Assembly: GCA_016786765.1 (NCBI GenBank)
Contig: JAEUUZ010000004.1
Coordinates: 105,311-169,310 of the forward strand
DNA length: 64,000 nt
Reading direction: 5' to 3'
From: Chitinophagales bacterium
Lineage (GTDB): Bacteria; Bacteroidota; Bacteroidia; Chitinophagales; LD1
The notes beneath the pieces were generated by a model, which had not been told where the DNA came from, ran no database searches, and was given only the letters and a program-made list of their open reading frames with translations. Each line of letters opens with the position of its first letter. Positions within the stretch are counted from its first letter, which is position 1. The position numbers were made by a program, and so were the translations under genes. Below, one piece after another: positions 1-64,000 of the stretch.

Positions 1-910
1 GAATAGCAACGATTCTTTGAGTAGTTAAGTTTTGAGAACAAAGAATTTCTCTCCAATCAGAGTATCCCCCTTTTTTCACTAATTCTTTACGGGTTACTTT
101 TTTGTAAGTAGCCGGAATTTCGATTTGAACTTGCTGAGCAGGAACATCAACTACCTGACGAGAAACGATTTTGAATTCAGCCGGAACCGGAATTTCGTTT
201 TTCAAAGCTGGCGATTTCATTACGCGTTTAGCTACTCTTTTGTACACAGCAGGTACTTCAGTTAAGCACATTACTTGACAATCAGCAGGATTTGCAGAAA
301 GACAACCCGCATCAGCAGTAGATTTAGTCCATTTTTGTGTAGCCGGAGAAACCATAATATCTTCAGTTACTGTTTCGTAAACTGCAGGCACTTCTTGATA
401 ACGGATAGAAGCAGCACGTGTTTGAACAGTATCGAACACTGTTTTGTATTGAGCCGGGATAGATTGAGTTCTGTACGTTACCGGTTTGTCAACCACCATT
501 TCTTCTTTGAACTCATATTGATCAGAGATGAAGCAACGTGCATAACATTTTCCGGCCTCAGCATTTGGAGGAAGATTATTGTTTGCATCAGACAAAGAAC
601 CGGTATAGTTCGTTGTATATGAATTGTTATCTACAACAGCAGGTGCAGCCGGAGCAGCAACTTTTGTCGTTGTTTTTACAGTTGGAGTAGTAACTTTAAC
701 TGCAGGAGTTGTTACAGTCGTTGTTGTGGTAGTAGTTGTTTTAGCTGGCTCAACAGTCTTAGCATCTTTTTCTCCCTGCCAAATTACAGCATTCGGATTA
801 TCTTGTTTATACTTATCCATGTTCGGATTTCCGGTATTAATGAAAATCTGAGCACTGGCAGAAATCATCGCACCGGTAACTAAGGTTAGAGTTATGGCTA
901 CTTTTCTCAT
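1..910 (-). CDS. Secreted protein with Thr-rich linker and repeated (V/I)PAxY(K/E)xV beta-strand motifs, probably with a C-terminal peptidoglycan-binding domain; runs off the window
   Basis: Not in the ORF track. Read by eye from ATG at 910: MRKVAITLTLVTGAMISASAQ (signal peptide)...TTTTTTTTVTTP...LPPNAEAGKCYARC...IPAQYKTV...VPAVYETV...IPATYKKV...DWREILC, with no stop before base 1. Confidence 0.75.
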   Translation of the reverse strand, partial: MRKVAITLTLVTGAMISASAQIFINTGNPNMDKYKQDNPNAVIWQGEKDAKTVEPAKTTTTTTTTVTTPAVKVTTPTVKTTTKVAAPAAPAVVDNNSYTTNYTGSLSDANNNLPPNAEAGKCYARCFISDQYEFKEEMVVDKPVTYRTQSIPAQYKTVFDTVQTRAASIRYQEVPAVYETVTEDIMVSPATQKWTKSTADAGCLSANPADCQVMCLTEVPAVYKRVAKRVMKSPALKNEIPVPAEFKIVSRQVVDVPAQQVQIEIPATYKKVTRKELVKKGGYSDWREILCSQNLTTQRIVAI

Positions 911-931
911 TTTATTAATTTTAATTTGCGC

Positions 932-939
932 CAAAACTA
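932..939 (-). promoter_or_regulatory. Bacteroidota -7 promoter element TAGTTTTG
   Basis: Matches TAnnTTTG, about 22 nt upstream of the ATG at 910. Confidence 0.55.
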
Positions 940-981
940 CATTTTTTTAGCAAAAGAACACATAAAACAAATTGTAATATA

Positions 982-1794
982 ATGAACATAAGAAACTTAA
1001 TTGAAAAAACATGGGATGATAGAACACTCCTCAGTTCACAAGAAAGCATTTCAGCAATAGAAAGTGTTATTAATCAACTTGATAAAGGGCAACTAAGAGT
1101 GGCTGAGCCAACGACAAATGGATGGCAAGTGAACGACTGGGTGAAGAAGGCGGTAATCCTCTATTTCCCTACGCGCAAGATGGAAACGATGGAAGCAGGC
1201 CCTATGGAATTCCACGACAAGATGGCGCTAAAGCGCAACTATGGTGAATTAGGGGTTCGTGTAGTGCCTCATGCTATTGCTCGATATGGCGCTTACCTAG
1301 CCAAAGGTGTGATTATGATGCCTTCCTATGTGAACATTGGAGCCTATGTTGATGAAGGTACAATGGTAGATACTTGGGCCACAGTGGGTTCTTGCGCTCA
1401 AATCGGGAAAAACGTGCACTTAAGTGGTGGAGTTGGCATTGGTGGCGTATTGGAGCCAGTCCAAGCAGCGCCTGTAATTATTGAAGATAATTGCTTCGTT
1501 GGATCGCGATGTATTGTTGTTGAAGGTGTACGTGTAGGTAAAGAAGCTGTCTTAGGAGCGAATGTGGTATTAACGATGAGCACCAAAATTATTGATGTAA
1601 CAGGCCCTGAGCCAATTGAATACAAAGGTTATGTTCCGGAGCGTTCTGTTGTTATTCCCGGTTCATACACGAAACAATTTCCTGCGGGTGAATTTCAAGT
1701 ACCTTGTGCATTGATTATCGGCAAACGAAAAGCATCTACAGATTTAAAAACATCTCTGAATGATGCATTGCGTGAAAATAACGTAGCTGTATAA
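982..1794 (+). CDS. dapD: 2,3,4,5-tetrahydropyridine-2,6-dicarboxylate N-succinyltransferase
   Basis: WVKKAVILYF, MPSYVNIGAYVDEGTMVDTWATVGSCAQIG, hexapeptide repeats. Confidence 0.97.
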   Translation: MNIRNLIEKTWDDRTLLSSQESISAIESVINQLDKGQLRVAEPTTNGWQVNDWVKKAVILYFPTRKMETMEAGPMEFHDKMALKRNYGELGVRVVPHAIARYGAYLAKGVIMMPSYVNIGAYVDEGTMVDTWATVGSCAQIGKNVHLSGGVGIGGVLEPVQAAPVIIEDNCFVGSRCIVVEGVRVGKEAVLGANVVLTMSTKIIDVTGPEPIEYKGYVPERSVVIPGSYTKQFPAGEFQVPCALIIGKRKASTDLKTSLNDALRENNVAV

Positions 1795-1811
1795 ACTCTG
1801 ATTTGTACTGA

Positions 1812-1819
1812 TATATTTG
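1812..1819 (+). promoter_or_regulatory. -7 promoter element TATATTTG for cca-miaA
   Basis: TAnnTTTG consensus just upstream of the CDS. Confidence 0.55.
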
Positions 1820-1830
1820 CCGTCCTTTAA

Positions 1831-3258
1831 TTGCAAGAAATGAACCTTTCCGACCGACTTACACATCCTATCTTTAGCACCATTGGTGAAGTAGCTGCCA
1901 CTGAGCAGCTTGAAACCTATGTGGTAGGTGGGTTTGTGCGCGATCTACTGCTTAACAGAGCTTCAAAAGATATCGATTTTGTATGTGTGGGGAGCGGTAT
2001 GGACTTAGCCAAAGCAACGGCAAAACGAATCGGTTCCCATGTACATGTCAACTATTTCAAAAATTTCGGCACTGCACAATTCCGTTCGGGTGATTGGGAT
2101 TTTGAATTTGTTGGGGCTCGAAAAGAATCCTATCAACGCGATTCTAGAAAACCAATAGTAGAAGACGGCTCGTTGCAAGACGATCAAAACAGAAGAGATT
2201 TTACGATTAACGCTTTAGCCATTTCTCTCAATAAAAATGATTATGGGACATTAGTCGATCCATTTCAAGGGATAGAGGATTTGGAAAGCGGCATAATTCG
2301 AACACCATTGGATCCTGATATAACTTTTTCTGACGATCCGTTGCGTATGATGCGTGCTATTCGGTTTGCTACGCAACTCAATTTCTATATCGAAGCCAAA
2401 ACCTTTGAAGCTATTGCCAGAAACAAAAAACGTATCGGCATCATTTCGCGTGAGCGAATCATGGATGAATTGAATAAAATCATTCTTTCACAAAAACCTT
2501 CGGTTGGTTTTATTTTGCTCGATCAAAGTGGTTTGCTGGAATTGATTTTCCCTGAATTTTGCTTGCTGAAAGGGACAGAAACAGTGGATGATAAAAGCCA
2601 TAAAGACAATTTTTATCACACACTTCAAGTATTAGATAATATTTGTCAGAGCACTAAAGATCTATGGTTGCGTTGGGCAGCTATCATGCACGATATTGCT
2701 AAACCACAAACCAAACGTTTTGATGTAAGAAATGGCTGGACCTTCCACGGACATGAGGTTTTAGGCTCAAAGATGGTATACCGCTTATTCAAATCGATGA
2801 AATTGCCATTGGGTGCTGAAATGAAATTTGTGCAGAAAATGGTGTATTTGCATTTACGTCCAATAGCACTTACGAAAGAAGAAATAACAGACTCGGCTTT
2901 GCGTAGATTATTGTTTGAAGCCGGTGACGATATTGACAGTTTGATGAAGCTCTGCGAAGCTGATATCACTTCCAAAAACAAAGTAAAAGTTGCACGTTAC
3001 TTACAACGTTTTGAGACTGTAAAACAAAAACTGAAAGAAGTTGAAGAGAAAGACCAGGTACGCAATTTCCAACCTCCGGTGAGCGGAGAATTAATTATGC
3101 AAACCTTTGGCATCAAGCCTTCTGCAGCAATTGGCACCATAAAAGAAGCGATTAAAGAAGCGATTCTGGACGGCAAAATTAGAAACGACTACAACGAGGC
3201 ATATGCCATGATGTTGGAGATGGGAAAAACATTAGGATTAACGGTTGTTAAGCAATGA
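1831..3258 (+). CDS. cca: CCA-adding tRNA nucleotidyltransferase with HD domain
   Basis: VGGFVRD, DIDF, RRDFTINA, DDPLRMMRAIRF, HDIAK; the true start may be the ATG at 1840. Confidence 0.9.
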   Translation: MQEMNLSDRLTHPIFSTIGEVAATEQLETYVVGGFVRDLLLNRASKDIDFVCVGSGMDLAKATAKRIGSHVHVNYFKNFGTAQFRSGDWDFEFVGARKESYQRDSRKPIVEDGSLQDDQNRRDFTINALAISLNKNDYGTLVDPFQGIEDLESGIIRTPLDPDITFSDDPLRMMRAIRFATQLNFYIEAKTFEAIARNKKRIGIISRERIMDELNKIILSQKPSVGFILLDQSGLLELIFPEFCLLKGTETVDDKSHKDNFYHTLQVLDNICQSTKDLWLRWAAIMHDIAKPQTKRFDVRNGWTFHGHEVLGSKMVYRLFKSMKLPLGAEMKFVQKMVYLHLRPIALTKEEITDSALRRLLFEAGDDIDSLMKLCEADITSKNKVKVARYLQRFETVKQKLKEVEEKDQVRNFQPPVSGELIMQTFGIKPSAAIGTIKEAIKEAILDGKIRNDYNEAYAMMLEMGKTLGLTVVKQ

Positions 3259-4163
3259 GCACTGCTGAAAAACATTTAATTGTAGTATGCGGGCCAACCG
3301 CTTCAGGTAAAACGAAACTAGCCATTACCATTGCCAAACATTTTAATGCAGAAATTTTCTCAGCAGATGCGCGGCAGTTTTACCGAGAAATGAACATCGG
3401 TACCGCCAAACCAACGGCAGAAGAATTAAGCGAAGTACAACATCACTTCATCAACAATTTGAGCATTCACGATGAATATGCTGCAGGGAAATTTGAGCAA
3501 GAAGTAATGGAACAGCTGGAAGTTTATTTCCAAACAAAATCGGTTGCTGTTTTATGTGGCGGCTCAGGACTATTTATTCGTGCGGTTTGCGAAGGACTGG
3601 AAGACAAAACTGAAATTTCGGAGAGCATTCGTCAAACAGTACGAGAATTGTCATTAGAAGACATGCAAGCGAAGCTTTTGGAACTTGATCCAGAGTTTTA
3701 CGCTTCAGTTGACATTCAAAATCCAAGAAGATTAACGAGAGCATTGGAAGTTATTTTGAGCAGCGGACAAAAAATGAGTGCGCAACATACAGGTGCAAAA
3801 AAAGATCGTCCATTTAGCATTCACATCATAGGAACAGAACTCCCTCGCGATATACTCTATCATCAAATCAATCAACGTGTAGATCAAATGATTGCAGAAG
3901 GATTGGAAGCTGAAGCAACTTCGCTCTACCCATTCCGAACACTACAACCCTTGCAGACCGTAGGCTACAGAGAATGGTTTGATTTTATTGAAGGGAAACA
4001 AAGTCGCGAAAAAACAATTGAGTTGATTAAGCAGAATACGCGACATTATGCCAAACGGCAAATTACGTGGTTCAATAAAACAGAACATTTACAATGGTTC
4101 AATCCGAATCAAGCAGAAGGAATTTTAAGTCATTTAGCTAAAGAAATACACTCAGTTATCTAA
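3255..4163 (+). CDS. miaA: tRNA dimethylallyltransferase
   Basis: GPTASGKT, SADARQFY, IGTAKPT, TRHYAKRQITWF. Confidence 0.97.
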   Translation: MSTAEKHLIVVCGPTASGKTKLAITIAKHFNAEIFSADARQFYREMNIGTAKPTAEELSEVQHHFINNLSIHDEYAAGKFEQEVMEQLEVYFQTKSVAVLCGGSGLFIRAVCEGLEDKTEISESIRQTVRELSLEDMQAKLLELDPEFYASVDIQNPRRLTRALEVILSSGQKMSAQHTGAKKDRPFSIHIIGTELPRDILYHQINQRVDQMIAEGLEAEATSLYPFRTLQPLQTVGYREWFDFIEGKQSREKTIELIKQNTRHYAKRQITWFNKTEHLQWFNPNQAEGILSHLAKEIHSVI

Positions 4164-4277
4164 GGCTTTTCTCTAAGTGCGAGTATCGACTGCTCTCCAA
4201 AACACCTGTCAATACTGATATTCAGCCACGCATATACTAAAAAAAGCAAAAATTCGTATATGTAATAAAGGCTAAGC

Positions 4278-4694
4278 ATGGCGAAAATTATACAAAAAGT
4301 AAAGCTCACGAATTCCTTTCACTTGTTTGCAGCAGATAAAGGTTGGATTAAAAAGAAGGAGATTAAAAGCCTGGTGATTAACATGTGGGTAGATAGCGGT
4401 GCAGCTATGGTATGCCTTCCATCGCGTATGATTAGTGAACTGGGATTGGAAAAGAAAAGTGAAAAGCAAATTTCAACAACGAGCGGATATGTTTTGAGTT
4501 CGCTCTACAGTCCTGTAACCATAAGCATTTTAGACCGAGAAATAGAATTAAACATCATGGAAATACCGGATGGAGTACCGCCACTATTAGGTTCAATTGC
4601 ATTAGAGGCTATGAATTTAGTGGTAAATCCCCGAAAGCAGATTGTAGAAAGCAATCCACAACAGAATGGAAAGTATTTCATAGGTTTAATCTAA
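4278..4694 (+). CDS. Clan AA (retropepsin-like) aspartic protease
   Basis: VDSGA catalytic motif and PLLGSIALEAMNLVVNP C-terminal motif. Confidence 0.8.
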   Translation: MAKIIQKVKLTNSFHLFAADKGWIKKKEIKSLVINMWVDSGAAMVCLPSRMISELGLEKKSEKQISTTSGYVLSSLYSPVTISILDREIELNIMEIPDGVPPLLGSIALEAMNLVVNPRKQIVESNPQQNGKYFIGLI

Positions 4695-4703
4695 ATTAAA
4701 CAC

Positions 4704-5036
4704 ATGTTAGCTATATCTGCTATTCACCTATACAGTAAAAACTATTTTGTACTCAAAGACTATTATACCGGAGTTTTAGCCCTTAAAACAACTTATGAAA
4801 GCGCGGAACATGATTATTTGGAATTGGATTGTGGCGCAACAAAATTAGTGATTCAAAAGAGTATTCGCGATGTGCAAAACAAAATCAGAATCACGTTTAC
4901 AACTGAGGATGTAAAGGCTTTTAGAAAACAAATTCAGGAAAACAACACCGAAGTCTCGCCATTGAAAATGATTTTAGGCAAACTCGCTTTTGAAATGAAA
5001 GACCCGGACGGCAATGAAATTGCGGTAATCCAATAG
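4704..5036 (+). CDS. VOC/glyoxalase-like protein
   Basis: DYYTGVL and FEMKDPDGNEIAV motifs, 110 aa. Confidence 0.75.
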   Translation: MLAISAIHLYSKNYFVLKDYYTGVLALKTTYESAEHDYLELDCGATKLVIQKSIRDVQNKIRITFTTEDVKAFRKQIQENNTEVSPLKMILGKLAFEMKDPDGNEIAVIQ

Positions 5037-5044
5037 TGAGCTAT

Positions 5045-5686
5045 TCAAAAATCAAATTCCTTTATACTCTTATCTGCCAATAATTGATCGATAAGTAATT
5101 GATGTTTTTCGTCTGCACCAATCACCGTCCAACAACCAATAATTTCGTTATCCACCCTACTCTGTTTGCCACGCTCTGATTGTAGTCCGAGTGCCGAAAA
5201 AATCTCCTCATAATGCAGTAAAGTTTGCTGGTTGTATGCTGTTACAATTCTATAGTTGCGAACGCGGTGAGTGCGATCGATAAAGTTTTCCAAAGGCAAC
5301 ATTCCCCACAAAATAAACAATACAAATATTGCACCCATAATGGCCCACAGATAATATCCGCTCCCCGAAGCCATGCCTAAGGCTGCTGCGGCCCACACCG
5401 TTGCAGCGGTGGTTAATCCGGTTACTTTATTATCGTCACGAAAAATGGCACCTGCTCCCAAGAACCCTATGCCTGTTACAATGTTTGCAGCAATTCTCGC
5501 TTCATCCGATTGTCCAATTTTGGACGCAAGCATGGTAAATAAAGCAGACCCAAACGAGATGAGCATCAATGTTCGAAAGCCGGCAGATTTACTTCTATAT
5601 TCGCGTTCTGCGCCAATCATAGCACCGGCCAATAACGCTACAGCCAATTTTATTATATCTTCAGAACACCATTCCATAACATTCAA
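5045..5686 (-). CDS. MgtC/SapB family membrane protein
   Basis: IGAERE, AGFRT, RIAANIVTGIGFLGAG, GLTTAATVW. Confidence 0.92.
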   Translation of the reverse strand: MNVMEWCSEDIIKLAVALLAGAMIGAEREYRSKSAGFRTLMLISFGSALFTMLASKIGQSDEARIAANIVTGIGFLGAGAIFRDDNKVTGLTTAATVWAAAALGMASGSGYYLWAIMGAIFVLFILWGMLPLENFIDRTHRVRNYRIVTAYNQQTLLHYEEIFSALGLQSERGKQSRVDNEIIGCWTVIGADEKHQLLIDQLLADKSIKEFDF

Positions 5687-5728
5687 TTAACGGTTGAAAC
5701 TACGCTATTTTCTGATTGGAACGAAAAC

Positions 5729-5760
5729 AAAAAAGCCGATGGAAATTCCATCGGCTTTTG
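5729..5760 (-). terminator. Intrinsic terminator after rplJ
   Basis: AAAAGCCGATGGA-AAT-TCCATCGGCTTTT perfect stem with a U-tract on the minus strand. Confidence 0.85.
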
Positions 5761-5777
5761 AATGATATAGTGAAAGA

Positions 5778-6302
5778 TTATTTTGCTTTCTCTTCCAATG
5801 TTTTAAGCAATCCAGCGATAGTTTGACCACCACCATTTTGCAATGCGCCCATAACGCTTTGCATAGGAGATTGCAACAATCCGATAACATCGCCAATCAA
5901 CTCTGCTTTTGATTTCAATGCCGCCAAAACAATGATTTGGTCGTCACCGATGAAAATATCAGAATCGATATAAGCACCTTTCAAGGTTGGTTTTTCGTGT
6001 TTTGTACGGAACTCTTTCAACAACTTTGCAGGTGTTGAGCTTTCTTTTGAAAACATGATACCTGTTGGTCCGTTTAATACCGGATACAAGGCTTTGTAAT
6101 CGCCTTCCAATTGCTCTAATGCCTTTTGGATAAGTGTATTTTTAGCTACACGGTATTCGATACCTTTCGCGAAACACATTCTACGGAATGCGTTGATTTT
6201 CTCAACAGATAATGTAGATGAGTCACATATATAGAAGAATTGAGATGATTCTAATTTCTCTTTCAATTCAACGATTTCGTTATTTTTTTGCTTCTTGTTC
6301 AT
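5778..6302 (-). CDS. rplJ: 50S ribosomal protein L10
   Basis: VAKNTL, L10 C-terminal helix LIGDVIGLLQSP, position after rplA. Confidence 0.96.
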   Translation of the reverse strand: MNKKQKNNEIVELKEKLESSQFFYICDSSTLSVEKINAFRRMCFAKGIEYRVAKNTLIQKALEQLEGDYKALYPVLNGPTGIMFSKESSTPAKLLKEFRTKHEKPTLKGAYIDSDIFIGDDQIIVLAALKSKAELIGDVIGLLQSPMQSVMGALQNGGGQTIAGLLKTLEEKAK

Positions 6303-6330
6303 TGCTTATTGATTAAATAAGTGATTTAAA

Positions 6331-7026
6331 TTATAGACCTGCTACTGTTTTATAGTCCACAGCGATTCCCGGACTCATGGTCGTTGCCAAAGCAATACCT
6401 TTGAAATATACTCCTTTCGCAGTAGCCGGCTTCATTTTTGAAAGCACTTGCAATAGCGATGTAGCATTTTCGTGGATTTGCTCCGGTGTAAACGAAACAC
6501 GACCGATAGAAGCGTGCACGATTCCGAATTTATCCACTTTGAAAGCGATTTTACCTTTCTTTACTTCTTCTATAGCTTTCCCAACTTCAACAGCAACTGT
6601 TCCTGATTTTGGATTCGGCATTAAGTTTCTTGGTCCTAATACTTTACCCAATTTCGCGATTTTCGCCATTACGTTCGGTGTAGCAATAACTACATCGAAA
6701 TCCATCCAGCCACCTTCAACTTTAGCAACATAGTCATCTAAACCAACGAAGTCAGCTCCGGCTTTTTTAGCTTCTTCTTCTTTGTCGGGCGTAGTTAACA
6801 CCAATACTCTTTTTGTTTTACCTGTTCCGTGAGGAAGTGCAGCAGTACCACGAATAGCTTGATCTGCTTTCTTAGGGTCAACACCCAATACGATGTGAAC
6901 ATCGACAGAGGCGTCAAATTTTGTTGTATTCACCTTTTTCAAAAGTGAAGACGCTTCTGTTAGCGTGTAGAGCTTGTTTTTGTCTACTAAGCCGGCAACA
7001 GCTTTTCTTTTTTTTGTTAGTTTCAT
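6331..7026 (-). CDS. rplA: 50S ribosomal protein L1
   Basis: [28 protein letters not shown]. Confidence 0.98.
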
Positions 7027-7040
7027 TGTTTTGAATTTTT

Positions 7041-7071
7041 GTGGTCAAACGAGCAATGAAGGCTCTTCCAC
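7041..7071 (-). promoter_or_regulatory. Probable L1-binding autoregulatory RNA element upstream of rplA
   Basis: mRNA GUGG-AA-GAGC-cuucauu-GCUC-GUUUGA-CCAC forms two helices separated by an asymmetric loop, 14 nt before the rplA AUG. Confidence 0.65.
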
Positions 7072-7137
7072 GGTTATTAATATATTGACAAAAAGATTGC
7101 TGCGTGAGCAACAATCTTTTATGCTTTCTTTCTCAAT

Positions 7138-7581
7138 TTATTTTTCCCAAGGAGCTGCTCCTTCGAACGTGAATCCGGCACTTTTAGCAGAACCTGCTAC
7201 CATGCTCATTCCGGCTTCTACTGTAAAGCAGTTCAAATCCGGCATTTTTTCTTCAGCTACTTTACGGATGATATCCCAAGAAACATTACCGATTTTTTTA
7301 CGGTTAGGCTCAGCTGAACCTGCAGTTTTCTTAGTCAACTCCATCAACATGTTGTGAGCAGGAGCCGTTTTGATAACGAAGTCGAACGACTTATCTGAAT
7401 ACACGGTGATGATAACCGGACAAGTTTTGCCCATTTTATCTTGTGTTCTTGCATTGAATTGCTTGCAGAACTCCATAATGTTCACCCCTTTAGAACCTAA
7501 TGCAGGACCTACCGGTGGAGCTGGGTTTGCTTGACCTCCTTTAACTTGCAATTTCACAAATGCTTGAATTTCCTTTGCCAT
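7138..7581 (-). CDS. rplK: 50S ribosomal protein L11
   Basis: [25 protein letters not shown]. Confidence 0.98.
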
Positions 7582-7644
7582 TTTTTTGTGTTTTATATTT
7601 TCGTTTATCGCTCTTTCGAATTGCTTCTACCGGAGAAATTTGTT

Positions 7645-8205
7645 TTATACTAATTTTTCTACCTGCATGAAACCTACTTCTACAGGTGTTTTTCGTCCAA
7701 ATATTTTTACGGTTACTTTCAACTTCTTCTTTTCCATATTGATTTCTTCAATAGTACCGTTGAAATCGTTGAATGGTCCGTCAATAATTTTAACCTCCTC
7801 GTTTACGATAAATGGTTCTGCCATTGTTTCGCCTGCTTCCAACATTTCATCTGCTTTTCCAAGCAATTTCAATACTTCAGAAGGGTTCAACACTTGTGGT
7901 GTTTTTCCGCCCAAGAAACCTAAGTTACCTTGTACCTGACGCAAATGCTGAATTACCTCTGCAGTCATTCCTTTCGGATCAACTTCCATGTAGATATATC
8001 CTGCAAACAACGTTTTCTCCTTAATCGTTTTTTTACCGTTTTTAATGGTATATACTTTCTCTGTAGGCACAAGGATATTGGTGATAATATGATCCATATT
8101 CGATCGGTTTATCTCCAATAAAAGATGCTCTCGGATTTTGCGTTCTTGACCGCTAATCACGCGCATTACATACCATTTTTTATCTTCTGCCATTGTGTTT
8201 GCCAT
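7645..8205 (-). CDS. nusG: Transcription factor NusG
   Basis: WYVMRVISGQE, KOW motif IIDGPFNDFNG, IFGRKTPVE. Confidence 0.97.
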   Translation of the reverse strand: MANTMAEDKKWYVMRVISGQERKIREHLLLEINRSNMDHIITNILVPTEKVYTIKNGKKTIKEKTLFAGYIYMEVDPKGMTAEVIQHLRQVQGNLGFLGGKTPQVLNPSEVLKLLGKADEMLEAGETMAEPFIVNEEVKIIDGPFNDFNGTIEEINMEKKKLKVTVKIFGRKTPVEVGFMQVEKLV

Positions 8206-8402
8206 TAGCGGATTAACTTATAAATTCCTTCTTGGATAGAGTATTTGCTTACCAAATCCATTCCGACTACTAAAAACGAAATAACGATAGCCGCAACCAA
8301 TACAATCATTGCACTTTGTTGCAGTTCCGGCCAAGTTGGCCAGGTTACTTTATTTAAAAGCTCATCGTAAGCCTCTTTGAAAAACAATTTTACTTTTTCC
8401 AT
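8205..8402 (-). CDS. secE: Preprotein translocase SecE
   Basis: ELLNKVTWPTWPEL plus one TM helix; 1-nt overlap with nusG. Confidence 0.95.
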   Translation of the reverse strand: MEKVKLFFKEAYDELLNKVTWPTWPELQQSAMIVLVAAIVISFLVVGMDLVSKYSIQEGIYKLIR

Positions 8403-8433
8403 TTTTTTATAGTTAAAAACTCTCCAAAACTAG

Positions 8434-8504
8434 CACGGGAACAAGGATTCGAACCCTGATCAAAGGTTTTGGAGACCTCTATTCTACCATTGAACTATTC
8501 CCGT
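8434..8504 (-). tRNA. tRNA-Trp (CCA anticodon), 3'-CCA not encoded
   Basis: ACGGGAATAGTTCAATGGTAGAATAGAGGTCTCCAAAACCTTTGATCAGGGTTCGAATCCTTGTTCCCGTG cloverleaf, canonical position before secE. Confidence 0.96.
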
Positions 8505-8534
8505 TTCTATGTCCCGCCTACTTAAAACGGGACG

Positions 8535-8565
8535 CAAACATAACTATTTGTACTAAATTTTCAAA
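8535..8565 (-). promoter_or_regulatory. Promoter for tRNA-Trp-secE-nusG-rplKAJ
   Basis: TTTG (8565-8562), 19 nt, TATGTTTG (8542-8535) on the minus strand: full Bacteroidota -33/-7 consensus. Confidence 0.75.
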
Positions 8566-8678
8566 TTTTTTTAGCGAATTGGGGATTTGTGGGTAATTTC
8601 TACCCTTTTATACCTCGATTGAGCCAAAAACACGCTTTCCATTTTCACCGAGTCTCCAACTTTCTCAGGCCATTTTTA

Positions 8679-8879
8679 CTATTGTTCCAATTGCTTCAAT
8701 CGCTTCTCTACCGAAAGCAGAAAAACGGCAATGCCTAAAAAAATCAACGTTAACACTGCTGCCACTACATAATACTTCTGATTTGAACGAAAAATCGAAT
8801 CGGCTCCACTTTCTTGCGCATTCGCTAAAAAAGGCAACAGCATTCCCACAACAGCAACTCTTAATTTATTCATTGTCAA
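8679..8879 (-). CDS. ccmD: CcmD-like small membrane protein
   Basis: FRSNQKYYVVAAVLTLIFLGIAVFLLSVEKRLKQLE, overlaps the ccmC end. Confidence 0.75.
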   Translation of the reverse strand: MTMNKLRVAVVGMLLPFLANAQESGADSIFRSNQKYYVVAAVLTLIFLGIAVFLLSVEKRLKQLEQ

Positions 8880-9939
8880 GCTTTATTTCTTCTAAAAATC
8901 GAATTCTAACCCTTATCGACACTAACCACATAAACAACAATACCCAACCAATTACAGCCGGATAAAAGAATAAGCGCAGGTGACTGTCTAAGTCATATTT
9001 ACTGAATGCCGGATTTCCACCATTGCCCGGGTGTAACGAATCGGTGATACGAGGGATGATGAAAATAAACAGTACATAAATAACGATGGCAAAGATGTTG
9101 TACACGGCACTGATTCGTGCTCGTTTTACTTCATCCTGAATAGCTCCACGCAAGATAATGTATGCCAAGTAGATTAAAACACCTACTGCCGCTCCGTTCA
9201 GTTTCGGGTCGTTCGGCCATGGTGAACCCCAGGTGTAATTCGCCCACATCATGCCGGTTACAATACCCAACGCACCGCAAAGAAGGGATACGTTTACCGA
9301 TTCGGCAGCAATTATATCGTATAGCTTGTTATTACTGCTTAAATATTTGATACTGTAGACTAAGGAAACAATTAATACCAGTAACATACTGAACCACATC
9401 GGTACATGATAAAACGTGTTGCGAATCGATTCGTACAATATCTCGCGATACGGAAAAGCAAAGCCGGTATGCAAATTATTGGCTACTGCCACAACACATT
9501 CGTTAGCTTGCAATGAATCAGGTACCAAACCATTCATTACCAATGCATCGCGCAAGGCAATAGTTCCATCGGCATCATCATTTACGATGACATCAAAGGT
9601 ATTGTCTACCTTATCGGCATTCGCTAATTGTGCCATAGGTAGCATGAAACGCAGTGAGGTCTCCGATGTAGCTTTTGCGTTTTCGACACATAAATATTTT
9701 CCGGCTGATTTTAGAAAAACCTGTACATTTTTTCCGGTTTGAAAGTGTGTGTTGACGGCCTCAATCGTAAAATTATTTTCAGCACCGGGGGTGAATGCAA
9801 TCGGGTTAATCGACACTAAACCCGGCCCTAACGGAACGGTTAATCCGCCAATCAATACATAGACCAATAGCACAATCGACAAGTATTTCCACCACATTTG
9901 TTTTGTCCATCCGGGCAACATATTTTCTACTTTTGACAA
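8866..9939 (-). CDS. ccmC: Heme exporter / cytochrome c biogenesis protein CcmC with an extra periplasmic domain
   Basis: IRNTFYHVP, WWD-like WANYTWGSPWPNDPKL, SLHP. Confidence 0.88.
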   Translation of the reverse strand: MSKVENMLPGWTKQMWWKYLSIVLLVYVLIGGLTVPLGPGLVSINPIAFTPGAENNFTIEAVNTHFQTGKNVQVFLKSAGKYLCVENAKATSETSLRFMLPMAQLANADKVDNTFDVIVNDDADGTIALRDALVMNGLVPDSLQANECVVAVANNLHTGFAFPYREILYESIRNTFYHVPMWFSMLLVLIVSLVYSIKYLSSNNKLYDIIAAESVNVSLLCGALGIVTGMMWANYTWGSPWPNDPKLNGAAVGVLIYLAYIILRGAIQDEVKRARISAVYNIFAIVIYVLFIFIIPRITDSLHPGNGGNPAFSKYDLDSHLRLFFYPAVIGWVLLFMWLVSIRVRIRFLEEIKLDNE

Positions 9940-9950
9940 GGTTTAAAAGG

Positions 9951-10649
9951 CTATTCGCGCCAAATATAGGGAAACAAGACAATCGCCAAAATTATTTGCA
10001 CGATATCGAGTGCAATCAACAATAACAGATTTTTCGTTACCAGCTCTTGCATGGTTATATCGCCTAATGCAGCCGAGGTGACTTTGGTAATGAAAATCAA
10101 CATAGGAATCAAAATCGGGAAGCCCAACACCGCCACAAGGGTATTGTTACTCTTAGCTTTCAGCGCAATAGCACTCATTGTTGTGAACAACACGGCATAA
10201 CTGATTGAACCCAGAGCCATCACTTCGGTGAAAACCACAAACGAATGAATATGTGTTGGAATCACCACCATAAAAATGATGGAAGCAGCAACTGAGAGCA
10301 ATAGCGTAAAAATTACGTTGTAAATCAATTTTGCTGTGATGTAGACATAGGGCGAAAACAGAAAATGGAAGTACATCATATTTTCTTCCTTTTCGCGAAA
10401 GAAAGAATTCGACACCGCATTCACTGAAGAGAATAGCACCACCATCCAAAACAAAATACCCCATGTGGAAGCGGGCAAATTCTGCAACGAATCGCCATTA
10501 TAAAGTAACGAAAAGTAAATCATCATTACTGTGCTCGAGGAAAACAAAAACAGACCTCCGAGCACATATTTGTTTCTACGCTCTATCAAAATATCTTTTT
10601 GAAAAAGCGCAAATACTTGCGACAAAAAGGATGGATTATTGTTTTGCAC
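9951..10649 (-). CDS. ccmB: Heme exporter protein CcmB
   Basis: ALFQKDILIERR, SFFREKE, VLGFPILIPML; likely GTG start at 10649 (track starts 10679). Confidence 0.85.
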   Translation of the reverse strand: MQNNNPSFLSQVFALFQKDILIERRNKYVLGGLFLFSSSTVMMIYFSLLYNGDSLQNLPASTWGILFWMVVLFSSVNAVSNSFFREKEENMMYFHFLFSPYVYITAKLIYNVIFTLLLSVAASIIFMVVIPTHIHSFVVFTEVMALGSISYAVLFTTMSAIALKAKSNNTLVAVLGFPILIPMLIFITKVTSAALGDITMQELVTKNLLLLIALDIVQIILAIVLFPYIWRE

Positions 10650-11133
10650 GTTGATTTCGGGTTTGGAGATAAGCAACAATAACGCTAATCAGCAGTCCGC
10701 CAAACAAAGTAGACAACACGATTTGTATCATATACATTTGAAAATTAAAATAGCTACTGGCACGCTGCAATGCCTTTTCTTTGGTTACATGCATTTGATC
10801 GGCATGTGCTACAGTGTATTGAATAAAGGAATTAAAAAAATCGGGGTTGACGTACTTAAAAAAAACATACACACTTATTGGGGCAAGAAAAGTAGAAAGC
10901 AGAACACCAATAGCACATTCAGAAAAGGCTCTTTGGAAGGTTAAATCGGGATACAGCGCTTTGGTATCTTCTACGGTTTGCCGGAGTGTAAGAATGGGAA
11001 TGAGCAATGCAAAATTGGTCACCATTGGATGATACTCGATATATTTATCGTGCAATCCAACCACATATTCCAATGCTAGCCATAGCAACGAAGCCATGCT
11101 GCCTATCAACGCCCATTTTATTGAAGGTTTCAT
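10636..11133 (-). CDS. DUF4199-like 4-TM membrane protein
   Basis: WLALEYVVGLHDKYI, LTFQRAF, YVNPDFF pattern. Confidence 0.7.
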   Translation of the reverse strand: MKPSIKWALIGSMASLLWLALEYVVGLHDKYIEYHPMVTNFALLIPILTLRQTVEDTKALYPDLTFQRAFSECAIGVLLSTFLAPISVYVFFKYVNPDFFNSFIQYTVAHADQMHVTKEKALQRASSYFNFQMYMIQIVLSTLFGGLLISVIVAYLQTRNQRAKQ

Positions 11134-11229
11134 ATTAATTGTTAGGCAATATTAATTAAAAAAACGAGATAGAAAGTGGATTGGGAAGGGTGAAAAATTT
11201 ATGTAGGTTTGGAGCATAGAAATAGCATC

Positions 11230-12714
11230 ATGAAGAAAATCTTAGTAGCCAACCGAGGAGAAATTGCTTTACGCGTAATGCGAACTGCGCGAGATATGGG
11301 GATAAAAACGGTAGCTGTATTTTCGGAAGCCGACCGAAACTCGCCACATGTGCGTTTTGCCGATGAGGCTGTTTGCATTGGTCCTCCGGCTTCTAAGGAT
11401 TCGTACTTGCGTGGCGAAAAAATTGTAGAAGTAGCAAAAACATTGGGCGTAGATGGCATCCACCCCGGTTATGGATTTTTATCGGAAAACGCTGCATTTG
11501 CTAAATTGGTAGAAGAAAATGGCATCACGTTCATTGGTCCAACTCCAGAAGCTATTGAGATTATGGGCGATAAACTTTCGGCTAAAGAAGCCGCTAAAAA
11601 GTTTGATATACCGATGGTTCCGGGAAGCGAAGGTGCTATTACGGAAGTGGAAGAAGCCAAAAAACTGTGTGCAGCTATTGGCTATCCTGTATTGATTAAA
11701 GCTAGTGCCGGAGGAGGCGGAAAAGGAATGCGTGTGGTTGAGAACGAAGGCGAAATTGAAGAACAGATGCACCGCGCGCAAAGTGAAGCATTGTCGGCTT
11801 TTGGCGATGGCAGTGTGTTCATTGAAAAATATGTAGGCTCGCCAAAACATATTGAAGTACAGATTTTGGGCGATAATTACGGCAACATCGTGTACTTGCA
11901 CGAACGTGAATGTTCTATTCAGCGCAGACATCAAAAAGTAGTGGAAGAAGCACCGAGCTCATGTTTAACTCCCGAGAAAAGAAAAGCCATTGGTGAAGCA
12001 GCAGTGCGTGTGGGTAAATCGTGCGCTTACATTGGTGCAGGAACGGTGGAGTTTTTGGTAGATGAAGCATTGAACTTTTATTTCTTAGAAATGAATACAC
12101 GCTTACAAGTAGAACATCCGGTAACAGAGATGATAACCGGTGTAGACTTAGTGCGCGAACAAATTAATATCGCCCGTGGTGAGAAACTAAGTTTCGTACA
12201 AGAAGACATTCAGTTAATTGGCCACTCGATGGAATTGCGTGTGTATGCCGAAGATCCCATGAATAATTTCTTGCCGGATATTGGCCAATTGAAACAATAC
12301 AAAAAACCGGAAGGTCCGGGAGTACGCGTGGATGATGGTTTTGAAGAAGGCATGACCATTCCTATTTATTACGACCCGATGATTGCCAAATTAGTTACCT
12401 ATGGTAAAGATCGTGAAGAAGCCATTAACCGAATGCTTCGAGCGATTGATAGTTATACGATTGTGGGCGTTCGCAATACGCTAATATTTGGACGATTTGT
12501 GCTTACACATCCCGATTTTGTGAGCGGTAAATTCGACACCAATTTCGTGAACAAAAATTTCAAACCGGAACTACTACAACCAAGTAACCCCGGTGAAGAA
12601 GAAGCTGCAGCTATCATTGCCGATTTCTTATTCAGCGAAAAGAAAAACACAACAACGGCTGTTACTTCAGGAAATAAAATTGGAGTGTCGAATTGGGTGA
12701 AGAATAGAACCTAG
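11230..12714 (+). CDS. accC: Biotin carboxylase (acetyl/propionyl-CoA carboxylase)
   Basis: ILVANRGEIA, HPGYGFLSEN, GGGGKGMR, EMNTRLQVEHPVTE; TAGGTTTG promoter at 11204-11211. Confidence 0.93.
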   Translation: MKKILVANRGEIALRVMRTARDMGIKTVAVFSEADRNSPHVRFADEAVCIGPPASKDSYLRGEKIVEVAKTLGVDGIHPGYGFLSENAAFAKLVEENGITFIGPTPEAIEIMGDKLSAKEAAKKFDIPMVPGSEGAITEVEEAKKLCAAIGYPVLIKASAGGGGKGMRVVENEGEIEEQMHRAQSEALSAFGDGSVFIEKYVGSPKHIEVQILGDNYGNIVYLHERECSIQRRHQKVVEEAPSSCLTPEKRKAIGEAAVRVGKSCAYIGAGTVEFLVDEALNFYFLEMNTRLQVEHPVTEMITGVDLVREQINIARGEKLSFVQEDIQLIGHSMELRVYAEDPMNNFLPDIGQLKQYKKPEGPGVRVDDGFEEGMTIPIYYDPMIAKLVTYGKDREEAINRMLRAIDSYTIVGVRNTLIFGRFVLTHPDFVSGKFDTNFVNKNFKPELLQPSNPGEEEAAAIIADFLFSEKKNTTTAVTSGNKIGVSNWVKNRT

Positions 12715-12717
12715 TTG

Positions 12718-13221
12718 TTATTGACAACCTGTAATCACCAATTTAGATGTTAGAACTTTGTTACTTAAGTGTCCGGCTCTGTCGCGCAGCGTAAGCTCAA
12801 ACTGAGCAGTATCGGCACAACCCGGAGTACCACACACTTTTTTGCAAAAAGCGCCAAGGCGAATTACCACTTCACCACGAATAGATTCTTTGCCTTTATC
12901 GGGCTGATAGTATTCAGTGGCGGCAAATAGGGTACACGAATCACGTAAATCTTTGTAGAAGAAATTAAAGCCCGGATTGGTAAGAATTCTTGCTTCTGGT
13001 GTAACACAAACCGTATCGTTTCTTGGCGTTGCTCCAACGGGAATTCCAATGTCGCCATCGCCATCAGTAAACTCTGCGATAATCGTTACGGTATCCATAT
13101 CCCCCACTACATCGCGGCTAAACGACTTGAATGTTAAGCGCGGTTCAATTGGAAATTGCTCGTTGGTTACCTTACAACCGGTAAAAAACAATAGCACAGA
13201 AATAAAAAAAATATATCGCAT
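12718..13221 (-). CDS. Hypothetical lipoprotein
   Basis: Lipobox FFTGC, FTDGDGDIG and DRAGHLSN motifs typical of a Bacteroidota lipoprotein family. Confidence 0.7.
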   Translation of the reverse strand: MRYIFFISVLLFFTGCKVTNEQFPIEPRLTFKSFSRDVVGDMDTVTIIAEFTDGDGDIGIPVGATPRNDTVCVTPEARILTNPGFNFFYKDLRDSCTLFAATEYYQPDKGKESIRGEVVIRLGAFCKKVCGTPGCADTAQFELTLRDRAGHLSNKVLTSKLVITGCQ

Positions 13222-13283
13222 AGTTCTAATTAAGTCGAAATTAAGCGATTTATTGCATTTTCGCACAAAGAATTTTCAGATAA

Positions 13284-14285
13284 GTGAACATAGATTCCAT
13301 TTTTTCGGTAACGCCCAACAACTTTGAAGAAAAAGCATTAACTGTTTTTGCCTATCAATTTGCACATGTATCCTTCTATCAAACGTATTGCAAACTCATG
13401 AACAAACAGCCTAAAAATGTAAGTTCAATTAACGACATCCCTTTTCTGCCCATTGAGTTTTTCAAAACGCAGCAAATCATTGCCGATGGGAAACAAGCGC
13501 AAGCCATTTTCGAGAGCAGCACAACCACGGGAGCCACGCCCAGCAAACATTTTGTTGCAGATTTATCTATCTATGAAACATCCTTTCTGAAAGGCTTTGA
13601 GGCCGCTTACGGAAACCCGAAAGACTATCTATTTTTGGCCTTACTTCCCTCCTACTTAGAACGTGGGAATTCTTCGCTCGTATATATGGCGAATCAATTC
13701 ATTGCTCTTTCTGAACATCAAGAGAGTGGTTTTATTCTGCACGATTTTGAGCAACTAAAAAACACATTACAAGCCACAAAAGTGCCCCGAGAAAAGATTA
13801 TCCTTTTAGGCGTAACTTATGCATTGCTTGATTTTGCGGAACAATTTCCAATGGATTTAAACGGCATCACCATCATGGAAACCGGTGGTATGAAAGGACG
13901 AAGAGCAGAGATGACACGTATGGAAATTCATCGTGAACTTTCATCGGCTTTTCGCGTTAATACCATTCACTCAGAATATGGCATGACGGAACTCTTATCG
14001 CAAGCCTATTCTAAAGGAAATGGCATTTTCAAAGCTGCTCCATGGATGAAAGTATTAACAAGAGATATGTATGATCCGGGAAGTTATGTTACACATCAAT
14101 CGGGTGGAATTAATATTATTGATTTGGCCAATCTCTATTCGTGCGCCTTTATAGCCACTTCAGATGTTGGAAAAGTATTCGCTGACGACACCTTTGAAAT
14201 TATCGGCCGAATGGAAACTGCAGATATTCGCGGTTGTAATTTAATGTATGATAGCTTTGGAGAACATTCATCTACAACACCATGA
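13284..14285 (+). CDS. LuxE/PaaK-like acyl-protein synthetase
   Basis: IPFLPIEFFK, FESSTTTG, METGGMKG, SEYGMTELLSQ, RGCNL. Confidence 0.85.
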   Translation: MNIDSIFSVTPNNFEEKALTVFAYQFAHVSFYQTYCKLMNKQPKNVSSINDIPFLPIEFFKTQQIIADGKQAQAIFESSTTTGATPSKHFVADLSIYETSFLKGFEAAYGNPKDYLFLALLPSYLERGNSSLVYMANQFIALSEHQESGFILHDFEQLKNTLQATKVPREKIILLGVTYALLDFAEQFPMDLNGITIMETGGMKGRRAEMTRMEIHRELSSAFRVNTIHSEYGMTELLSQAYSKGNGIFKAAPWMKVLTRDMYDPGSYVTHQSGGINIIDLANLYSCAFIATSDVGKVFADDTFEIIGRMETADIRGCNLMYDSFGEHSSTTP

Positions 14286-14830
14286 AGAAAACATATTTAG
14301 GCAAACTGTTGGAATACGATAAACCGCTCTTTGGGGTAGTAGTTCTTTTTATTCTTGGCCAACTCTTTTTCACTTTTAAAGGCGTAGAAACTTTTCCCTT
14401 TTTGAATTACGGTATGTACTCAGAACCAATGCTTGCAACTGATACACAAACTATTTATCAGTTAACGATATGCGGACAGCGTATTCCACTCACTTCGCTT
14501 ACTGATTGTGAAAAAGATATGGTATTGAATAGCATTCAACATTACGACCACTTGAAACAGAGTAATGGCAAGGAAAAAACAGAAGAGGTAATTGATCATC
14601 GCTTTAAAGGGAAAGTAGGCGATGCTACATTAAGAGAAATAAAAGCTAAGTTATTGAATAGCCCTAGTGCCATTGAACGTTACCCGAAATGGTTGATGAA
14701 ATATTTAGCGGATATGCGGATGGTGAATAGCTCAACTTTAAATCTTTCAAAAGCCACTTTAACATACGATAGCAAAGGGAACATCACTATTTCTTCACCT
14801 GTAACCATTGGCGAATATGCAGAACAATAA
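14282..14830 (+). CDS. Membrane-anchored hypothetical protein (HTTM-partner-like)
   Basis: One TM helix followed by ETFPFLNYGMYS; ATGA overlap with the luxE-like gene. Confidence 0.6.
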   Translation: MKKTYLGKLLEYDKPLFGVVVLFILGQLFFTFKGVETFPFLNYGMYSEPMLATDTQTIYQLTICGQRIPLTSLTDCEKDMVLNSIQHYDHLKQSNGKEKTEEVIDHRFKGKVGDATLREIKAKLLNSPSAIERYPKWLMKYLADMRMVNSSTLNLSKATLTYDSKGNITISSPVTIGEYAEQ

Positions 14831-15596
14831 AATTGAGCAGCGCAGTAAATGGTTCTTCTACTTTGCGATGATCTGGGTTGCGTATCGCTTCTGGGGGCAC
14901 GCCTTATTTTCTCAACTTGCTGAACCGGTTTTAGTATATCCTAGTATCGACAATACATTCTGGCTTTTTCATGGATTGAATATTCCGGCATTCTTTACCC
15001 AACATCAATTCATTGCTACTATTTTCGATTTACTGCTTTTCTTCTTTCCTATTCTGTTTATCAAAACACAATATAAATGGTATGCCGTAGCCTTTTCAAT
15101 ACTCTTGGCTATTTATAACATCGTTTTTGCTACCTATTCGGCACACCATTTTCATTCGTTGATGGGTTTGATGATAGTAAGCATTACCTTTTGGACAGCC
15201 AACGAAGCTCGTCATCAAAGGCTTTGGGAAGGGGCGCGTTACTACTTTCTATTTGTAATGGTATCTGCTGCGCTTTGGAAACTCTTCCGTGGTGCGGCTT
15301 TCCAACCCGACCAAATGGTCAATATATTAAAAGCGCAGCATGCGCAATATTTTGCGGAACATGGCTCAGCAAAACTTGGAGCATTTTATCAGTATCTTAT
15401 TCAAAACACTGCTATTGCACAAGGCTTTTATTGGTTGGCGATTGTATTGGAACTTGCATTCTTGATCGGCTTTTTCACAAAGAAATGGGACAAGCTTTTG
15501 TTGCTTTTCTTTTTCGCCTTTATCATCACCAATTATTTTGTGATGGGCATTTTCTCGTTTGAGCTGAGTGTTTTTGGAATACTCTTTTGGCTATAG
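14817..15596 (+). CDS. Polytopic membrane protein, HTTM-like
   Basis: About 7-8 TM helices, Y...SALWKL..G and [10 protein letters not shown] motifs. Confidence 0.6.
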
Positions 15597-16670
15597 TTTT
15601 GCACAACGTTGGCGCAACCAATGATCAGCTAACACCAATGCGGCCATAGCTTCTACGATAGGAACTGCACGAGGAACTACACACGGATCGTGTCGTCCGA
15701 TAACTTCTAAAGTTGTTGCTTCTTTCTCGATTGTAACCGTTTGTTGTTGCTTGGAAATAGTTGCAACAGGCTTAAAAGCAACTCGAAAATAAATATCCAT
15801 TCCATTTGAAATGCCTCCTTGAATTCCAGCGGAATGATTGGTAGTTGTCATCACTTTCCCATCATGTGCGGCAAAGGCATCATTATGCGCTGAACCTCTC
15901 ATGGTTACTGCATCAAACCCGTCTCCAATTTCAAAAGCACGAGTCGCATTAATACTCATCATTGCCTTGGCAAAATCTGCATGCAATTTATCGAACACGG
16001 GCTCGCCCAAACCGGCCGGACAGTTTTTTATTACGCATGTAATCACACCACCAATAGAATCACCATCTTGTCGAACTTCTTCAATTAAAGCTATCATCTT
16101 TGCGGCAGTGGCTTCATCCGGACAACGAACCATATTTTTTTCTGCTACTTCAAGATTTAATAATGTGTATGGAATTGTGCATTTCACATCCCCCACTTGT
16201 GACACGTAAGCTTGAATCGAAATATTTTCAGTAGCTAACAATTGTTTGGCAATGGCTCCGGAAGCTACTCGGGCAATTGTTTCGCGAGCCGATGATCGTC
16301 CACCGCCACGGTAATCGCGAATGCCGTATTTCGCTTCGGTAGTGAAATCGGCATGAGAAGGGCGATAAGTGTTTTTTACTGTGTCATAATCAGAGGAACG
16401 ATGATCTTTATTGTTCACCAACATGGCAATAGGAGAGCCTAGTGTTTTCCCTTCAAACACACCGCTGATAATGTCAACAGTATCTTCTTCTGTCCGTTGC
16501 GTGGTAATGCTCGACTGGCCCGGTTTTCTTCGGTTTAAATCTAACTGAATTTTTCCGACATCGAGGGTTAGTCCTGCCGGACAACCATCAATTACCACAC
16601 CTATTCCCAAACCATGGGATTCGCCAAAAGTAGTAATTTTAAAAATTTGTCCGAACGAATTTCCTGCCAT
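15591..16670 (-). CDS. aroC: Chorismate synthase
   Basis: [30 protein letters not shown]. Confidence 0.98.
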
Positions 16671-16715
16671 GCTTGCAAGTTAACATTGCTTTTAGAAAAC
16701 GCAAAGCTGAAGCGA

Positions 16716-17372
16716 CTACTCGTTAAAATTGATATGCTTTCCGTATGTACCACGAAGTCGTTCAAAAAAGCCTTCTCTATCGGCTAATGGAACAAAATTC
16801 GGCACAAACGCATCTTTCGGGTCTATGCTAGGAAGAAATAATTCTCTCTTTTTGGTTGGATCAATGCGCACAAAAACGACCGGCACATAAGGCATGTTAT
16901 TACAACGTTTCTTAAGCATTTTTCGCAACGATTTCGTTTGAAAAGGATCAGAGGCCAATGCAATACGCTTAAAACCCATTTTCTGCGCCATCTTCATGCC
17001 ATAATAGGCATTTTCGGTGCTGTGTTCAGCTCTTGTTTCAGCAAAAGTGTGATCAGGGTCTGTACCTAAACTATCGGCTATAACCTTCATGGCAATTCCT
17101 TCGATGTATGGCGTTGCAACTGCAGCACCGGAAAAAATCACATTTTTCGTAATGCCACTATCCATCAAATATTTTGCCCAAAGAATACGTGCGGCAAATA
17201 CAGCACCAAAACCTTTATCCATATAAGGCACGCCCGGAACTATCACTACATCATAGGGCTCTACCCGTTTGGCTTCTTGGAATTTTTTTTCCGAAAAACG
17301 CGTGCTTGTGCAAGAGGATGTCACTAAACCAATCACTAGCGTAGCTAAAAAAAAGAACTTTTGATGCATCAT
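16716..17372 (-). CDS. YdcF/DUF218 family lipoprotein
   Basis: Lipobox VTSSC, IVPG, IFSGAAV, AEHSTENA. Confidence 0.82.
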   Translation of the reverse strand: MMHQKFFFLATLVIGLVTSSCTSTRFSEKKFQEAKRVEPYDVVIVPGVPYMDKGFGAVFAARILWAKYLMDSGITKNVIFSGAAVATPYIEGIAMKVIADSLGTDPDHTFAETRAEHSTENAYYGMKMAQKMGFKRIALASDPFQTKSLRKMLKKRCNNMPYVPVVFVRIDPTKKRELFLPSIDPKDAFVPNFVPLADREGFFERLRGTYGKHINFNE

Positions 17373-17384
17373 AGTAATAGCGTA

Positions 17385-18104
17385 TTAAAAAGAACCTGAA
17401 CCAACAGAATCGCAAGCTTGAGAAGTAGGATCGATAATATTTTCAGTTTCTACATAACTAATTTTCAGCCCTAATGTACCATTATATCGCTGACTATATG
17501 TTTCTCGTTCTTTTAAGGGAATGAAAGTATTTTCATCGATTTGAGCAGCCGACAAATCAGCTTCAGGCAATGGATCTATTTTATTTTTTCCTTTGAATAC
17601 TGCCTTAAACACAATTGGAATAGACACTACCCCTTTACATTTCCGTTGTATAAAACTGTGCAAAAATATAGTTTGAAAAATATCTGTAGATAATGCAATC
17701 TTCTTGAACCCTAGTTTTTGTGCCATTTTCATCCCGAAGTAAACATTCTCTGTACTATGTTCTGCCTTAGTTTCGGCAAATGTATGTTTTGATGGAATAC
17801 CCATGGAGTCTGCATAAATTTTCATCGCCAAAGCTTCTACATAGGGAGTATGTACGGCACCCCCAGAAAAAATAATATTCTTCGCAATATTGTTGTCGTA
17901 CAAAAACTTAGCCCATCGCATTCGAGCAATAAAAATTGACTCTAACCCCTTTTCTCCAATTGGCGTTCCTGGAACTATAATAGCATCATAGGTTTGCCCA
18001 TGCGCTACTTTTTTATATTGATTCTCCAATACACCGTGCAATGCGCAAGAGTTAAACATTAAGCCTAACAATGCAATAATAATTAGCTGTGCGTTTATCC
18101 TCAT
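17385..18104 (-). CDS. YdcF/DUF218 family lipoprotein (paralog)
   Basis: Lipobox FNSC, IIVPG, IFSGGAV, AEHSTENV; start placed downstream of the gdh terminator. Confidence 0.82.
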   Translation of the reverse strand: MRINAQLIIIALLGLMFNSCALHGVLENQYKKVAHGQTYDAIIVPGTPIGEKGLESIFIARMRWAKFLYDNNIAKNIIFSGGAVHTPYVEALAMKIYADSMGIPSKHTFAETKAEHSTENVYFGMKMAQKLGFKKIALSTDIFQTIFLHSFIQRKCKGVVSIPIVFKAVFKGKNKIDPLPEADLSAAQIDENTFIPLKERETYSQRYNGTLGLKISYVETENIIDPTSQACDSVGSGSF

Positions 18105-18120
18105 CCTTAATCTATTTATA

Positions 18121-18152
18121 AAAAAAACCATATAATCTAAGTTATATGGTTT
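18121..18152 (-). terminator. Intrinsic terminator after gdh
   Basis: AAACCATATAA-TCTAAG-TTATATGGTTT stem with a U-tract on the minus strand. Confidence 0.7.
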
Positions 18153-18211
18153 CGAACGCTATACGATAAATAAAGTTCTAAGGTCTGTTAAATTTAACAG
18201 TTGTTAGTTAC

Positions 18212-19651
18212 TTACGGGAAGATACCCATTGCATAGTAGGCATCTTTAATTTTATTGATAGACACAGCAAATGCAGCAGTTCTTAAGTCTTTCAAGTTCT
18301 TCTCCGATTTATAGAACTCACGAATATCGTGATACGCTTTAATCATTGTATCCTCTAATCCTGAATTTACTAAGTCAATCTCATCTGCACCGTGAATTAC
18401 CTTTTCAATTTGTGCACGAGAAGCCTTTTGACCTGTTATCGACTCCACTAAATCGATCATGTTGCGTTGAGCTTTCTCTTCAAATCGTTTTTGCATTCTT
18501 CCGAAACGAACGTGTGATAAGTTTTTCAACCATTCGAAATAAGAAACTGTAACTCCACCTGCATTGATATAAATATCGGGAATAATCACAACACCTTTCT
18601 TTAACAAAATCGCTTCAGCGGCAGGCGTAACCGGTCCGTTCGCTGCTTCTGCCACAATTTTAGCTTTAATATTTGGTGCATTCAATTCTGTAATCTGTTT
18701 TTCCAATGCTGCCGGAATTAAGATATCACAATCTAATTCCAAAGCGTGCGAACTGTTTTTGATATTCTTTGCACCTGGGAAATTCAAAATAGAGCCTGTT
18801 GCTTTGCGATGGGCTAATACTTCTTTTGCATCGAATCCTTTTTCATTATAGATAGCCCCTTCCATTTCGGCAATGGCAATAACTTTTGCACCATATTCTT
18901 TAATGATATTAGCCGTGTGGAATCCAACGTTACCAAGACCTTGAATGATTACACGTTTCCCATCTAGCCCCACTTCTAATCCCAATTTCTTCATATCATC
19001 TTTGTATGAGCAAACTTGTGCCAGGGCGTAAACTACACCGCGTCCGGTAGCTTCCGTTCTACCGTGAATACCATTTTGTGATACAGGCTTACCGGTAACA
19101 CAAGCATAACCATCTACATCACCCGGTTTCATGGTCATGTATGTGTCCATGATAATCGCCATTTCTTTCTCACCTGTTCCATAATCCGGAGCAGGTACGT
19201 CCAATCCCGGTCCAATGAAGTTTTTCTTAATCAACTCAGTGGTATATCTTCTTGTCACTGCCTCTAATACTTCAGGTGGCGTGTTACGTGGAGAGATTTT
19301 AATTCCCCCTTTTGCTCCTCCGAAAGGTACATCTACAATAGCACATTTATACGTCATCAACGCTGCCAATGCCATTACCTCGTCTTGATCTACATGCAAC
19401 GAGTAACGAATACCTCCTTTAGTAGGCATACGGTGATGTGAGTGCTGAACGCGATAGGCCTCAATTACCTTTACATCACTGCCGAATTTCACCGGGAAAT
19501 TCATTTTATAAATAGAGTTACATGCTTTGATTTGTTCTAGCAACCCATTTGGAGCCTTTGTAAATGGAGCTGCTTTATCGAAGTAGTAAGATACAGATTG
19601 CGAGAAAGACAACTCTTTCAAATCAACCTTTTCTGTTTCCTTTTTTGCCAT
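18212..19651 (-). CDS. gdhA: Glutamate dehydrogenase (Glu/Leu/Phe/Val family)
   Basis: [41 protein letters not shown]. Confidence 0.93.
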
Positions 19652-19796
19652 ACAATTGTTTTTAGTTTGAAATTTTGGTAGAACGAAATAATAGGTTTTA
19701 ATCTGAAAACCAAATCATTTTATGTGAAAGTTTCTTTAACAGAATTTTCACACTTATAATGGTATACGATAATATGAGCGAGAAGTGACGGGGATT

Positions 19797-21074
19797 TTAT
19801 GCCTTATTATCAACTAAATCTGTGTGTTGTGTAAACACAAAATAACAAACTACCAAATGTGCAATAGCAACAACCACTTGCGTGATAAGTGCACTTTTTG
19901 CTGCACCTATGGCTCCTTCTCTTGGAATGAGCCAAAAATTGCAAACTAGATTTGTTACTATGCCTAAGATGGCTATTTGATTTAACTGTTTAAGGTTACC
20001 ATTTGCGGTGAGTAATGTACCATAAACATAAATACTGGCTAAAGGTATAAAGGCAAACATTAATATAGAGAGTACATTTGAATACCGTTCATCAAAGGTA
20101 TGATACATGATATTTGTTATATCTATTCTGAAGTAAAACGTAAATAATGCAAGTGAAATGGAAGCCACTAACACCAACAAAGTGCCTAATTTGACTAATG
20201 GAGCAACAGAAACTCTTTGTTTAATGGCTTTTGAAAAAAGAGGCAATAATAATGTAGCCACCAAAAATCCAAATTGTGTTGCAGCATCCAACAATCGATA
20301 ACCTGAAGCATATACGCCTGTTTCATCAGAGCCTTCGGGTAATAGTGTATTAAGTAAGATGCCATCAATTCTTCCGTAGATAGTCATCTGTAGCACAAGC
20401 AATGCAAAGGGAAGGGATTTTAAAATCATTAAGCGGTAAAACTTAAGATTCCATTGTGCGGTTTGTAAATGAATACGTTGCTTTAAAAACAGAAAGGCGA
20501 AAAGAGTGGTGCTGAGTAAGGCTATTGTTTGTGCTCCCACTAAGAACGCAATAGTAGTTCGCGATGAAAATTTCGGCAGTAAAAACAATACCGAGAACAT
20601 CATTAAGATAGCTAAAAGTTTATCAAGTACAGAGATGAATGCATCGATTTTAAAAATATGTAATGCTGCCACATAGGCCCGAAAATGTAAGATGAAGGAT
20701 AGCAATAACATATTTAATGCTGAGCCCAATACTAACACCAACAACCAACCTCGAACACCTGTCAATAATGCAAAAAAGAGCGTAATCACAATGTAAATAA
20801 AGGCCAATAGCATTTTTAACCGAAGGAGATTATACATATACTCTCCGGCCCTTTTTGCATTGCGGGAAACGGCTCGGTTTGTAAAATTATTAATTCCTAA
20901 ATCCAGAATTACAGAAAACAAAAATGAAAAATTAGTGGCTGTGAAATAATGTCCGTATTCAATAGCTCCTGCGCTCACTTGAATACTCCTATCCACCCCG
21001 AATATCCAGAGCGGCTTAACCACAAAGTTGGCCAACAAAAGAAAGGCAAAGTTTTTTACAAATTTTTCCCGCAT
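19797..21074 (-). CDS. Wzx-like polysaccharide/O-antigen flippase
   Basis: About 12 TM helices, DLGINN, IYGRIDG, GVYASGYRL, LIPREGAIGAA. Confidence 0.85.
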   Translation of the reverse strand: MREKFVKNFAFLLLANFVVKPLWIFGVDRSIQVSAGAIEYGHYFTATNFSFLFSVILDLGINNFTNRAVSRNAKRAGEYMYNLLRLKMLLAFIYIVITLFFALLTGVRGWLLVLVLGSALNMLLLSFILHFRAYVAALHIFKIDAFISVLDKLLAILMMFSVLFLLPKFSSRTTIAFLVGAQTIALLSTTLFAFLFLKQRIHLQTAQWNLKFYRLMILKSLPFALLVLQMTIYGRIDGILLNTLLPEGSDETGVYASGYRLLDAATQFGFLVATLLLPLFSKAIKQRVSVAPLVKLGTLLVLVASISLALFTFYFRIDITNIMYHTFDERYSNVLSILMFAFIPLASIYVYGTLLTANGNLKQLNQIAILGIVTNLVCNFWLIPREGAIGAAKSALITQVVVAIAHLVVCYFVFTQHTDLVDNKA

Positions 21075-21231
21075 GGTATTTTGCTTCGGAACGGTGCTAA
21101 GCTAATGGATTTTAGTTCGGAGAATAAGTATTCATGAAATAAAAATAGCCTTTAGCAGCTAGCTATTAGAAATTAGAGCAGAAACAGTTTCAAAATAGGC
21201 TATTCCAAGTAATATTTTTAATATTGTTTGA

Positions 21232-22362
21232 ATGAATAAACGTACTGCCATTGCCGTTAATACGCGCTTTCTGATTAAAGGGAAGTTAGAAGGTATTGGC
21301 TTATTTACGCAAGAGGTGATGAAAGCCTTTGTGCAACAACATCCGGAAATTGATTTTTATTTTTTGTTTGATCGCGCTTACGACCAGAGTTTTATTTTCG
21401 GACCGAACGTTCATCCGGTGGTGCTTTCCCCACCTGCCCGACATCCCTTTTTATGGTACATTTGGTTTGAATGGAGTGTTGCGAAATGGCTGAACAAACA
21501 TCAACCTTCGTTATTTATATCCACTGACGGATTTTGTTCCCTCCGAGCGAAAACGCCCACTATCACTGTTATTCACGACATAGCCTACGAGCATTTCCCT
21601 AACCATGTAGGAAAATTAGTGCGTTGGTATTACCAATATTTTGTACCGAAATTCATTCGCCATTCACAAAAAATAGTAACTGTTTCTGAATTTACTAAAT
21701 CAGATGTAGTTGCTCATTACCATACATCTGCTTCCAAAATTGATGTTGTTTATAACGCTGCAAAAGAAGTGTATCAGCCGATTGCAACAAGTGAACAAGA
21801 AAGCATTCGTATGAAAGTAAGCGATGGTAAACCCTATTTTGTTTATGTGGGATCGATACATCCAAGAAAGAATATCGTGCGCTTATTGGAAGCTTTTGAT
21901 GCATTTAAAACGCAAACTAAATCGGATGTAAAACTCATCATTGTCGGCAGAAAAGCATGGCAACATGATGATGTAGAGGCTAAGCTCAATTCACTTTCAG
22001 CGAAAAACGACATTCTATTTTTAGGCCATTTGAGTTCAGAAGCAACGGCTTCTATTGTTGCATCCTCTTTAGCGATGTGTTATGTTTCGTTGTTCGAAGG
22101 CTTTGGCATTCCTATTGTAGAAGCCCAACAAGCAGGTACAGCAGTAATTACATCCAATTTATCATCTATGCCGGAAGCAGCCGGTGAAGGTGCGTTATTA
22201 GTAGATCCAAACGATACACAAGCCATTGCCAAAGCCATGCAGCGGATTTTTGAAGAACTATTACTGCGTGAAACGTTAATTCAGAAAGGATTTGAAAACT
22301 GCAAACGATTTAGTTGGACCCAATCTGCTAAAAAGTTGTGGTATGTTATCCAAACCCTTTAA
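21232..22362 (+). CDS. GT4 (group 1) glycosyltransferase
   Basis: YVGSIHPRKN and EGFGIPIVEA (EX7E). Confidence 0.92.
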   Translation: MNKRTAIAVNTRFLIKGKLEGIGLFTQEVMKAFVQQHPEIDFYFLFDRAYDQSFIFGPNVHPVVLSPPARHPFLWYIWFEWSVAKWLNKHQPSLFISTDGFCSLRAKTPTITVIHDIAYEHFPNHVGKLVRWYYQYFVPKFIRHSQKIVTVSEFTKSDVVAHYHTSASKIDVVYNAAKEVYQPIATSEQESIRMKVSDGKPYFVYVGSIHPRKNIVRLLEAFDAFKTQTKSDVKLIIVGRKAWQHDDVEAKLNSLSAKNDILFLGHLSSEATASIVASSLAMCYVSLFEGFGIPIVEAQQAGTAVITSNLSSMPEAAGEGALLVDPNDTQAIAKAMQRIFEELLLRETLIQKGFENCKRFSWTQSAKKLWYVIQTL

Positions 22363-22426
22363 CAGCATTTTATTTCCGACTAACTATTTTGTAAATTTTT
22401 GCCCCCATTTTTCCGAATATTTTCCC

Positions 22427-22434
22427 TACGTTTG
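22427..22434 (+). promoter_or_regulatory. -7 promoter element TACGTTTG for corA
   Basis: TAnnTTTG consensus upstream of the CDS. Confidence 0.55.
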
Positions 22435-22477
22435 CACCGCTTCGGCAATTGTTTAACCATTTTTCAAGCCATGGACG

Positions 22478-23425
22478 ATGATCAAATACTACAAAAGAGA
22501 AAATGGTTCTTTAAAAGAACTTGAACAACCGGAAGTAGGCTGCTGGATTAACTTCTACGGTCCTTTTGCACCCGGTGAAACACAACAGTTTTCCGATAAG
22601 TTGAAAATTGATATTGATTTTATTACCGACTCCTTGGATATTGATGAACGTTCTCGTTACGAAAATGATGAGGATACCGATTTGATTGTTTTAAAAACAC
22701 CGGTTGAAAACAAAGGTATTTCTGATTCGGAAGCCCTTTACATTACTATACCGATTGGTATTATTCGAACGCCTGAACATATTATCACGGTGAGCGCTTA
22801 CCAAAATGATGTAATTGATTTTTTTGTAAACACACCTCCAAAGAACTTTAATCCTTCCGATGTGGAAGGTTTTATTCTATCGATTTTCGACAAGAACGTG
22901 GTTGTGTTCCAACAGTTTTTAAAGCAGATAAATTACAAGCGCTATTCCTACGAAAAGTCGCTTTACAACTCATCGAAAAATGAGGATTTAACCCATTTGC
23001 TCAATATTCAAAAGAGTTTGATTTATTTCGTTACCAACCTACGTTCGAACGAATTGTTGAAAATGAAAATGAAGCGAACCAATTTCTTGCGCATCACAGA
23101 TGAGGAGAAAAATTACTGGCTCGATGATATTATTATTGAAAACTCACAAGCACTGGAGGTTTCAGACATGTATTCCAACATTTTGAACGGAACCATGGAT
23201 ACTTTTGCTTCAATTATTTCAAACAATTTGAATCAAGTAATGAAGCGTTTGACCTCTGTAACCATCGTTTTAATGGTACCGACCTTAATCGCAAGTTTCT
23301 ATGGCATGAACGTAGAGCACCTTCCTTATGCACATCATCCATATTCCTTTGTCATTGTGTTCAGCATTTCCATTTTAATTTCAGTGGGTATGACTTGGGT
23401 ATTTGTAAAGAACAAGTGGTTCTAA
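22478..23425 (+). CDS. corA: CorA family Mg2+ transporter
   Basis: LDIDERSR, SFYGMNV signature, two C-terminal TM helices. Confidence 0.93.
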   Translation: MIKYYKRENGSLKELEQPEVGCWINFYGPFAPGETQQFSDKLKIDIDFITDSLDIDERSRYENDEDTDLIVLKTPVENKGISDSEALYITIPIGIIRTPEHIITVSAYQNDVIDFFVNTPPKNFNPSDVEGFILSIFDKNVVVFQQFLKQINYKRYSYEKSLYNSSKNEDLTHLLNIQKSLIYFVTNLRSNELLKMKMKRTNFLRITDEEKNYWLDDIIIENSQALEVSDMYSNILNGTMDTFASIISNNLNQVMKRLTSVTIVLMVPTLIASFYGMNVEHLPYAHHPYSFVIVFSISILISVGMTWVFVKNKWF

Positions 23426-23429
23426 ACAA

Positions 23430-24635
23430 TCACTCTTTTTGGCCTTTGTAGCCCAAAATCAAAAAGTCTTTCGTTACGGGTGGTTTGTAATAAATACCAC
23501 CAAAAATAATTTTGAGACGAGTAAGCCAATCCTTATTCATGCGCAATTCATACGCAATTTGCTGCCAACCGCTAATCACAATCGCAAAAGGATTCAACCG
23601 AATTTCAGGATTGTTCGTTAAGCCCACTGGAGGTTTTACAGCAGGTGGAATCCTGTAGGTGCCAAAAACTCTGTCCCAAAACAAAAACGGGCCTCCGCCT
23701 ACATTCACCACCTCATCACCTGGAGCAGCACTGTGATGTACATAATGATAAACACCTCCTCCAAAATATGCAGATAGCCAGCGCACAGGTTTAAAGCTAT
23801 AAGCGAAATCGTAAAACACTGTAGAATGATTAAACTTCTCTATAAAAATTCCGATAAAGGATAAAAAGATAGTATCGAAAATTAAGGGCTCGTAGGAAAA
23901 CAATTTAGTACATACCGCTCCCAATAAGGCAGATGGCAGGTTGCTAAAAAATTCGGGCAAAAACATAAATGGACCAATTCCGGCAGGATGCATAATTTCA
24001 GCAGTGTGATGACAACGATGATTCATATACCACACAAAGCGCGATTGATGTCCCAACCAATGCGATAAATAGCCGGGCAATCCACCAATAATCATTCCGC
24101 CCAATAATGCCAAAGGATATGGCAACACAGTTATTGTAGGTATATATTTTTGTATCCATGTATTCAATGCGCCATAGGCATGTCCAATAGCATCTACACC
24201 CATTTGGTAATCGAGACCCGACATCCATGCGACTACACCCAATGTGGCGAAAAACAAAAAGGTAAGCCCTAATGATACCACATTCGACAATAAATGCGCT
24301 AAGAATATTTTGTAAAATTTATCGCGACCATACTGCTTTTCCGTAAGAAAAAAACTTACCACAGCAAAGGTTGAAATATACAAAACCAACATAGCAAAGG
24401 CTCCGTAGCACATCCATTTAAATTGAGTTTGCGAGATATACGCACCGAACGGATTTTTTTGTTGTTCCATCAAATGAGTAAGATGATGATAAAGCCCTCC
24501 ACCGGTATCGTAGAGCAAATCGTACACACCAAAAACAAATAAAAACAGAATTGCTAAAATGCTCCAAACGCGAATTGCTTTTGCATTTCCGGAAGAAAAA
24601 TCATACTTAAAAATGTCCGCAAAAAACTTAATCAT
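23430..24635 (-). CDS. Sterol desaturase/fatty-acid hydroxylase family diiron enzyme (alkylglycerol monooxygenase-like)
   Basis: His boxes HWLGH, HRCHH, FNH, HYVHH and NVGG...WDRVFGTY. Confidence 0.82.
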   Translation of the reverse strand: MIKFFADIFKYDFSSGNAKAIRVWSILAILFLFVFGVYDLLYDTGGGLYHHLTHLMEQQKNPFGAYISQTQFKWMCYGAFAMLVLYISTFAVVSFFLTEKQYGRDKFYKIFLAHLLSNVVSLGLTFLFFATLGVVAWMSGLDYQMGVDAIGHAYGALNTWIQKYIPTITVLPYPLALLGGMIIGGLPGYLSHWLGHQSRFVWYMNHRCHHTAEIMHPAGIGPFMFLPEFFSNLPSALLGAVCTKLFSYEPLIFDTIFLSFIGIFIEKFNHSTVFYDFAYSFKPVRWLSAYFGGGVYHYVHHSAAPGDEVVNVGGGPFLFWDRVFGTYRIPPAVKPPVGLTNNPEIRLNPFAIVISGWQQIAYELRMNKDWLTRLKIIFGGIYYKPPVTKDFLILGYKGQKE

Positions 24636-24653
24636 ATTGTAAGTTTTGTGTTC

Positions 24654-25856
24654 TTATTTTTCAATAACGTATTCAATAGGTTTTCCAATTCGTGGATTGG
24701 TGCTATTAAAATCTTTACCCAACAATTGAATAATTGTTGCAGCAATTTGATCGTGATGATAATGTTTCCGTTGTTTTGATTCGCCAAGCGCTTTCACACC
24801 CGGACCTAATAAAGCCAACCATGTTTGTCCGGATGCAGGAAGGCCTTGTCCGTGTGTTCGCCATAACTCAAGTGCTGCGGGACCACGACCATGATCGCAG
24901 GTAACAATAAGAATCGTTTGATCTTTATAAAACGGAACAGCCTGCAATGTATTCCACAAATCGTTTATCCAAACATCGCTCTGATAGGCAGCCATCACAT
25001 AGGCAGGATAATTGCCGGTATGTCCGAAGTGATCCGTTTCGTCAAAGCCAATAAATAAAGCTTTCGGATGATTACGCACCAAATACTCCTTTGCGTGTTG
25101 GTACACAACAGTATCCTTCTCGGCATAAGTACTCACTATTGGCACTTTCGTTTGAAACTTTTCGTAGTTTGAAAGTGGCGGAACGCTTGTTACATCAGGT
25201 TTTGATGAATAGTTATAAAATACCGGAATATGATTTCTATTTGCATTTAATATTTTTGGAAAAGCATCCCAATTCCCGAATGCAGCAATGCTATTTTTGT
25301 AATAATCGTCTTGCAATAGAAAATCAAAGAGATTTAAATTTTGATTATCGGGGTGACCGTTTGAATTCACTTTTTTGTCTACATAACCACAAAACAATTC
25401 GCTGTAACCCGGATAGGAAAAGAAATACGGATTACGCACTGTCAGTTTATTCCCTTGTCGTCTATTGCCAATAATTGCGCCCTTTTCAGTTACAGTAGAC
25501 CACATAAATGGCATTAATGCTTTTCGCTTTTCTTCGCGAGTGCCTTGCGTTATTTTTGAGGCAAACGCTTTGTCGAATTTTGGATCTTTGAATAGTCGCT
25601 TTTGCAACATTTTCGAAACACCGCCAAATTGTTCTTGCCATCGGTAACCATCGAGCGTAACAATAACAAGCTTTAGTTCTTTTGGAGCAGGAGATTGTGG
25701 TACGGCCGGATATTGGGCTGCGTTTACCTCTTGCGCATATTGATTTTTCGAAATCAGTATAGGCTGTGTTTGTGCCGTTGTGCACTCCACCGGTAATGTT
25801 TGTGCGTTCGTTGAAAGAAAGAACAGAATGAACAAAACAGCAAATATTTGTCGCAT
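24654..25856 (-). CDS. Alkaline-phosphatase-superfamily (phosphodiesterase/phosphoglyceromutase-like) secreted enzyme
   Basis: Signal peptide, TLDGYRWQE, SYPGYSEL (Ser nucleophile), DETDHFGH, CDHGRG. Confidence 0.82.
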   Translation of the reverse strand: MRQIFAVLFILFFLSTNAQTLPVECTTAQTQPILISKNQYAQEVNAAQYPAVPQSPAPKELKLVIVTLDGYRWQEQFGGVSKMLQKRLFKDPKFDKAFASKITQGTREEKRKALMPFMWSTVTEKGAIIGNRRQGNKLTVRNPYFFSYPGYSELFCGYVDKKVNSNGHPDNQNLNLFDFLLQDDYYKNSIAAFGNWDAFPKILNANRNHIPVFYNYSSKPDVTSVPPLSNYEKFQTKVPIVSTYAEKDTVVYQHAKEYLVRNHPKALFIGFDETDHFGHTGNYPAYVMAAYQSDVWINDLWNTLQAVPFYKDQTILIVTCDHGRGPAALELWRTHGQGLPASGQTWLALLGPGVKALGESKQRKHYHHDQIAATIIQLLGKDFNSTNPRIGKPIEYVIEK

Positions 25857-25919
25857 AGAATATTGTTTATTTACGATTTAGAAGCCGTTCAAATTTAGCT
25901 TTATTCAAGAAAAAACAGT

Positions 25920-27545
25920 ATGACAAGAAAAATTCTTTGTGTTCTCTTTTCCTTAAGCCTATGGACGGCTAATGCTCAATTTATTACCCATGGCCCGGTG
26001 TTAGGTGCACTTACCCCTTCATCTGCACGATTCTATTTAAGATGCAACAGTCCGAAAGCATTCACCATTATACTCTCCACCGACAGTTTATTCCAATCCA
26101 ATATTTTAAAATTCAATAACGCAACTTCTGCTCAACTCGACCATTCCATTATTACCCTTTTGAATAATCTAAACCCTTCCACACGCTATTTTTACAAAGT
26201 TGAATTTGAGGGCATAGCTGACGAACGGAAAGGCTCTTTCAAAACCTTTCCTAATGTGGGCGAGCGAGGTCATTATGTTTTCACATCAGGCTCTTGCCAA
26301 GAATCTAAAAACATGAAAACCTTTGATCGGATGAGCGAAATCAATCCCGATTTGTTTATTCATCTGGGTGATTTCACCTATCCATCGTATCAAATGAATG
26401 ATGATTATCCTTCGAAATATACCGCTATCCAAGAATCGTACAGAAGACGTTATGAGGAAATCAGAATGAAAGATATGCTGTGGCATGTACCGATTGATTA
26501 TGTGTACGATGATGATGATTGCTGGGGTTCAGCCCGTACAAAAGCTGTAAACAGATGTTCGTATGCCATCGACAGCTCAACCAAAAAAGTAATCAATGCT
26601 ATCTCATTTGAAAACTACCCTGATTCAGTTCGATATAATTGCATTCGAGGGTATGTGGAATATTTTCCGGGATATAATATGGTAGATACCAGCGAAGGGC
26701 TCTATCATTCGTTTGTGATGGGGAATTGTGAATTCATTTTCATGGATACTCGCTCTACGGCTGATTGCGAAGGCGATCAATTTACGTTCGACAGTATTAG
26801 CAAAAAATGGTTGTTTACCCCAAACCCTAACCTACACCTCATTTCTGCCAAACAGATGCAGTGGACAAAGGAGCGATTATTGAATTCCAAAGCCGATTGG
26901 AAATTTTTGGTGTGTGGCCTTCCATTCAACAAAGGACTTAAACATTTGATTGACTTAGGTGTAAAAATGCAAGACATTATTGTAGCCGGTGGAGGTGAAA
27001 AAGGCACCGGATTTCGTTTAGCGGTGTCGTGGGCAAGTTACTGGGCAGGCTTCCCGAACGACCAACAGGAATTACTTGATTTCATTCACCAAAACCAAAT
27101 CAAAGATGTGTTAGTAGTTTCGGGCGATACGCACCACAATGAACTGGACAACGGGCAAAATGCCGGACTGCCGGAAATGAATGTGAGCGGATTGGCCGTG
27201 GCCGGTACTCATTTGGGCTATTACATGAATCTCATCAGTAAATTATGTGGCTATCCCGATATCAAAAAATACTTGTGGAATCATGGCGGGGGAGGTATTC
27301 ACAACAAGAACTTCAAAAATCAATTCGGTAAAATTGATGTAAATGGCAGTGACAATGTATGCATGAGTATTGTAGATGAAGATGGAAAGCCAATAGCTAA
27401 GATGAAAATCCTCCATTCAACGAAAGGAGGAACGAACATCTTCAAAGAAAAACCTTACCAAAAAAGAATGAATAAACGTTTTGGAAAGAAACCTACCGGC
27501 TGGCAACGCTTCGTGAAAAGTGTAGCGAATTCAATTTTTAAGTAA
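25920..27545 (+). CDS. PhoD-like metallophosphoesterase
   Basis: Signal peptide, THGP..G N-domain, SGSC, HLGDFTY, MDTRS, VSGDTH. Confidence 0.82.
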   Translation: MTRKILCVLFSLSLWTANAQFITHGPVLGALTPSSARFYLRCNSPKAFTIILSTDSLFQSNILKFNNATSAQLDHSIITLLNNLNPSTRYFYKVEFEGIADERKGSFKTFPNVGERGHYVFTSGSCQESKNMKTFDRMSEINPDLFIHLGDFTYPSYQMNDDYPSKYTAIQESYRRRYEEIRMKDMLWHVPIDYVYDDDDCWGSARTKAVNRCSYAIDSSTKKVINAISFENYPDSVRYNCIRGYVEYFPGYNMVDTSEGLYHSFVMGNCEFIFMDTRSTADCEGDQFTFDSISKKWLFTPNPNLHLISAKQMQWTKERLLNSKADWKFLVCGLPFNKGLKHLIDLGVKMQDIIVAGGGEKGTGFRLAVSWASYWAGFPNDQQELLDFIHQNQIKDVLVVSGDTHHNELDNGQNAGLPEMNVSGLAVAGTHLGYYMNLISKLCGYPDIKKYLWNHGGGGIHNKNFKNQFGKIDVNGSDNVCMSIVDEDGKPIAKMKILHSTKGGTNIFKEKPYQKRMNKRFGKKPTGWQRFVKSVANSIFK

Positions 27546-27598
27546 TCTTTCGAGGAAGAAAGCTCAAGAAATCTTACTTTGCCTTTTAATTCCAACTT

Positions 27599-28399
27599 AT
27601 GTCGGCTTTAAAATTCTTCTTTTCGCTAATTACATTTTCTGTATGTGTTTCATTATTTGCCCAACCTATTGCACACGGGCATGCACACAACGATTACTTG
27701 CACGAGAAACCTTTATTGGATGCACTCGTTAACGGATTCACATCGATTGAAGCGGATATTTTTCTGTATAAAAAGCAACTTGTAGTTGCGCATACCGCTA
27801 AACAACTCGACACTAAAAAAACATTGGAAGAGTTGTACTTGCGCCCAATTGATTCGCTGATTCAATTAAACAGAGCCAATGGCAATACCAGCGACAGCAC
27901 TCGCTTAATCTTAATGATTGACATTAAAAGCAGTGGCGATGAAGTGTACAGCTATTTAACCGAATTATTGCAAAAATACAAGCACGTGTTAACTCCATAT
28001 CGCAAAACAAAAGCTTTGCATTGGGGTCCGGTACAAATACTTTTATCGGGTAATAAACCAAATGTAAAAATGCTGGAAGACACCACGCTTTTTACGTTTG
28101 ATGAAGACATTGACTATAGAAACGATGCTACCGTTTTACCTTATACTACACGAATGTCGAGCGCTTGGGGGAATTATTTCAAATGGAAAGGCAAAGGAAA
28201 AATGAGCAAGCCGGAAGAAGAACGTTTAAAAAGTTTGGTCACACAAGTGCATCGCTTGAAGAAAGAAATTCGTTTCTATCATATTCCCGACAATGCAGCC
28301 GTTTGGGACGTTTTATTAAAGAATAATGTAGATTGGGTTAACACAGATAACTTAATTTTGTATCGCCAGTTTTATCTCGATTACATTCAAAAAAAATAA
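27599..28399 (+). CDS. PI-PLC/GDPD-like phosphodiesterase (AIM6-like)
   Basis: Signal peptide, HAHNDY, SIEADI, VAH, LMIDIK, VNTD. Confidence 0.82.
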   Translation: MSALKFFFSLITFSVCVSLFAQPIAHGHAHNDYLHEKPLLDALVNGFTSIEADIFLYKKQLVVAHTAKQLDTKKTLEELYLRPIDSLIQLNRANGNTSDSTRLILMIDIKSSGDEVYSYLTELLQKYKHVLTPYRKTKALHWGPVQILLSGNKPNVKMLEDTTLFTFDEDIDYRNDATVLPYTTRMSSAWGNYFKWKGKGKMSKPEEERLKSLVTQVHRLKKEIRFYHIPDNAAVWDVLLKNNVDWVNTDNLILYRQFYLDYIQKK

Positions 28400-28405
28400 C
28401 AACAA

Positions 28406-30031
28406 ATGACATTGAAACACTTTTGCAACATACTCCTTTTAGTAAGCTTATCGGCCTTCGCCAAAAATCCTGTTGCGGATCGCCCGAAATTAGTAATAGG
28501 TATAGTGGTAGACCAAATGCGTTGGGATTTTCTGTATCGATATTCCGCAAAATATGGAAATGACGGATTCAAACGATTACAACGCGAAGGTTATAGCTGT
28601 GAAAACACGCACATCCCCTATAGCTTAACGTTTACAGCACCCGGCCATACTTGTATTTACACAGGTTCTGTACCGGCATTGCATGGCATTACCGGCAACA
28701 ATTGGTACGATAGAATTGTAAAGAAAGAAGTGTATTGCACCACCGATAAAACAGTGCAACCTATTGGCGGCTCATTTAAAGGCGGACAACAATCGCCTCA
28801 CAATTTAAAAGTAACCACCATTACCGATGAATTGCGTTTAGCCACCAACTTCAAATCAAAAGTGATTGCTTTGGCCATTAAAGATCGTTCTTCGATTTTA
28901 CCGGGTGGGCATACTTCCAACGGCACCTTTTGGTATGACGATAGTACCGGTAATTTTATCACCAGCTCTTTTTACAGAAAGGATTTACCCCAATGGGTTA
29001 CGTCCTTCAACAATCAACATTTTCCGGAGCAATACCTGAAAAACGATTGGAAGTTAACGCTCGATTATTCTAAATATGAAGAAAGTAGCGAAGACGATGC
29101 AAGTTGGGAGAACCATTACGATGAAGAAGAAAAGCCCGTGTTCACGCATGCTATTAGCGGTTTCAAACCAAAACAGTTCAAGTTGATGCGCAACACCCCC
29201 TTCGGCAACAGCTTAACGTTTGCATTTGCGAAAGCAGCAATTGAAGGCGATACACTGGGCAACCGTGGCGTAACCGATTTCTTGGCGGTAAGCTTTTCGC
29301 CTACGGATGGGGTTGGACATCAATTCGGGCCGAATTCAGTGGAAGTAGAAGACATGTACCTGCGTTTCGATAAAGAAATGGCCGATTTTATCCAATATCT
29401 CGATACGAAAGTTGGGAAAGGCAATTACTTACTTTTCTTAACAGCCGATCATGGGGCGGCACATGCGGCTGATTTCAGCAAGTTCCACAAAATTCCTTCG
29501 GAAAGTATGTTTGAAGAAAATATCACTAAAAAACTCGATTCCTTTTTATTGGCCAAATACAATTCAAAAGCACTTACACAATCGCTTATCAACCATCAAA
29601 TCTTTTTTAACGAAGAAGAAATGCAAAAAATAGGCGTGAAAGATAATGAATTGAAAACCGAAATTACACGCTTTTTGCTCCAATTCAGTAATGTTAACCG
29701 AGTTGTAGATTTAAAACAAATAGGTTCCGCCAATTTACCGGATGCCCTTAAAATGCGCATGACCAATATGTATATGCCGGCCAGGTCGGGCGATTTAGAA
29801 GTAATTCCCCAATCGGCTCAACTGGATGAATTTCTTAAAGGCACTACCCATGGAACTGCCTATGCCTACGACACACATATTCCTCTGATTTGGTATGGCT
29901 GGAAGGTAAAAAAAGGCAAAGACTACTCGACTGTTGACATGACCGATATTTCTAGAACTTTAGCTTCTTTATTAAATATTCAAGAACCAAGCGGGTGTGT
30001 AGGAAAAGTAATTCAAGGATTATTTAAATAG
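28406..30031 (+). CDS. pafA: PafA/PhoK-type alkaline phosphatase
   Basis: [22 protein letters not shown] (Thr nucleophile), [21 protein letters not shown]. Confidence 0.9.
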
Positions 30032-30036
30032 GAATG

Positions 30037-30066
30037 TTTGTTTATTTCAAAAAATGTTTAGATTTG
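30037..30066 (+). promoter_or_regulatory. Promoter for rpmE2
   Basis: TTTG (30037-30040), 18 nt, TAGATTTG (30059-30066). Confidence 0.6.
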
Positions 30067-30086
30067 CACTCCAAAAATTGATAAAA

Positions 30087-30332
30087 ATGAAACCTGAAAT
30101 TCATCCATCATCTTATAGAACAGTAGTTTTTAAAGATATTTCGTGCGATAAATCTTTCTTAACCAAATCTTGCGCAAACTCTAAAGAGACCACCGTTTGG
30201 GAAGATGGTAACACGTATCCATTGATCAAAGTGGAGATTTCTAACGAATCTCACCCTTTCTTCACCGGAAAAATGAAATTCGTTGATACTGCAGGTCGTA
30301 TCGATAAATTCAACAAAAAATACAAAAAGTAA
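30087..30332 (+). CDS. rpmE2: 50S ribosomal protein L31 type B
   Basis: [32 protein letters not shown]; no CxxC. Confidence 0.95.
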
Positions 30333-30354
30333 TTTTTTAGCTTTTTCAATAGAG

Positions 30355-30386
30355 AAACCCGTATCCAATTTGGTACGGGTTTTTTG
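30355..30386 (+). terminator. Intrinsic terminator after rpmE2
   Basis: AAACCCGTA...TACGGGTTTTTT. Confidence 0.75.
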
Positions 30387-30563
30387 TTTTCATTATTATA
30401 AACCAAAAAAAATGACGATTGGACACTGAAAATTTAACAAAAACACCATTTCACTTGTATTTCGTTGAAATTCTATCCTATTATGTTTACCCCTAACATT
30501 TTAACTTCTAAGTAATGTTATCTTTACAACTTTCCCGTTCATTTACAACATAAATCTAATCCT

Positions 30564-33500
30564 ATGCGCAAGACTCTACTCGGTCTACTATTTATTAGTT
30601 CGTTGCTTTTTGAGGCCAAAGCCCAAACAGTAAGCTATACAACTGCCGGAACCCCTGCAACACAAAACTTTAACACATTACCCACTTCCGGAACGCAAGC
30701 GATAACTACACCGTTTGATTTAAGTGCTTCACCGGTAAGTGCAACCGGAATGGGCGGATGGTATGTTAGTAAGGTGAGCGGAACTATTGCCAATTTAATT
30801 GGAGGGACCGGTTCAGGCAATACTGGTGGGGCTTATAATTTTGGGTCAACTTCTGCTACGGATAGATGTTTAGGCGCTTTAGCCAGTGCTAATATTCCAC
30901 GTTTAGGCGTTTTACTTACCAATAATACCGGTACTACACTTACAACTTTTACGGTTACTTTTACCGGTGAACAATGGAGAAATGGGGGTAGTAACAATGT
31001 AAATACGCTCGCATTTGCATATAAAATTGGAGCAACAAATATTGACGATGCAGCTGGCTATGTTGCCAATACTGCAGGAAATTTCTCGTCTGTGAAAACA
31101 TCAGCAACAGCATCAGCGCTTGATGGTAATCTTGCCGCAAACCGAGGCAACGTATCGGTTACTGTTACAGGTATTTCTTGGGCTGACGGAACTGTTTTAG
31201 GCCTTCGTTGGGATGACGCAAATGATACAGGGTCGGATGACGGACTAGGCATTGATGACTGGTCGTTTACTGCAGCTGCAGGAACTCCACTACCATCGGT
31301 TTCATTGTCGCTTAGCCCTAGCAGTGGATCGGAAGCCGGAGCAACTGTAGTAACGCTTACTGCAACATCATCATCGGCTGTAACAGCCGATGAAACCGTA
31401 GATGTAACCATAAGCGGAACCGGAATAACTGCAGGTGATTATACACTTGGCGCAACTTCCATCACTATTCTGAACGGACAAACAACCGGAACAACAACTT
31501 TTACAGTAGTTGATGACGCAGCAGTTGAAGGGACTGAAACAGCTACAATTGCACTTTCAAATCCTTCTTCCGGCATTACACTTAGTGGTGCTACGCAGAA
31601 TTTGTCGATTGCCGATAATGATGGTTATACTTATTATTCACAGACAAGCGGTTTACATTCCGCTGCTATTTGGGCAACAACGCCTGTAGGCACACCTGCT
31701 ACAGCCGTATTCAACAACTTGAATAGTTTTGTTGTACAAAACGGAAACACGGTAACAATCAATGCTTCGGGTCTTGATATGAAAAACATTACCGTTGATA
31801 ATGGAGGAAAACTGTATACTAATACCAGTGGAACCAATAGATATATCAACTTATATGGAGATATCGTTAACAATGGAATTATTGGTGATGGAGCATTAAA
31901 TGATGGATTAGGCTTGAATATTGAAGCAGCAGCTTCATCTATTAGTGGCTCAGGCGTTACCGACCTTGCACGAATCAGAAAAAACACAGCTACAGTTCCA
32001 ACGGCTACATTAACTATTGCTACTGATGTCAACCTGAGATTTGCCGGAACCGGTTTTTACAACAATGCCTCTGCTCAATTTAACTTGATTATTAATAGCG
32101 GCAAAACATTAAACGTTATTGGTTCGAATGGTGCAGATGGCGATTTTGCTATTGATGGTACAAGTGGTAACTCTCCTACATTAGCGAGAGGCATTGTAAC
32201 CGTTAATGGAACGCTAACTGTTTCCAATATTCTTTATGCTCGCTCCAGCAACAGTACAGCATCAACAGGAATTACTGTTACAAACAGAGGAGTAATCAAT
32301 GCTAAAAATGTTTTTGTAGAATTAGCTACAGGCACATCACCATTTGTGTTCGATATCCAATCAGGAGCTATTTTGAATGTATTTAATTCGCTTCACCTTA
32401 TAAATGGAGCATTCAACCCTTCCGGACAAGTGATTCTCCATTCTACAGCCGATAATCAATGTGCTTATGTAGACAACTACTCTGCCGGCTATACAGGAAC
32501 TGTAGGCACAATCACTTCACAACGATTTGTTCCTGATGCAGGCTTCAATCAACACTTCATTTCTTCGCCAATTGCTAATACTAACTTCTCCGCTATTGGG
32601 GCAGTTACAGGCACAGACAATGTTTTTATTACACCAAGCGCAAACTGCGATGAAAACAATTTAGCTGTTGGTTCCAATTACGGCAACTTCTTCGAATGGG
32701 TAGAATCTAATGTTGGCGGTGGTTGTATTTTAAATGGATGGAAAGTAAAATCTGCCGGAACATTAGCTGATGCCAAAGGTTACTCTGCTTACTTAAACGG
32801 CAATGCCACTTTTACTTTAACCGGAACACCGAATCAAGGCGCAAGCTACAGCACCTCTACAACACGCGGTACATGGTCAACAACTACAACACTTCAAGGA
32901 AACAGTTATCAATCGGGTTGGAACCTAGTAGGTAATCCGTTCTTATCGACAGTGAACTTGGCTACAAAAGCAGGTATTGATAACGATGTAAAAGTGTATA
33001 ACACTACCGGTCCATACCAAGGAACCTACTCTACATTATTTGCAGGCTCCGGTGCGGCTTTCATTGCTCCTTACCAAGGATTCTATGTAAGAAACTCGGC
33101 AGCAGGGCCAGGCACATACACTGTAAACAAAACAGAATGCGTTAACACTGCAGCTACATTTAATAAAAATGGAGAGCAAGTGGTACAGCTTGTTGTTGAA
33201 GGAAACGGATTTGCAGATAAAACAAATATTGCATTCGAAACAGCTGCAACTGCAAACTATGACAATGGTTTTGATGCCGTTAAATTCTTAAGCCGTGGCG
33301 GACAACCTACCATCTACACCATGATTGATGATGTGAAAGCAGAATACAACATTTTGAATAACATCACTGAAACGCCAAGTGTGGATGTTTATTTCCAACC
33401 GGGAACCAATGGCAACTTCACTTTATCGTTCAACGATTTGAGCAATTTGCCTGCGAACACTAAAGTTGTTTTAGAAGATAAAAAACTAAACACATTTACA

Positions 33501-33848
33501 CCAATTACTGCAAACACTAAATATACTTTTACTTCAACTACACAAGACCCCAAAAACAGATTCACGTTGCTCTTTACTGAAGAAGCTGCACCTACAGGCA
33601 TCGACAAAACTACTGAAAACACACCTGAAATATACATCAGTAATCATCAGTTGTTCGTGAATACTAAATCGCTTAATAATGAAGTGAAAGCGATTACAGC
33701 TTTCAATGTTTTAGGTCAAACAGAATTTACTTCGAATGCTACCAACGGACTTTTTGTTAAGCCTTTAGAAAACACAAACACAGGCGTATTGATTGTGCGT
33801 GTTGACTTTAAAGATGGCACACACTTCTCAAAATCTGTTGCGAAATAG
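30564..33848 (+). CDS. Large T9SS-secreted protein (Calx-beta domain, G/T/N-rich beta-stranded stalk, type A CTD)
   Basis: Signal peptide, VVDDAAVEGTET Calx-beta, GWNLVGNPF, CTD ...FNVLGQ...TGVLIVRV...SKSVAK. Confidence 0.85.
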   Translation: MRKTLLGLLFISSLLFEAKAQTVSYTTAGTPATQNFNTLPTSGTQAITTPFDLSASPVSATGMGGWYVSKVSGTIANLIGGTGSGNTGGAYNFGSTSATDRCLGALASANIPRLGVLLTNNTGTTLTTFTVTFTGEQWRNGGSNNVNTLAFAYKIGATNIDDAAGYVANTAGNFSSVKTSATASALDGNLAANRGNVSVTVTGISWADGTVLGLRWDDANDTGSDDGLGIDDWSFTAAAGTPLPSVSLSLSPSSGSEAGATVVTLTATSSSAVTADETVDVTISGTGITAGDYTLGATSITILNGQTTGTTTFTVVDDAAVEGTETATIALSNPSSGITLSGATQNLSIADNDGYTYYSQTSGLHSAAIWATTPVGTPATAVFNNLNSFVVQNGNTVTINASGLDMKNITVDNGGKLYTNTSGTNRYINLYGDIVNNGIIGDGALNDGLGLNIEAAASSISGSGVTDLARIRKNTATVPTATLTIATDVNLRFAGTGFYNNASAQFNLIINSGKTLNVIGSNGADGDFAIDGTSGNSPTLARGIVTVNGTLTVSNILYARSSNSTASTGITVTNRGVINAKNVFVELATGTSPFVFDIQSGAILNVFNSLHLINGAFNPSGQVILHSTADNQCAYVDNYSAGYTGTVGTITSQRFVPDAGFNQHFISSPIANTNFSAIGAVTGTDNVFITPSANCDENNLAVGSNYGNFFEWVESNVGGGCILNGWKVKSAGTLADAKGYSAYLNGNATFTLTGTPNQGASYSTSTTRGTWSTTTTLQGNSYQSGWNLVGNPFLSTVNLATKAGIDNDVKVYNTTGPYQGTYSTLFAGSGAAFIAPYQGFYVRNSAAGPGTYTVNKTECVNTAATFNKNGEQVVQLVVEGNGFADKTNIAFETAATANYDNGFDAVKFLSRGGQPTIYTMIDDVKAEYNILNNITETPSVDVYFQPGTNGNFTLSFNDLSNLPANTKVVLEDKKLNTFTPITANTKYTFTSTTQDPKNRFTLLFTEEAAPTGIDKTTENTPEIYISNHQLFVNTKSLNNEVKAITAFNVLGQTEFTSNATNGLFVKPLENTNTGVLIVRVDFKDGTHFSKSVAK

Positions 33849-33867
33849 TCTATAAGCTTATCGCAAT

Positions 33868-33903
33868 AAAAAAGCCTGAATGGATTTCCATTCAGGCTTT
33901 TTT
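33868..33903. terminator. Bidirectional intrinsic terminator
   Basis: AAAAAAGCCTGAATGGA-TT-TCCATTCAGGCTTTTTT between convergent genes. Confidence 0.85.
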
Positions 33904-33926
33904 GCTTTCAATACTGTCGTATAAGA

Positions 33927-34091
33927 CTATGTTTTCTTTCTATCGTGATGAATATCAAATTCACGTTTAGGATCTTCCATGTTCTTCTCAAACTTTTTTT
34001 CGTCTTTGAAGTTTCGGTATATAGCCCATACCAAAATAGCAAGCACTAATAACCCAAGTGCAAAAAGTAAAGGGTAGTTTATCGTTTCCAT
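33927..34091 (-). CDS. 54-aa single-TM small protein
   Basis: Below the ORF-track cutoff: METINYPLLFALGLLVLAILVWAIYRNFKDEKKFEKNMEDPKREFDIHHDRKKT; stops just before the terminator. Confidence 0.7.
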   Translation of the reverse strand: METINYPLLFALGLLVLAILVWAIYRNFKDEKKFEKNMEDPKREFDIHHDRKKT

Positions 34092-34244
34092 ATATATTTT
34101 ATTTAAGTATTAAATCGTTTTGTCAAAATCAAGGCAAATATCAGGCATGTATGTTATCGGTATCTGACGGAAATCTTAAGCAACTGTTACTTACTAGCTA
34201 GATTTGACTTAAACTAACGTAAAGTTAATAAAATCAAAGCCTAT

Positions 34245-35045
34245 CTACTGTTTATGTTTTCTCATTTTAGTGAAATCAACCACATAATTAAAGCCAACGA
34301 AAAGGGTGTGATTTGATTCGGCTAGCATACCCTCCTTTTTTATAATTAACTGGTGTAAATAGCCTAACTGAACCGTTCCATATTTGCTAAACTTATACCC
34401 AAATCCTGCATATGCTCGATTCTGATCAGGTAATCGATACGTAACATTCTTTCCAAAGCTGATGAACACTTCATCCCAAGCAGAAAAGAAAACAGTATGC
34501 GCATCCATTACCTTGTGGTTAATCGGGACATTCACCATTATACGATAACGCAACCGATTCTTGTAAATGTAATTTTGCAGCTGATACGATCCATCACTTT
34601 GCTTTACTTTATGCTCTTGCCAACGTTGTTCCAAACGAAGTCGCTGCTCGAAAAATAATCGACAGGTGTTGAGCTTAATGTTGATTTGCTCATATATGCG
34701 ATGTTCGTTCTCAGTTACGGCTACTGGCTGTTTTCCATACTTATAATTCCAAGTATAAACATAGCCGATAGGACTAATCGTAACTTTGTCGTTTACAAAA
34801 ACATCCATGTTCCCTCGCAATTGATGTTGTTGACTATGTGTAAATTGATTAAAACGCAATTGTCCCTCGAGATAAAACCCAACATACTTGTGTACTCTAA
34901 GATTAAGTGACGGCACAAACCAATTATTAAACTGCTGATCGGTATGGCGCTCAACACTTTGCGCTAACATTGGCTGTGTTAAGCCTATCATTATTAAAAG
35001 TGAAAATAACAATAAGCAAATGTTACGAATGTAGAATTTCAACAT
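34245..35045 (-). CDS. DUF2490 family outer-membrane beta-barrel protein
   Basis: Signal peptide, NEHRIYEQ, RLRLEQRW, NRLRYR, DEVF, DQNRAYAGFGY. Confidence 0.85.
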   Translation of the reverse strand: MLKFYIRNICLLLFSLLIMIGLTQPMLAQSVERHTDQQFNNWFVPSLNLRVHKYVGFYLEGQLRFNQFTHSQQHQLRGNMDVFVNDKVTISPIGYVYTWNYKYGKQPVAVTENEHRIYEQINIKLNTCRLFFEQRLRLEQRWQEHKVKQSDGSYQLQNYIYKNRLRYRIMVNVPINHKVMDAHTVFFSAWDEVFISFGKNVTYRLPDQNRAYAGFGYKFSKYGTVQLGYLHQLIIKKEGMLAESNHTLFVGFNYVVDFTKMRKHKQ

Positions 35046-35093
35046 ATAAATTGGCTGTTAGTAATTTTATAGAAAGCACGAAAGTATTTCCTT

Positions 35094-35209
35094 AATGTTA
35101 TCCGAATGTTAACCTTTAAAGTTTTCTTAACAAAGTGAGTAAATTGTGGATATTCACTAACATACTTAACATTGGCATAACATTACTCCACATAAAATAC
35201 CCTAACATT
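35094..35209. promoter_or_regulatory. Candidate PhoB/PhoP-type operator: TAACATT direct repeats at 11-bp spacing in both orientations
   Basis: AATGTTA at 35094 and 35105; TAACATT at 35167 and 35178; extra copies at 35158 (TAACAT) and 35203. Confidence 0.55.
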
Positions 35210-35233
35210 GCATCAATAAATAATCTAAATAAA

Positions 35234-35881
35234 ATGAAACTAGAAAAACTACTAGCGTTCTTTATTCCAAAAGACAAAATTTTCTTTACGCTTTTTGAAA
35301 AAGCAGCAAACAACTTGGTTGATATTTCAACAGTATTTAATGAATTAGTAAACACACCGGCTGCTGATAAACGCATGGATTTGGTAAAAAAAATCGAGGA
35401 CTTAGAGCATGTTGGCGACTCGGTAACGCATGAAATTTTCACAGCGCTTAGCACCAATTTTATTACTCCGTTCGATAGAGAAGATATTCAGTATTTAGCT
35501 TCATCGCTTGATGATATTGCCGATTATATTGATGGTTCGGCTAAGCGATTGGTACTGTATAAAATTGATGAGTATTCGCAACCTATGCGACAATTGGCCG
35601 AAGTTATTTTTAAATCGGCTATAGAAATTAAAGCTGCAGTTGGCGAATTGAAAAGCTTGGAAAACAAACTCCGTATTCGTGAGGCATTGGTGCGTATCAA
35701 TAGTTTAGAAAATCATGCCGATGATATTTTTGATGGAGCTATCGCCAACCTTTTTGAAGAAGAAAAAGACGCAATCAAAATCATTAAACTAAAAGAGATT
35801 CTTTCAAACATGGAAACAGCAACCGATAAATGCGAGGATGTTGCGAATGTGATTGAAACGATTTTAATTAAAAACAGCTAA
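35234..35881 (+). CDS. DUF47 (PhoU-like) phosphate transport regulator
   Basis: IEDLEHVGD, FITPFDREDI, LENHADD, TDKCEDVA; precedes pit. Confidence 0.92.
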   Translation: MKLEKLLAFFIPKDKIFFTLFEKAANNLVDISTVFNELVNTPAADKRMDLVKKIEDLEHVGDSVTHEIFTALSTNFITPFDREDIQYLASSLDDIADYIDGSAKRLVLYKIDEYSQPMRQLAEVIFKSAIEIKAAVGELKSLENKLRIREALVRINSLENHADDIFDGAIANLFEEEKDAIKIIKLKEILSNMETATDKCEDVANVIETILIKNS

Positions 35882-35892
35882 ACGAATACAGC

Positions 35893-36978
35893 ATGACCTT
35901 ATTATTGTTTGTTATTTTTTTGGCACTCGCGTTCGACTACATTAATGGATTCCACGATGCGGCAAACTCTATTGCTACTGTAGTGTCCACTAAAGTACTT
36001 TCTCCTTTCCAGGCCGTGGTGTGGGCGGCTTTCTTTAATGCCGTGGTATTCTTCTTGTGTAAACACCATTTGTTAGGTTTCGAATTAAAAGTAGCCGACT
36101 CGGTTTCTAAAATTGTAAAAACTGAAGCCATAACGCTTGTGGTAATTGTAGCCGGATTACTAGCGGCTATTTTCTGGAACTTACTTACTTGGTATTATGG
36201 TATTCCAAGTAGTTCTTCGCATACCTTGATGGGCGGATTTGCCGGTGCTGCCATTGCCAAAGCAGGATTTGGAGTATTGGCTGATGTAGGCAAAATATAT
36301 ACCACGGTGGCGTTCATTTTCTTGGCGCCTCTAATAGGTATGATACTGGGCTACTTTATAGCCGTACTGATATTACACTTATTTAAACGATCCAATCCGC
36401 ATCGTGCTGAACGTATTTTCAAAAAATTGCAATTGGTATCGTCTGCGGCATTCAGCTTAGGACACGGAGCCAACGATGCACAAAAAGTAATGGGAATTAT
36501 TGCTGCGGCCTTAATGGTGTATGCGCACACCGTTGATGCGAGTATGATTCCGGCTTGGGCACAAGTAGATATCTTGCAAGAAATGAAGAACGGCAAAATG
36601 ATAAATAAAATCAGTCACATTCCGGATTGGGTACAAATTGCTTGTTTTACAGCCATTGGTTTAGGTACTTTAAGTGGAGGATGGAGAATCATCAAAACCA
36701 TGGGTACGAAAATTACAAAGGTTACACCTTTGGAAGGTGTTGCTGCTGAAACGGCCGGTGCCATTACGCTTTACGGAACGCAATTGTTAGGCATTCCGGT
36801 AAGTACTACGCACACCATTACCGGTTCAATTATTGGTGTGGGTGTCACCAAAGGCCTTTCAGCCGTTAAATGGGGTGTTACCATCAGCTTGCTTTGGGCT
36901 TGGGTATTAACTATTCCGGTATCGGCAGCCATGGGCGGAATTGCTTATTTGATACTCCGAATGTTTTTAGGCGCATAA
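35893..36978 (+). CDS. pit: Inorganic phosphate transporter (PiT family)
   Basis: NGFHDAANSIAT, GIPSSSSH, GHGANDAQK, GIPVSTTH. Confidence 0.95.
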   Translation: MTLLLFVIFLALAFDYINGFHDAANSIATVVSTKVLSPFQAVVWAAFFNAVVFFLCKHHLLGFELKVADSVSKIVKTEAITLVVIVAGLLAAIFWNLLTWYYGIPSSSSHTLMGGFAGAAIAKAGFGVLADVGKIYTTVAFIFLAPLIGMILGYFIAVLILHLFKRSNPHRAERIFKKLQLVSSAAFSLGHGANDAQKVMGIIAAALMVYAHTVDASMIPAWAQVDILQEMKNGKMINKISHIPDWVQIACFTAIGLGTLSGGWRIIKTMGTKITKVTPLEGVAAETAGAITLYGTQLLGIPVSTTHTITGSIIGVGVTKGLSAVKWGVTISLLWAWVLTIPVSAAMGGIAYLILRMFLGA

Positions 36979-37003
36979 CAGCTACCGAATTTTACAATTA
37001 AAC

Positions 37004-37035
37004 AAAAACCCTTTGACAGTGTCGAGGGGTTTTTT
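37004..37035 (+). terminator. Terminator after pit, overlapping the tRNA-Leu promoter
   Basis: AAAAACCCTTTGAC-AGT-GTCGAGGGGTTTTT. Confidence 0.75.
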
Positions 37036-37042
37036 ATGTTTG
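37012..37042 (+). promoter_or_regulatory. Promoter for tRNA-Leu
   Basis: TTTG (37012-37015), 19 nt, TATGTTTG (37035-37042). Confidence 0.7.
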
Positions 37043-37057
37043 CGCCATGGTAATGCT

Positions 37058-37141
37058 GCCCAGATGGCGAAATTGGTAGACGCACTACCTTGAGGTGGTA
37101 GCGCCAGCAATGGTGTGCAAGTTCGAATCTTGTTCTGGGCA
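37058..37141 (+). tRNA. tRNA-Leu (GAG anticodon), 3'-CCA not encoded
   Basis: GCCCAGATGGCGAAATTGGTAGACGC..CTACC-TTGAGGT-GGTAG, long variable arm, GTTCGAATC, TCTGGGCA. Confidence 0.95.
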
Positions 37142-37149
37142 CAAAACTT

Positions 37150-37173
37150 AAAGTCACGCAAGTGGCTTTTTTT
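37150..37173 (+). terminator. Terminator after tRNA-Leu
   Basis: AAAGTCAC-GCAA-GTGGCTTTTTTT. Confidence 0.7.
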
Positions 37174-37186
37174 GTTTCTCTAACTT

Positions 37187-39025
37187 TTGATATCTTCCGT
37201 AAATAATCAATTCGGGTTGAAAAAGCTTTTCGCTTTTATGGTTTTTTGTTCGTTTTCTATTCAGCAAAGTTATGCTGATCCCATAAACTATGAAACAGAC
37301 TCGAGCAAAATAAAAGCAAAAGCTAGAGGCGAAAAATTCTCGAAAGGCTTTCAAAAAGGACTTTGGTTTCTCAATTACCTCAACTACTCTGATAGCAGAA
37401 AAAAAAGAAACGATTCTGTTTGCATCGATTACAACTGCTTTGAAGGCCGTATGATTCGAAAAATAGAGGCCAGAGTACTTAGTCCGTTTGGAACAGATGT
37501 AGATAACCCGGAAAAAAAGCCCACTACACCGGCACAAAAACTAGGGAATGGTATTCATTTCAAAACCCGGCAATGGGTAGTAAAAATGGACTTGCTAGTG
37601 CATGAAGGTGAGGTGTTAAATCCACAATTACTTTTCGATAGTGAACGTTTGTTATGGGAAGAAAGTAACTACAAAAACATTCGATTTATACTGACACCTA
37701 TTGGCGAAACAGAAGTGGATATTCTTGTATTGGTGCAAGATCGATGGGGTTTCAGTATTGAATCGTCCGTGGAATTTAATCGCCTAAAAGTTGGACTTCG
37801 CTTCAGTAATTTATTTGGTACTCCACAGGAATTAAGAACATATGTGGCGTTGAATTACAATGCCGGTAATCTGTATACCATTTTCGGCAGCTACCGCTAC
37901 CGTAACATTCTTAAATCGCGTGTAGACTTTTCGCTCGATTACACCTACGAAAAAAATACTCGTCAAATTCGTCCCACAGTCCGAAGAAACTACTTCTCAT
38001 CGGAAGCAAAATGGGCCGGCTTTGCTGATTTTAATGTGTCGGATTACAAATCCGGTTTACCCGATAAACAAAACAAACCCATTGGCAACATTACCTCACT
38101 TAACCACGATTATTGGATTTCATCATCGGTTCCGATTAAAACCAATAACCCGCGTTTGGCCGGATTACGATTGGTGTTGAGCGCTCGCGCCACCATTAAC
38201 AGTTTTGTAAAACGACCATTTATCCGTAACGAAAACTACACGGAAACATTTCTAAATGGATATAAATCGTTAGGGAGTATTGGCTTCTCTCAGTGGAGTT
38301 TTCAGCAAGAAAAAAACCTATACTATTTGGACAACAATGAATATATGCCTAAAGGCTTGAGTGTTGCATTGATTGCAGGCACTACCAGCGATGAAGATTT
38401 CGACCAACGGTTTTATTCCGGCATCTACTTCAACTATGGTTTACCCCTAAAAAAAGCAGGCTTTGTAAATTTTAATACAACGTATGGTGGTTATCTGCAT
38501 AATGATATTTACGATCAATTTTCGTGGCGAGTACGGGCACATTATTTCACTAATTCCTATAAAGTTGGTAAGGCGTTTTTCCGACAGTTTTTCAACTTCT
38601 CTTCAATCATGTCGTTCAACAGGCCCGCACAAAATTTTTTGGATTTGAATGGCCAAGTGATTGGACTTAGCACTACAAGATACAGAGGCAATCATTCCTT
38701 TTCGTTTAGAATTGAGGAAGATTTTTATGCCAACTTCAAAGTTTTGGGCTTTAGTTCTTGCGTGTACATATTTGCTAACATGGGTATTATCAGCAAAAAC
38801 GACATTCGGCCTTTTACAAAAGTAGAAACCGCGCAGATTGTGGGTTTTGGACTTCGCCTAAGAAATGTAAACGTAGGTATGGGTTTTATCGATTTATCGT
38901 TTGGCTACTACCCTTCTTTACCCAAAGAGTTAAAACAAACCTATTTCGGCACCAACTTTTTTAATCCAAATCAAGCCGGTGTAACCAACTTATTCAGTTC
39001 AAACTATTTGAATCTAGACCTCTAA
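37187..39025 (+). CDS. Omp85/BamA-TamA-like outer-membrane protein with a POTRA-like N-domain
   Basis: EGRMIRKI, HFKTRQWVV..LL..EG, DSERLL, VQDRWG, NLFG, VGFGLRLRN; start uncertain. Confidence 0.7.
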   Translation: MISSVNNQFGLKKLFAFMVFCSFSIQQSYADPINYETDSSKIKAKARGEKFSKGFQKGLWFLNYLNYSDSRKKRNDSVCIDYNCFEGRMIRKIEARVLSPFGTDVDNPEKKPTTPAQKLGNGIHFKTRQWVVKMDLLVHEGEVLNPQLLFDSERLLWEESNYKNIRFILTPIGETEVDILVLVQDRWGFSIESSVEFNRLKVGLRFSNLFGTPQELRTYVALNYNAGNLYTIFGSYRYRNILKSRVDFSLDYTYEKNTRQIRPTVRRNYFSSEAKWAGFADFNVSDYKSGLPDKQNKPIGNITSLNHDYWISSSVPIKTNNPRLAGLRLVLSARATINSFVKRPFIRNENYTETFLNGYKSLGSIGFSQWSFQQEKNLYYLDNNEYMPKGLSVALIAGTTSDEDFDQRFYSGIYFNYGLPLKKAGFVNFNTTYGGYLHNDIYDQFSWRVRAHYFTNSYKVGKAFFRQFFNFSSIMSFNRPAQNFLDLNGQVIGLSTTRYRGNHSFSFRIEEDFYANFKVLGFSSCVYIFANMGIISKNDIRPFTKVETAQIVGFGLRLRNVNVGMGFIDLSFGYYPSLPKELKQTYFGTNFFNPNQAGVTNLFSSNYLNLDL

Positions 39026-39027
39026 TT

Positions 39028-40845
39028 TTATTTCGCTTTTTTGGTCTCGGCTATCCATTTGTCGACCAACTCTTCCAAAACAAGTAACGGCACTGCACCG
39101 TTCATCAGCACAACATTATGAAACCTTCGGATATCAAACTTATCGCCTAACTCTTTTTTCGCTTTTTCGCGCAGTTCCAATATTTTCAACATACCCACTT
39201 TGTAGCCGGTAGCCTGGCCGGGCCACAAGAAATAACGTTCTATTTCTTTTTGAATATCGCCAGGTGCATTAGCAGTATTCTGCAAGAAATAATCGATGGC
39301 TTGTTGACGTGTCCATTTTTTGGAATGAATTCCCACATCCACCACCAAACGTGCTGCACGGAAAATCTCCATACTTAATCTTCCAAAATCAGAATACGGA
39401 TCTTGATACAACCCTACTTCTTTTGGAATCAATTCTGAGTACAATGCCCACCCTTCAATATAAGCTGTATTGCCGTCATATCGTCTGAATTTAGGAATTG
39501 CCTTCAGTTCTTGCGCCAACGCAATTTGCATGTGATGCCCCGGAATGCCTTCGTGATAACACAAAGCTTCCATTTGATAACGTGGCTCATCATTCATGTT
39601 ATATAAGTTCACATAAAACCGTCCCGGACGAGATCCATCCTCTGCCGGATTTTCGTAAAAAGCTCCACCGGCCGATTTTTCACGGAATTTTTCTACAGCC
39701 ATTACCACAATAGGCGCATGTGGTTCGTTATCAAAAAGTTTATCGAGATAGTTCTTCTTGAAAGAATGAATGTAACTGTTCGACTCGGCCAAAATTTCTT
39801 CTCGCCCTTTCGCATCGTTGCTGTACTTGAATTGCGGATCGGTGCGCACAAATTCAAAAAATGCTTGTAGCGAATCCGACTTGAAATTCACCTTCTTCAT
39901 AATCTGGCGCATTTCATTCTGAATACGCGCTACTTCTTTTACACCGGTAGCATAAATTTCATCTGCCTTTTTATCGGTTGTGGTTGTACGTTTCAAACAA
40001 TAATTGTAATAATCAGCCCCATCGGGTAAACTCCATACACCATTATCGGCTGTTTGCTTTTTCTCCAATGCAGTCCAATACGCTAATAAATCTTCATAGG
40101 CTTTTTTGACTGACGTAGACAGTATCTGTTGCGCTTCAGCTTTCATTTTTGCCTGCTCCTCTTTTGGAATAAAATCTGTATTTATTTTTGCTGAAAAATC
40201 GGTTAATAAAATATTGGCATCATCGGTTTTACTTAAGCCGGCAATAAAGGATTTTAAATCGTCTGATACATACGGGAAGGTAAATTTAGGCGGCAAAACG
40301 CCAATGGCTTCACGCGATTTCAACTGCGCAATTACCTGTGCAAAAACGCGTTCAATTTTCGACAAACGACTTAAATACGCTTTAGCATCCGATACGCTAT
40401 CGATACGATGAATATTAATTAAAAAAGAAGGAATGTCGTTATGCTCTCCGCCCATTTGTGTAATGGAATAATAATGCTTGCGCCACATCGAGTCTTCTTT
40501 CGAAAGTTTCACCGACTCTTCAAACAAACGAATACTCAACTTCGTTTGCTCGTCCAACCCTTGTATATCGAATTGCTTTAGCGAATCTAAAGTAGCACGC
40601 GAAAAAGCCAACTCGGCAAAATAAGCCGAATCGGTACGCTCCGACCAACTGTCGTAACCTGTCTTTAACCCTAAATTAGCTGCAAACTCAGGATTTCGAG
40701 CCACGCTTTCGTCAAAACGCTTGTCTAAAAATGCATTCACTTTTTGTGAGTTTGCTGTAATTTCATCAGCAGAATAATGTTTTGCAAATCTGTCGCACGA
40801 CACCATTACACCTCCGCAAACCAAAGCCATTATGAATATACGCAT
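39028..40845 (-). CDS. DUF885 family lipoprotein (putative metallopeptidase)
   Basis: Lipobox MVSC, HEGIPGHH, YIEGWALYSE, RAARLVVD, PGQATGY. Confidence 0.9.
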   Translation of the reverse strand: MRIFIMALVCGGVMVSCDRFAKHYSADEITANSQKVNAFLDKRFDESVARNPEFAANLGLKTGYDSWSERTDSAYFAELAFSRATLDSLKQFDIQGLDEQTKLSIRLFEESVKLSKEDSMWRKHYYSITQMGGEHNDIPSFLINIHRIDSVSDAKAYLSRLSKIERVFAQVIAQLKSREAIGVLPPKFTFPYVSDDLKSFIAGLSKTDDANILLTDFSAKINTDFIPKEEQAKMKAEAQQILSTSVKKAYEDLLAYWTALEKKQTADNGVWSLPDGADYYNYCLKRTTTTDKKADEIYATGVKEVARIQNEMRQIMKKVNFKSDSLQAFFEFVRTDPQFKYSNDAKGREEILAESNSYIHSFKKNYLDKLFDNEPHAPIVVMAVEKFREKSAGGAFYENPAEDGSRPGRFYVNLYNMNDEPRYQMEALCYHEGIPGHHMQIALAQELKAIPKFRRYDGNTAYIEGWALYSELIPKEVGLYQDPYSDFGRLSMEIFRAARLVVDVGIHSKKWTRQQAIDYFLQNTANAPGDIQKEIERYFLWPGQATGYKVGMLKILELREKAKKELGDKFDIRRFHNVVLMNGAVPLLVLEELVDKWIAETKKAK

Positions 40846-41013
40846 AAGCTAAATTTTCACGAATGTAAAGTCTTTTCACGCAAGAACGAAACCAAATTAA
40901 ATTATCTATCAACGCCCTTGTTTGACCTTTAAAATGCAAATTCCAAAATAGTGTGATCTCGTTTTATTTCTTAGTTTAACGCTAACTAAACCATCAACCA
41001 ACATCACATTAAC

Positions 41014-42414
41014 ATGGGTAAGAATTTACACATCCTTTTGCTTATTTGGATTGCACTCATAAGTACTTTTTCATTCGCCCAATCAGCATCAAAAATAAAA
41101 GATGCTTATGGCAGAACAGTAATACTCCATGGCTTGAATACCAGCAGCAGTGCGAAAGGTGAAGGAACAGAACATTCCGATCATCAACCTTGGATTAAAG
41201 CATCGGATGTAGAACGAGAGTATCATTCGTTTGGCTTCAATGCTGTTCGTTATCTGATTTTTTGGGGCGCCATTGAACCGGAAAAAGATAAATATGATGA
41301 AGCTTATTTAGCCAAAGTGAAAGAGCGAGTGGAGTGGTACACCAGTCGGAAAATGTATGTTATCTTCGACATGCATCAAGATGTGTACGGTTATGGTGTA
41401 GGCGGGAATGGTGCTCCGGTATGGGCTTCCAGTTATTCTAAAACAAAAAACTTAGTACCCGACAAATGGCCTTGGTGGATGCAAAACATGGAACCTACTG
41501 TAGTAAAATCGTATGTGCAATTTTTCAAATACAAAAAGAAAAAAGAACTGCAAGACCATTACATAAAGGCTTGGCTGAAAGTGGTCAATATGTTTAAAGA
41601 CAATCCATACGTGATTGGCTACGATTTAATGAACGAACCACACGGTGGCAAATTAGTCAAAACTTTAGCCGGTGGATTTGAACGTAAATGGTTGTCGGCT
41701 ATGTACAAACGATTAATTCCGGCCATTCGAAAGGAAGACACATCGCGCTATATCTTTTTTGAACCCAGGTCGTTTGGTGTAAACTTCGGCATGAAATCCC
41801 ATTTACCGATAGTGAAAGATACCATTGTCAACAAATTGGTTTATGCGCCACACTGTTATCTCACTTTTGTGGATGTAGGTGGCGACTATAAGAAGAAACA
41901 CGAAAACAATTTGAAAAAGTGGTTTAAATACCGAGAGCAAGAAACCGCTAAACATCAATCGGGCTTGTTGCTTGGAGAGTTTGGCTTATCTCCGGGCAAA
42001 AAAGATTTCGACAAATATTTGAATGCTATTTTTTCGCGGCTTGATGAAGCGCAAGGCTCATGGACCTATTGGTCGAGCGATTTAGGTGGTTGGGGGCCGC
42101 TCAATGGCGATCGTTCACCCTCTCCTATTCTTAACGAATTATTACGCATATACCCACAAGCAGTTGCCGGTGAATTGTTGAGCTACACCTATGAACCTTC
42201 AGCGCATAAGTTTACCATGCACATGATGAGCGATACCACTATTCATGCCCCTACAATTATTTCAATTCCTCTTCAAAAATACAGCGCTTTTCCTGTTGTA
42301 AAAATCACCAGCGAATCGCCTTTCGAGATGGATAAAGACAGTAAAAACAACACCCTTGTTTTAACGGTAAAAGAACATCGAAAATTAGTAGACATTGAAA
42401 TTGCCATACCCTAA
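41014..42414 (+). CDS. GH5 endoglycoceramidase-like glycoside hydrolase
   Basis: DAYGRTVILHGLN, DMHQDVY, acid/base MNEP, YAPHCY, nucleophile GEFG, C-terminal RIYPQAVAG beta-sandwich. Confidence 0.82.
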   Translation: MGKNLHILLLIWIALISTFSFAQSASKIKDAYGRTVILHGLNTSSSAKGEGTEHSDHQPWIKASDVEREYHSFGFNAVRYLIFWGAIEPEKDKYDEAYLAKVKERVEWYTSRKMYVIFDMHQDVYGYGVGGNGAPVWASSYSKTKNLVPDKWPWWMQNMEPTVVKSYVQFFKYKKKKELQDHYIKAWLKVVNMFKDNPYVIGYDLMNEPHGGKLVKTLAGGFERKWLSAMYKRLIPAIRKEDTSRYIFFEPRSFGVNFGMKSHLPIVKDTIVNKLVYAPHCYLTFVDVGGDYKKKHENNLKKWFKYREQETAKHQSGLLLGEFGLSPGKKDFDKYLNAIFSRLDEAQGSWTYWSSDLGGWGPLNGDRSPSPILNELLRIYPQAVAGELLSYTYEPSAHKFTMHMMSDTTIHAPTIISIPLQKYSAFPVVKITSESPFEMDKDSKNNTLVLTVKEHRKLVDIEIAIP

Positions 42415-42553
42415 AAAACAATGCAGTTAACAGGCCCTTAACTTCGCCCCACAAGGATTCCACTGTTTGAACGCTACTAAACCTTTCGGGGCAATATTCT
42501 GTTAATATTTAGGCTATTATTTCAGAACCATTTTTTTATATATATTCACGAAT

Positions 42554-45500
42554 ATGAAACAACTACTACTCACATTTCTAGCCTTATTGTCTGTGGCTAT
42601 TCAAGCACAGGAAATTTCCGGAGTATTGTTCGATAAAAGAACAGGTGAAACGCTGATTGCTGCATCGGTATCCATCAAAGGAACTACCACCGGAGTACAA
42701 ACCGATATAGATGGAAAATTCAGTTTTAAGGCTACCCAAAGTCCGCCTTACACCCTAGTTTTCTCGTACATTGGTTACGAACCTTTTGAAGTGAATATTA
42801 CGAGCATAGAACAAGCTAAAAAACCATTTGTGGTGCGTTTAAGTGAAAGCACAAAAATAATGAAGGATGTTGAAATTGTGGATTCCCGAATCACGGAAAA
42901 ACAAAAGGAAAATCCGCTGACCATCGAAAGTATGGGACTACAGCAAATCAAGCAAACCGCTTCTTCAACATTCTACGAAGGGTTGAGTACTTTGAAAGGT
43001 GTGGATATGACCACCGCTTCGTTAGGGTTTGTGGTGATCAACACCCGTGGTTTCAACAGCACATCGCCTGTACGTTCGTTACAATTGTTAGATGGTTGCG
43101 ATAATCAAGCTCCGGGTTTGAATTTTAGTGTGGGGAATTTTGCAGGCGCATCTGAAATCGACATCCAAAAGGTAGACTTGATTGTTGGAGCTAGTTCACC
43201 ATTATACGGACCGAATGCCTTTAACGGAGTTTTAGCAATGCAAACAAAAAGTCCGTTCTACTACCAAGGACTAACGGTTTTCTTGAAAGGTGCCGAACGC
43301 AATATGTTCGATGGTGCAATTCGTTGGGCAAAAGCATTTAAGAACAAAGCCGGTGAGGATAAATTTGCGTTCAAAATCGGGTTATCTTATTTAAGAGCTT
43401 ACGACTGGGAGGCGGATAATTACAGTAGATCTGCAGCCATTAACTCAGTTCAACCCGAGACAAATCCTGGAGGTTATGATGCAGTTAACCGATATGGTGA
43501 TGAGTTAAAAAATGCAGGTGAAAACAAATACAACACCGGAAGAAAAGATATTGCGACAAACTTAGGTTTAGGGCAGTTCCACAGAACAGGCTATCTGGAA
43601 AAAGACTTAGTGGATTACAACATCACGAACATTAAAGCAAACACTTCATTACATTATAAAATCACCAACAAAATTGAAGCGAAATTAGGCTATAATTTTG
43701 GCTATGGAACAACAGTATACCAAGGCGATAACCGTTATAGTTTAAGAGGGTTGCAAATTCACCAAGTGCGCTTAGAAGTTAGTCAGCCTGATAAATTTTA
43801 TGTACGTGCCTACATGACTGCTGAAGATGCGGGAACATCTTATGATGCAGTATTTACTGCACTAAGAATGCAAGAGTATGTAAAGTCTGATAATAAATGG
43901 CAACAGGACTATCAAAAATATTGGACCGATAATATTATGAATAAAGGCGGAGCACTTGGAGCAGGACCAATCTTCCAACTACCTGGAATGCCTCAGAGCG
44001 TTTACACAAATCCTTCAATATGGCTTAACCCAGACACGAATGTTTTTAATACAACATATGCTCAAGCATTAAGTGTACTGAATAGCAATCCGGATTCACT
44101 TAAAGCATGGCACAATCAAGCTAGAGCCTTTGCGGACAATGGTAGACTAATACCGGGTACGGCTGCATATGATTCAATTAAAAATATTATTACAAACAGA
44201 AATTTGAACCAAGGAGGCACACGCTTTTTCGACAAAAGTAAAATGATGCATGTGCAAGCGGAGTACAAATGGGACATCAAGAAAAAAGGACAAGAAAAAA
44301 ACTGGTTTGATTTGACTACCGGTGCAAGTTTCAGAATGTTTTTCCCGTATTCATTAGGTACTATTTTCCAAGATACCTTTACCCGCAGATATCAATTGGA
44401 TTCTTTAGGTAAACCTGTGCAAGACATTAACGGCAACAATATTGTGCTCGATAGTACTTATAACAAAATTAGAAATTGGGAAATTGGCGCCTATTTCAGC
44501 GCTACCCGCAAATTCAGTTTTGGCGAGGGACATTCAATTACTCCCACACTAACGGTGCGTTTCGACCGCAATCAAAACTTTGCTTGGAAGCGAAAAGACG
44601 GTACTTGGGATCCTATTATTACACCGGCATTTTCGTTGGTATATTCCTACAAAGGCAATCACTCTGTTCGTCTATCCTATTCGTCAGGAGTAAGAAATCC
44701 AACACTTCAAGATCAGTATTTATATTACAATGTTGGTCGAGCCATTTTGATTGGAAATTTGAATGGTGTTGATTCAGTGGTTTCCATTCCAGACCTCACT
44801 TCGTATATCGATAAAAACGGGAATCGCGCAGCTATCGACTCGTTGAAATTCTTTAATGTAGACGGAGTTCGTCCGGAGCGTGTACAAACCTTTGAAATTG
44901 GCTATCGCGGCTTGTTTGCCAAAAAAGTGTATATCGATGCTAGTGCCTATGTAAGCTTGTACAAAAATTTCTTAGGCTATAAACTCGGTGCAACATTTTC
45001 CGATAATAAAGTATTTGAAGAAGGCACTATTCGTCCATTTCAAGTATATCGTATAGCAGCTAATGCTAAAGACTTAGTAATGACATATGGTGCTTCTATA
45101 GGCGTAAGTTATTACTTCATTAAAAACTATGCTTTAACCGGAAACTACTCGTGGAATGTATTGAACAGAATGGGATCCAACGATTCTATTATTCCGGCAT
45201 TCAACACACCTGAGCATAAATTCAATGTGGGGATTAGCGGTTACGACATTAAAATCGGGAATCAAAAAGGCTTTGGCTTTAATATCAATTACAAATGGAT
45301 TCAAGGCTTTAAATTTGAAGGCTCGCCACAGTTTACAGGCGACATCCCAACCTATTCTTTGTTAGATGCGCAAATTAGTTGGGATGTACAAAAAATCTTC
45401 ACCACCTTTAAATTGGGCGGAAGCAACTTAATTTCTAAACGCAATTTTCAAGCCTATGGTGGACCGGGAATCGGACGTATGATTTACGGATCGGTGCTTT

Positions 45501-45565
45501 TAAATATCAGTTGCGATACCTTTAAAAGTTGGACAAAAAAAGGAAAAGATAAACCAACCGAATAG
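42554..45565 (+). CDS. TonB-dependent receptor with N-terminal carboxypeptidase-regulatory-like domain
   Basis: TGETLIAASV..TDIDGKF, plug INTRGF..DG.DN, GASSPLYGPNAFNG, C-terminal barrel strands. Confidence 0.92.
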   Translation: MKQLLLTFLALLSVAIQAQEISGVLFDKRTGETLIAASVSIKGTTTGVQTDIDGKFSFKATQSPPYTLVFSYIGYEPFEVNITSIEQAKKPFVVRLSESTKIMKDVEIVDSRITEKQKENPLTIESMGLQQIKQTASSTFYEGLSTLKGVDMTTASLGFVVINTRGFNSTSPVRSLQLLDGCDNQAPGLNFSVGNFAGASEIDIQKVDLIVGASSPLYGPNAFNGVLAMQTKSPFYYQGLTVFLKGAERNMFDGAIRWAKAFKNKAGEDKFAFKIGLSYLRAYDWEADNYSRSAAINSVQPETNPGGYDAVNRYGDELKNAGENKYNTGRKDIATNLGLGQFHRTGYLEKDLVDYNITNIKANTSLHYKITNKIEAKLGYNFGYGTTVYQGDNRYSLRGLQIHQVRLEVSQPDKFYVRAYMTAEDAGTSYDAVFTALRMQEYVKSDNKWQQDYQKYWTDNIMNKGGALGAGPIFQLPGMPQSVYTNPSIWLNPDTNVFNTTYAQALSVLNSNPDSLKAWHNQARAFADNGRLIPGTAAYDSIKNIITNRNLNQGGTRFFDKSKMMHVQAEYKWDIKKKGQEKNWFDLTTGASFRMFFPYSLGTIFQDTFTRRYQLDSLGKPVQDINGNNIVLDSTYNKIRNWEIGAYFSATRKFSFGEGHSITPTLTVRFDRNQNFAWKRKDGTWDPIITPAFSLVYSYKGNHSVRLSYSSGVRNPTLQDQYLYYNVGRAILIGNLNGVDSVVSIPDLTSYIDKNGNRAAIDSLKFFNVDGVRPERVQTFEIGYRGLFAKKVYIDASAYVSLYKNFLGYKLGATFSDNKVFEEGTIRPFQVYRIAANAKDLVMTYGASIGVSYYFIKNYALTGNYSWNVLNRMGSNDSIIPAFNTPEHKFNVGISGYDIKIGNQKGFGFNINYKWIQGFKFEGSPQFTGDIPTYSLLDAQISWDVQKIFTTFKLGGSNLISKRNFQAYGGPGIGRMIYGSVLLNISCDTFKSWTKKGKDKPTE

Positions 45566-45656
45566 TCTAAAAACGTAAAATGAAATGTTATAAATAGTGT
45601 GAAAGTTTTGTCGGCTTAGAATTCTATTGTAGATTTAAGAACCAAAACTAAACAAC

Positions 45657-47105
45657 ATGAATAAAAACTTTCTACTCGTTATTCTAATGATAGCTTGTAC
45701 GTCTACCCTCTTCGGGCAGCGCTATCTTACACCGCAATTCAGCACGGTAAAAGTAACTAAAAACGTAAAATACGGAGCTAACTTAGGTTACAACTCATCC
45801 TTTCTTTCATCCGAAGATTTATTAATGGATGTTTACGAACCGGATGGCGACACCGCAACAAATCGTCCGGTTATTATCCTCGGCCATGCAGGTTCTTATT
45901 TATCACTTTATGCATGGGGAAACAAAGATCAATATAGTGTTGTAGAATTATGCAACCGCTTTGCAAAACTAGGCTATGTAGCCGTTTCAATCGATTACCG
46001 ATTAGGTTGGTCTGCCGGTTCAACAGATGCCGAAACCCGCGAAAAAACGATTATCAATGCGGTATATCGCGCTATGCAAGATTTCAAAACATGTATTCGT
46101 TACTTTAGAAAGGATGCAAGTACAACCAACACATGGAAAACAAATCCTTGTAAAATCTTTGTTGGAGGTACCAACTCTGGTGGTTACTCGGCTTTGGCTG
46201 TAGCCAACTTAAATAAAACTTCTGAGTTGTATGGAGTTAAGTTCCTTGATTCAAACGGAGATCCGTATATCGACCAAACTAAAACAGGTGATTTCAACGG
46301 TTTTGGCGGCACACAAAATGTATATAATCATCCGGGCTATAGCTCTGAAGCAAGTGCAGTTTTAGCACTTGGAGCTGCAACCGGAGATTCTACTTGGGTT
46401 GAAGCTGGAGAAATTCCGGTAGTAGCCTTATCGGGAGTAGAGGAAACTACAACACCTTATAACACTGCCATTGTAATTACAGGTAGCGGAACAGCTATTA
46501 TTGTTGTGAGCGGTGCAGGTGATTTTATGCCACGCACCGAGCGTTTAGGCAATAACGATGTGTTTAAAGCAGCATCTTTACCACAAGGCCCGCCAAACAA
46601 AAATGGAGCCGGAGCAGTAACACAATCCATAGAAGGGTTGTATCCATTATACGGAGCTAAATTTGAACCATGGAGTTGGTATGATGGCGCTCAACCTATT
46701 GGCGATCCGAGTTTGAACGTTGGAGCATCGCAAATAAAAGGTTTATTGTATATCGATACTATTATGAGTTACACCGCGCCTCGTTTCTTCGAAATTATCA
46801 AAAACACTACTGCTTGTCAGATTACAGCAGGTATTGACGATAACCAATCGGAAACAAAAGTAGGCTTTACCACTGTTCCGAATCCATCGAGCAGCACTAT
46901 TACTATCTTTAGTTCTTCTGTAGCAACAGCCATTACTTCTGCAACATTAATCGATTTTAATGGCAGAATTGTGCGTTCTATTGAAAACAATAAAAGCCAT
47001 TATGCTGTGTTACCGGTAGAAGATTTGGCGAATGGAATGTATGCTGTAGAAATTAAAACGGCTGATGGCATTCAATCTGTGAAAAAAGTGATAGTACAAC
47101 ATTAA
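45657..47105 (+). CDS. T9SS-secreted alpha/beta-hydrolase-fold protein, probably catalytically inactive
   Basis: LMDVYEP, VSIDYRLG, HSL-like elbow but GGTNSGG, CTD VPNPSS...NGMYAVEI...KKVIVQH. Confidence 0.82.
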   Translation: MNKNFLLVILMIACTSTLFGQRYLTPQFSTVKVTKNVKYGANLGYNSSFLSSEDLLMDVYEPDGDTATNRPVIILGHAGSYLSLYAWGNKDQYSVVELCNRFAKLGYVAVSIDYRLGWSAGSTDAETREKTIINAVYRAMQDFKTCIRYFRKDASTTNTWKTNPCKIFVGGTNSGGYSALAVANLNKTSELYGVKFLDSNGDPYIDQTKTGDFNGFGGTQNVYNHPGYSSEASAVLALGAATGDSTWVEAGEIPVVALSGVEETTTPYNTAIVITGSGTAIIVVSGAGDFMPRTERLGNNDVFKAASLPQGPPNKNGAGAVTQSIEGLYPLYGAKFEPWSWYDGAQPIGDPSLNVGASQIKGLLYIDTIMSYTAPRFFEIIKNTTACQITAGIDDNQSETKVGFTTVPNPSSSTITIFSSSVATAITSATLIDFNGRIVRSIENNKSHYAVLPVEDLANGMYAVEIKTADGIQSVKKVIVQH

Positions 47106-47121
47106 AAAACATCTAACTAAT

Positions 47122-47155
47122 TAAAAAAAGGAGAGCAATTGCTCTCCTTTTTTTA
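47122..47155. terminator. Bidirectional terminator (perfect 34-bp palindrome)
   Basis: TAAAAAAAGGAGAGCAATTGCTCTCCTTTTTTTA. Confidence 0.85.
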
Positions 47156-47586
47156 TGTCTAAAGCACAAGAATACCTAGTACAGTTAATTTAAAGCCGTA
47201 TGCGGAATAGTATCGGTAAATAGTTCTTATGGGTATTTGAAATGCACATTAAACCCTCTTGCAATATAAGGGGATACTATGTTACAGAAATACGCTATAG
47301 CTATGATGGAAATAAATATTGCATACGCGTTGTTAAACATGACGATGCAGTTAGCGTTTAGTATGTTTCCTCGAAGGAGAAAATTGCTTCAGAAAACGTA
47401 TGCTTAATATGCATTTGTCCCTCGTTTAAGCTTCCGTTATACAGCCAAATTTATCGCTTTAAGGCTTTCAGTACTGCGTAAACTTCCCCCATCAAACACA
47501 ACTGCTATGTTTTGCGCTGGCATTCGCAACTGCTAACATATAAGAATAGCTTTTAAATCAGGCCTAAATTCCATCGTGATGGGCAT

Positions 47587-47620
47587 AAAAAAACGGTTGC
47601 CTCTTTCGAAGCAACCGTTT
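47587..47620 (-). terminator. Terminator after the DUF4397 gene
   Basis: AAACGGTTGC-N10-GCAACCGTTT with a U-tract on the minus strand. Confidence 0.8.
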
Positions 47621-47639
47621 AAATTAAATGTTATTTCTA

Positions 47640-49478
47640 TTATTTCAACACGTTGAATTTGTACAACGAAGTTTTTGTTTCGCTTACCACACGGGCAATG
47701 TACAATCCATTTTGAAGATCGCGAATATCTTCAGTTAAAGCAACTGTTTTGTTGCCAAAAGTAGAGTTCACTACATTTTTAACTACACGTCCGTTCATAT
47801 CCAAAATGTCGATAGCAACGTTACTTGTTTCTTTCACATCGAAAGCCATTACAATTTCAGATGAAGCCGGATTAGGGAACATACGGAATTGCATATCAGC
47901 CAATGAAGGATCGTTGATGCTGGTTGACGTTGAAACTACAGTATCTTGCAATGGAGACATAAAGCTCAACGGTCCGTTAGGTATAGCTAAGTATAACCCG
48001 AATTTCTTTCCGTTTTTGTTTGCTGCCGAATCAACAAAACCAGTAGCTACTAAAGTGATACCAGCACCGTCAATAGCCCCTAGTGGCACTAAATACGACT
48101 TGTAGATTGCTCCGCCCGGTAATTTCAAATCAACAATTACAGTACCTAAAGAAGTTGGTAAAGCTGTGTTACCACTGATGTTTGCTTTCTGATATTGACC
48201 ATAAGACAAACCTGAAATTAAACTCAAACCACCTGCAGAAGGAACGGTAACACTCACTGTAGGAGCGTCAGTAGCTGCGTGGAATACATTCACAACACCT
48301 GTTCCTGCAGGAGAAGTTGTTACAAAAGGTTTGTCGATATAAGCGTTTGCTAAAATGCTTTTTCCATCAGGATTAGCTGTAAAGCCCGAAGTACTACTAA
48401 CACCTGCAATAACACCAACACGTGCAGTATCGTTCAAGAACAGGTTAACCGATAATGATTTAGTTAAACTATCGTTAGCATGAATATCGATATCGTAGTG
48501 GAAATCTTGGATAAAGGCACCTGATTGGAAACGTTGCAAATAATCCAATTTCAAGAATTGTTTTACTCCATTCACATACAACTCGATTTTTTTCAATAAT
48601 GGATCAGCAGAAGCATGGATAATTTCTGTTAAACCTCCCAATTTCTCAGCAGGCAACTCTACTGGAGTAATCGCTGAATTTCCCGGAGTAGAAGCATCCG
48701 TAACAAAAGCCAAAACTTTTGCAGTATTTGTAGTACCTGTTCCAGTTGTATCGGCAAAACCTGAAGCTACAATGAAAGCTGCTTTACCACCTAGTGTTCT
48801 AAGGGCATCGCCATTGGCTTTATAGAAAGGATTGGTTTGCGCTTGTCCGTTAGGGATAATGTGAATACGTCTTGCACTAGCGGCAACACCTGTGTGCGCT
48901 GTTACATCTTTGTACAATGCTTTACCCACTAATACATCACGAGCCGGAGCTTGGATAGTAGTTACAAAGCTTTGAACATAAACCGAATCAGCATCAATAA
49001 TACCATGATGTAGGGCAACCTGCGCTTGATTTGGATTAGATGATGAAAACTGAACACCGCTGTTAATAAGAATCAAATCAGCTGCATTGCTAACACCCGA
49101 TGGGTTCGTTTTAGCTGCCAATAATGATGGCGTTGCTAATCCTGTAGCAATCATAATGTTGTTTCCTGTAGGGATTACTGAAAACGTTTTAGAGAATAAA
49201 TCCGGATCAGAAGATGCTGTACTGGTAGAAGACTTTAAGTGAACGACTAACGTAGCACCCGGAATTGGCACTGCCGGAATAGTATAGAAGTAACCCGATT
49301 GATACGTTAAATTATCAACGGCTTTCAAGTATTGAGATGCAATAGGCACTTCCACCCAAACATCCACATTGGCTAAAGCCGGATCCGGACTGTTATGGAC
49401 AACAAGTAGGCTGCCTTGTGCACTTGCGAAAGTGGCACCCAACACAGCAAGACTGAGGGTAAGGAGAATTTTTTTCAT
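47640..49478 (-). CDS. T9SS-secreted protein with about four DUF4397-like repeats
   Basis: VHNSPDPALANVDVWV, HHGIIDA, IHASADP..IELYVNG, FHAATDAPTVSV; CTD MFPNPAS..NGLYIARV. Confidence 0.82.
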   Translation of the reverse strand: MKKILLTLSLAVLGATFASAQGSLLVVHNSPDPALANVDVWVEVPIASQYLKAVDNLTYQSGYFYTIPAVPIPGATLVVHLKSSTSTASSDPDLFSKTFSVIPTGNNIMIATGLATPSLLAAKTNPSGVSNAADLILINSGVQFSSSNPNQAQVALHHGIIDADSVYVQSFVTTIQAPARDVLVGKALYKDVTAHTGVAASARRIHIIPNGQAQTNPFYKANGDALRTLGGKAAFIVASGFADTTGTGTTNTAKVLAFVTDASTPGNSAITPVELPAEKLGGLTEIIHASADPLLKKIELYVNGVKQFLKLDYLQRFQSGAFIQDFHYDIDIHANDSLTKSLSVNLFLNDTARVGVIAGVSSTSGFTANPDGKSILANAYIDKPFVTTSPAGTGVVNVFHAATDAPTVSVTVPSAGGLSLISGLSYGQYQKANISGNTALPTSLGTVIVDLKLPGGAIYKSYLVPLGAIDGAGITLVATGFVDSAANKNGKKFGLYLAIPNGPLSFMSPLQDTVVSTSTSINDPSLADMQFRMFPNPASSEIVMAFDVKETSNVAIDILDMNGRVVKNVVNSTFGNKTVALTEDIRDLQNGLYIARVVSETKTSLYKFNVLK

Positions 49479-49642
49479 GATAAATTATGGTTTTGTTTAA
49501 TAATGTTTGCCCTAAGGTAACACAATAATTTTCGTTTAGTTCAATCTTGGAGCATTTTTTTAATATGAAGCGCCCTCCTTTAATGTTCTTTAACAGAGTC
49601 AACAAATGAAGATGAATAAACTTATTGGTTTAAGAATAGGGC

Positions 49643-49670
49643 AAAAAAAAAGAGACCCGAAGGTCTCTTT
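49643..49670 (-). terminator. Terminator after the pdhA-TPR operon
   Basis: AAAGAGACC-CGAA-GGTCTCTTT with a long U-tract on the minus strand. Confidence 0.82.
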
Positions 49671-49688
49671 GATTGTATTTCTTCCAAT

Positions 49689-50357
49689 TTAGAGTTGTGC
49701 AGTAGCACGAGAGATGTACTTTTCAATGTCACGGCCTTCATCAGACATTGGATATTTTTCTTTCACTTTAGTATATTGTTCTACAGCTTCTTTAAATTTC
49801 TTTTGTGTTTCCAAATACATACCCAATTTAACTAAGTAATATGGTGTGAATTGATCGTTTTCTGAAAAACCGGCTGCTTTAGCGTAATATTTTTCAGCAT
49901 CGGCAGGTTTATTTTGTTCAGCATAAGCATCACCAATTGCATTCAACTTTGCCGCGCCTAATACAGCGTCAGACGTGCTGAACTTATCCAAATACGTAAC
50001 CGCATCAGCATATTTACCGGTATTCAAATAACAAATACCGATGTAGTAATTACAAAGGTTTGCTGCTTTTGTCCAACCGTATTTTTTCTGTACTTCTAAA
50101 AATCCTTTATTTACACCATTTCCATTCAACGCCAAGTTGAAAGAATCTTTCTGAAAGGCTATTTCGGCCATAAATATTTCGCGTTGCGCTTTAAGATTAC
50201 GCTCCGGAAGCCATTTCAAGAAAATGAAAAGAGATGCAGCAATAATCACCACTAAAGCGCCAGCGCCAATAGCCACAGCTTGTTTATTCTCTTCTACGAA
50301 ATTTTCTACACGCTCCGCAAAATGCTGTACTGCTTGTATTTCTTCTGTCTCTGCCAT
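49689..50357 (-). CDS. Membrane-anchored TPR protein (YfgM-like)
   Basis: N-terminal TM helix, ALNG...GF, TPR repeats. Confidence 0.8.
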   Translation of the reverse strand: MAETEEIQAVQHFAERVENFVEENKQAVAIGAGALVVIIAASLFIFLKWLPERNLKAQREIFMAEIAFQKDSFNLALNGNGVNKGFLEVQKKYGWTKAANLCNYYIGICYLNTGKYADAVTYLDKFSTSDAVLGAAKLNAIGDAYAEQNKPADAEKYYAKAAGFSENDQFTPYYLVKLGMYLETQKKFKEAVEQYTKVKEKYPMSDEGRDIEKYISRATAQL

Positions 50358-50381
50358 AATTGTTGTTGTTTTATTTATCGT

Positions 50382-51374
50382 TTATTCAGTTAAAAATGGG
50401 TAATCGGCTTCTGCATAAATATCTTTATACAATTCATCATCGCTAGGGTAAGGCGATTCTTCTGCAAACTTCACGCAATCTTCCACTTGTTGATTAACGC
50501 GCTGTTGAATAACTTCAATCTCCGCTTGCGTTGCATACTTTTTCTTCACTATTGTATCCAATGTGGTTTCAATAGGATCAAGTTTCTTATATTCTTCAAC
50601 TTCCTCCTTCGTTCTGTACTTCTGTGGATCAGACATTGAGTGCCCTTTATAACGATACGTACAAATTTCTAAGAACGTTGGACCTTCACCACTTCTGGCT
50701 CTGTCAGCTGCTTTTGCAATGGCTTCGTGAACGGTTTCGCACTGCATGCCATCTACAGATTCTGAAGGCATATCGTAAGCTTCACCCAATGTCGCAATTT
50801 TGGTAACGTTTGACGAACGCTTTACCGAAGTTCCCATAGCGTAACCATTGTTCTCGCAAACAAAAATTACCGGTAATTTCCACATCATGGCCATGTTGAA
50901 GGTTTCGTGCAAAATACCTTGACGAGCAGCACCATCGCCAAAAAAGCAAATGGTAACGTTTGATTTATCGAGATATTTATCGGCAAAAGCAATGCCTGCG
51001 CCTAAGCCAATTTGCGCACCTACAATTCCGTGCCCGCCAAAAAAGTTGTGTTCTTTTGAGAAAAAGTGCATTGAGCCTCCTTTTCCTTTGGTGCAACCGG
51101 TTTCCTTTCCATACAACTCAGCCATTGCTGCATTACAGCTAATTCCTTTGGCAATAGCTAAAGCATGATCGCGATAAGCGGTAATTACCCGGTCATCGGA
51201 TTTTAAAGCCGACATCATTCCTGCTGCCACTGCTTCTTGACCAATGTATAAGTGACAAAAGCCACGAATTTTCTGTTGGCCATAAAGCATACCCGCACGC
51301 TCCTCAAACTTGCGAAGAAGAAGCATCAGTTCATACCAATACAGATATGTTTCTTTAGTTAATTTTGTGGCCAT
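50382..51374 (-). CDS. pdhA: Pyruvate dehydrogenase E1 alpha subunit
   Basis: IRGFCHLYIGQEA, GDGAARQG, YRYKGHSMSDP; TAGGTTTG promoter at 51401-51394. Confidence 0.97.
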   Translation of the reverse strand: MATKLTKETYLYWYELMLLLRKFEERAGMLYGQQKIRGFCHLYIGQEAVAAGMMSALKSDDRVITAYRDHALAIAKGISCNAAMAELYGKETGCTKGKGGSMHFFSKEHNFFGGHGIVGAQIGLGAGIAFADKYLDKSNVTICFFGDGAARQGILHETFNMAMMWKLPVIFVCENNGYAMGTSVKRSSNVTKIATLGEAYDMPSESVDGMQCETVHEAIAKAADRARSGEGPTFLEICTYRYKGHSMSDPQKYRTKEEVEEYKKLDPIETTLDTIVKKKYATQAEIEVIQQRVNQQVEDCVKFAEESPYPSDDELYKDIYAEADYPFLTE

Positions 51375-51480
51375 AACTTTTTAATAAAGCGGACAAACCT
51401 AAGTATTTTTTTTTATTTTAAGTTTTATCCCCTACAATGAAAATTTTACATAGGTTTCGGGGCCATAATTCGGGGAATAC

Positions 51481-52605
51481 ATGCCAGCCAATGAAAATAG
51501 CGTTTTTCTTAGAAAATTGACGCTCACTAACTTCAAAAATCACACAAAACGTGATTTTCGCCTCAGCAAAAAGTTTACGGCTTTTGTGGGGCAAAATGGT
51601 GTGGGCAAAACAAATTTATTGGACTTGATCTACTTTTTAAGCTTAACCAAAAGCTTTTTCAACCTCACCGATCAGCAACTGATTAAATGGAACGAGGCAT
51701 TTTCAAGAATCGAAGCCGCTATTGAAAAAAAAGGAGAACTGCTGGAATTGGTAGTAAAAATACCACTCAACAAGCGTAAAGAGATTAGTGTAAATGGAGC
51801 GGTTTACCAAAAGGCTGCTGAATACATTGGCACAATACCTTTGGTGATTATTTCGCCCGAAGACAGCGACATTATTCAAGGTGGCAGTGAGGAACGCAGA
51901 AAATTGTTCGATAATATATTGGCACAAGTAGACACTGCTTATTTAGAAGCGCTTATGGACTACAATAAAATTCTGGAGCAACGCAACTCGCTCTTGAAAA
52001 TGAAAGCCGACAAACCTGCTACCGATATCAGTATGCTTGAATTTTACAATTCGCGTTTAGCAGAATCCGGAAGTTATATTTTCAATAAACGAAAAGACAT
52101 TTTCCTGCGCTTTGAGGCCGTGTTCCAACAGTTTTACGCTATTATTAGTGAAGAAAAAGAGGATGTAAAATGGCATTATGCCTCGCAATTGTTAAGCAAA
52201 GATTGGAACATGCTTTTTGAACAGAATTTACAAAAAGATTTAGTGTTACAACGCACATCAGCAGGGATTCATAGAGATGATTTTGAATTCACCATTCACG
52301 GTGAAAAGATTAAGAAATTTGGCTCTCAAGGCCAGCAAAAATCGTTCACTATTGCATTAAAACTATCACTTTATCGCTATTTGCATGAAATGAAAGGTGT
52401 TTTGCCTATTTTATTGATAGATGATCTGTTCGATAAACTCGACACGAAACGAATGCAACAATTGATACGTATATTGCAGGGAGATGAGTTTGGACAGGTA
52501 TTTATGTCGGATACCGATATTTTGCGACTCGAGAAAGCTTTTGATGGAAATAGAGAACAAATTGAGATTTTTACCATAGATTTAGAGTCGAATGATACGG
52601 TATAA
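51481..52605 (+). CDS. recF: DNA replication and repair protein RecF
   Basis: GQNGVGKTNL, GIHRDD, SQGQQKS, ILLIDD. Confidence 0.95.
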   Translation: MPANENSVFLRKLTLTNFKNHTKRDFRLSKKFTAFVGQNGVGKTNLLDLIYFLSLTKSFFNLTDQQLIKWNEAFSRIEAAIEKKGELLELVVKIPLNKRKEISVNGAVYQKAAEYIGTIPLVIISPEDSDIIQGGSEERRKLFDNILAQVDTAYLEALMDYNKILEQRNSLLKMKADKPATDISMLEFYNSRLAESGSYIFNKRKDIFLRFEAVFQQFYAIISEEKEDVKWHYASQLLSKDWNMLFEQNLQKDLVLQRTSAGIHRDDFEFTIHGEKIKKFGSQGQQKSFTIALKLSLYRYLHEMKGVLPILLIDDLFDKLDTKRMQQLIRILQGDEFGQVFMSDTDILRLEKAFDGNREQIEIFTIDLESNDTV

Positions 52606-52882
52606 CGACATTAGCTTAGGGGATGCCATAAAAATGTGGATTAGAGAAAGTGGATTAGAAGAATCTATTGCCCAATCCAAAATAGCATCACTTTGGGATA
52701 CCCTAATGGGCGGCCTGATTTCGAAACACACAAAAACAATTGTATTAAAAGACAGAAAACTATTCATAACAGTAGATAATCCTGCTCTGAAAAACGAACT
52801 GCATTTTTCTCGTGCTAAAATCAAGGAAATGCTGAATAGAGAATTAAAGGATGAGATTATTGCGGAAGTTTTTATATATTGA
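52592..52882 (+). CDS. dciA: DUF721/DciA helicase-loader-like protein
   Basis: W..LMG..I..HT, LFITV.NPALKNEL, adjacent to recF. Confidence 0.82.
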   Translation: MIRYNDISLGDAIKMWIRESGLEESIAQSKIASLWDTLMGGLISKHTKTIVLKDRKLFITVDNPALKNELHFSRAKIKEMLNRELKDEIIAEVFIY

Positions 52883-52889
52883 GATTTGA

Positions 52890-55403
52890 ATGAAAAGATT
52901 TTTACTTGTCCTGTTTTTGATAGTTGGATGCCTCGCCCAATTATCTGCTCAAAGCGAAAATAAACCCGGAATTCAATATTGGGCGTTTATGGTGCGCAAC
53001 ACTGCGCGTTTGCAAGAAATTGCCTATCGGTTCCAAGTAACGGAAGCAGATATCAAAAAAAATAGCGACCTAAAAGGGAAAACTGTATATCCCGGCAAAG
53101 TAATCGTGATCCCGGTAAAAGTTCGTCCGGCCACGTGGGACCCCACTAAATTCAACCCCAATAAGCCCTTTTTGAGTGGAGAAGATGCTCGTCCGCAATT
53201 GGATTTTGAGTGGGACAATGATGCGCTTGACCCGCTTTTAAAAGATGATTACATCCTTATTTCTGAAATTAAAGGCGATTCGATTCAAACTGAAAAGATG
53301 AATAAACACATCGGTAAAATCGACAAACAAATTTCGGCATTAAACCATCAAATAGATTCGATTAAAAACACTGAGTTCTCTTTTCAATATGACGAGAAAG
53401 ACATGAATGCCGTGTTAAAAAGAATGGAAAAAGCTCGTCAGCGTTACTATGCGCAAAGTCCATTGGGTAAAGAAGTAGATAGTTTGAATGATGTAAAAAC
53501 AAAATTGAACGAGGAGATTAATCGCTTACGCAACAAATTAAGCGAGTACGATTACCTAAACGAGAATGCCTATTACTTTGAAAAAAACAGAGAAGGTGAA
53601 TCTGACATGTTAGAGCGGATTAACAACCGCCCTGGTGAACAACTGATAGCAGAGAGCAATTACGTAAAAAAAGCGGATAACGATTTAAAGAAAGCGAAAC
53701 GTAAAAACCGAGTTAAAAAGAAAAAAAATCAGGCCCCTACACCGGTGGAAGTGGAACAGCTTCTTGTAAGAGATATTGTGCCGGTTGACACATCAGCATC
53801 CAACAAGGCTAAGCCAATAGTAGCTGCAGAAAGCCATCCGAACGACAATACTGAAAAACAAGTTATTGAAACAGAACCGACTAAAGTAGAACAAATAGCT
53901 TCGCCAACGGTTACTGAAATCAAAAAAGAAGAAACAACTCCTGTAGCACAAAACAGCAGCACAGAAAAAAAAGCGATTGCACCTGTTGAGCATAAAACAG
54001 AAGCAACGGTAGCAATTGAAAAAGAAACAAAAGTACAAACTAAACCCATTGAGAAAAACACAACAGACCCCGCCAAAGACGACAAGCTATTAACAACAAA
54101 ATTAACGTTGAATCCTAGTAACACTATTGTTCCGAACCCTAATGCACAGCCTGAACCAACACCATCTGTTGTGAGTGAGACAAAACAAAATGCGAGCCCT
54201 TCAGTTCAAATAGAAGCAAAAGAACTACCTAGAGAAGAACCTGTCAAAGTGGTTGATCCCGTTGTAAAAGAAACCCCAGTTGTTGCTGAAACTAATCCAA
54301 CAATTGAATCTGCACACCAAGCAATACCTGCTAAGGAAGAGCCTAAAGTAGAACCAACCACCGAACTGATTAAACCGCAAGAGACTATACCCGTTGAACA
54401 ACAAGTAACACAAACTGTTATTGCAGAAAATCCTACGCAAAAAGAAGAAACCATTCCAACCCCTGTTATCGAGCAAAAAGCAGAAGAAGTTGCTCCGGAG
54501 CGAAACACAACTAAATCGGTACAAATGCCGCAAGCGAATGCTGTAAAACCGCTTTCCGAGCGCGATTTATCGATGAAAGAAGAAATTAAAAAAGCGATTG
54601 CCAATAAAGTTTTAGCCAAAGAAATTGATCCGTTAGATGAATATTCCGACAGTCCTGATTTCGCTTTCAAAGGGTTGAACTTCCAAAGTATATCGGTAGG
54701 TAAAGGTAAAAACGGACCAAAATACCTTACTCCGGTTGATCCGATTACTGCACTAAAAGCAAAAATTTGGATTGAGAAATTTAAGGAAGAAATGAAAATT
54801 AAGGATTTCAAAAAAGCCGAATTGTATCTACGCAAAGCGATTGAAACCAATCCAAACTCTGCCGAATCGTGGACCTACCATGCGGAAATGCTTTCAGCAG
54901 CCGGTGATGCACAAGAAGCACAAAAAGAATATTTAATTGCAACTGCGATTGATGCGGCATTTGCCAGACCGTATTATAAAATGGCGTTATTGTACGAAAA
55001 CTCTAACAACGTTGAAAAGGCCTACGAATACTATGCTTTTGCCATTGAATCAGACAGTTCGTTCTATAAAGCCTATCTAAACAGAGCGAATCTATCGTTG
55101 CGTCTAGGCGACTTAAAATCTGCAATTGATGATTACTCAACATTATTAGATGTAAACAAGAACTTTTCATTAGCGCATAAAGAACGTGGTGCATTACGCA
55201 TGATGGATAGAGATTATGCCGGTGCTGTGGAAGACTTCAATGCTTATATGGAAATGGAAGATCCGTCAGGAGAAGTTTTGTATAAACGTGGTGTTGCCAA
55301 AGTGTATACCGGAAAAATCATAGAAGGTTGTAATGATTTTAATATGGCATTGCAATTAAAATATACGGATGCCGCTAAGGCCATCAAAAAATACTGCGAA
55401 TAA
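52890..55403 (+). CDS. Exported LysM, coiled-coil, low-complexity linker and TPR protein
   Basis: Signal peptide, LQEIAYRFQVTEADIKKNSDL..VYPGKVIVIP (LysM-like), P/E/T/K-rich linker, about 5 C-terminal TPRs. Confidence 0.75.
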   Translation: MKRFLLVLFLIVGCLAQLSAQSENKPGIQYWAFMVRNTARLQEIAYRFQVTEADIKKNSDLKGKTVYPGKVIVIPVKVRPATWDPTKFNPNKPFLSGEDARPQLDFEWDNDALDPLLKDDYILISEIKGDSIQTEKMNKHIGKIDKQISALNHQIDSIKNTEFSFQYDEKDMNAVLKRMEKARQRYYAQSPLGKEVDSLNDVKTKLNEEINRLRNKLSEYDYLNENAYYFEKNREGESDMLERINNRPGEQLIAESNYVKKADNDLKKAKRKNRVKKKKNQAPTPVEVEQLLVRDIVPVDTSASNKAKPIVAAESHPNDNTEKQVIETEPTKVEQIASPTVTEIKKEETTPVAQNSSTEKKAIAPVEHKTEATVAIEKETKVQTKPIEKNTTDPAKDDKLLTTKLTLNPSNTIVPNPNAQPEPTPSVVSETKQNASPSVQIEAKELPREEPVKVVDPVVKETPVVAETNPTIESAHQAIPAKEEPKVEPTTELIKPQETIPVEQQVTQTVIAENPTQKEETIPTPVIEQKAEEVAPERNTTKSVQMPQANAVKPLSERDLSMKEEIKKAIANKVLAKEIDPLDEYSDSPDFAFKGLNFQSISVGKGKNGPKYLTPVDPITALKAKIWIEKFKEEMKIKDFKKAELYLRKAIETNPNSAESWTYHAEMLSAAGDAQEAQKEYLIATAIDAAFARPYYKMALLYENSNNVEKAYEYYAFAIESDSSFYKAYLNRANLSLRLGDLKSAIDDYSTLLDVNKNFSLAHKERGALRMMDRDYAGAVEDFNAYMEMEDPSGEVLYKRGVAKVYTGKIIEGCNDFNMALQLKYTDAAKAIKKYCE

Positions 55404-55434
55404 TTTTATCGCTAACCGCTCTTTATCTCTTATA

Positions 55435-56625
55435 ATGAACACACTTCAATTACCTAAAGTTATTATTCATAACTCCAAGACAGATGCTATACTTCGCTTT
55501 CACCCATGGATTTTTTCCGGTGCAGTAAAAAGCAAAGACGAATCTATTAAAAACGATACCCTTGTAGAGGTCGTAAACGAACGTGGTAAGTTTTTAGCCA
55601 TTGGCTATTTCACACAGAGCAATATTGCTGTTCGTATTCTTTCATTTTCGCCTATCGAATCGCTGCAGAATCTCTTTCAAGAAAAGATAAGCAATGCCTT
55701 TGAATCGCGAAAAACCATTGGGCTAACAGGTAATGCAAACACGAACACCTATCGATTAATTCATGCTGAAGGCGATGGTATTCCCGGACTCATTATCGAT
55801 TTTTACGATGGAGTATGTGTAGTTCAAGCGCATAGTGTTTTTATCGCGAAACAAATGACATTGATTGCAGAATGCCTCCAGAAGGTTTATGGAGAACAAC
55901 TCGTAGCAGTTTATAATAAAAGTAACAACACATTACCTAAACATAACGAATACGGTAAAGATGAATTTGTTTTCGGCAAGGCAGAAACGCTTACCGTGAA
56001 AGAGAATGAAAATCTGTTTCGGGTCGATTTTGTTACCGGGCAAAAAACAGGCTTTTTTATCGATCAACGCGAAAACAGAAAATTGTTAGCGACCTATTCC
56101 AAAGGAAAAAAAGTATTGAATACCTTTTGTTATACCGGAGGATTTTCGGTGTATGCCGCAAAAGCAAATGCTCAAAAAGTTGTATCGGTCGATTCATCTG
56201 AAAAGGCGATGATTTTAACCGAACAAAACATTGCGATAAACAATTGCGAAACTATTCATGAATCGGTGACCAGCGATGTATTCGATTATCTTAAAACGGT
56301 AAAGAAAGGCGACTTCGATGTGATTGTGCTCGACCCACCGGCATTTGCGAAGAACGTTGCAGCTCGTCACCATGCCATTCAAGCCTATAAACGCATCAAT
56401 TTAGAAGCGATGCAAAAATTAGAACAGGGAGGCATCTTGTTCACGTTTTCTTGCTCACAGGTGGTAAACTATGATTTATTCCGTGGAGCAGTTACCGCTG
56501 CTGCCATTGAAGCCGGAAAAAACATCCGCATTTTGCATCAGTTAACACAACCACCCGACCATCCCATCAACATTTTCCACCCTGAAGGGAACTACCTCAA
56601 AGGCTTGGTTTTGTTGGTTAACTAA
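55435..56625 (+). CDS. rlmI: 23S rRNA m5C1962 methyltransferase RlmI-like
   Basis: HPWIFSGA PUA domain, GQKTGFFIDQRENR, LNTFCYTGGF, LDPPAF, FSCS. Confidence 0.9.
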   Translation: MNTLQLPKVIIHNSKTDAILRFHPWIFSGAVKSKDESIKNDTLVEVVNERGKFLAIGYFTQSNIAVRILSFSPIESLQNLFQEKISNAFESRKTIGLTGNANTNTYRLIHAEGDGIPGLIIDFYDGVCVVQAHSVFIAKQMTLIAECLQKVYGEQLVAVYNKSNNTLPKHNEYGKDEFVFGKAETLTVKENENLFRVDFVTGQKTGFFIDQRENRKLLATYSKGKKVLNTFCYTGGFSVYAAKANAQKVVSVDSSEKAMILTEQNIAINNCETIHESVTSDVFDYLKTVKKGDFDVIVLDPPAFAKNVAARHHAIQAYKRINLEAMQKLEQGGILFTFSCSQVVNYDLFRGAVTAAAIEAGKNIRILHQLTQPPDHPINIFHPEGNYLKGLVLLVN

Positions 56626-56733
56626 TTTTAGCAAACCGTTTTGCAACCTTTTGCACGAAAATTGACGACTATTGAATAAGTCCACTATTTTTGGGCAACT
56701 TAAATTTGATATAGCAAAAACTAAAATCCGAAA

Positions 56734-58248
56734 ATGAAAGAAATGAACCGTGGAAGAAACTTAGTGAATCGTTTTTCGATGTCGTTTTTCTTCGCTACAA
56801 TGCTCCTGTTATTGTCGGCAAAAACATTTGCCGGTAAAGGAACAGAAATCAAAATCACTGTTAAAGGTCTAGGCAACACGCAATTAATATTAGCCAATTA
56901 TTATGGCGACAAGCAGTACATCAAGGACACTTTTGTAATAGACAAATCAGATGTTTGTCTTATCAAAATGGACACCCTTCTTCCTCCGGGAATTTATCTA
57001 GCAGTTTTTCCGCAATTGAACAACAAGTACTTTGAATTTGTGGTGAGTGAGCCAAAAATCATTTTAGCTACAGATACGTTTGATTTGGCCGGACACATGA
57101 AGGTAGAAGGTTCAGCAGAGAATAAAGTATTTTATGACGATATGTTTTTCTTGAGTGAAAAGCGCAAAGCATTAGAAAAACAAAATGCCTTGCTTAGAGA
57201 AGCGAAAGACGAAAAAGCAAAAAGCGAAGCAAAAGCTAATCTTCAAAAAATTGATGAAGATGTAAAAGCAAAACGACTGAGTGTAGAAAAAGACCATCCT
57301 ACTACACTTTATGCCAAACTATTACGTTCTATGCGTGAACCGGAACTCAGTAAAGATGGACCGCGGAATTCGAAAGGCGTGCTTCTAGATTCGGCATGGC
57401 AATGGAGAGAATACAAAGCAAAATATTGGGATAATGTAGACCTAACCGATGATCGATTGATTCGAACCCCAATTTTCCACAATAAACTTTCCTACTACTA
57501 CACCAAAGTCGTTATTCAAAATCCGGATACATTGATTAAGGATGGGGATGAATTGTTATCGAAAATGGACCCGAAAAATGATTTATTCCGCTATTCGTTG
57601 GTGTACATGCTAAACGAAATGGCAAAGTCAAAAATTATGGGTTTTGATGCCGTTTATGTGCATATCGTAAACAAATATTACGCAAAAGGATTTACGCCTT
57701 GGGTGGACTCAACGCAGTTATATAAAATTGTAGAACGCGGTAGAATATTAGACCCACTTTTGATTGGCAAAAAAGCAAGAAATATTGTACTTGCCGATTC
57801 TACCTTGAAACAAATGCGTTCACTCTATGATGTGAAAAGCAGATATACCATTTTGGCGTTCTGGGATCCGGATTGCGGCCATTGCAAAAAAGAAATCCCA
57901 AAATTGGCAGAGATATACCATAAAATGAAATCAGAAAAGATTGATGTAGAAGTTTATTCCCCGGGTATTTTTGATATTGCGGAAATAAAAAAATGGACAG
58001 ATTTCATCAAAGAGAATAAGCTCGATTGGATAAACGTAGCAGACCCCTATCACCAAAACAATTTCCGTTTTGAATGGGATATTCAAAGTACACCACAACT
58101 GTTTATTTTGGATAAAGACAAGATGATTAAAGCGAAACGAATTGGCGTAGAGAATATTGAAGATTTTATCAAACATGATATCGATCCGAAATACATTCCT
58201 AAAAACACAGCTCCGCTAGAAGAGAAAAAAGAAGTAGAAGAACATTAA
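56734..58248 (+). CDS. TlpA/thioredoxin-family protein with DUF4369/DUF5106-like N-domains
   Basis: Signal peptide, YWDNVD..DDRLIRTP, FWDPDCGHCKKEIP. Confidence 0.85.
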   Translation: MKEMNRGRNLVNRFSMSFFFATMLLLLSAKTFAGKGTEIKITVKGLGNTQLILANYYGDKQYIKDTFVIDKSDVCLIKMDTLLPPGIYLAVFPQLNNKYFEFVVSEPKIILATDTFDLAGHMKVEGSAENKVFYDDMFFLSEKRKALEKQNALLREAKDEKAKSEAKANLQKIDEDVKAKRLSVEKDHPTTLYAKLLRSMREPELSKDGPRNSKGVLLDSAWQWREYKAKYWDNVDLTDDRLIRTPIFHNKLSYYYTKVVIQNPDTLIKDGDELLSKMDPKNDLFRYSLVYMLNEMAKSKIMGFDAVYVHIVNKYYAKGFTPWVDSTQLYKIVERGRILDPLLIGKKARNIVLADSTLKQMRSLYDVKSRYTILAFWDPDCGHCKKEIPKLAEIYHKMKSEKIDVEVYSPGIFDIAEIKKWTDFIKENKLDWINVADPYHQNNFRFEWDIQSTPQLFILDKDKMIKAKRIGVENIEDFIKHDIDPKYIPKNTAPLEEKKEVEEH

Positions 58249-58290
58249 GGATAACCAATAGCTTTTAGCTATTAGGGGTTAGACAAGAAG

Positions 58291-58323
58291 AAAAAACGCA
58301 GGAGGTAACTACTGCGTTTTTTT
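58291..58323 (+). terminator. Intrinsic terminator
   Basis: AAAAAACGCAG...CTGCGTTTTTTT. Confidence 0.75.
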
Positions 58324-58386
58324 ATTATGTTCCGATAGTAAATGTTTATTATGCGCTAAAACACTTGCTTTTAAATAAGTTCGTGT

Positions 58387-59361
58387 ATGATGCGAAAGCA
58401 GATACGCCAATACTTCATCTTTTCCCCGGGTGAACGCAGAGCCGTGATTGCCTTGGGCTCCATTACTATGTTACTCATCATTCTCCCTTTCATTTACAGT
58501 CTACTACACAAGGATGAAAAACCAATAGTAGATGAGGCCTTCGAAAAAGAAGTAGCGGCCTTCAAAACAGAATTGGAACAAAAGCTCGATACCAGCGCTT
58601 TCTCGGAAAGATACAACTACTCGACTCCTCGCTACACTAGCAATGAATACACCCCAAAAGCAGATAAAAAAAACCATACGCTTTTCCCGTTCGATCCCAA
58701 TAAGATTAGCATCAACGAATGGATCACCTTAGGTTTGAGCGAAAAACAGGCTACGGTAATTGAACACTATAAAGCCAAAGGCGGAAAGTTTCGTAAGCCG
58801 GAAGATATACTTAAAATCTTTGTGTTGAGTGATCAAAAGAAACAAGAACTTTTGCCCTATGTACGGATGGAGACAGAAACACATACCATTGCGAATACTA
58901 AGGAAACCGTAACCGCTGTAAATGAAGAAATGCCGAAAATATTTCCGAAGTTCAGCTACAAACCTTTCTTTATTGATGTGAACAAGGCCGATTCTGCAGG
59001 TTTTGAAAAACTATATGGTATAGGGCCAAAATTAGCAGCTCGTATTGTAAAGTATAGAGAATGGTTAGGTGGATTTACGAATGTAGATCAACTCAAAGAA
59101 GTATATGGCATTGCCGATTCTACCTTCAACAAATTTCGTGTTAACCTCGTAATTAGCAAACAGGAATTAAAGAAAATAAACATCAATACAGCCACATATG
59201 AGGAATTTAAAGAGCATCCCTACTCAAGGCCATTTGCGGGTTATATTGTCAAATACAGGAAAAACAATTCCTTGTTTAAATCAGTAGAACAATTAGCACG
59301 TGTGCCAAATATGACCGATAGTATCTATAAAAAATTGTTACCCTATGTAAAAGTCGATTAA
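58387..59361 (+). CDS. ComEA-like membrane-anchored helix-hairpin-helix DNA-binding protein
   Basis: TM helix, FDPN..LGLS, DVNKAD..LYGIGPKLAARIVKYR..LGGF, ININTAT. Confidence 0.88.
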   Translation: MMRKQIRQYFIFSPGERRAVIALGSITMLLIILPFIYSLLHKDEKPIVDEAFEKEVAAFKTELEQKLDTSAFSERYNYSTPRYTSNEYTPKADKKNHTLFPFDPNKISINEWITLGLSEKQATVIEHYKAKGGKFRKPEDILKIFVLSDQKKQELLPYVRMETETHTIANTKETVTAVNEEMPKIFPKFSYKPFFIDVNKADSAGFEKLYGIGPKLAARIVKYREWLGGFTNVDQLKEVYGIADSTFNKFRVNLVISKQELKKININTATYEEFKEHPYSRPFAGYIVKYRKNNSLFKSVEQLARVPNMTDSIYKKLLPYVKVD

Positions 59362-59535
59362 GCTAAATATATATCGGTTGTAAACGCGTTTGTCCATCGT
59401 TAATCAGCATACATAAAGGCTTAGAGTAATTCTTCAACAACTAGAGATGGTGATGGAGCAAATCTAATATCCATTTTCAAAGCCCTAACGCAAACACCTC
59501 TCCTTCTTCGCCTTTTTTCCGTAGGTTTACCAAGT

Positions 59536-60711
59536 ATGAAATTTTATCAAAGACGAAGTCGCATTATTGTTACCTGCAGCAAACGCATTGCCCCATTTTT
59601 GGCGCTCGAGATTGAACAATTAGGCTTTGAACCCAAGAAGATTTTTGCCACAGGCGTGGAACTGATTGGCTCGTTGAACGATTGTATTAAGTTGAACCTG
59701 CATTTGCGTTGCGCCAGTCAGGTGCTGTATACGTTGAAGGAATTTCAATGCACCGACCCGGATGATTTGTACAACAAAGTGTATCAGTTGCCGTGGGAAA
59801 GTTTGCTGGAAAAGGATGGGTATTTTTCGGTGACGAGCCATGTGGATCACCCGAGCATTACCACTCCCCTCTTTGCAAATGTGAAGGTGAAGGATGCGAT
59901 TGTAGATCATTTTCGCGATAAATATGGAAAACGTCCGAATTCGGGTTCTGACTACGATAAAGCGGTGATTAATTTATTTTGGAAAAACGAGGAGGCGGCT
60001 TTGTTTATTGACACTTCGGGCGAAACGCTGTCGAAACACGGCTACCGAAAAATTCCAGGCAAGGCGCCTATGTTGGAATCGTTGGCTGCGGCTACCATTT
60101 TGGCTTCGAAATGGGACCGTCAATCGGCTTTCGTAAACCCCATGTGTGGTTCGGGAACATTGGCCATTGAGGCGTTAATGTCGGCCACGAAACGCATGCC
60201 GGGCTTGTATCGCAACAATTATTCGTTTATGCATTTTATTGGCTACGAAGAAAGTGTGTATGAAGCGGAGTTGGCGAACATTCAACACATGGTGCGCGAG
60301 GTGCCGGGCTTGCGCATCATTGCGAGTGATATCAGTGAAGATGCCATCAATGTTTCGAAAATTAACGCGCGTATGGCCGGTGTGGAAGAGTTGATGGATT
60401 TTGAAGTATGTGATTTTCGGGATACGGAAATTCCGGAAGGAGGCGGAACTATTTTCTTCAACCCAGAGTATGGTGAGCGTTTGGGGGAAGAAACCGAGTT
60501 AGAAGAAATTTATAAAGAGATTGGCGATTTCATGAAAAAATCGTGCAAAGGCTATAAAGGCTACATTTTTACGGGCAACTTGGAACTCGCCAAAAAAATC
60601 GGTTTGAAAACCACACGCAGAATTGAATTCTACAATGGTAAAATTGATTGCCGATTATTGGAATACGAGTTGTATGATGGAACGAAGCGGGTGCCAAAGA
60701 AAGAAGACTGA
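59536..60711 (+). CDS. THUMP-domain rRNA methyltransferase (RlmL-like)
   Basis: DTSGETLSKHGYR, APMLESLAA, PMCGSGT, NPEYGERL. Confidence 0.88.
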   Translation: MKFYQRRSRIIVTCSKRIAPFLALEIEQLGFEPKKIFATGVELIGSLNDCIKLNLHLRCASQVLYTLKEFQCTDPDDLYNKVYQLPWESLLEKDGYFSVTSHVDHPSITTPLFANVKVKDAIVDHFRDKYGKRPNSGSDYDKAVINLFWKNEEAALFIDTSGETLSKHGYRKIPGKAPMLESLAAATILASKWDRQSAFVNPMCGSGTLAIEALMSATKRMPGLYRNNYSFMHFIGYEESVYEAELANIQHMVREVPGLRIIASDISEDAINVSKINARMAGVEELMDFEVCDFRDTEIPEGGGTIFFNPEYGERLGEETELEEIYKEIGDFMKKSCKGYKGYIFTGNLELAKKIGLKTTRRIEFYNGKIDCRLLEYELYDGTKRVPKKED

Positions 60712-60727
60712 TGAGCCTTTACCTCAT

Positions 60728-61573
60728 TTATTCCCAAGCTTTGTTCGACTTTCCTAAATGATATTTAAGACAAGTATTTTCTTTTATCAGGAATTCGCCT
60801 CTCCAAACAATTGTACCTCTTCCGAGTGCCAGCAAGCTATATTGCCCTGGGCGTAATATTTTACAGAGCATGCCATTACTGAAGCATTCGGGTTCAGTTG
60901 TGCTTTGCAAAGGTACCTTTCCAATCTTTTTGTCCTGAATTTTTATGATAATATCCTCGGCATTTTTAATGTCAGACCAAAAACAGACATAGCCATATTT
61001 TTGCGGTGGTTCAACAATGTTTTGTTGCTCAATATCGTCCATGAAGTATACATCAACTGTTACTAATTTTTGAGCATAAAATTTTTTGATGGTAATGGTG
61101 TTCTTGGCATTTCTGATTTGTCGTGGAGCAGAAAAATTAATAGGAAAGAAGTCTTCCGCAGCAAGCTTTACAATATTGTTATTCTGAACCAGTACTTTCA
61201 TATCCGAGCAAAAGTGGGCATTATCGGTCACTACTACTTTATGCCAGCCATCTGCAATCGTCATTGGAAATGTAGTATAGAGATTATATTTACTTTGAAT
61301 CAAGCCTAGCTTGGTCATTTCAATTTTCAACTCTTTGTTTGCGCCTTCTTCTAAAGCTTTATTATACTTCGCTTCAATATCATCGGTAATAAGTTCGGCA
61401 TAGCCAAAATAATTTATGAAAAGACGCCATCCATAATCGGCTCTATAGCCAATAACATTTTCGGGAATTGGAGGTTCTTCAGGGATAGTAGTATAGGATG
61501 TATCGCGTTTGATTTGAGCGAAAGAAAAACCAAAAGAAATCGTAAAAATAAAAGTGATTAATATTCGAAACAT
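60728..61573 (-). CDS. Exported hypothetical protein
   Basis: 281-aa ORF with signal peptide (FSFAQ); no recognised domain. Confidence 0.65.
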   Translation of the reverse strand: MFRILITFIFTISFGFSFAQIKRDTSYTTIPEEPPIPENVIGYRADYGWRLFINYFGYAELITDDIEAKYNKALEEGANKELKIEMTKLGLIQSKYNLYTTFPMTIADGWHKVVVTDNAHFCSDMKVLVQNNNIVKLAAEDFFPINFSAPRQIRNAKNTITIKKFYAQKLVTVDVYFMDDIEQQNIVEPPQKYGYVCFWSDIKNAEDIIIKIQDKKIGKVPLQSTTEPECFSNGMLCKILRPGQYSLLALGRGTIVWRGEFLIKENTCLKYHLGKSNKAWE

Positions 61574-61597
61574 TAGGGTGTTATGATACAGTTTGTT

Positions 61598-63385
<1,788 letters not shown>

Positions 63386-63485
63386 TTAGCGGATAAATTG
63401 TTAAACATTTTGGAATGAGGTCCACACAATGAAAATCTAAGCCCAAATCGTTAGATGAGCAAAGCTTCTTTATGTATATTGTGAA

Positions 63486-64000
63486 ATGAAATCAATTTTA
63501 CTGTTGCTGCTTTTTCCGGCTTTCGTAGTGGCTCAACAATATCCTTGGGCTATAGGTGAAGGTGGAGTGGGCTCCGATATAGGAAAAAATATACGTTTTG
63601 ATAATGCAGGAAATGTTTTACTGTGTGGCGATATTGCCGGTGATGCTAAGTTCCGTGGAACATTACGCAAAGGTCATGGATTGTCAGACGGATTTGTGGC
63701 AAAATACAATACAAACGGAAGCTTACAGTGGGTACAACTGTTAGGCGGCATAAAAGTTGATAAGGCTAGCGATTGTGCAGCCGATAACAGCAATGCCGTT
63801 TTTGTAACGGGTTATTTTGAAGATTCGATGTCGGTGGGCAACAAGGGCGTTAAAAGCAAAGGATTGAGCGATATTTATGTTGCTAAAATTGATGCAGGAG
63901 GAAATCCGGTTTGGCTGAAAACGTTTGGCGGAACGAAAACCGATCAAGCCTATTCCATCATCACCGATAACAGTGGAAATGTTTACCTCTGTGGAACCTA
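63486..64000 (+). CDS. Secreted SBBP/beta-propeller repeat protein; runs off the window
   Basis: Not in the ORF track. MKSILLLLLFPAFVVAQ..., repeats DNAGNVLLCG / DGFVAKYNTNGSLQW / DIYVAKIDAGGNPVWLKTFGG / DNSGNVYLCG. Confidence 0.82.
   Translation, partial: MKSILLLLLFPAFVVAQQYPWAIGEGGVGSDIGKNIRFDNAGNVLLCGDIAGDAKFRGTLRKGHGLSDGFVAKYNTNGSLQWVQLLGGIKVDKASDCAADNSNAVFVTGYFEDSMSVGNKGVKSKGLSDIYVAKIDAGGNPVWLKTFGGTKTDQAYSIITDNSGNVYLCGT

Follow-up and report, generated by a model that had tools for sequence, protein, structure and literature searches.

The window analysed here, a stretch of 64,000 nucleotides from a bacterium labelled Chitinophagales, holds a row of three co-oriented genes closed by one strong terminator. 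This arrangement had been described in the first-pass annotation, and its coordinates, forward (+) strand and hairpin were all verified. The genes and features of the row are listed below with the evidence for each.

41014-42414, +: GH5 glycoside hydrolase, endoglycoceramidase-like, 466 aa (Pfam PF00150 and PF18564; solved structure 2osw)
42415-42553, +: spacer of 139 nt between the GH5 and transporter genes, without terminator-like fold
42554-45565, +: TonB-dependent transporter, 1003 aa (Pfam domains)
45607-45637, +: promoter-like motif TTTG-19 nt-TAGATTTA upstream of the hydrolase-fold gene (sequence read)
45657-47105, +: putative pseudo-esterase, 482 aa, with predicted export through type IX secretion, the T9SS (PF20434, PF18962, TIGR04183, family alignments)
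46164-46184, +: nucleophile elbow GGTNSGG, aa 170-176 (alignments to 1jji, 6nkf and 5ao9)
46443-46445, +: Glu263, retained at the catalytic-acid position (in alignments opposite the HGDxD Asp of 6nkf and of paralogues from the same genome)
46662-46664, +: Phe336, replacing the catalytic His (paralogue alignment)
47122-47155, +: intrinsic terminator at the end of the gene row (fold z-score, sequence read)

The terminator consists of an A-run, a GGAGAGC/GCUCUCC stem and a U-run, a symmetric order with which it could act in both directions. Its folding energy was -20.7 kcal/mol (z = -5.86) and none of 200 shuffled sequences was as stable; the hairpin was absent from the list returned by a simple consensus terminator scan. 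Neither spacer folded better than its shuffled versions (z = 0.08 for 42415-42553 and z = -1.61 for 45566-45656), and no Rfam match to the first of them reached its gathering score.

The sequence TTTG at 45607-45610 followed after 19 nt by TAGATTTA at 45630-45637 had been noted as a sign that the hydrolase-fold gene can be transcribed separately. Both elements are present as described, in a form that we take to be the Bacteroidota promoter consensus. The strict pattern was found in 3 of 11 intergenic regions, including those of L001 and L002; the three close relatives thus all have the motif, and the hydrolase-fold gene probably has a promoter of its own. Contigs from RNA libraries of three studies covered the module, and one of them (45190-45663) spanned the 3' end of the transporter gene together with the spacer. 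The word depth in four runs was 2-10 on the receptor gene versus 16-60 on the hydrolase gene, a weak hint at separate transcription, such contigs being neither proof of transcription nor a measure of relative levels.

The transporter and its hydrolase-fold neighbour

The transporter is composed of a signal peptide, a CarbopepD_reg-like N-terminal domain (CarbopepD_reg_2, aa 21-106), a plug (aa 117-226) and a large barrel, and its Pfam matches identify it as a TonB-dependent transporter in the general sense (Plug PF07715, 1.1e-09; barrel PF00593, 2.4e-22). The family consensus retains a VEIxD stretch that lies between N-terminal domain and plug and, as judged by eye only, resembles a TonB box. 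Against the SusC model TIGR04056 the protein scored 102 bits (cut-off 368.25), over model positions 2-416 of 981 only, and its match to the closest solved relative was limited to aa 8-237. The flanking ORFs (30564-58248) encode 13 proteins, of which none matched a SusD family at E ≤ 1e-4, nor did the three that were searched a second time at 1e-3, and a SusD gene was not recurrent across 140 related loci; the claim that this receptor has no SusD partner was thereby confirmed. Orthologues from across the class Bacteroidia share 44-52% identity, as would suit a single defined substrate, and over 150 columns do not vary among them, plug included. A scan of the species collection returned at least 594 confirmed relatives, and on these alignments the transporter belongs to a distinct, strongly conserved family.

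The product of the third gene combines a signal peptide, an alpha/beta-hydrolase fold (approximately aa 22-395) and a type A C-terminal sorting domain (CTD, aa 408-480). The fold was assigned from sequence alone, by a match to BD-FAE (PF20434, 2e-10; aa 57-206, corresponding to the N-terminal half of BD-FAE) and by profile matches to the solved structures 6nkf (9.9e-12) and 5ao9 (1.2e-09). Since the nearest families are esterases of the BD-FAE/HSL type, carbohydrate esterases included, the name lipase given to the protein earlier was not retained. The sorting domain exceeded the curated cut-offs of both TIGR04183 (36.5 versus 23 bits) and PF18962 (42 versus 27 bits, 1.2e-10), and the host genome encodes PorU (1251 versus 420 bits) and PorV (411 versus 250 bits) side by side on one contig (C17). 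With a sorting domain of this score and the machinery in the same genome the protein, described earlier as T9SS-secreted, classifies as type A cargo.

The nucleophile Ser site is occupied by Asn173, the elbow reading GGTNSGG in phmmer and profile alignments where solved esterases have GGDSAGG or GDSSGG. The motif of the catalytic His is GADHVPW or GYIHEPW in paralogues and GAKFEPW here, which places Phe336 at the His position. The first-pass annotation had the protein lacking its catalytic residues; this holds for Ser and His, whereas an acid, Glu263, is still in place, and the triad therefore lacks two residues out of three and not all.

The same columns were inspected in 99 family members (partner length 480-530 aa) encoded next to a transporter. 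The nucleophile column contained Gly in 85, Asn in 11 and Ser in 3, and the residue after it was Thr in 52 and Ser in 44. His was never found in the His column (Gly 32, Ser 24, Ala 23, Phe 10, others or gaps 10); the acid column held Asp in 88, Glu in 9 and Asn in 2, the oxyanion His was kept in 91 members, and a T9SS CTD with PNP and G.Y motifs could be aligned in 96. Among homologues not adjacent to a transporter, 12 of 33 have Ser in the nucleophile column. The Ser or Thr beside the lost nucleophile, together with the kept acid, leaves room for a non-canonical enzyme.

Three paralogues in the genome itself keep GxSAG, Asp and His, the copy on C46 being 42% identical, and a matching C-terminal tail is present in two of the three. 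In the presence of such full-triad paralogues the loss of these residues looks like a change of function, and from the missing Ser and His we infer that the hydrolase-fold protein no longer hydrolyses anything.

Conservation of the pair

The transporter and hydrolase genes co-occur in the same 22 of 25 genomes of family f1, and in 17 of the 22 (this genome included) they are adjacent on the same strand. Neither orthologue was found in G017, G020 and G023, which are 95-97% complete. At the level of the class Bacteroidia two samples were drawn, which overlap in some genomes and contain related, hence not independent, members. The first took the best hydrolase-profile hit in each of 60 Bacteroidia genomes and found a family transporter (more than 1000 bits, same strand, at most 400 nt away) adjacent in 43; the partner was missing within the fetched flanks in 16, and one locus was cut at a contig end. 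The second was a search with the transporter alignment, for which 80 loci were fetched and 14 proved to be cut at a contig end; a hydrolase-fold gene was adjacent in 54 of the 66 readable loci and missing from the fetched flanks in 12. The gene order is mostly transporter followed by hydrolase and is reversed in L037, L053, L021 and L022, so that adjacency is kept rather than one fixed operon form. No third conserved gene was detected in the 140 loci, the next commonest neighbour cluster occurring in 10 of them. Of 301 Bacteroidia genomes sampled, 188 gave a match to the hydrolase partner profile at E ≤ 1e-40, some of these matches being canonical esterases and two of the genomes (G206 and G128) being unpublished.

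As judged from these genome comparisons, the conserved adjacency reflects a functional link between the two genes, though not the nature of that link. No description of a transporter/pseudo-esterase pair was found in the literature searched. It had been noted earlier that receptors of this kind often neighbour lipolytic-fold proteins in Flavobacteria; the association was indeed found widely across Bacteroidia, but the present organism carries the label Chitinophagales. The proposed check for conserved linkage gave a divided result, as the pseudo-esterase adjoins the transporter in most of the loci sampled across the class and the endoglycoceramidase-like GH5 does so in one genus only.

A candidate uptake module, its alternatives and the GH5 gene

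With a probability of roughly 0.55, we consider the two genes to constitute a SusD-independent uptake module in which the pseudo-esterase is an extracellular ligand binder that hands over to the transporter. The pseudo-esterase would be exported by the Sec pathway and then by the T9SS and, after cleavage of its CTD, would be either tethered to the cell surface or released. It still has the elbow glycines, the acid and the oxyanion motif, and would accommodate a small ligand in what was once the active-site pocket and pass it to the transporter, which would import it with TonB energy; its role would thus be SusD-like or hemophore-like. The probable promoter of the partner gene might provide more binder than channel. 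A small molecule that is ester-like or carries an acyl or aromatic-acid group, and not specifically a lipid, is suggested by the descent from BD-FAE/HSL-type esterases, and nothing in the analysis points to the lipid or glycolipid ligand assumed in the first-pass annotation. Whether such pairs make up a widespread, undescribed uptake class of Bacteroidia, in which a T9SS-secreted pseudo-esterase captures one defined small molecule for its own TonB-dependent transporter, we regard as an even bet.

The hydrolase-fold protein might instead still be an enzyme that uses a non-canonical site (Ser/Thr174, Asp/Glu263 and another base) and frees the substrate of the transporter extracellularly, comparable to the surface enzymes of polysaccharide utilisation loci or to gingipains with RagAB. 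Consistent with this, Ser or Thr follows the lost nucleophile in 96 of the 99 members and 97 retain the acid; T9SS-tailed true hydrolases also occur beside paralogous transporters from this family, namely a C25 peptidase in L020, an S15 peptidase in L026 and, after the pair, a GDSL-like protein in L014, L016 and L018. This reading nevertheless appears unlikely given the Gly at the elbow tip of most members, the complete lack of His in its column and the full-triad paralogues, whose presence makes the loss look like a functional change; a one-residue register shift is not favoured either, because the alignment to solved esterases is gapless on either side of the elbow.

It is considerably more doubtful that the barrel, instead of importing a ligand of the partner, serves T9SS cargo as a dock, an anchor or an aid to export, in the way that PorP/SprF-type barrels serve type B cargo. 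Although the family transporters and their paralogues repeatedly adjoin T9SS-tailed proteins of varied kinds, the full plug, the TonB-box-like stretch and the invariant columns that extend into the plug are the features of a barrel that actively transports. The CTD is moreover of type A, which needs no private barrel, and no PorV-like barrel was linked to the pair in the 140 loci.

The GH5 enzyme has a Sec signal peptide without Cys (no lipobox), a (beta/alpha)8 catalytic domain (Pfam Cellulase PF00150, 1.5e-35, aa 43-355) and the C-terminal domain PF18564 (2.6e-08), carries no Por_Secre_tail, and is probably periplasmic. The closest solved structure is the Rhodococcus endoglycoceramidase II (2osw, E-value 1.7e-65, aa 22-421), with which it has the C-terminal beta-sandwich and the two motifs of the catalytic Glu residues in common; DMHQDVY, LMNEP and LGEFGL align to 2osw, and YDLMNEP and LGEFGL are identical. 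The Glu of NEP is presumably the acid/base and that of GEFG the nucleophile in 2osw. The earlier description of a Sec-exported GH5 with endoglycoceramidase hallmarks and without lipobox or CTD therefore stands on the Pfam, 2osw and signal peptide results. As a candidate GH5_28-like endoglycoceramidase the enzyme scored 125.6 bits against the NCBIfam equivalog for endoglycoceramidase I (NF051847), far under the cut-off of 700.

A GH5 match was obtained in 11 of 41 relatives and adjoins the transporter in three of the 11 (G000, G001 and G004), which belong to one genus, G001 and G004 having the entire flanking synteny in common. In the remaining 8 the gene lies apart from the transporter: approximately 17.6 kb from the pair in G011, approximately 245 kb from the transporter in G007, on a different contig in G003, G012, G024 and G027, and in genomes for which these queries found no transporter or hydrolase orthologue in G017 and G020. 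The G012 copy has two internal stops, while the genes of the pair are intact there, 38 kb apart. Elsewhere GH5 adjoins T9SS giants with SprB repeats or Ig repeats. Because the gene is next to the transporter in one genus only and persists in G017 and G020, where the pair was not found with these queries, the GH5 enzyme is, contrary to the earlier supposition, not part of the system but independent of the module.

Against this distribution and the lack of a recurrent third gene in the class-wide loci, it is highly improbable that the three genes form a glycolipid system in which a dead lipase carries the glycolipid to the transporter and a periplasmic endoglycoceramidase-like GH5 cleaves it, even though they are co-oriented here with no terminator-like fold between them, the GH5 most resembles endoglycoceramidase II and G001 and G004 have the same arrangement. 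The analysis thus corrects an attractive but unsupported "lipid PUL" annotation.

Comparison with known systems

The pair shares with SusC/SusD (RagA/RagB) a TonB-dependent barrel with a CarbopepD_reg-type N-terminal domain beside an extracellular partner that is the presumed substrate binder. It differs in that this partner is an alpha/beta-hydrolase-fold protein exported by the T9SS instead of a SusD-fold lipoprotein, and in that TIGR04056 is not reached and the likeness to solved SusC proteins is limited to aa 8-237. A polysaccharide utilisation locus was considered and rejected: there is no SusD, the sole CAZyme, GH5, is linked in one genus only, and no glycan-degrading gene was recurrently linked to the pair in the 140 loci. 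SusD-less TonB-dependent transporters are numerous in environmental Bacteroidota and most are without a known substrate or partner. Here a transporter family has a fixed partner of unexpected origin, a dead esterase with a T9SS export signal, and the pair offers a concrete, testable two-protein system from which to search for a nutrient newly recognised as imported by freshwater and wastewater bacteria.

In HasA/HasR, HmuY/HmuR and BtuG/BtuB an extracellular binder is encoded beside a TonB-dependent receptor. The pair has in common with such hemophore and carrier systems the neighbouring binder and receptor genes and possibly the extra transcription of the binder; the stoichiometry of hemophore binder and receptor is discussed in PMC9331221. 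The export route differs, being indicated by a T9SS CTD here, and HasA, HmuY or other hemophore and carrier families were absent from the Pfam, NCBIfam and solved-structure matches of the pair, so that the likeness is functional only. If correct, the proposed uptake module would add a third way of capture to those by SusD lipoproteins and by hemophores.

With BD-FAE/HSL-type esterases (PF20434; 6nkf, 5ao9, 1jji) and the T9SS-tailed paralogues the hydrolase-fold protein shares the fold, the His of the oxyanion motif, the glycines of the elbow and the residue at the acid position. It differs from them by the replacement of Ser by Asn or Gly and of His by Phe, Gly, Ser or Ala, by the extra conserved inserts GDFxGFGG, GNN and NPxxS...YIDTI, and by its linkage to a transporter. 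Non-catalytic alpha/beta-hydrolase-fold binding modules that arose by triad loss are known from the neuroligins (Ser to Gly) and the gibberellin receptor GID1. These are eukaryotic and have other partners, and the resemblance to the pseudo-esterase is one of principle only; under the uptake reading the present family would be a bacterial case in which an enzyme fold has been turned into a binding protein that feeds a receptor. The family profile weakly matches neuroligins (6.8e-07).

Gene row and transcription of the partner gene

The genes considered here lie in one row on the forward strand, which is closed by a terminator and flanked on both sides by genes of the opposite strand:

39028-40845, reverse strand: DUF885 gene, upstream neighbor
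41014-42414, forward strand: GH5 gene (466 aa ORF)
42554-45565, forward strand: TonB-dependent transporter (1003 aa ORF)
45657-47105, forward strand: hydrolase-fold protein, the transporter's partner (482 aa ORF)
47122-47155: symmetric terminator hairpin with A-run, GC-rich stem, and U-run (-20.7 kcal/mol, z = -5.86 against shuffles)
47640-49478, reverse strand: T9SS-tailed protein of 612 aa without other family match, convergent to the module

The first-pass annotation had described three co-oriented genes closed by one strong terminator, and this description was confirmed by the ORFs, which are separated by spacers of 139 nt and then 91 nt, and by the hairpin, which was missed by a consensus scan and found by reading the sequence. 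Both intergenic spacers folded no better than shuffles. The mature N-terminus following the predicted cleavage site would be Gln in all three proteins; a Gln just after signal cleavage is typical of Bacteroidota.

The motif TTTG-19 nt-TAGATTTA (45607-45637), which we take to be the Bacteroidota promoter consensus, reads as the first-pass annotation had it and was retained under a strict pattern in 3 of 11 orthologous spacers (the window and the related loci L001 and L002). Several other spacers carry, as judged by eye, a TAnnTT(T/A)AG-like box just ahead of the hydrolase gene. Public RNA-library runs from wastewater and bioreactors matched the stretch partly (best share of words 0.36). Portions of all three genes were covered by Logan contigs from three studies (four runs), where uncovered parts of the stretch carry no meaning, and one contig (45190-45663) extended from the 3' end of the transporter gene through the entire spacer. 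In all four runs the word depth was 2-10 for the transporter and 16-60 for the hydrolase gene, and one contig start was located at 45654. Since such contigs prove neither transcription, starts, nor levels, the depth difference and the start at 45654 are weak hints, which fit read-through as well as an extra promoter of the partner gene.

Among the surrounding genes, a PhoU-like (DUF47) and PHO4 phosphate transporter pair (35135-36978) and the DUF885 protein are by conservation unrelated to the module. The orthologue of the convergent T9SS-tailed protein also adjoins the pair in G001 and G004 (relatives of the same genus), and in a further relative (L012, genome G009) it has 630 aa and a weak DUF4397 match and comes after the pair in the same orientation. 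The only ORFs in the spacer of about 430 bp between the two convergent terminators (47156-47600) have 26-42 aa. The spacer's only match among 12 relatives searched was in the nearest one, G004 (86% identity).

Conservation of the transporter and its partner

The genome comparison shows a self-contained module of two genes, one for a dedicated TonB-dependent transporter and the other for an esterase-fold protein that is exported by the T9SS and lacks Ser and His. Within the genome's own taxonomic family (25 genomes) both orthologues were found in the same 22 genomes, own genome included, and neither was found in the other three (G017, G020, and G023). In 17 of these 22 genomes the two genes were same-strand neighbors; in the others they were 3.6 kb apart on opposite strands (G008), 38 kb apart (G012), or on different contigs (G024), the hydrolase adjoined a paralogous transporter (G013), or adjacency could not be told (G003).

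For the wider survey a profile of the hydrolase alignment (52 family representatives) was used. It gave matches (E<=1e-40) in 188 of the 301 Bacteroidia genomes, a tally that takes in weaker canonical esterases and two unpublished genomes (G206 and G128). From 60 genomes picked across the family codes of the strong hits, the locus of the best hit in each was fetched, and 43 of the 60 loci contained a same-strand transporter of the pair's family (>1000 bits to a model made from relatives) within 400 nt; in one more the gap was 416 nt, and another was cut by the contig end. Starting from the transporter alignment, a scan of the species collection returned at least 594 relatives, the best 80 of which had a hydrolase-fold gene adjacent in 54 loci and not adjacent in 12, the other 14 loci being cut at a contig end; the two samples overlap in some genomes, and the relatives are not independent. 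All loci of the transporter scan were from MAGs, labeled Chitinophagales, Flavobacteriales, Sphingobacteriales, Saprospiraceae, and similar. The transporter usually precedes the hydrolase (order reversed in L037, L053, L021, and L022), and tandem second pseudo-esterase copies follow the transporter in four loci (L040, L042, L043, and L058). No third gene was conserved with the pair, the next commonest neighbor cluster occurring in 10 of 140 loci, and no PorV-like barrel was linked to it. A riboswitch search of the window and nine related loci gave none by the transporter genes; all that it matched, SAM-II and SRP RNAs, lay several kb away from the pair.

In the transporter, a CarbopepD_reg-type N-terminal domain is followed by a plug and a large barrel. 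It scored below the curated SusC model (102 bits versus 368.25, N-terminal part only), and no SusD-family match was present in the ORFs flanking it (30564-58248), which agrees with its first-pass description as a SusD-less TonB receptor. Orthologues across the class are 44-52% identical to it, with more than 150 invariant columns. Because a profile of 42 orthologues matched solved structures over aa 8-237 only (SusC homolog 8aa4), the barrel has no close solved relative.

In other genomes (L020, 9139-12558; L026, 8370-11321; L027, 3496-6324), paralogous transporters of the same family adjoin, in this order, a T9SS-tailed C25 (gingipain-type) peptidase, a T9SS-tailed S15 X-Pro dipeptidyl peptidase, and a lysyl-oxidase-like protein.

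Several variants of these arrangements were also observed. The own genome carries a paralogous transporter (L023 on contig C66, 6558-9398; about 34% identity to that of the window by blastp), with a 1470-aa SprB-repeat/CHU_C T9SS protein upstream on the same strand and Mfd (TRCF) downstream (2006-12925). The tandem second gene in L046 and L049 codes for a homologue that is shorter (about 430-440 aa) and scores lower. The pseudo-esterase domain also opens longer proteins of 1145 and 1290 aa (L089, 6983-10420; L090, 6950-10822), which are not adjacent to a transporter of the pair's family. Within a single genus, a T9SS-tailed protein of 545-566 aa comes after the pair (L014, 10717-12417; L016, 4357-5991; L018, 11333-12973) with a weak GDSL-lipase match (29.4 bits, under the cut-off of 32.9).

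Loss of catalytic residues and putative function of the partner

Over aa 57-206 the hydrolase-fold protein matches the N-terminal half of BD-FAE, and its type A T9SS sorting domain scores above the curated cut-offs; PorU and PorV are both encoded in the own genome, likewise above cut-offs. Against a 50%-identity library it gave 4039 matches (E<=0.001), of which 477 reached E<=1e-30, and its relatives are mostly named "T9SS type A sorting domain-containing protein" or "hypothetical protein" in the databases, with generic names for three (predicted esterase, dienelactone hydrolase). The ESM Atlas returned BD-FAE/carboxylesterase clusters only. Cys14 was considered as a lipobox residue and dropped, because the Cys is not conserved among orthologues.

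In an alignment gap-free on both flanks, Asn173 in GGTNSGG occupies the position of the nucleophile Ser in GGDSAGG/GDSSGG of solved esterases. In the protein of the window and its orthologues, the catalytic Ser is replaced by Asn and the His by Phe336, and the place of the acid is taken by Glu263. The first-pass annotation had described a T9SS-secreted hydrolase lacking its catalytic residues, which holds for Ser, His, and the sorting domain; the acid is kept as Glu263. Three paralogues in the own genome retain GxSAG, the HGDxD acid, and the His, two of them also with a matching C-terminal tail.

Residues at the catalytic positions in 99 transporter-adjacent members of the hydrolase family
Nucleophile column: Gly 85, Asn 11, Ser 3
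Residue after the nucleophile: Thr 52, Ser 44, Ala 3
Acid column: Asp 88, Glu 9, Asn 2
His column: Gly 32, Ser 24, Ala 23, Phe 10, other residues or gaps 10, His 0
Oxyanion-motif His: retained in 91

The nucleophile column is Ser in 12 of 33 homologues not adjoining such a transporter. Residue loss at the catalytic positions is characteristic of the family and goes with transporter linkage. Conserved residues that would line a pocket at the former active site are His77, Arg115, Trp118, Asp142, Ser/Thr174, Asp/Glu263, and Asp367. The C-terminal sorting domain could be aligned in 96 of the 99 members, and two of the three exceptions appear truncated at contig ends.

The most economical mechanism would be that the pseudo-esterase binds the substrate of the transporter outside the cell and delivers it to the transporter, acting either surface-tethered after sortase processing or in released form. 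This would make the partner analogous to SusD or a hemophore; the likeness to SusCD and to hemophore-receptor pairs lies in this proposed function of a receptor with a binding partner, and the pair is a member of neither family. Strong comparative evidence supports the earlier idea that a dead hydrolase feeds a TonB receptor, and we infer the binding. The lipid theme attached to it found no support; lipases are no more prominent among the nearest active relatives than are carbohydrate and feruloyl/acetyl esterases. Less probably, the hydrolase-fold protein is instead a non-canonical enzyme, a reading with which the retained acid and the Ser/Thr conserved beside the lost nucleophile are compatible. 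The paralogous transporters beside T9SS-tailed C25 and S15 peptidases and the GDSL-like protein fit an origin of the module as a secreted enzyme plus importer of its product. That the barrel serves as a mere anchor for its cargo is less likely, because the plug is complete and highly conserved.

Read as a receptor with a putative binding partner, the pair is a variant of this theme that we did not find described and that merits experiments. A full-text literature search outside subscription literature gave no description of the pair; passages of PMC9331221 concern heme receptors unrelated to it.

Identity and distribution of the GH5

The GH5 contains the Pfam Cellulase domain and a GH5 C-terminal beta-sandwich, and its best solved relative is the Rhodococcus endoglycoceramidase II (2osw; E 1.7e-65, aa 22-421 aligned), with DMHQDVY, LMNEP, and LGEFGL conserved in the alignment. 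It falls far short of the cut-off for the curated EGCase I model (125.6 bits, cut-off 700). The signal peptide lacks a Cys and a T9SS tail is absent. The endoglycoceramidase hallmarks, Sec signal, and missing lipobox and C-terminal sorting domain noted in the first pass were accordingly recovered, and on these sequence features the protein is EGCase-like and probably periplasmic.

Linkage of the GH5 was compared in 41 genomes (the own genome, 6 congeners, 18 further family members, and 16 from the order's other families), of which 11 had a GH5 match. It adjoins the transporter only in the own genome, G001, and G004, all from one genus and with the entire flanking gene order in common. Elsewhere the distance is about 17.6 kb from the pair (G011) or about 245 kb from the transporter (G007), and the orthologue in G012 (C16:178786-180104, L034) is broken by two internal TAA stops and split into two frames. 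The GH5 is retained at 60-63% identity in G017 and G020 (96-97% complete), in both of which the transporter and hydrolase orthologues were not found with these queries. A three-gene glycolipid-capture unit including the GH5, as first proposed, is not supported by this distribution; in the loci surveyed across the class the transporter family mostly keeps its pseudo-esterase neighbor, and no third gene recurs. In four genomes (L028-L031) the GH5 orthologue lies in divergent orientation beside giant T9SS surface proteins (1275-1600 aa) that carry either SprB repeats/CHU_C or Ig repeats.
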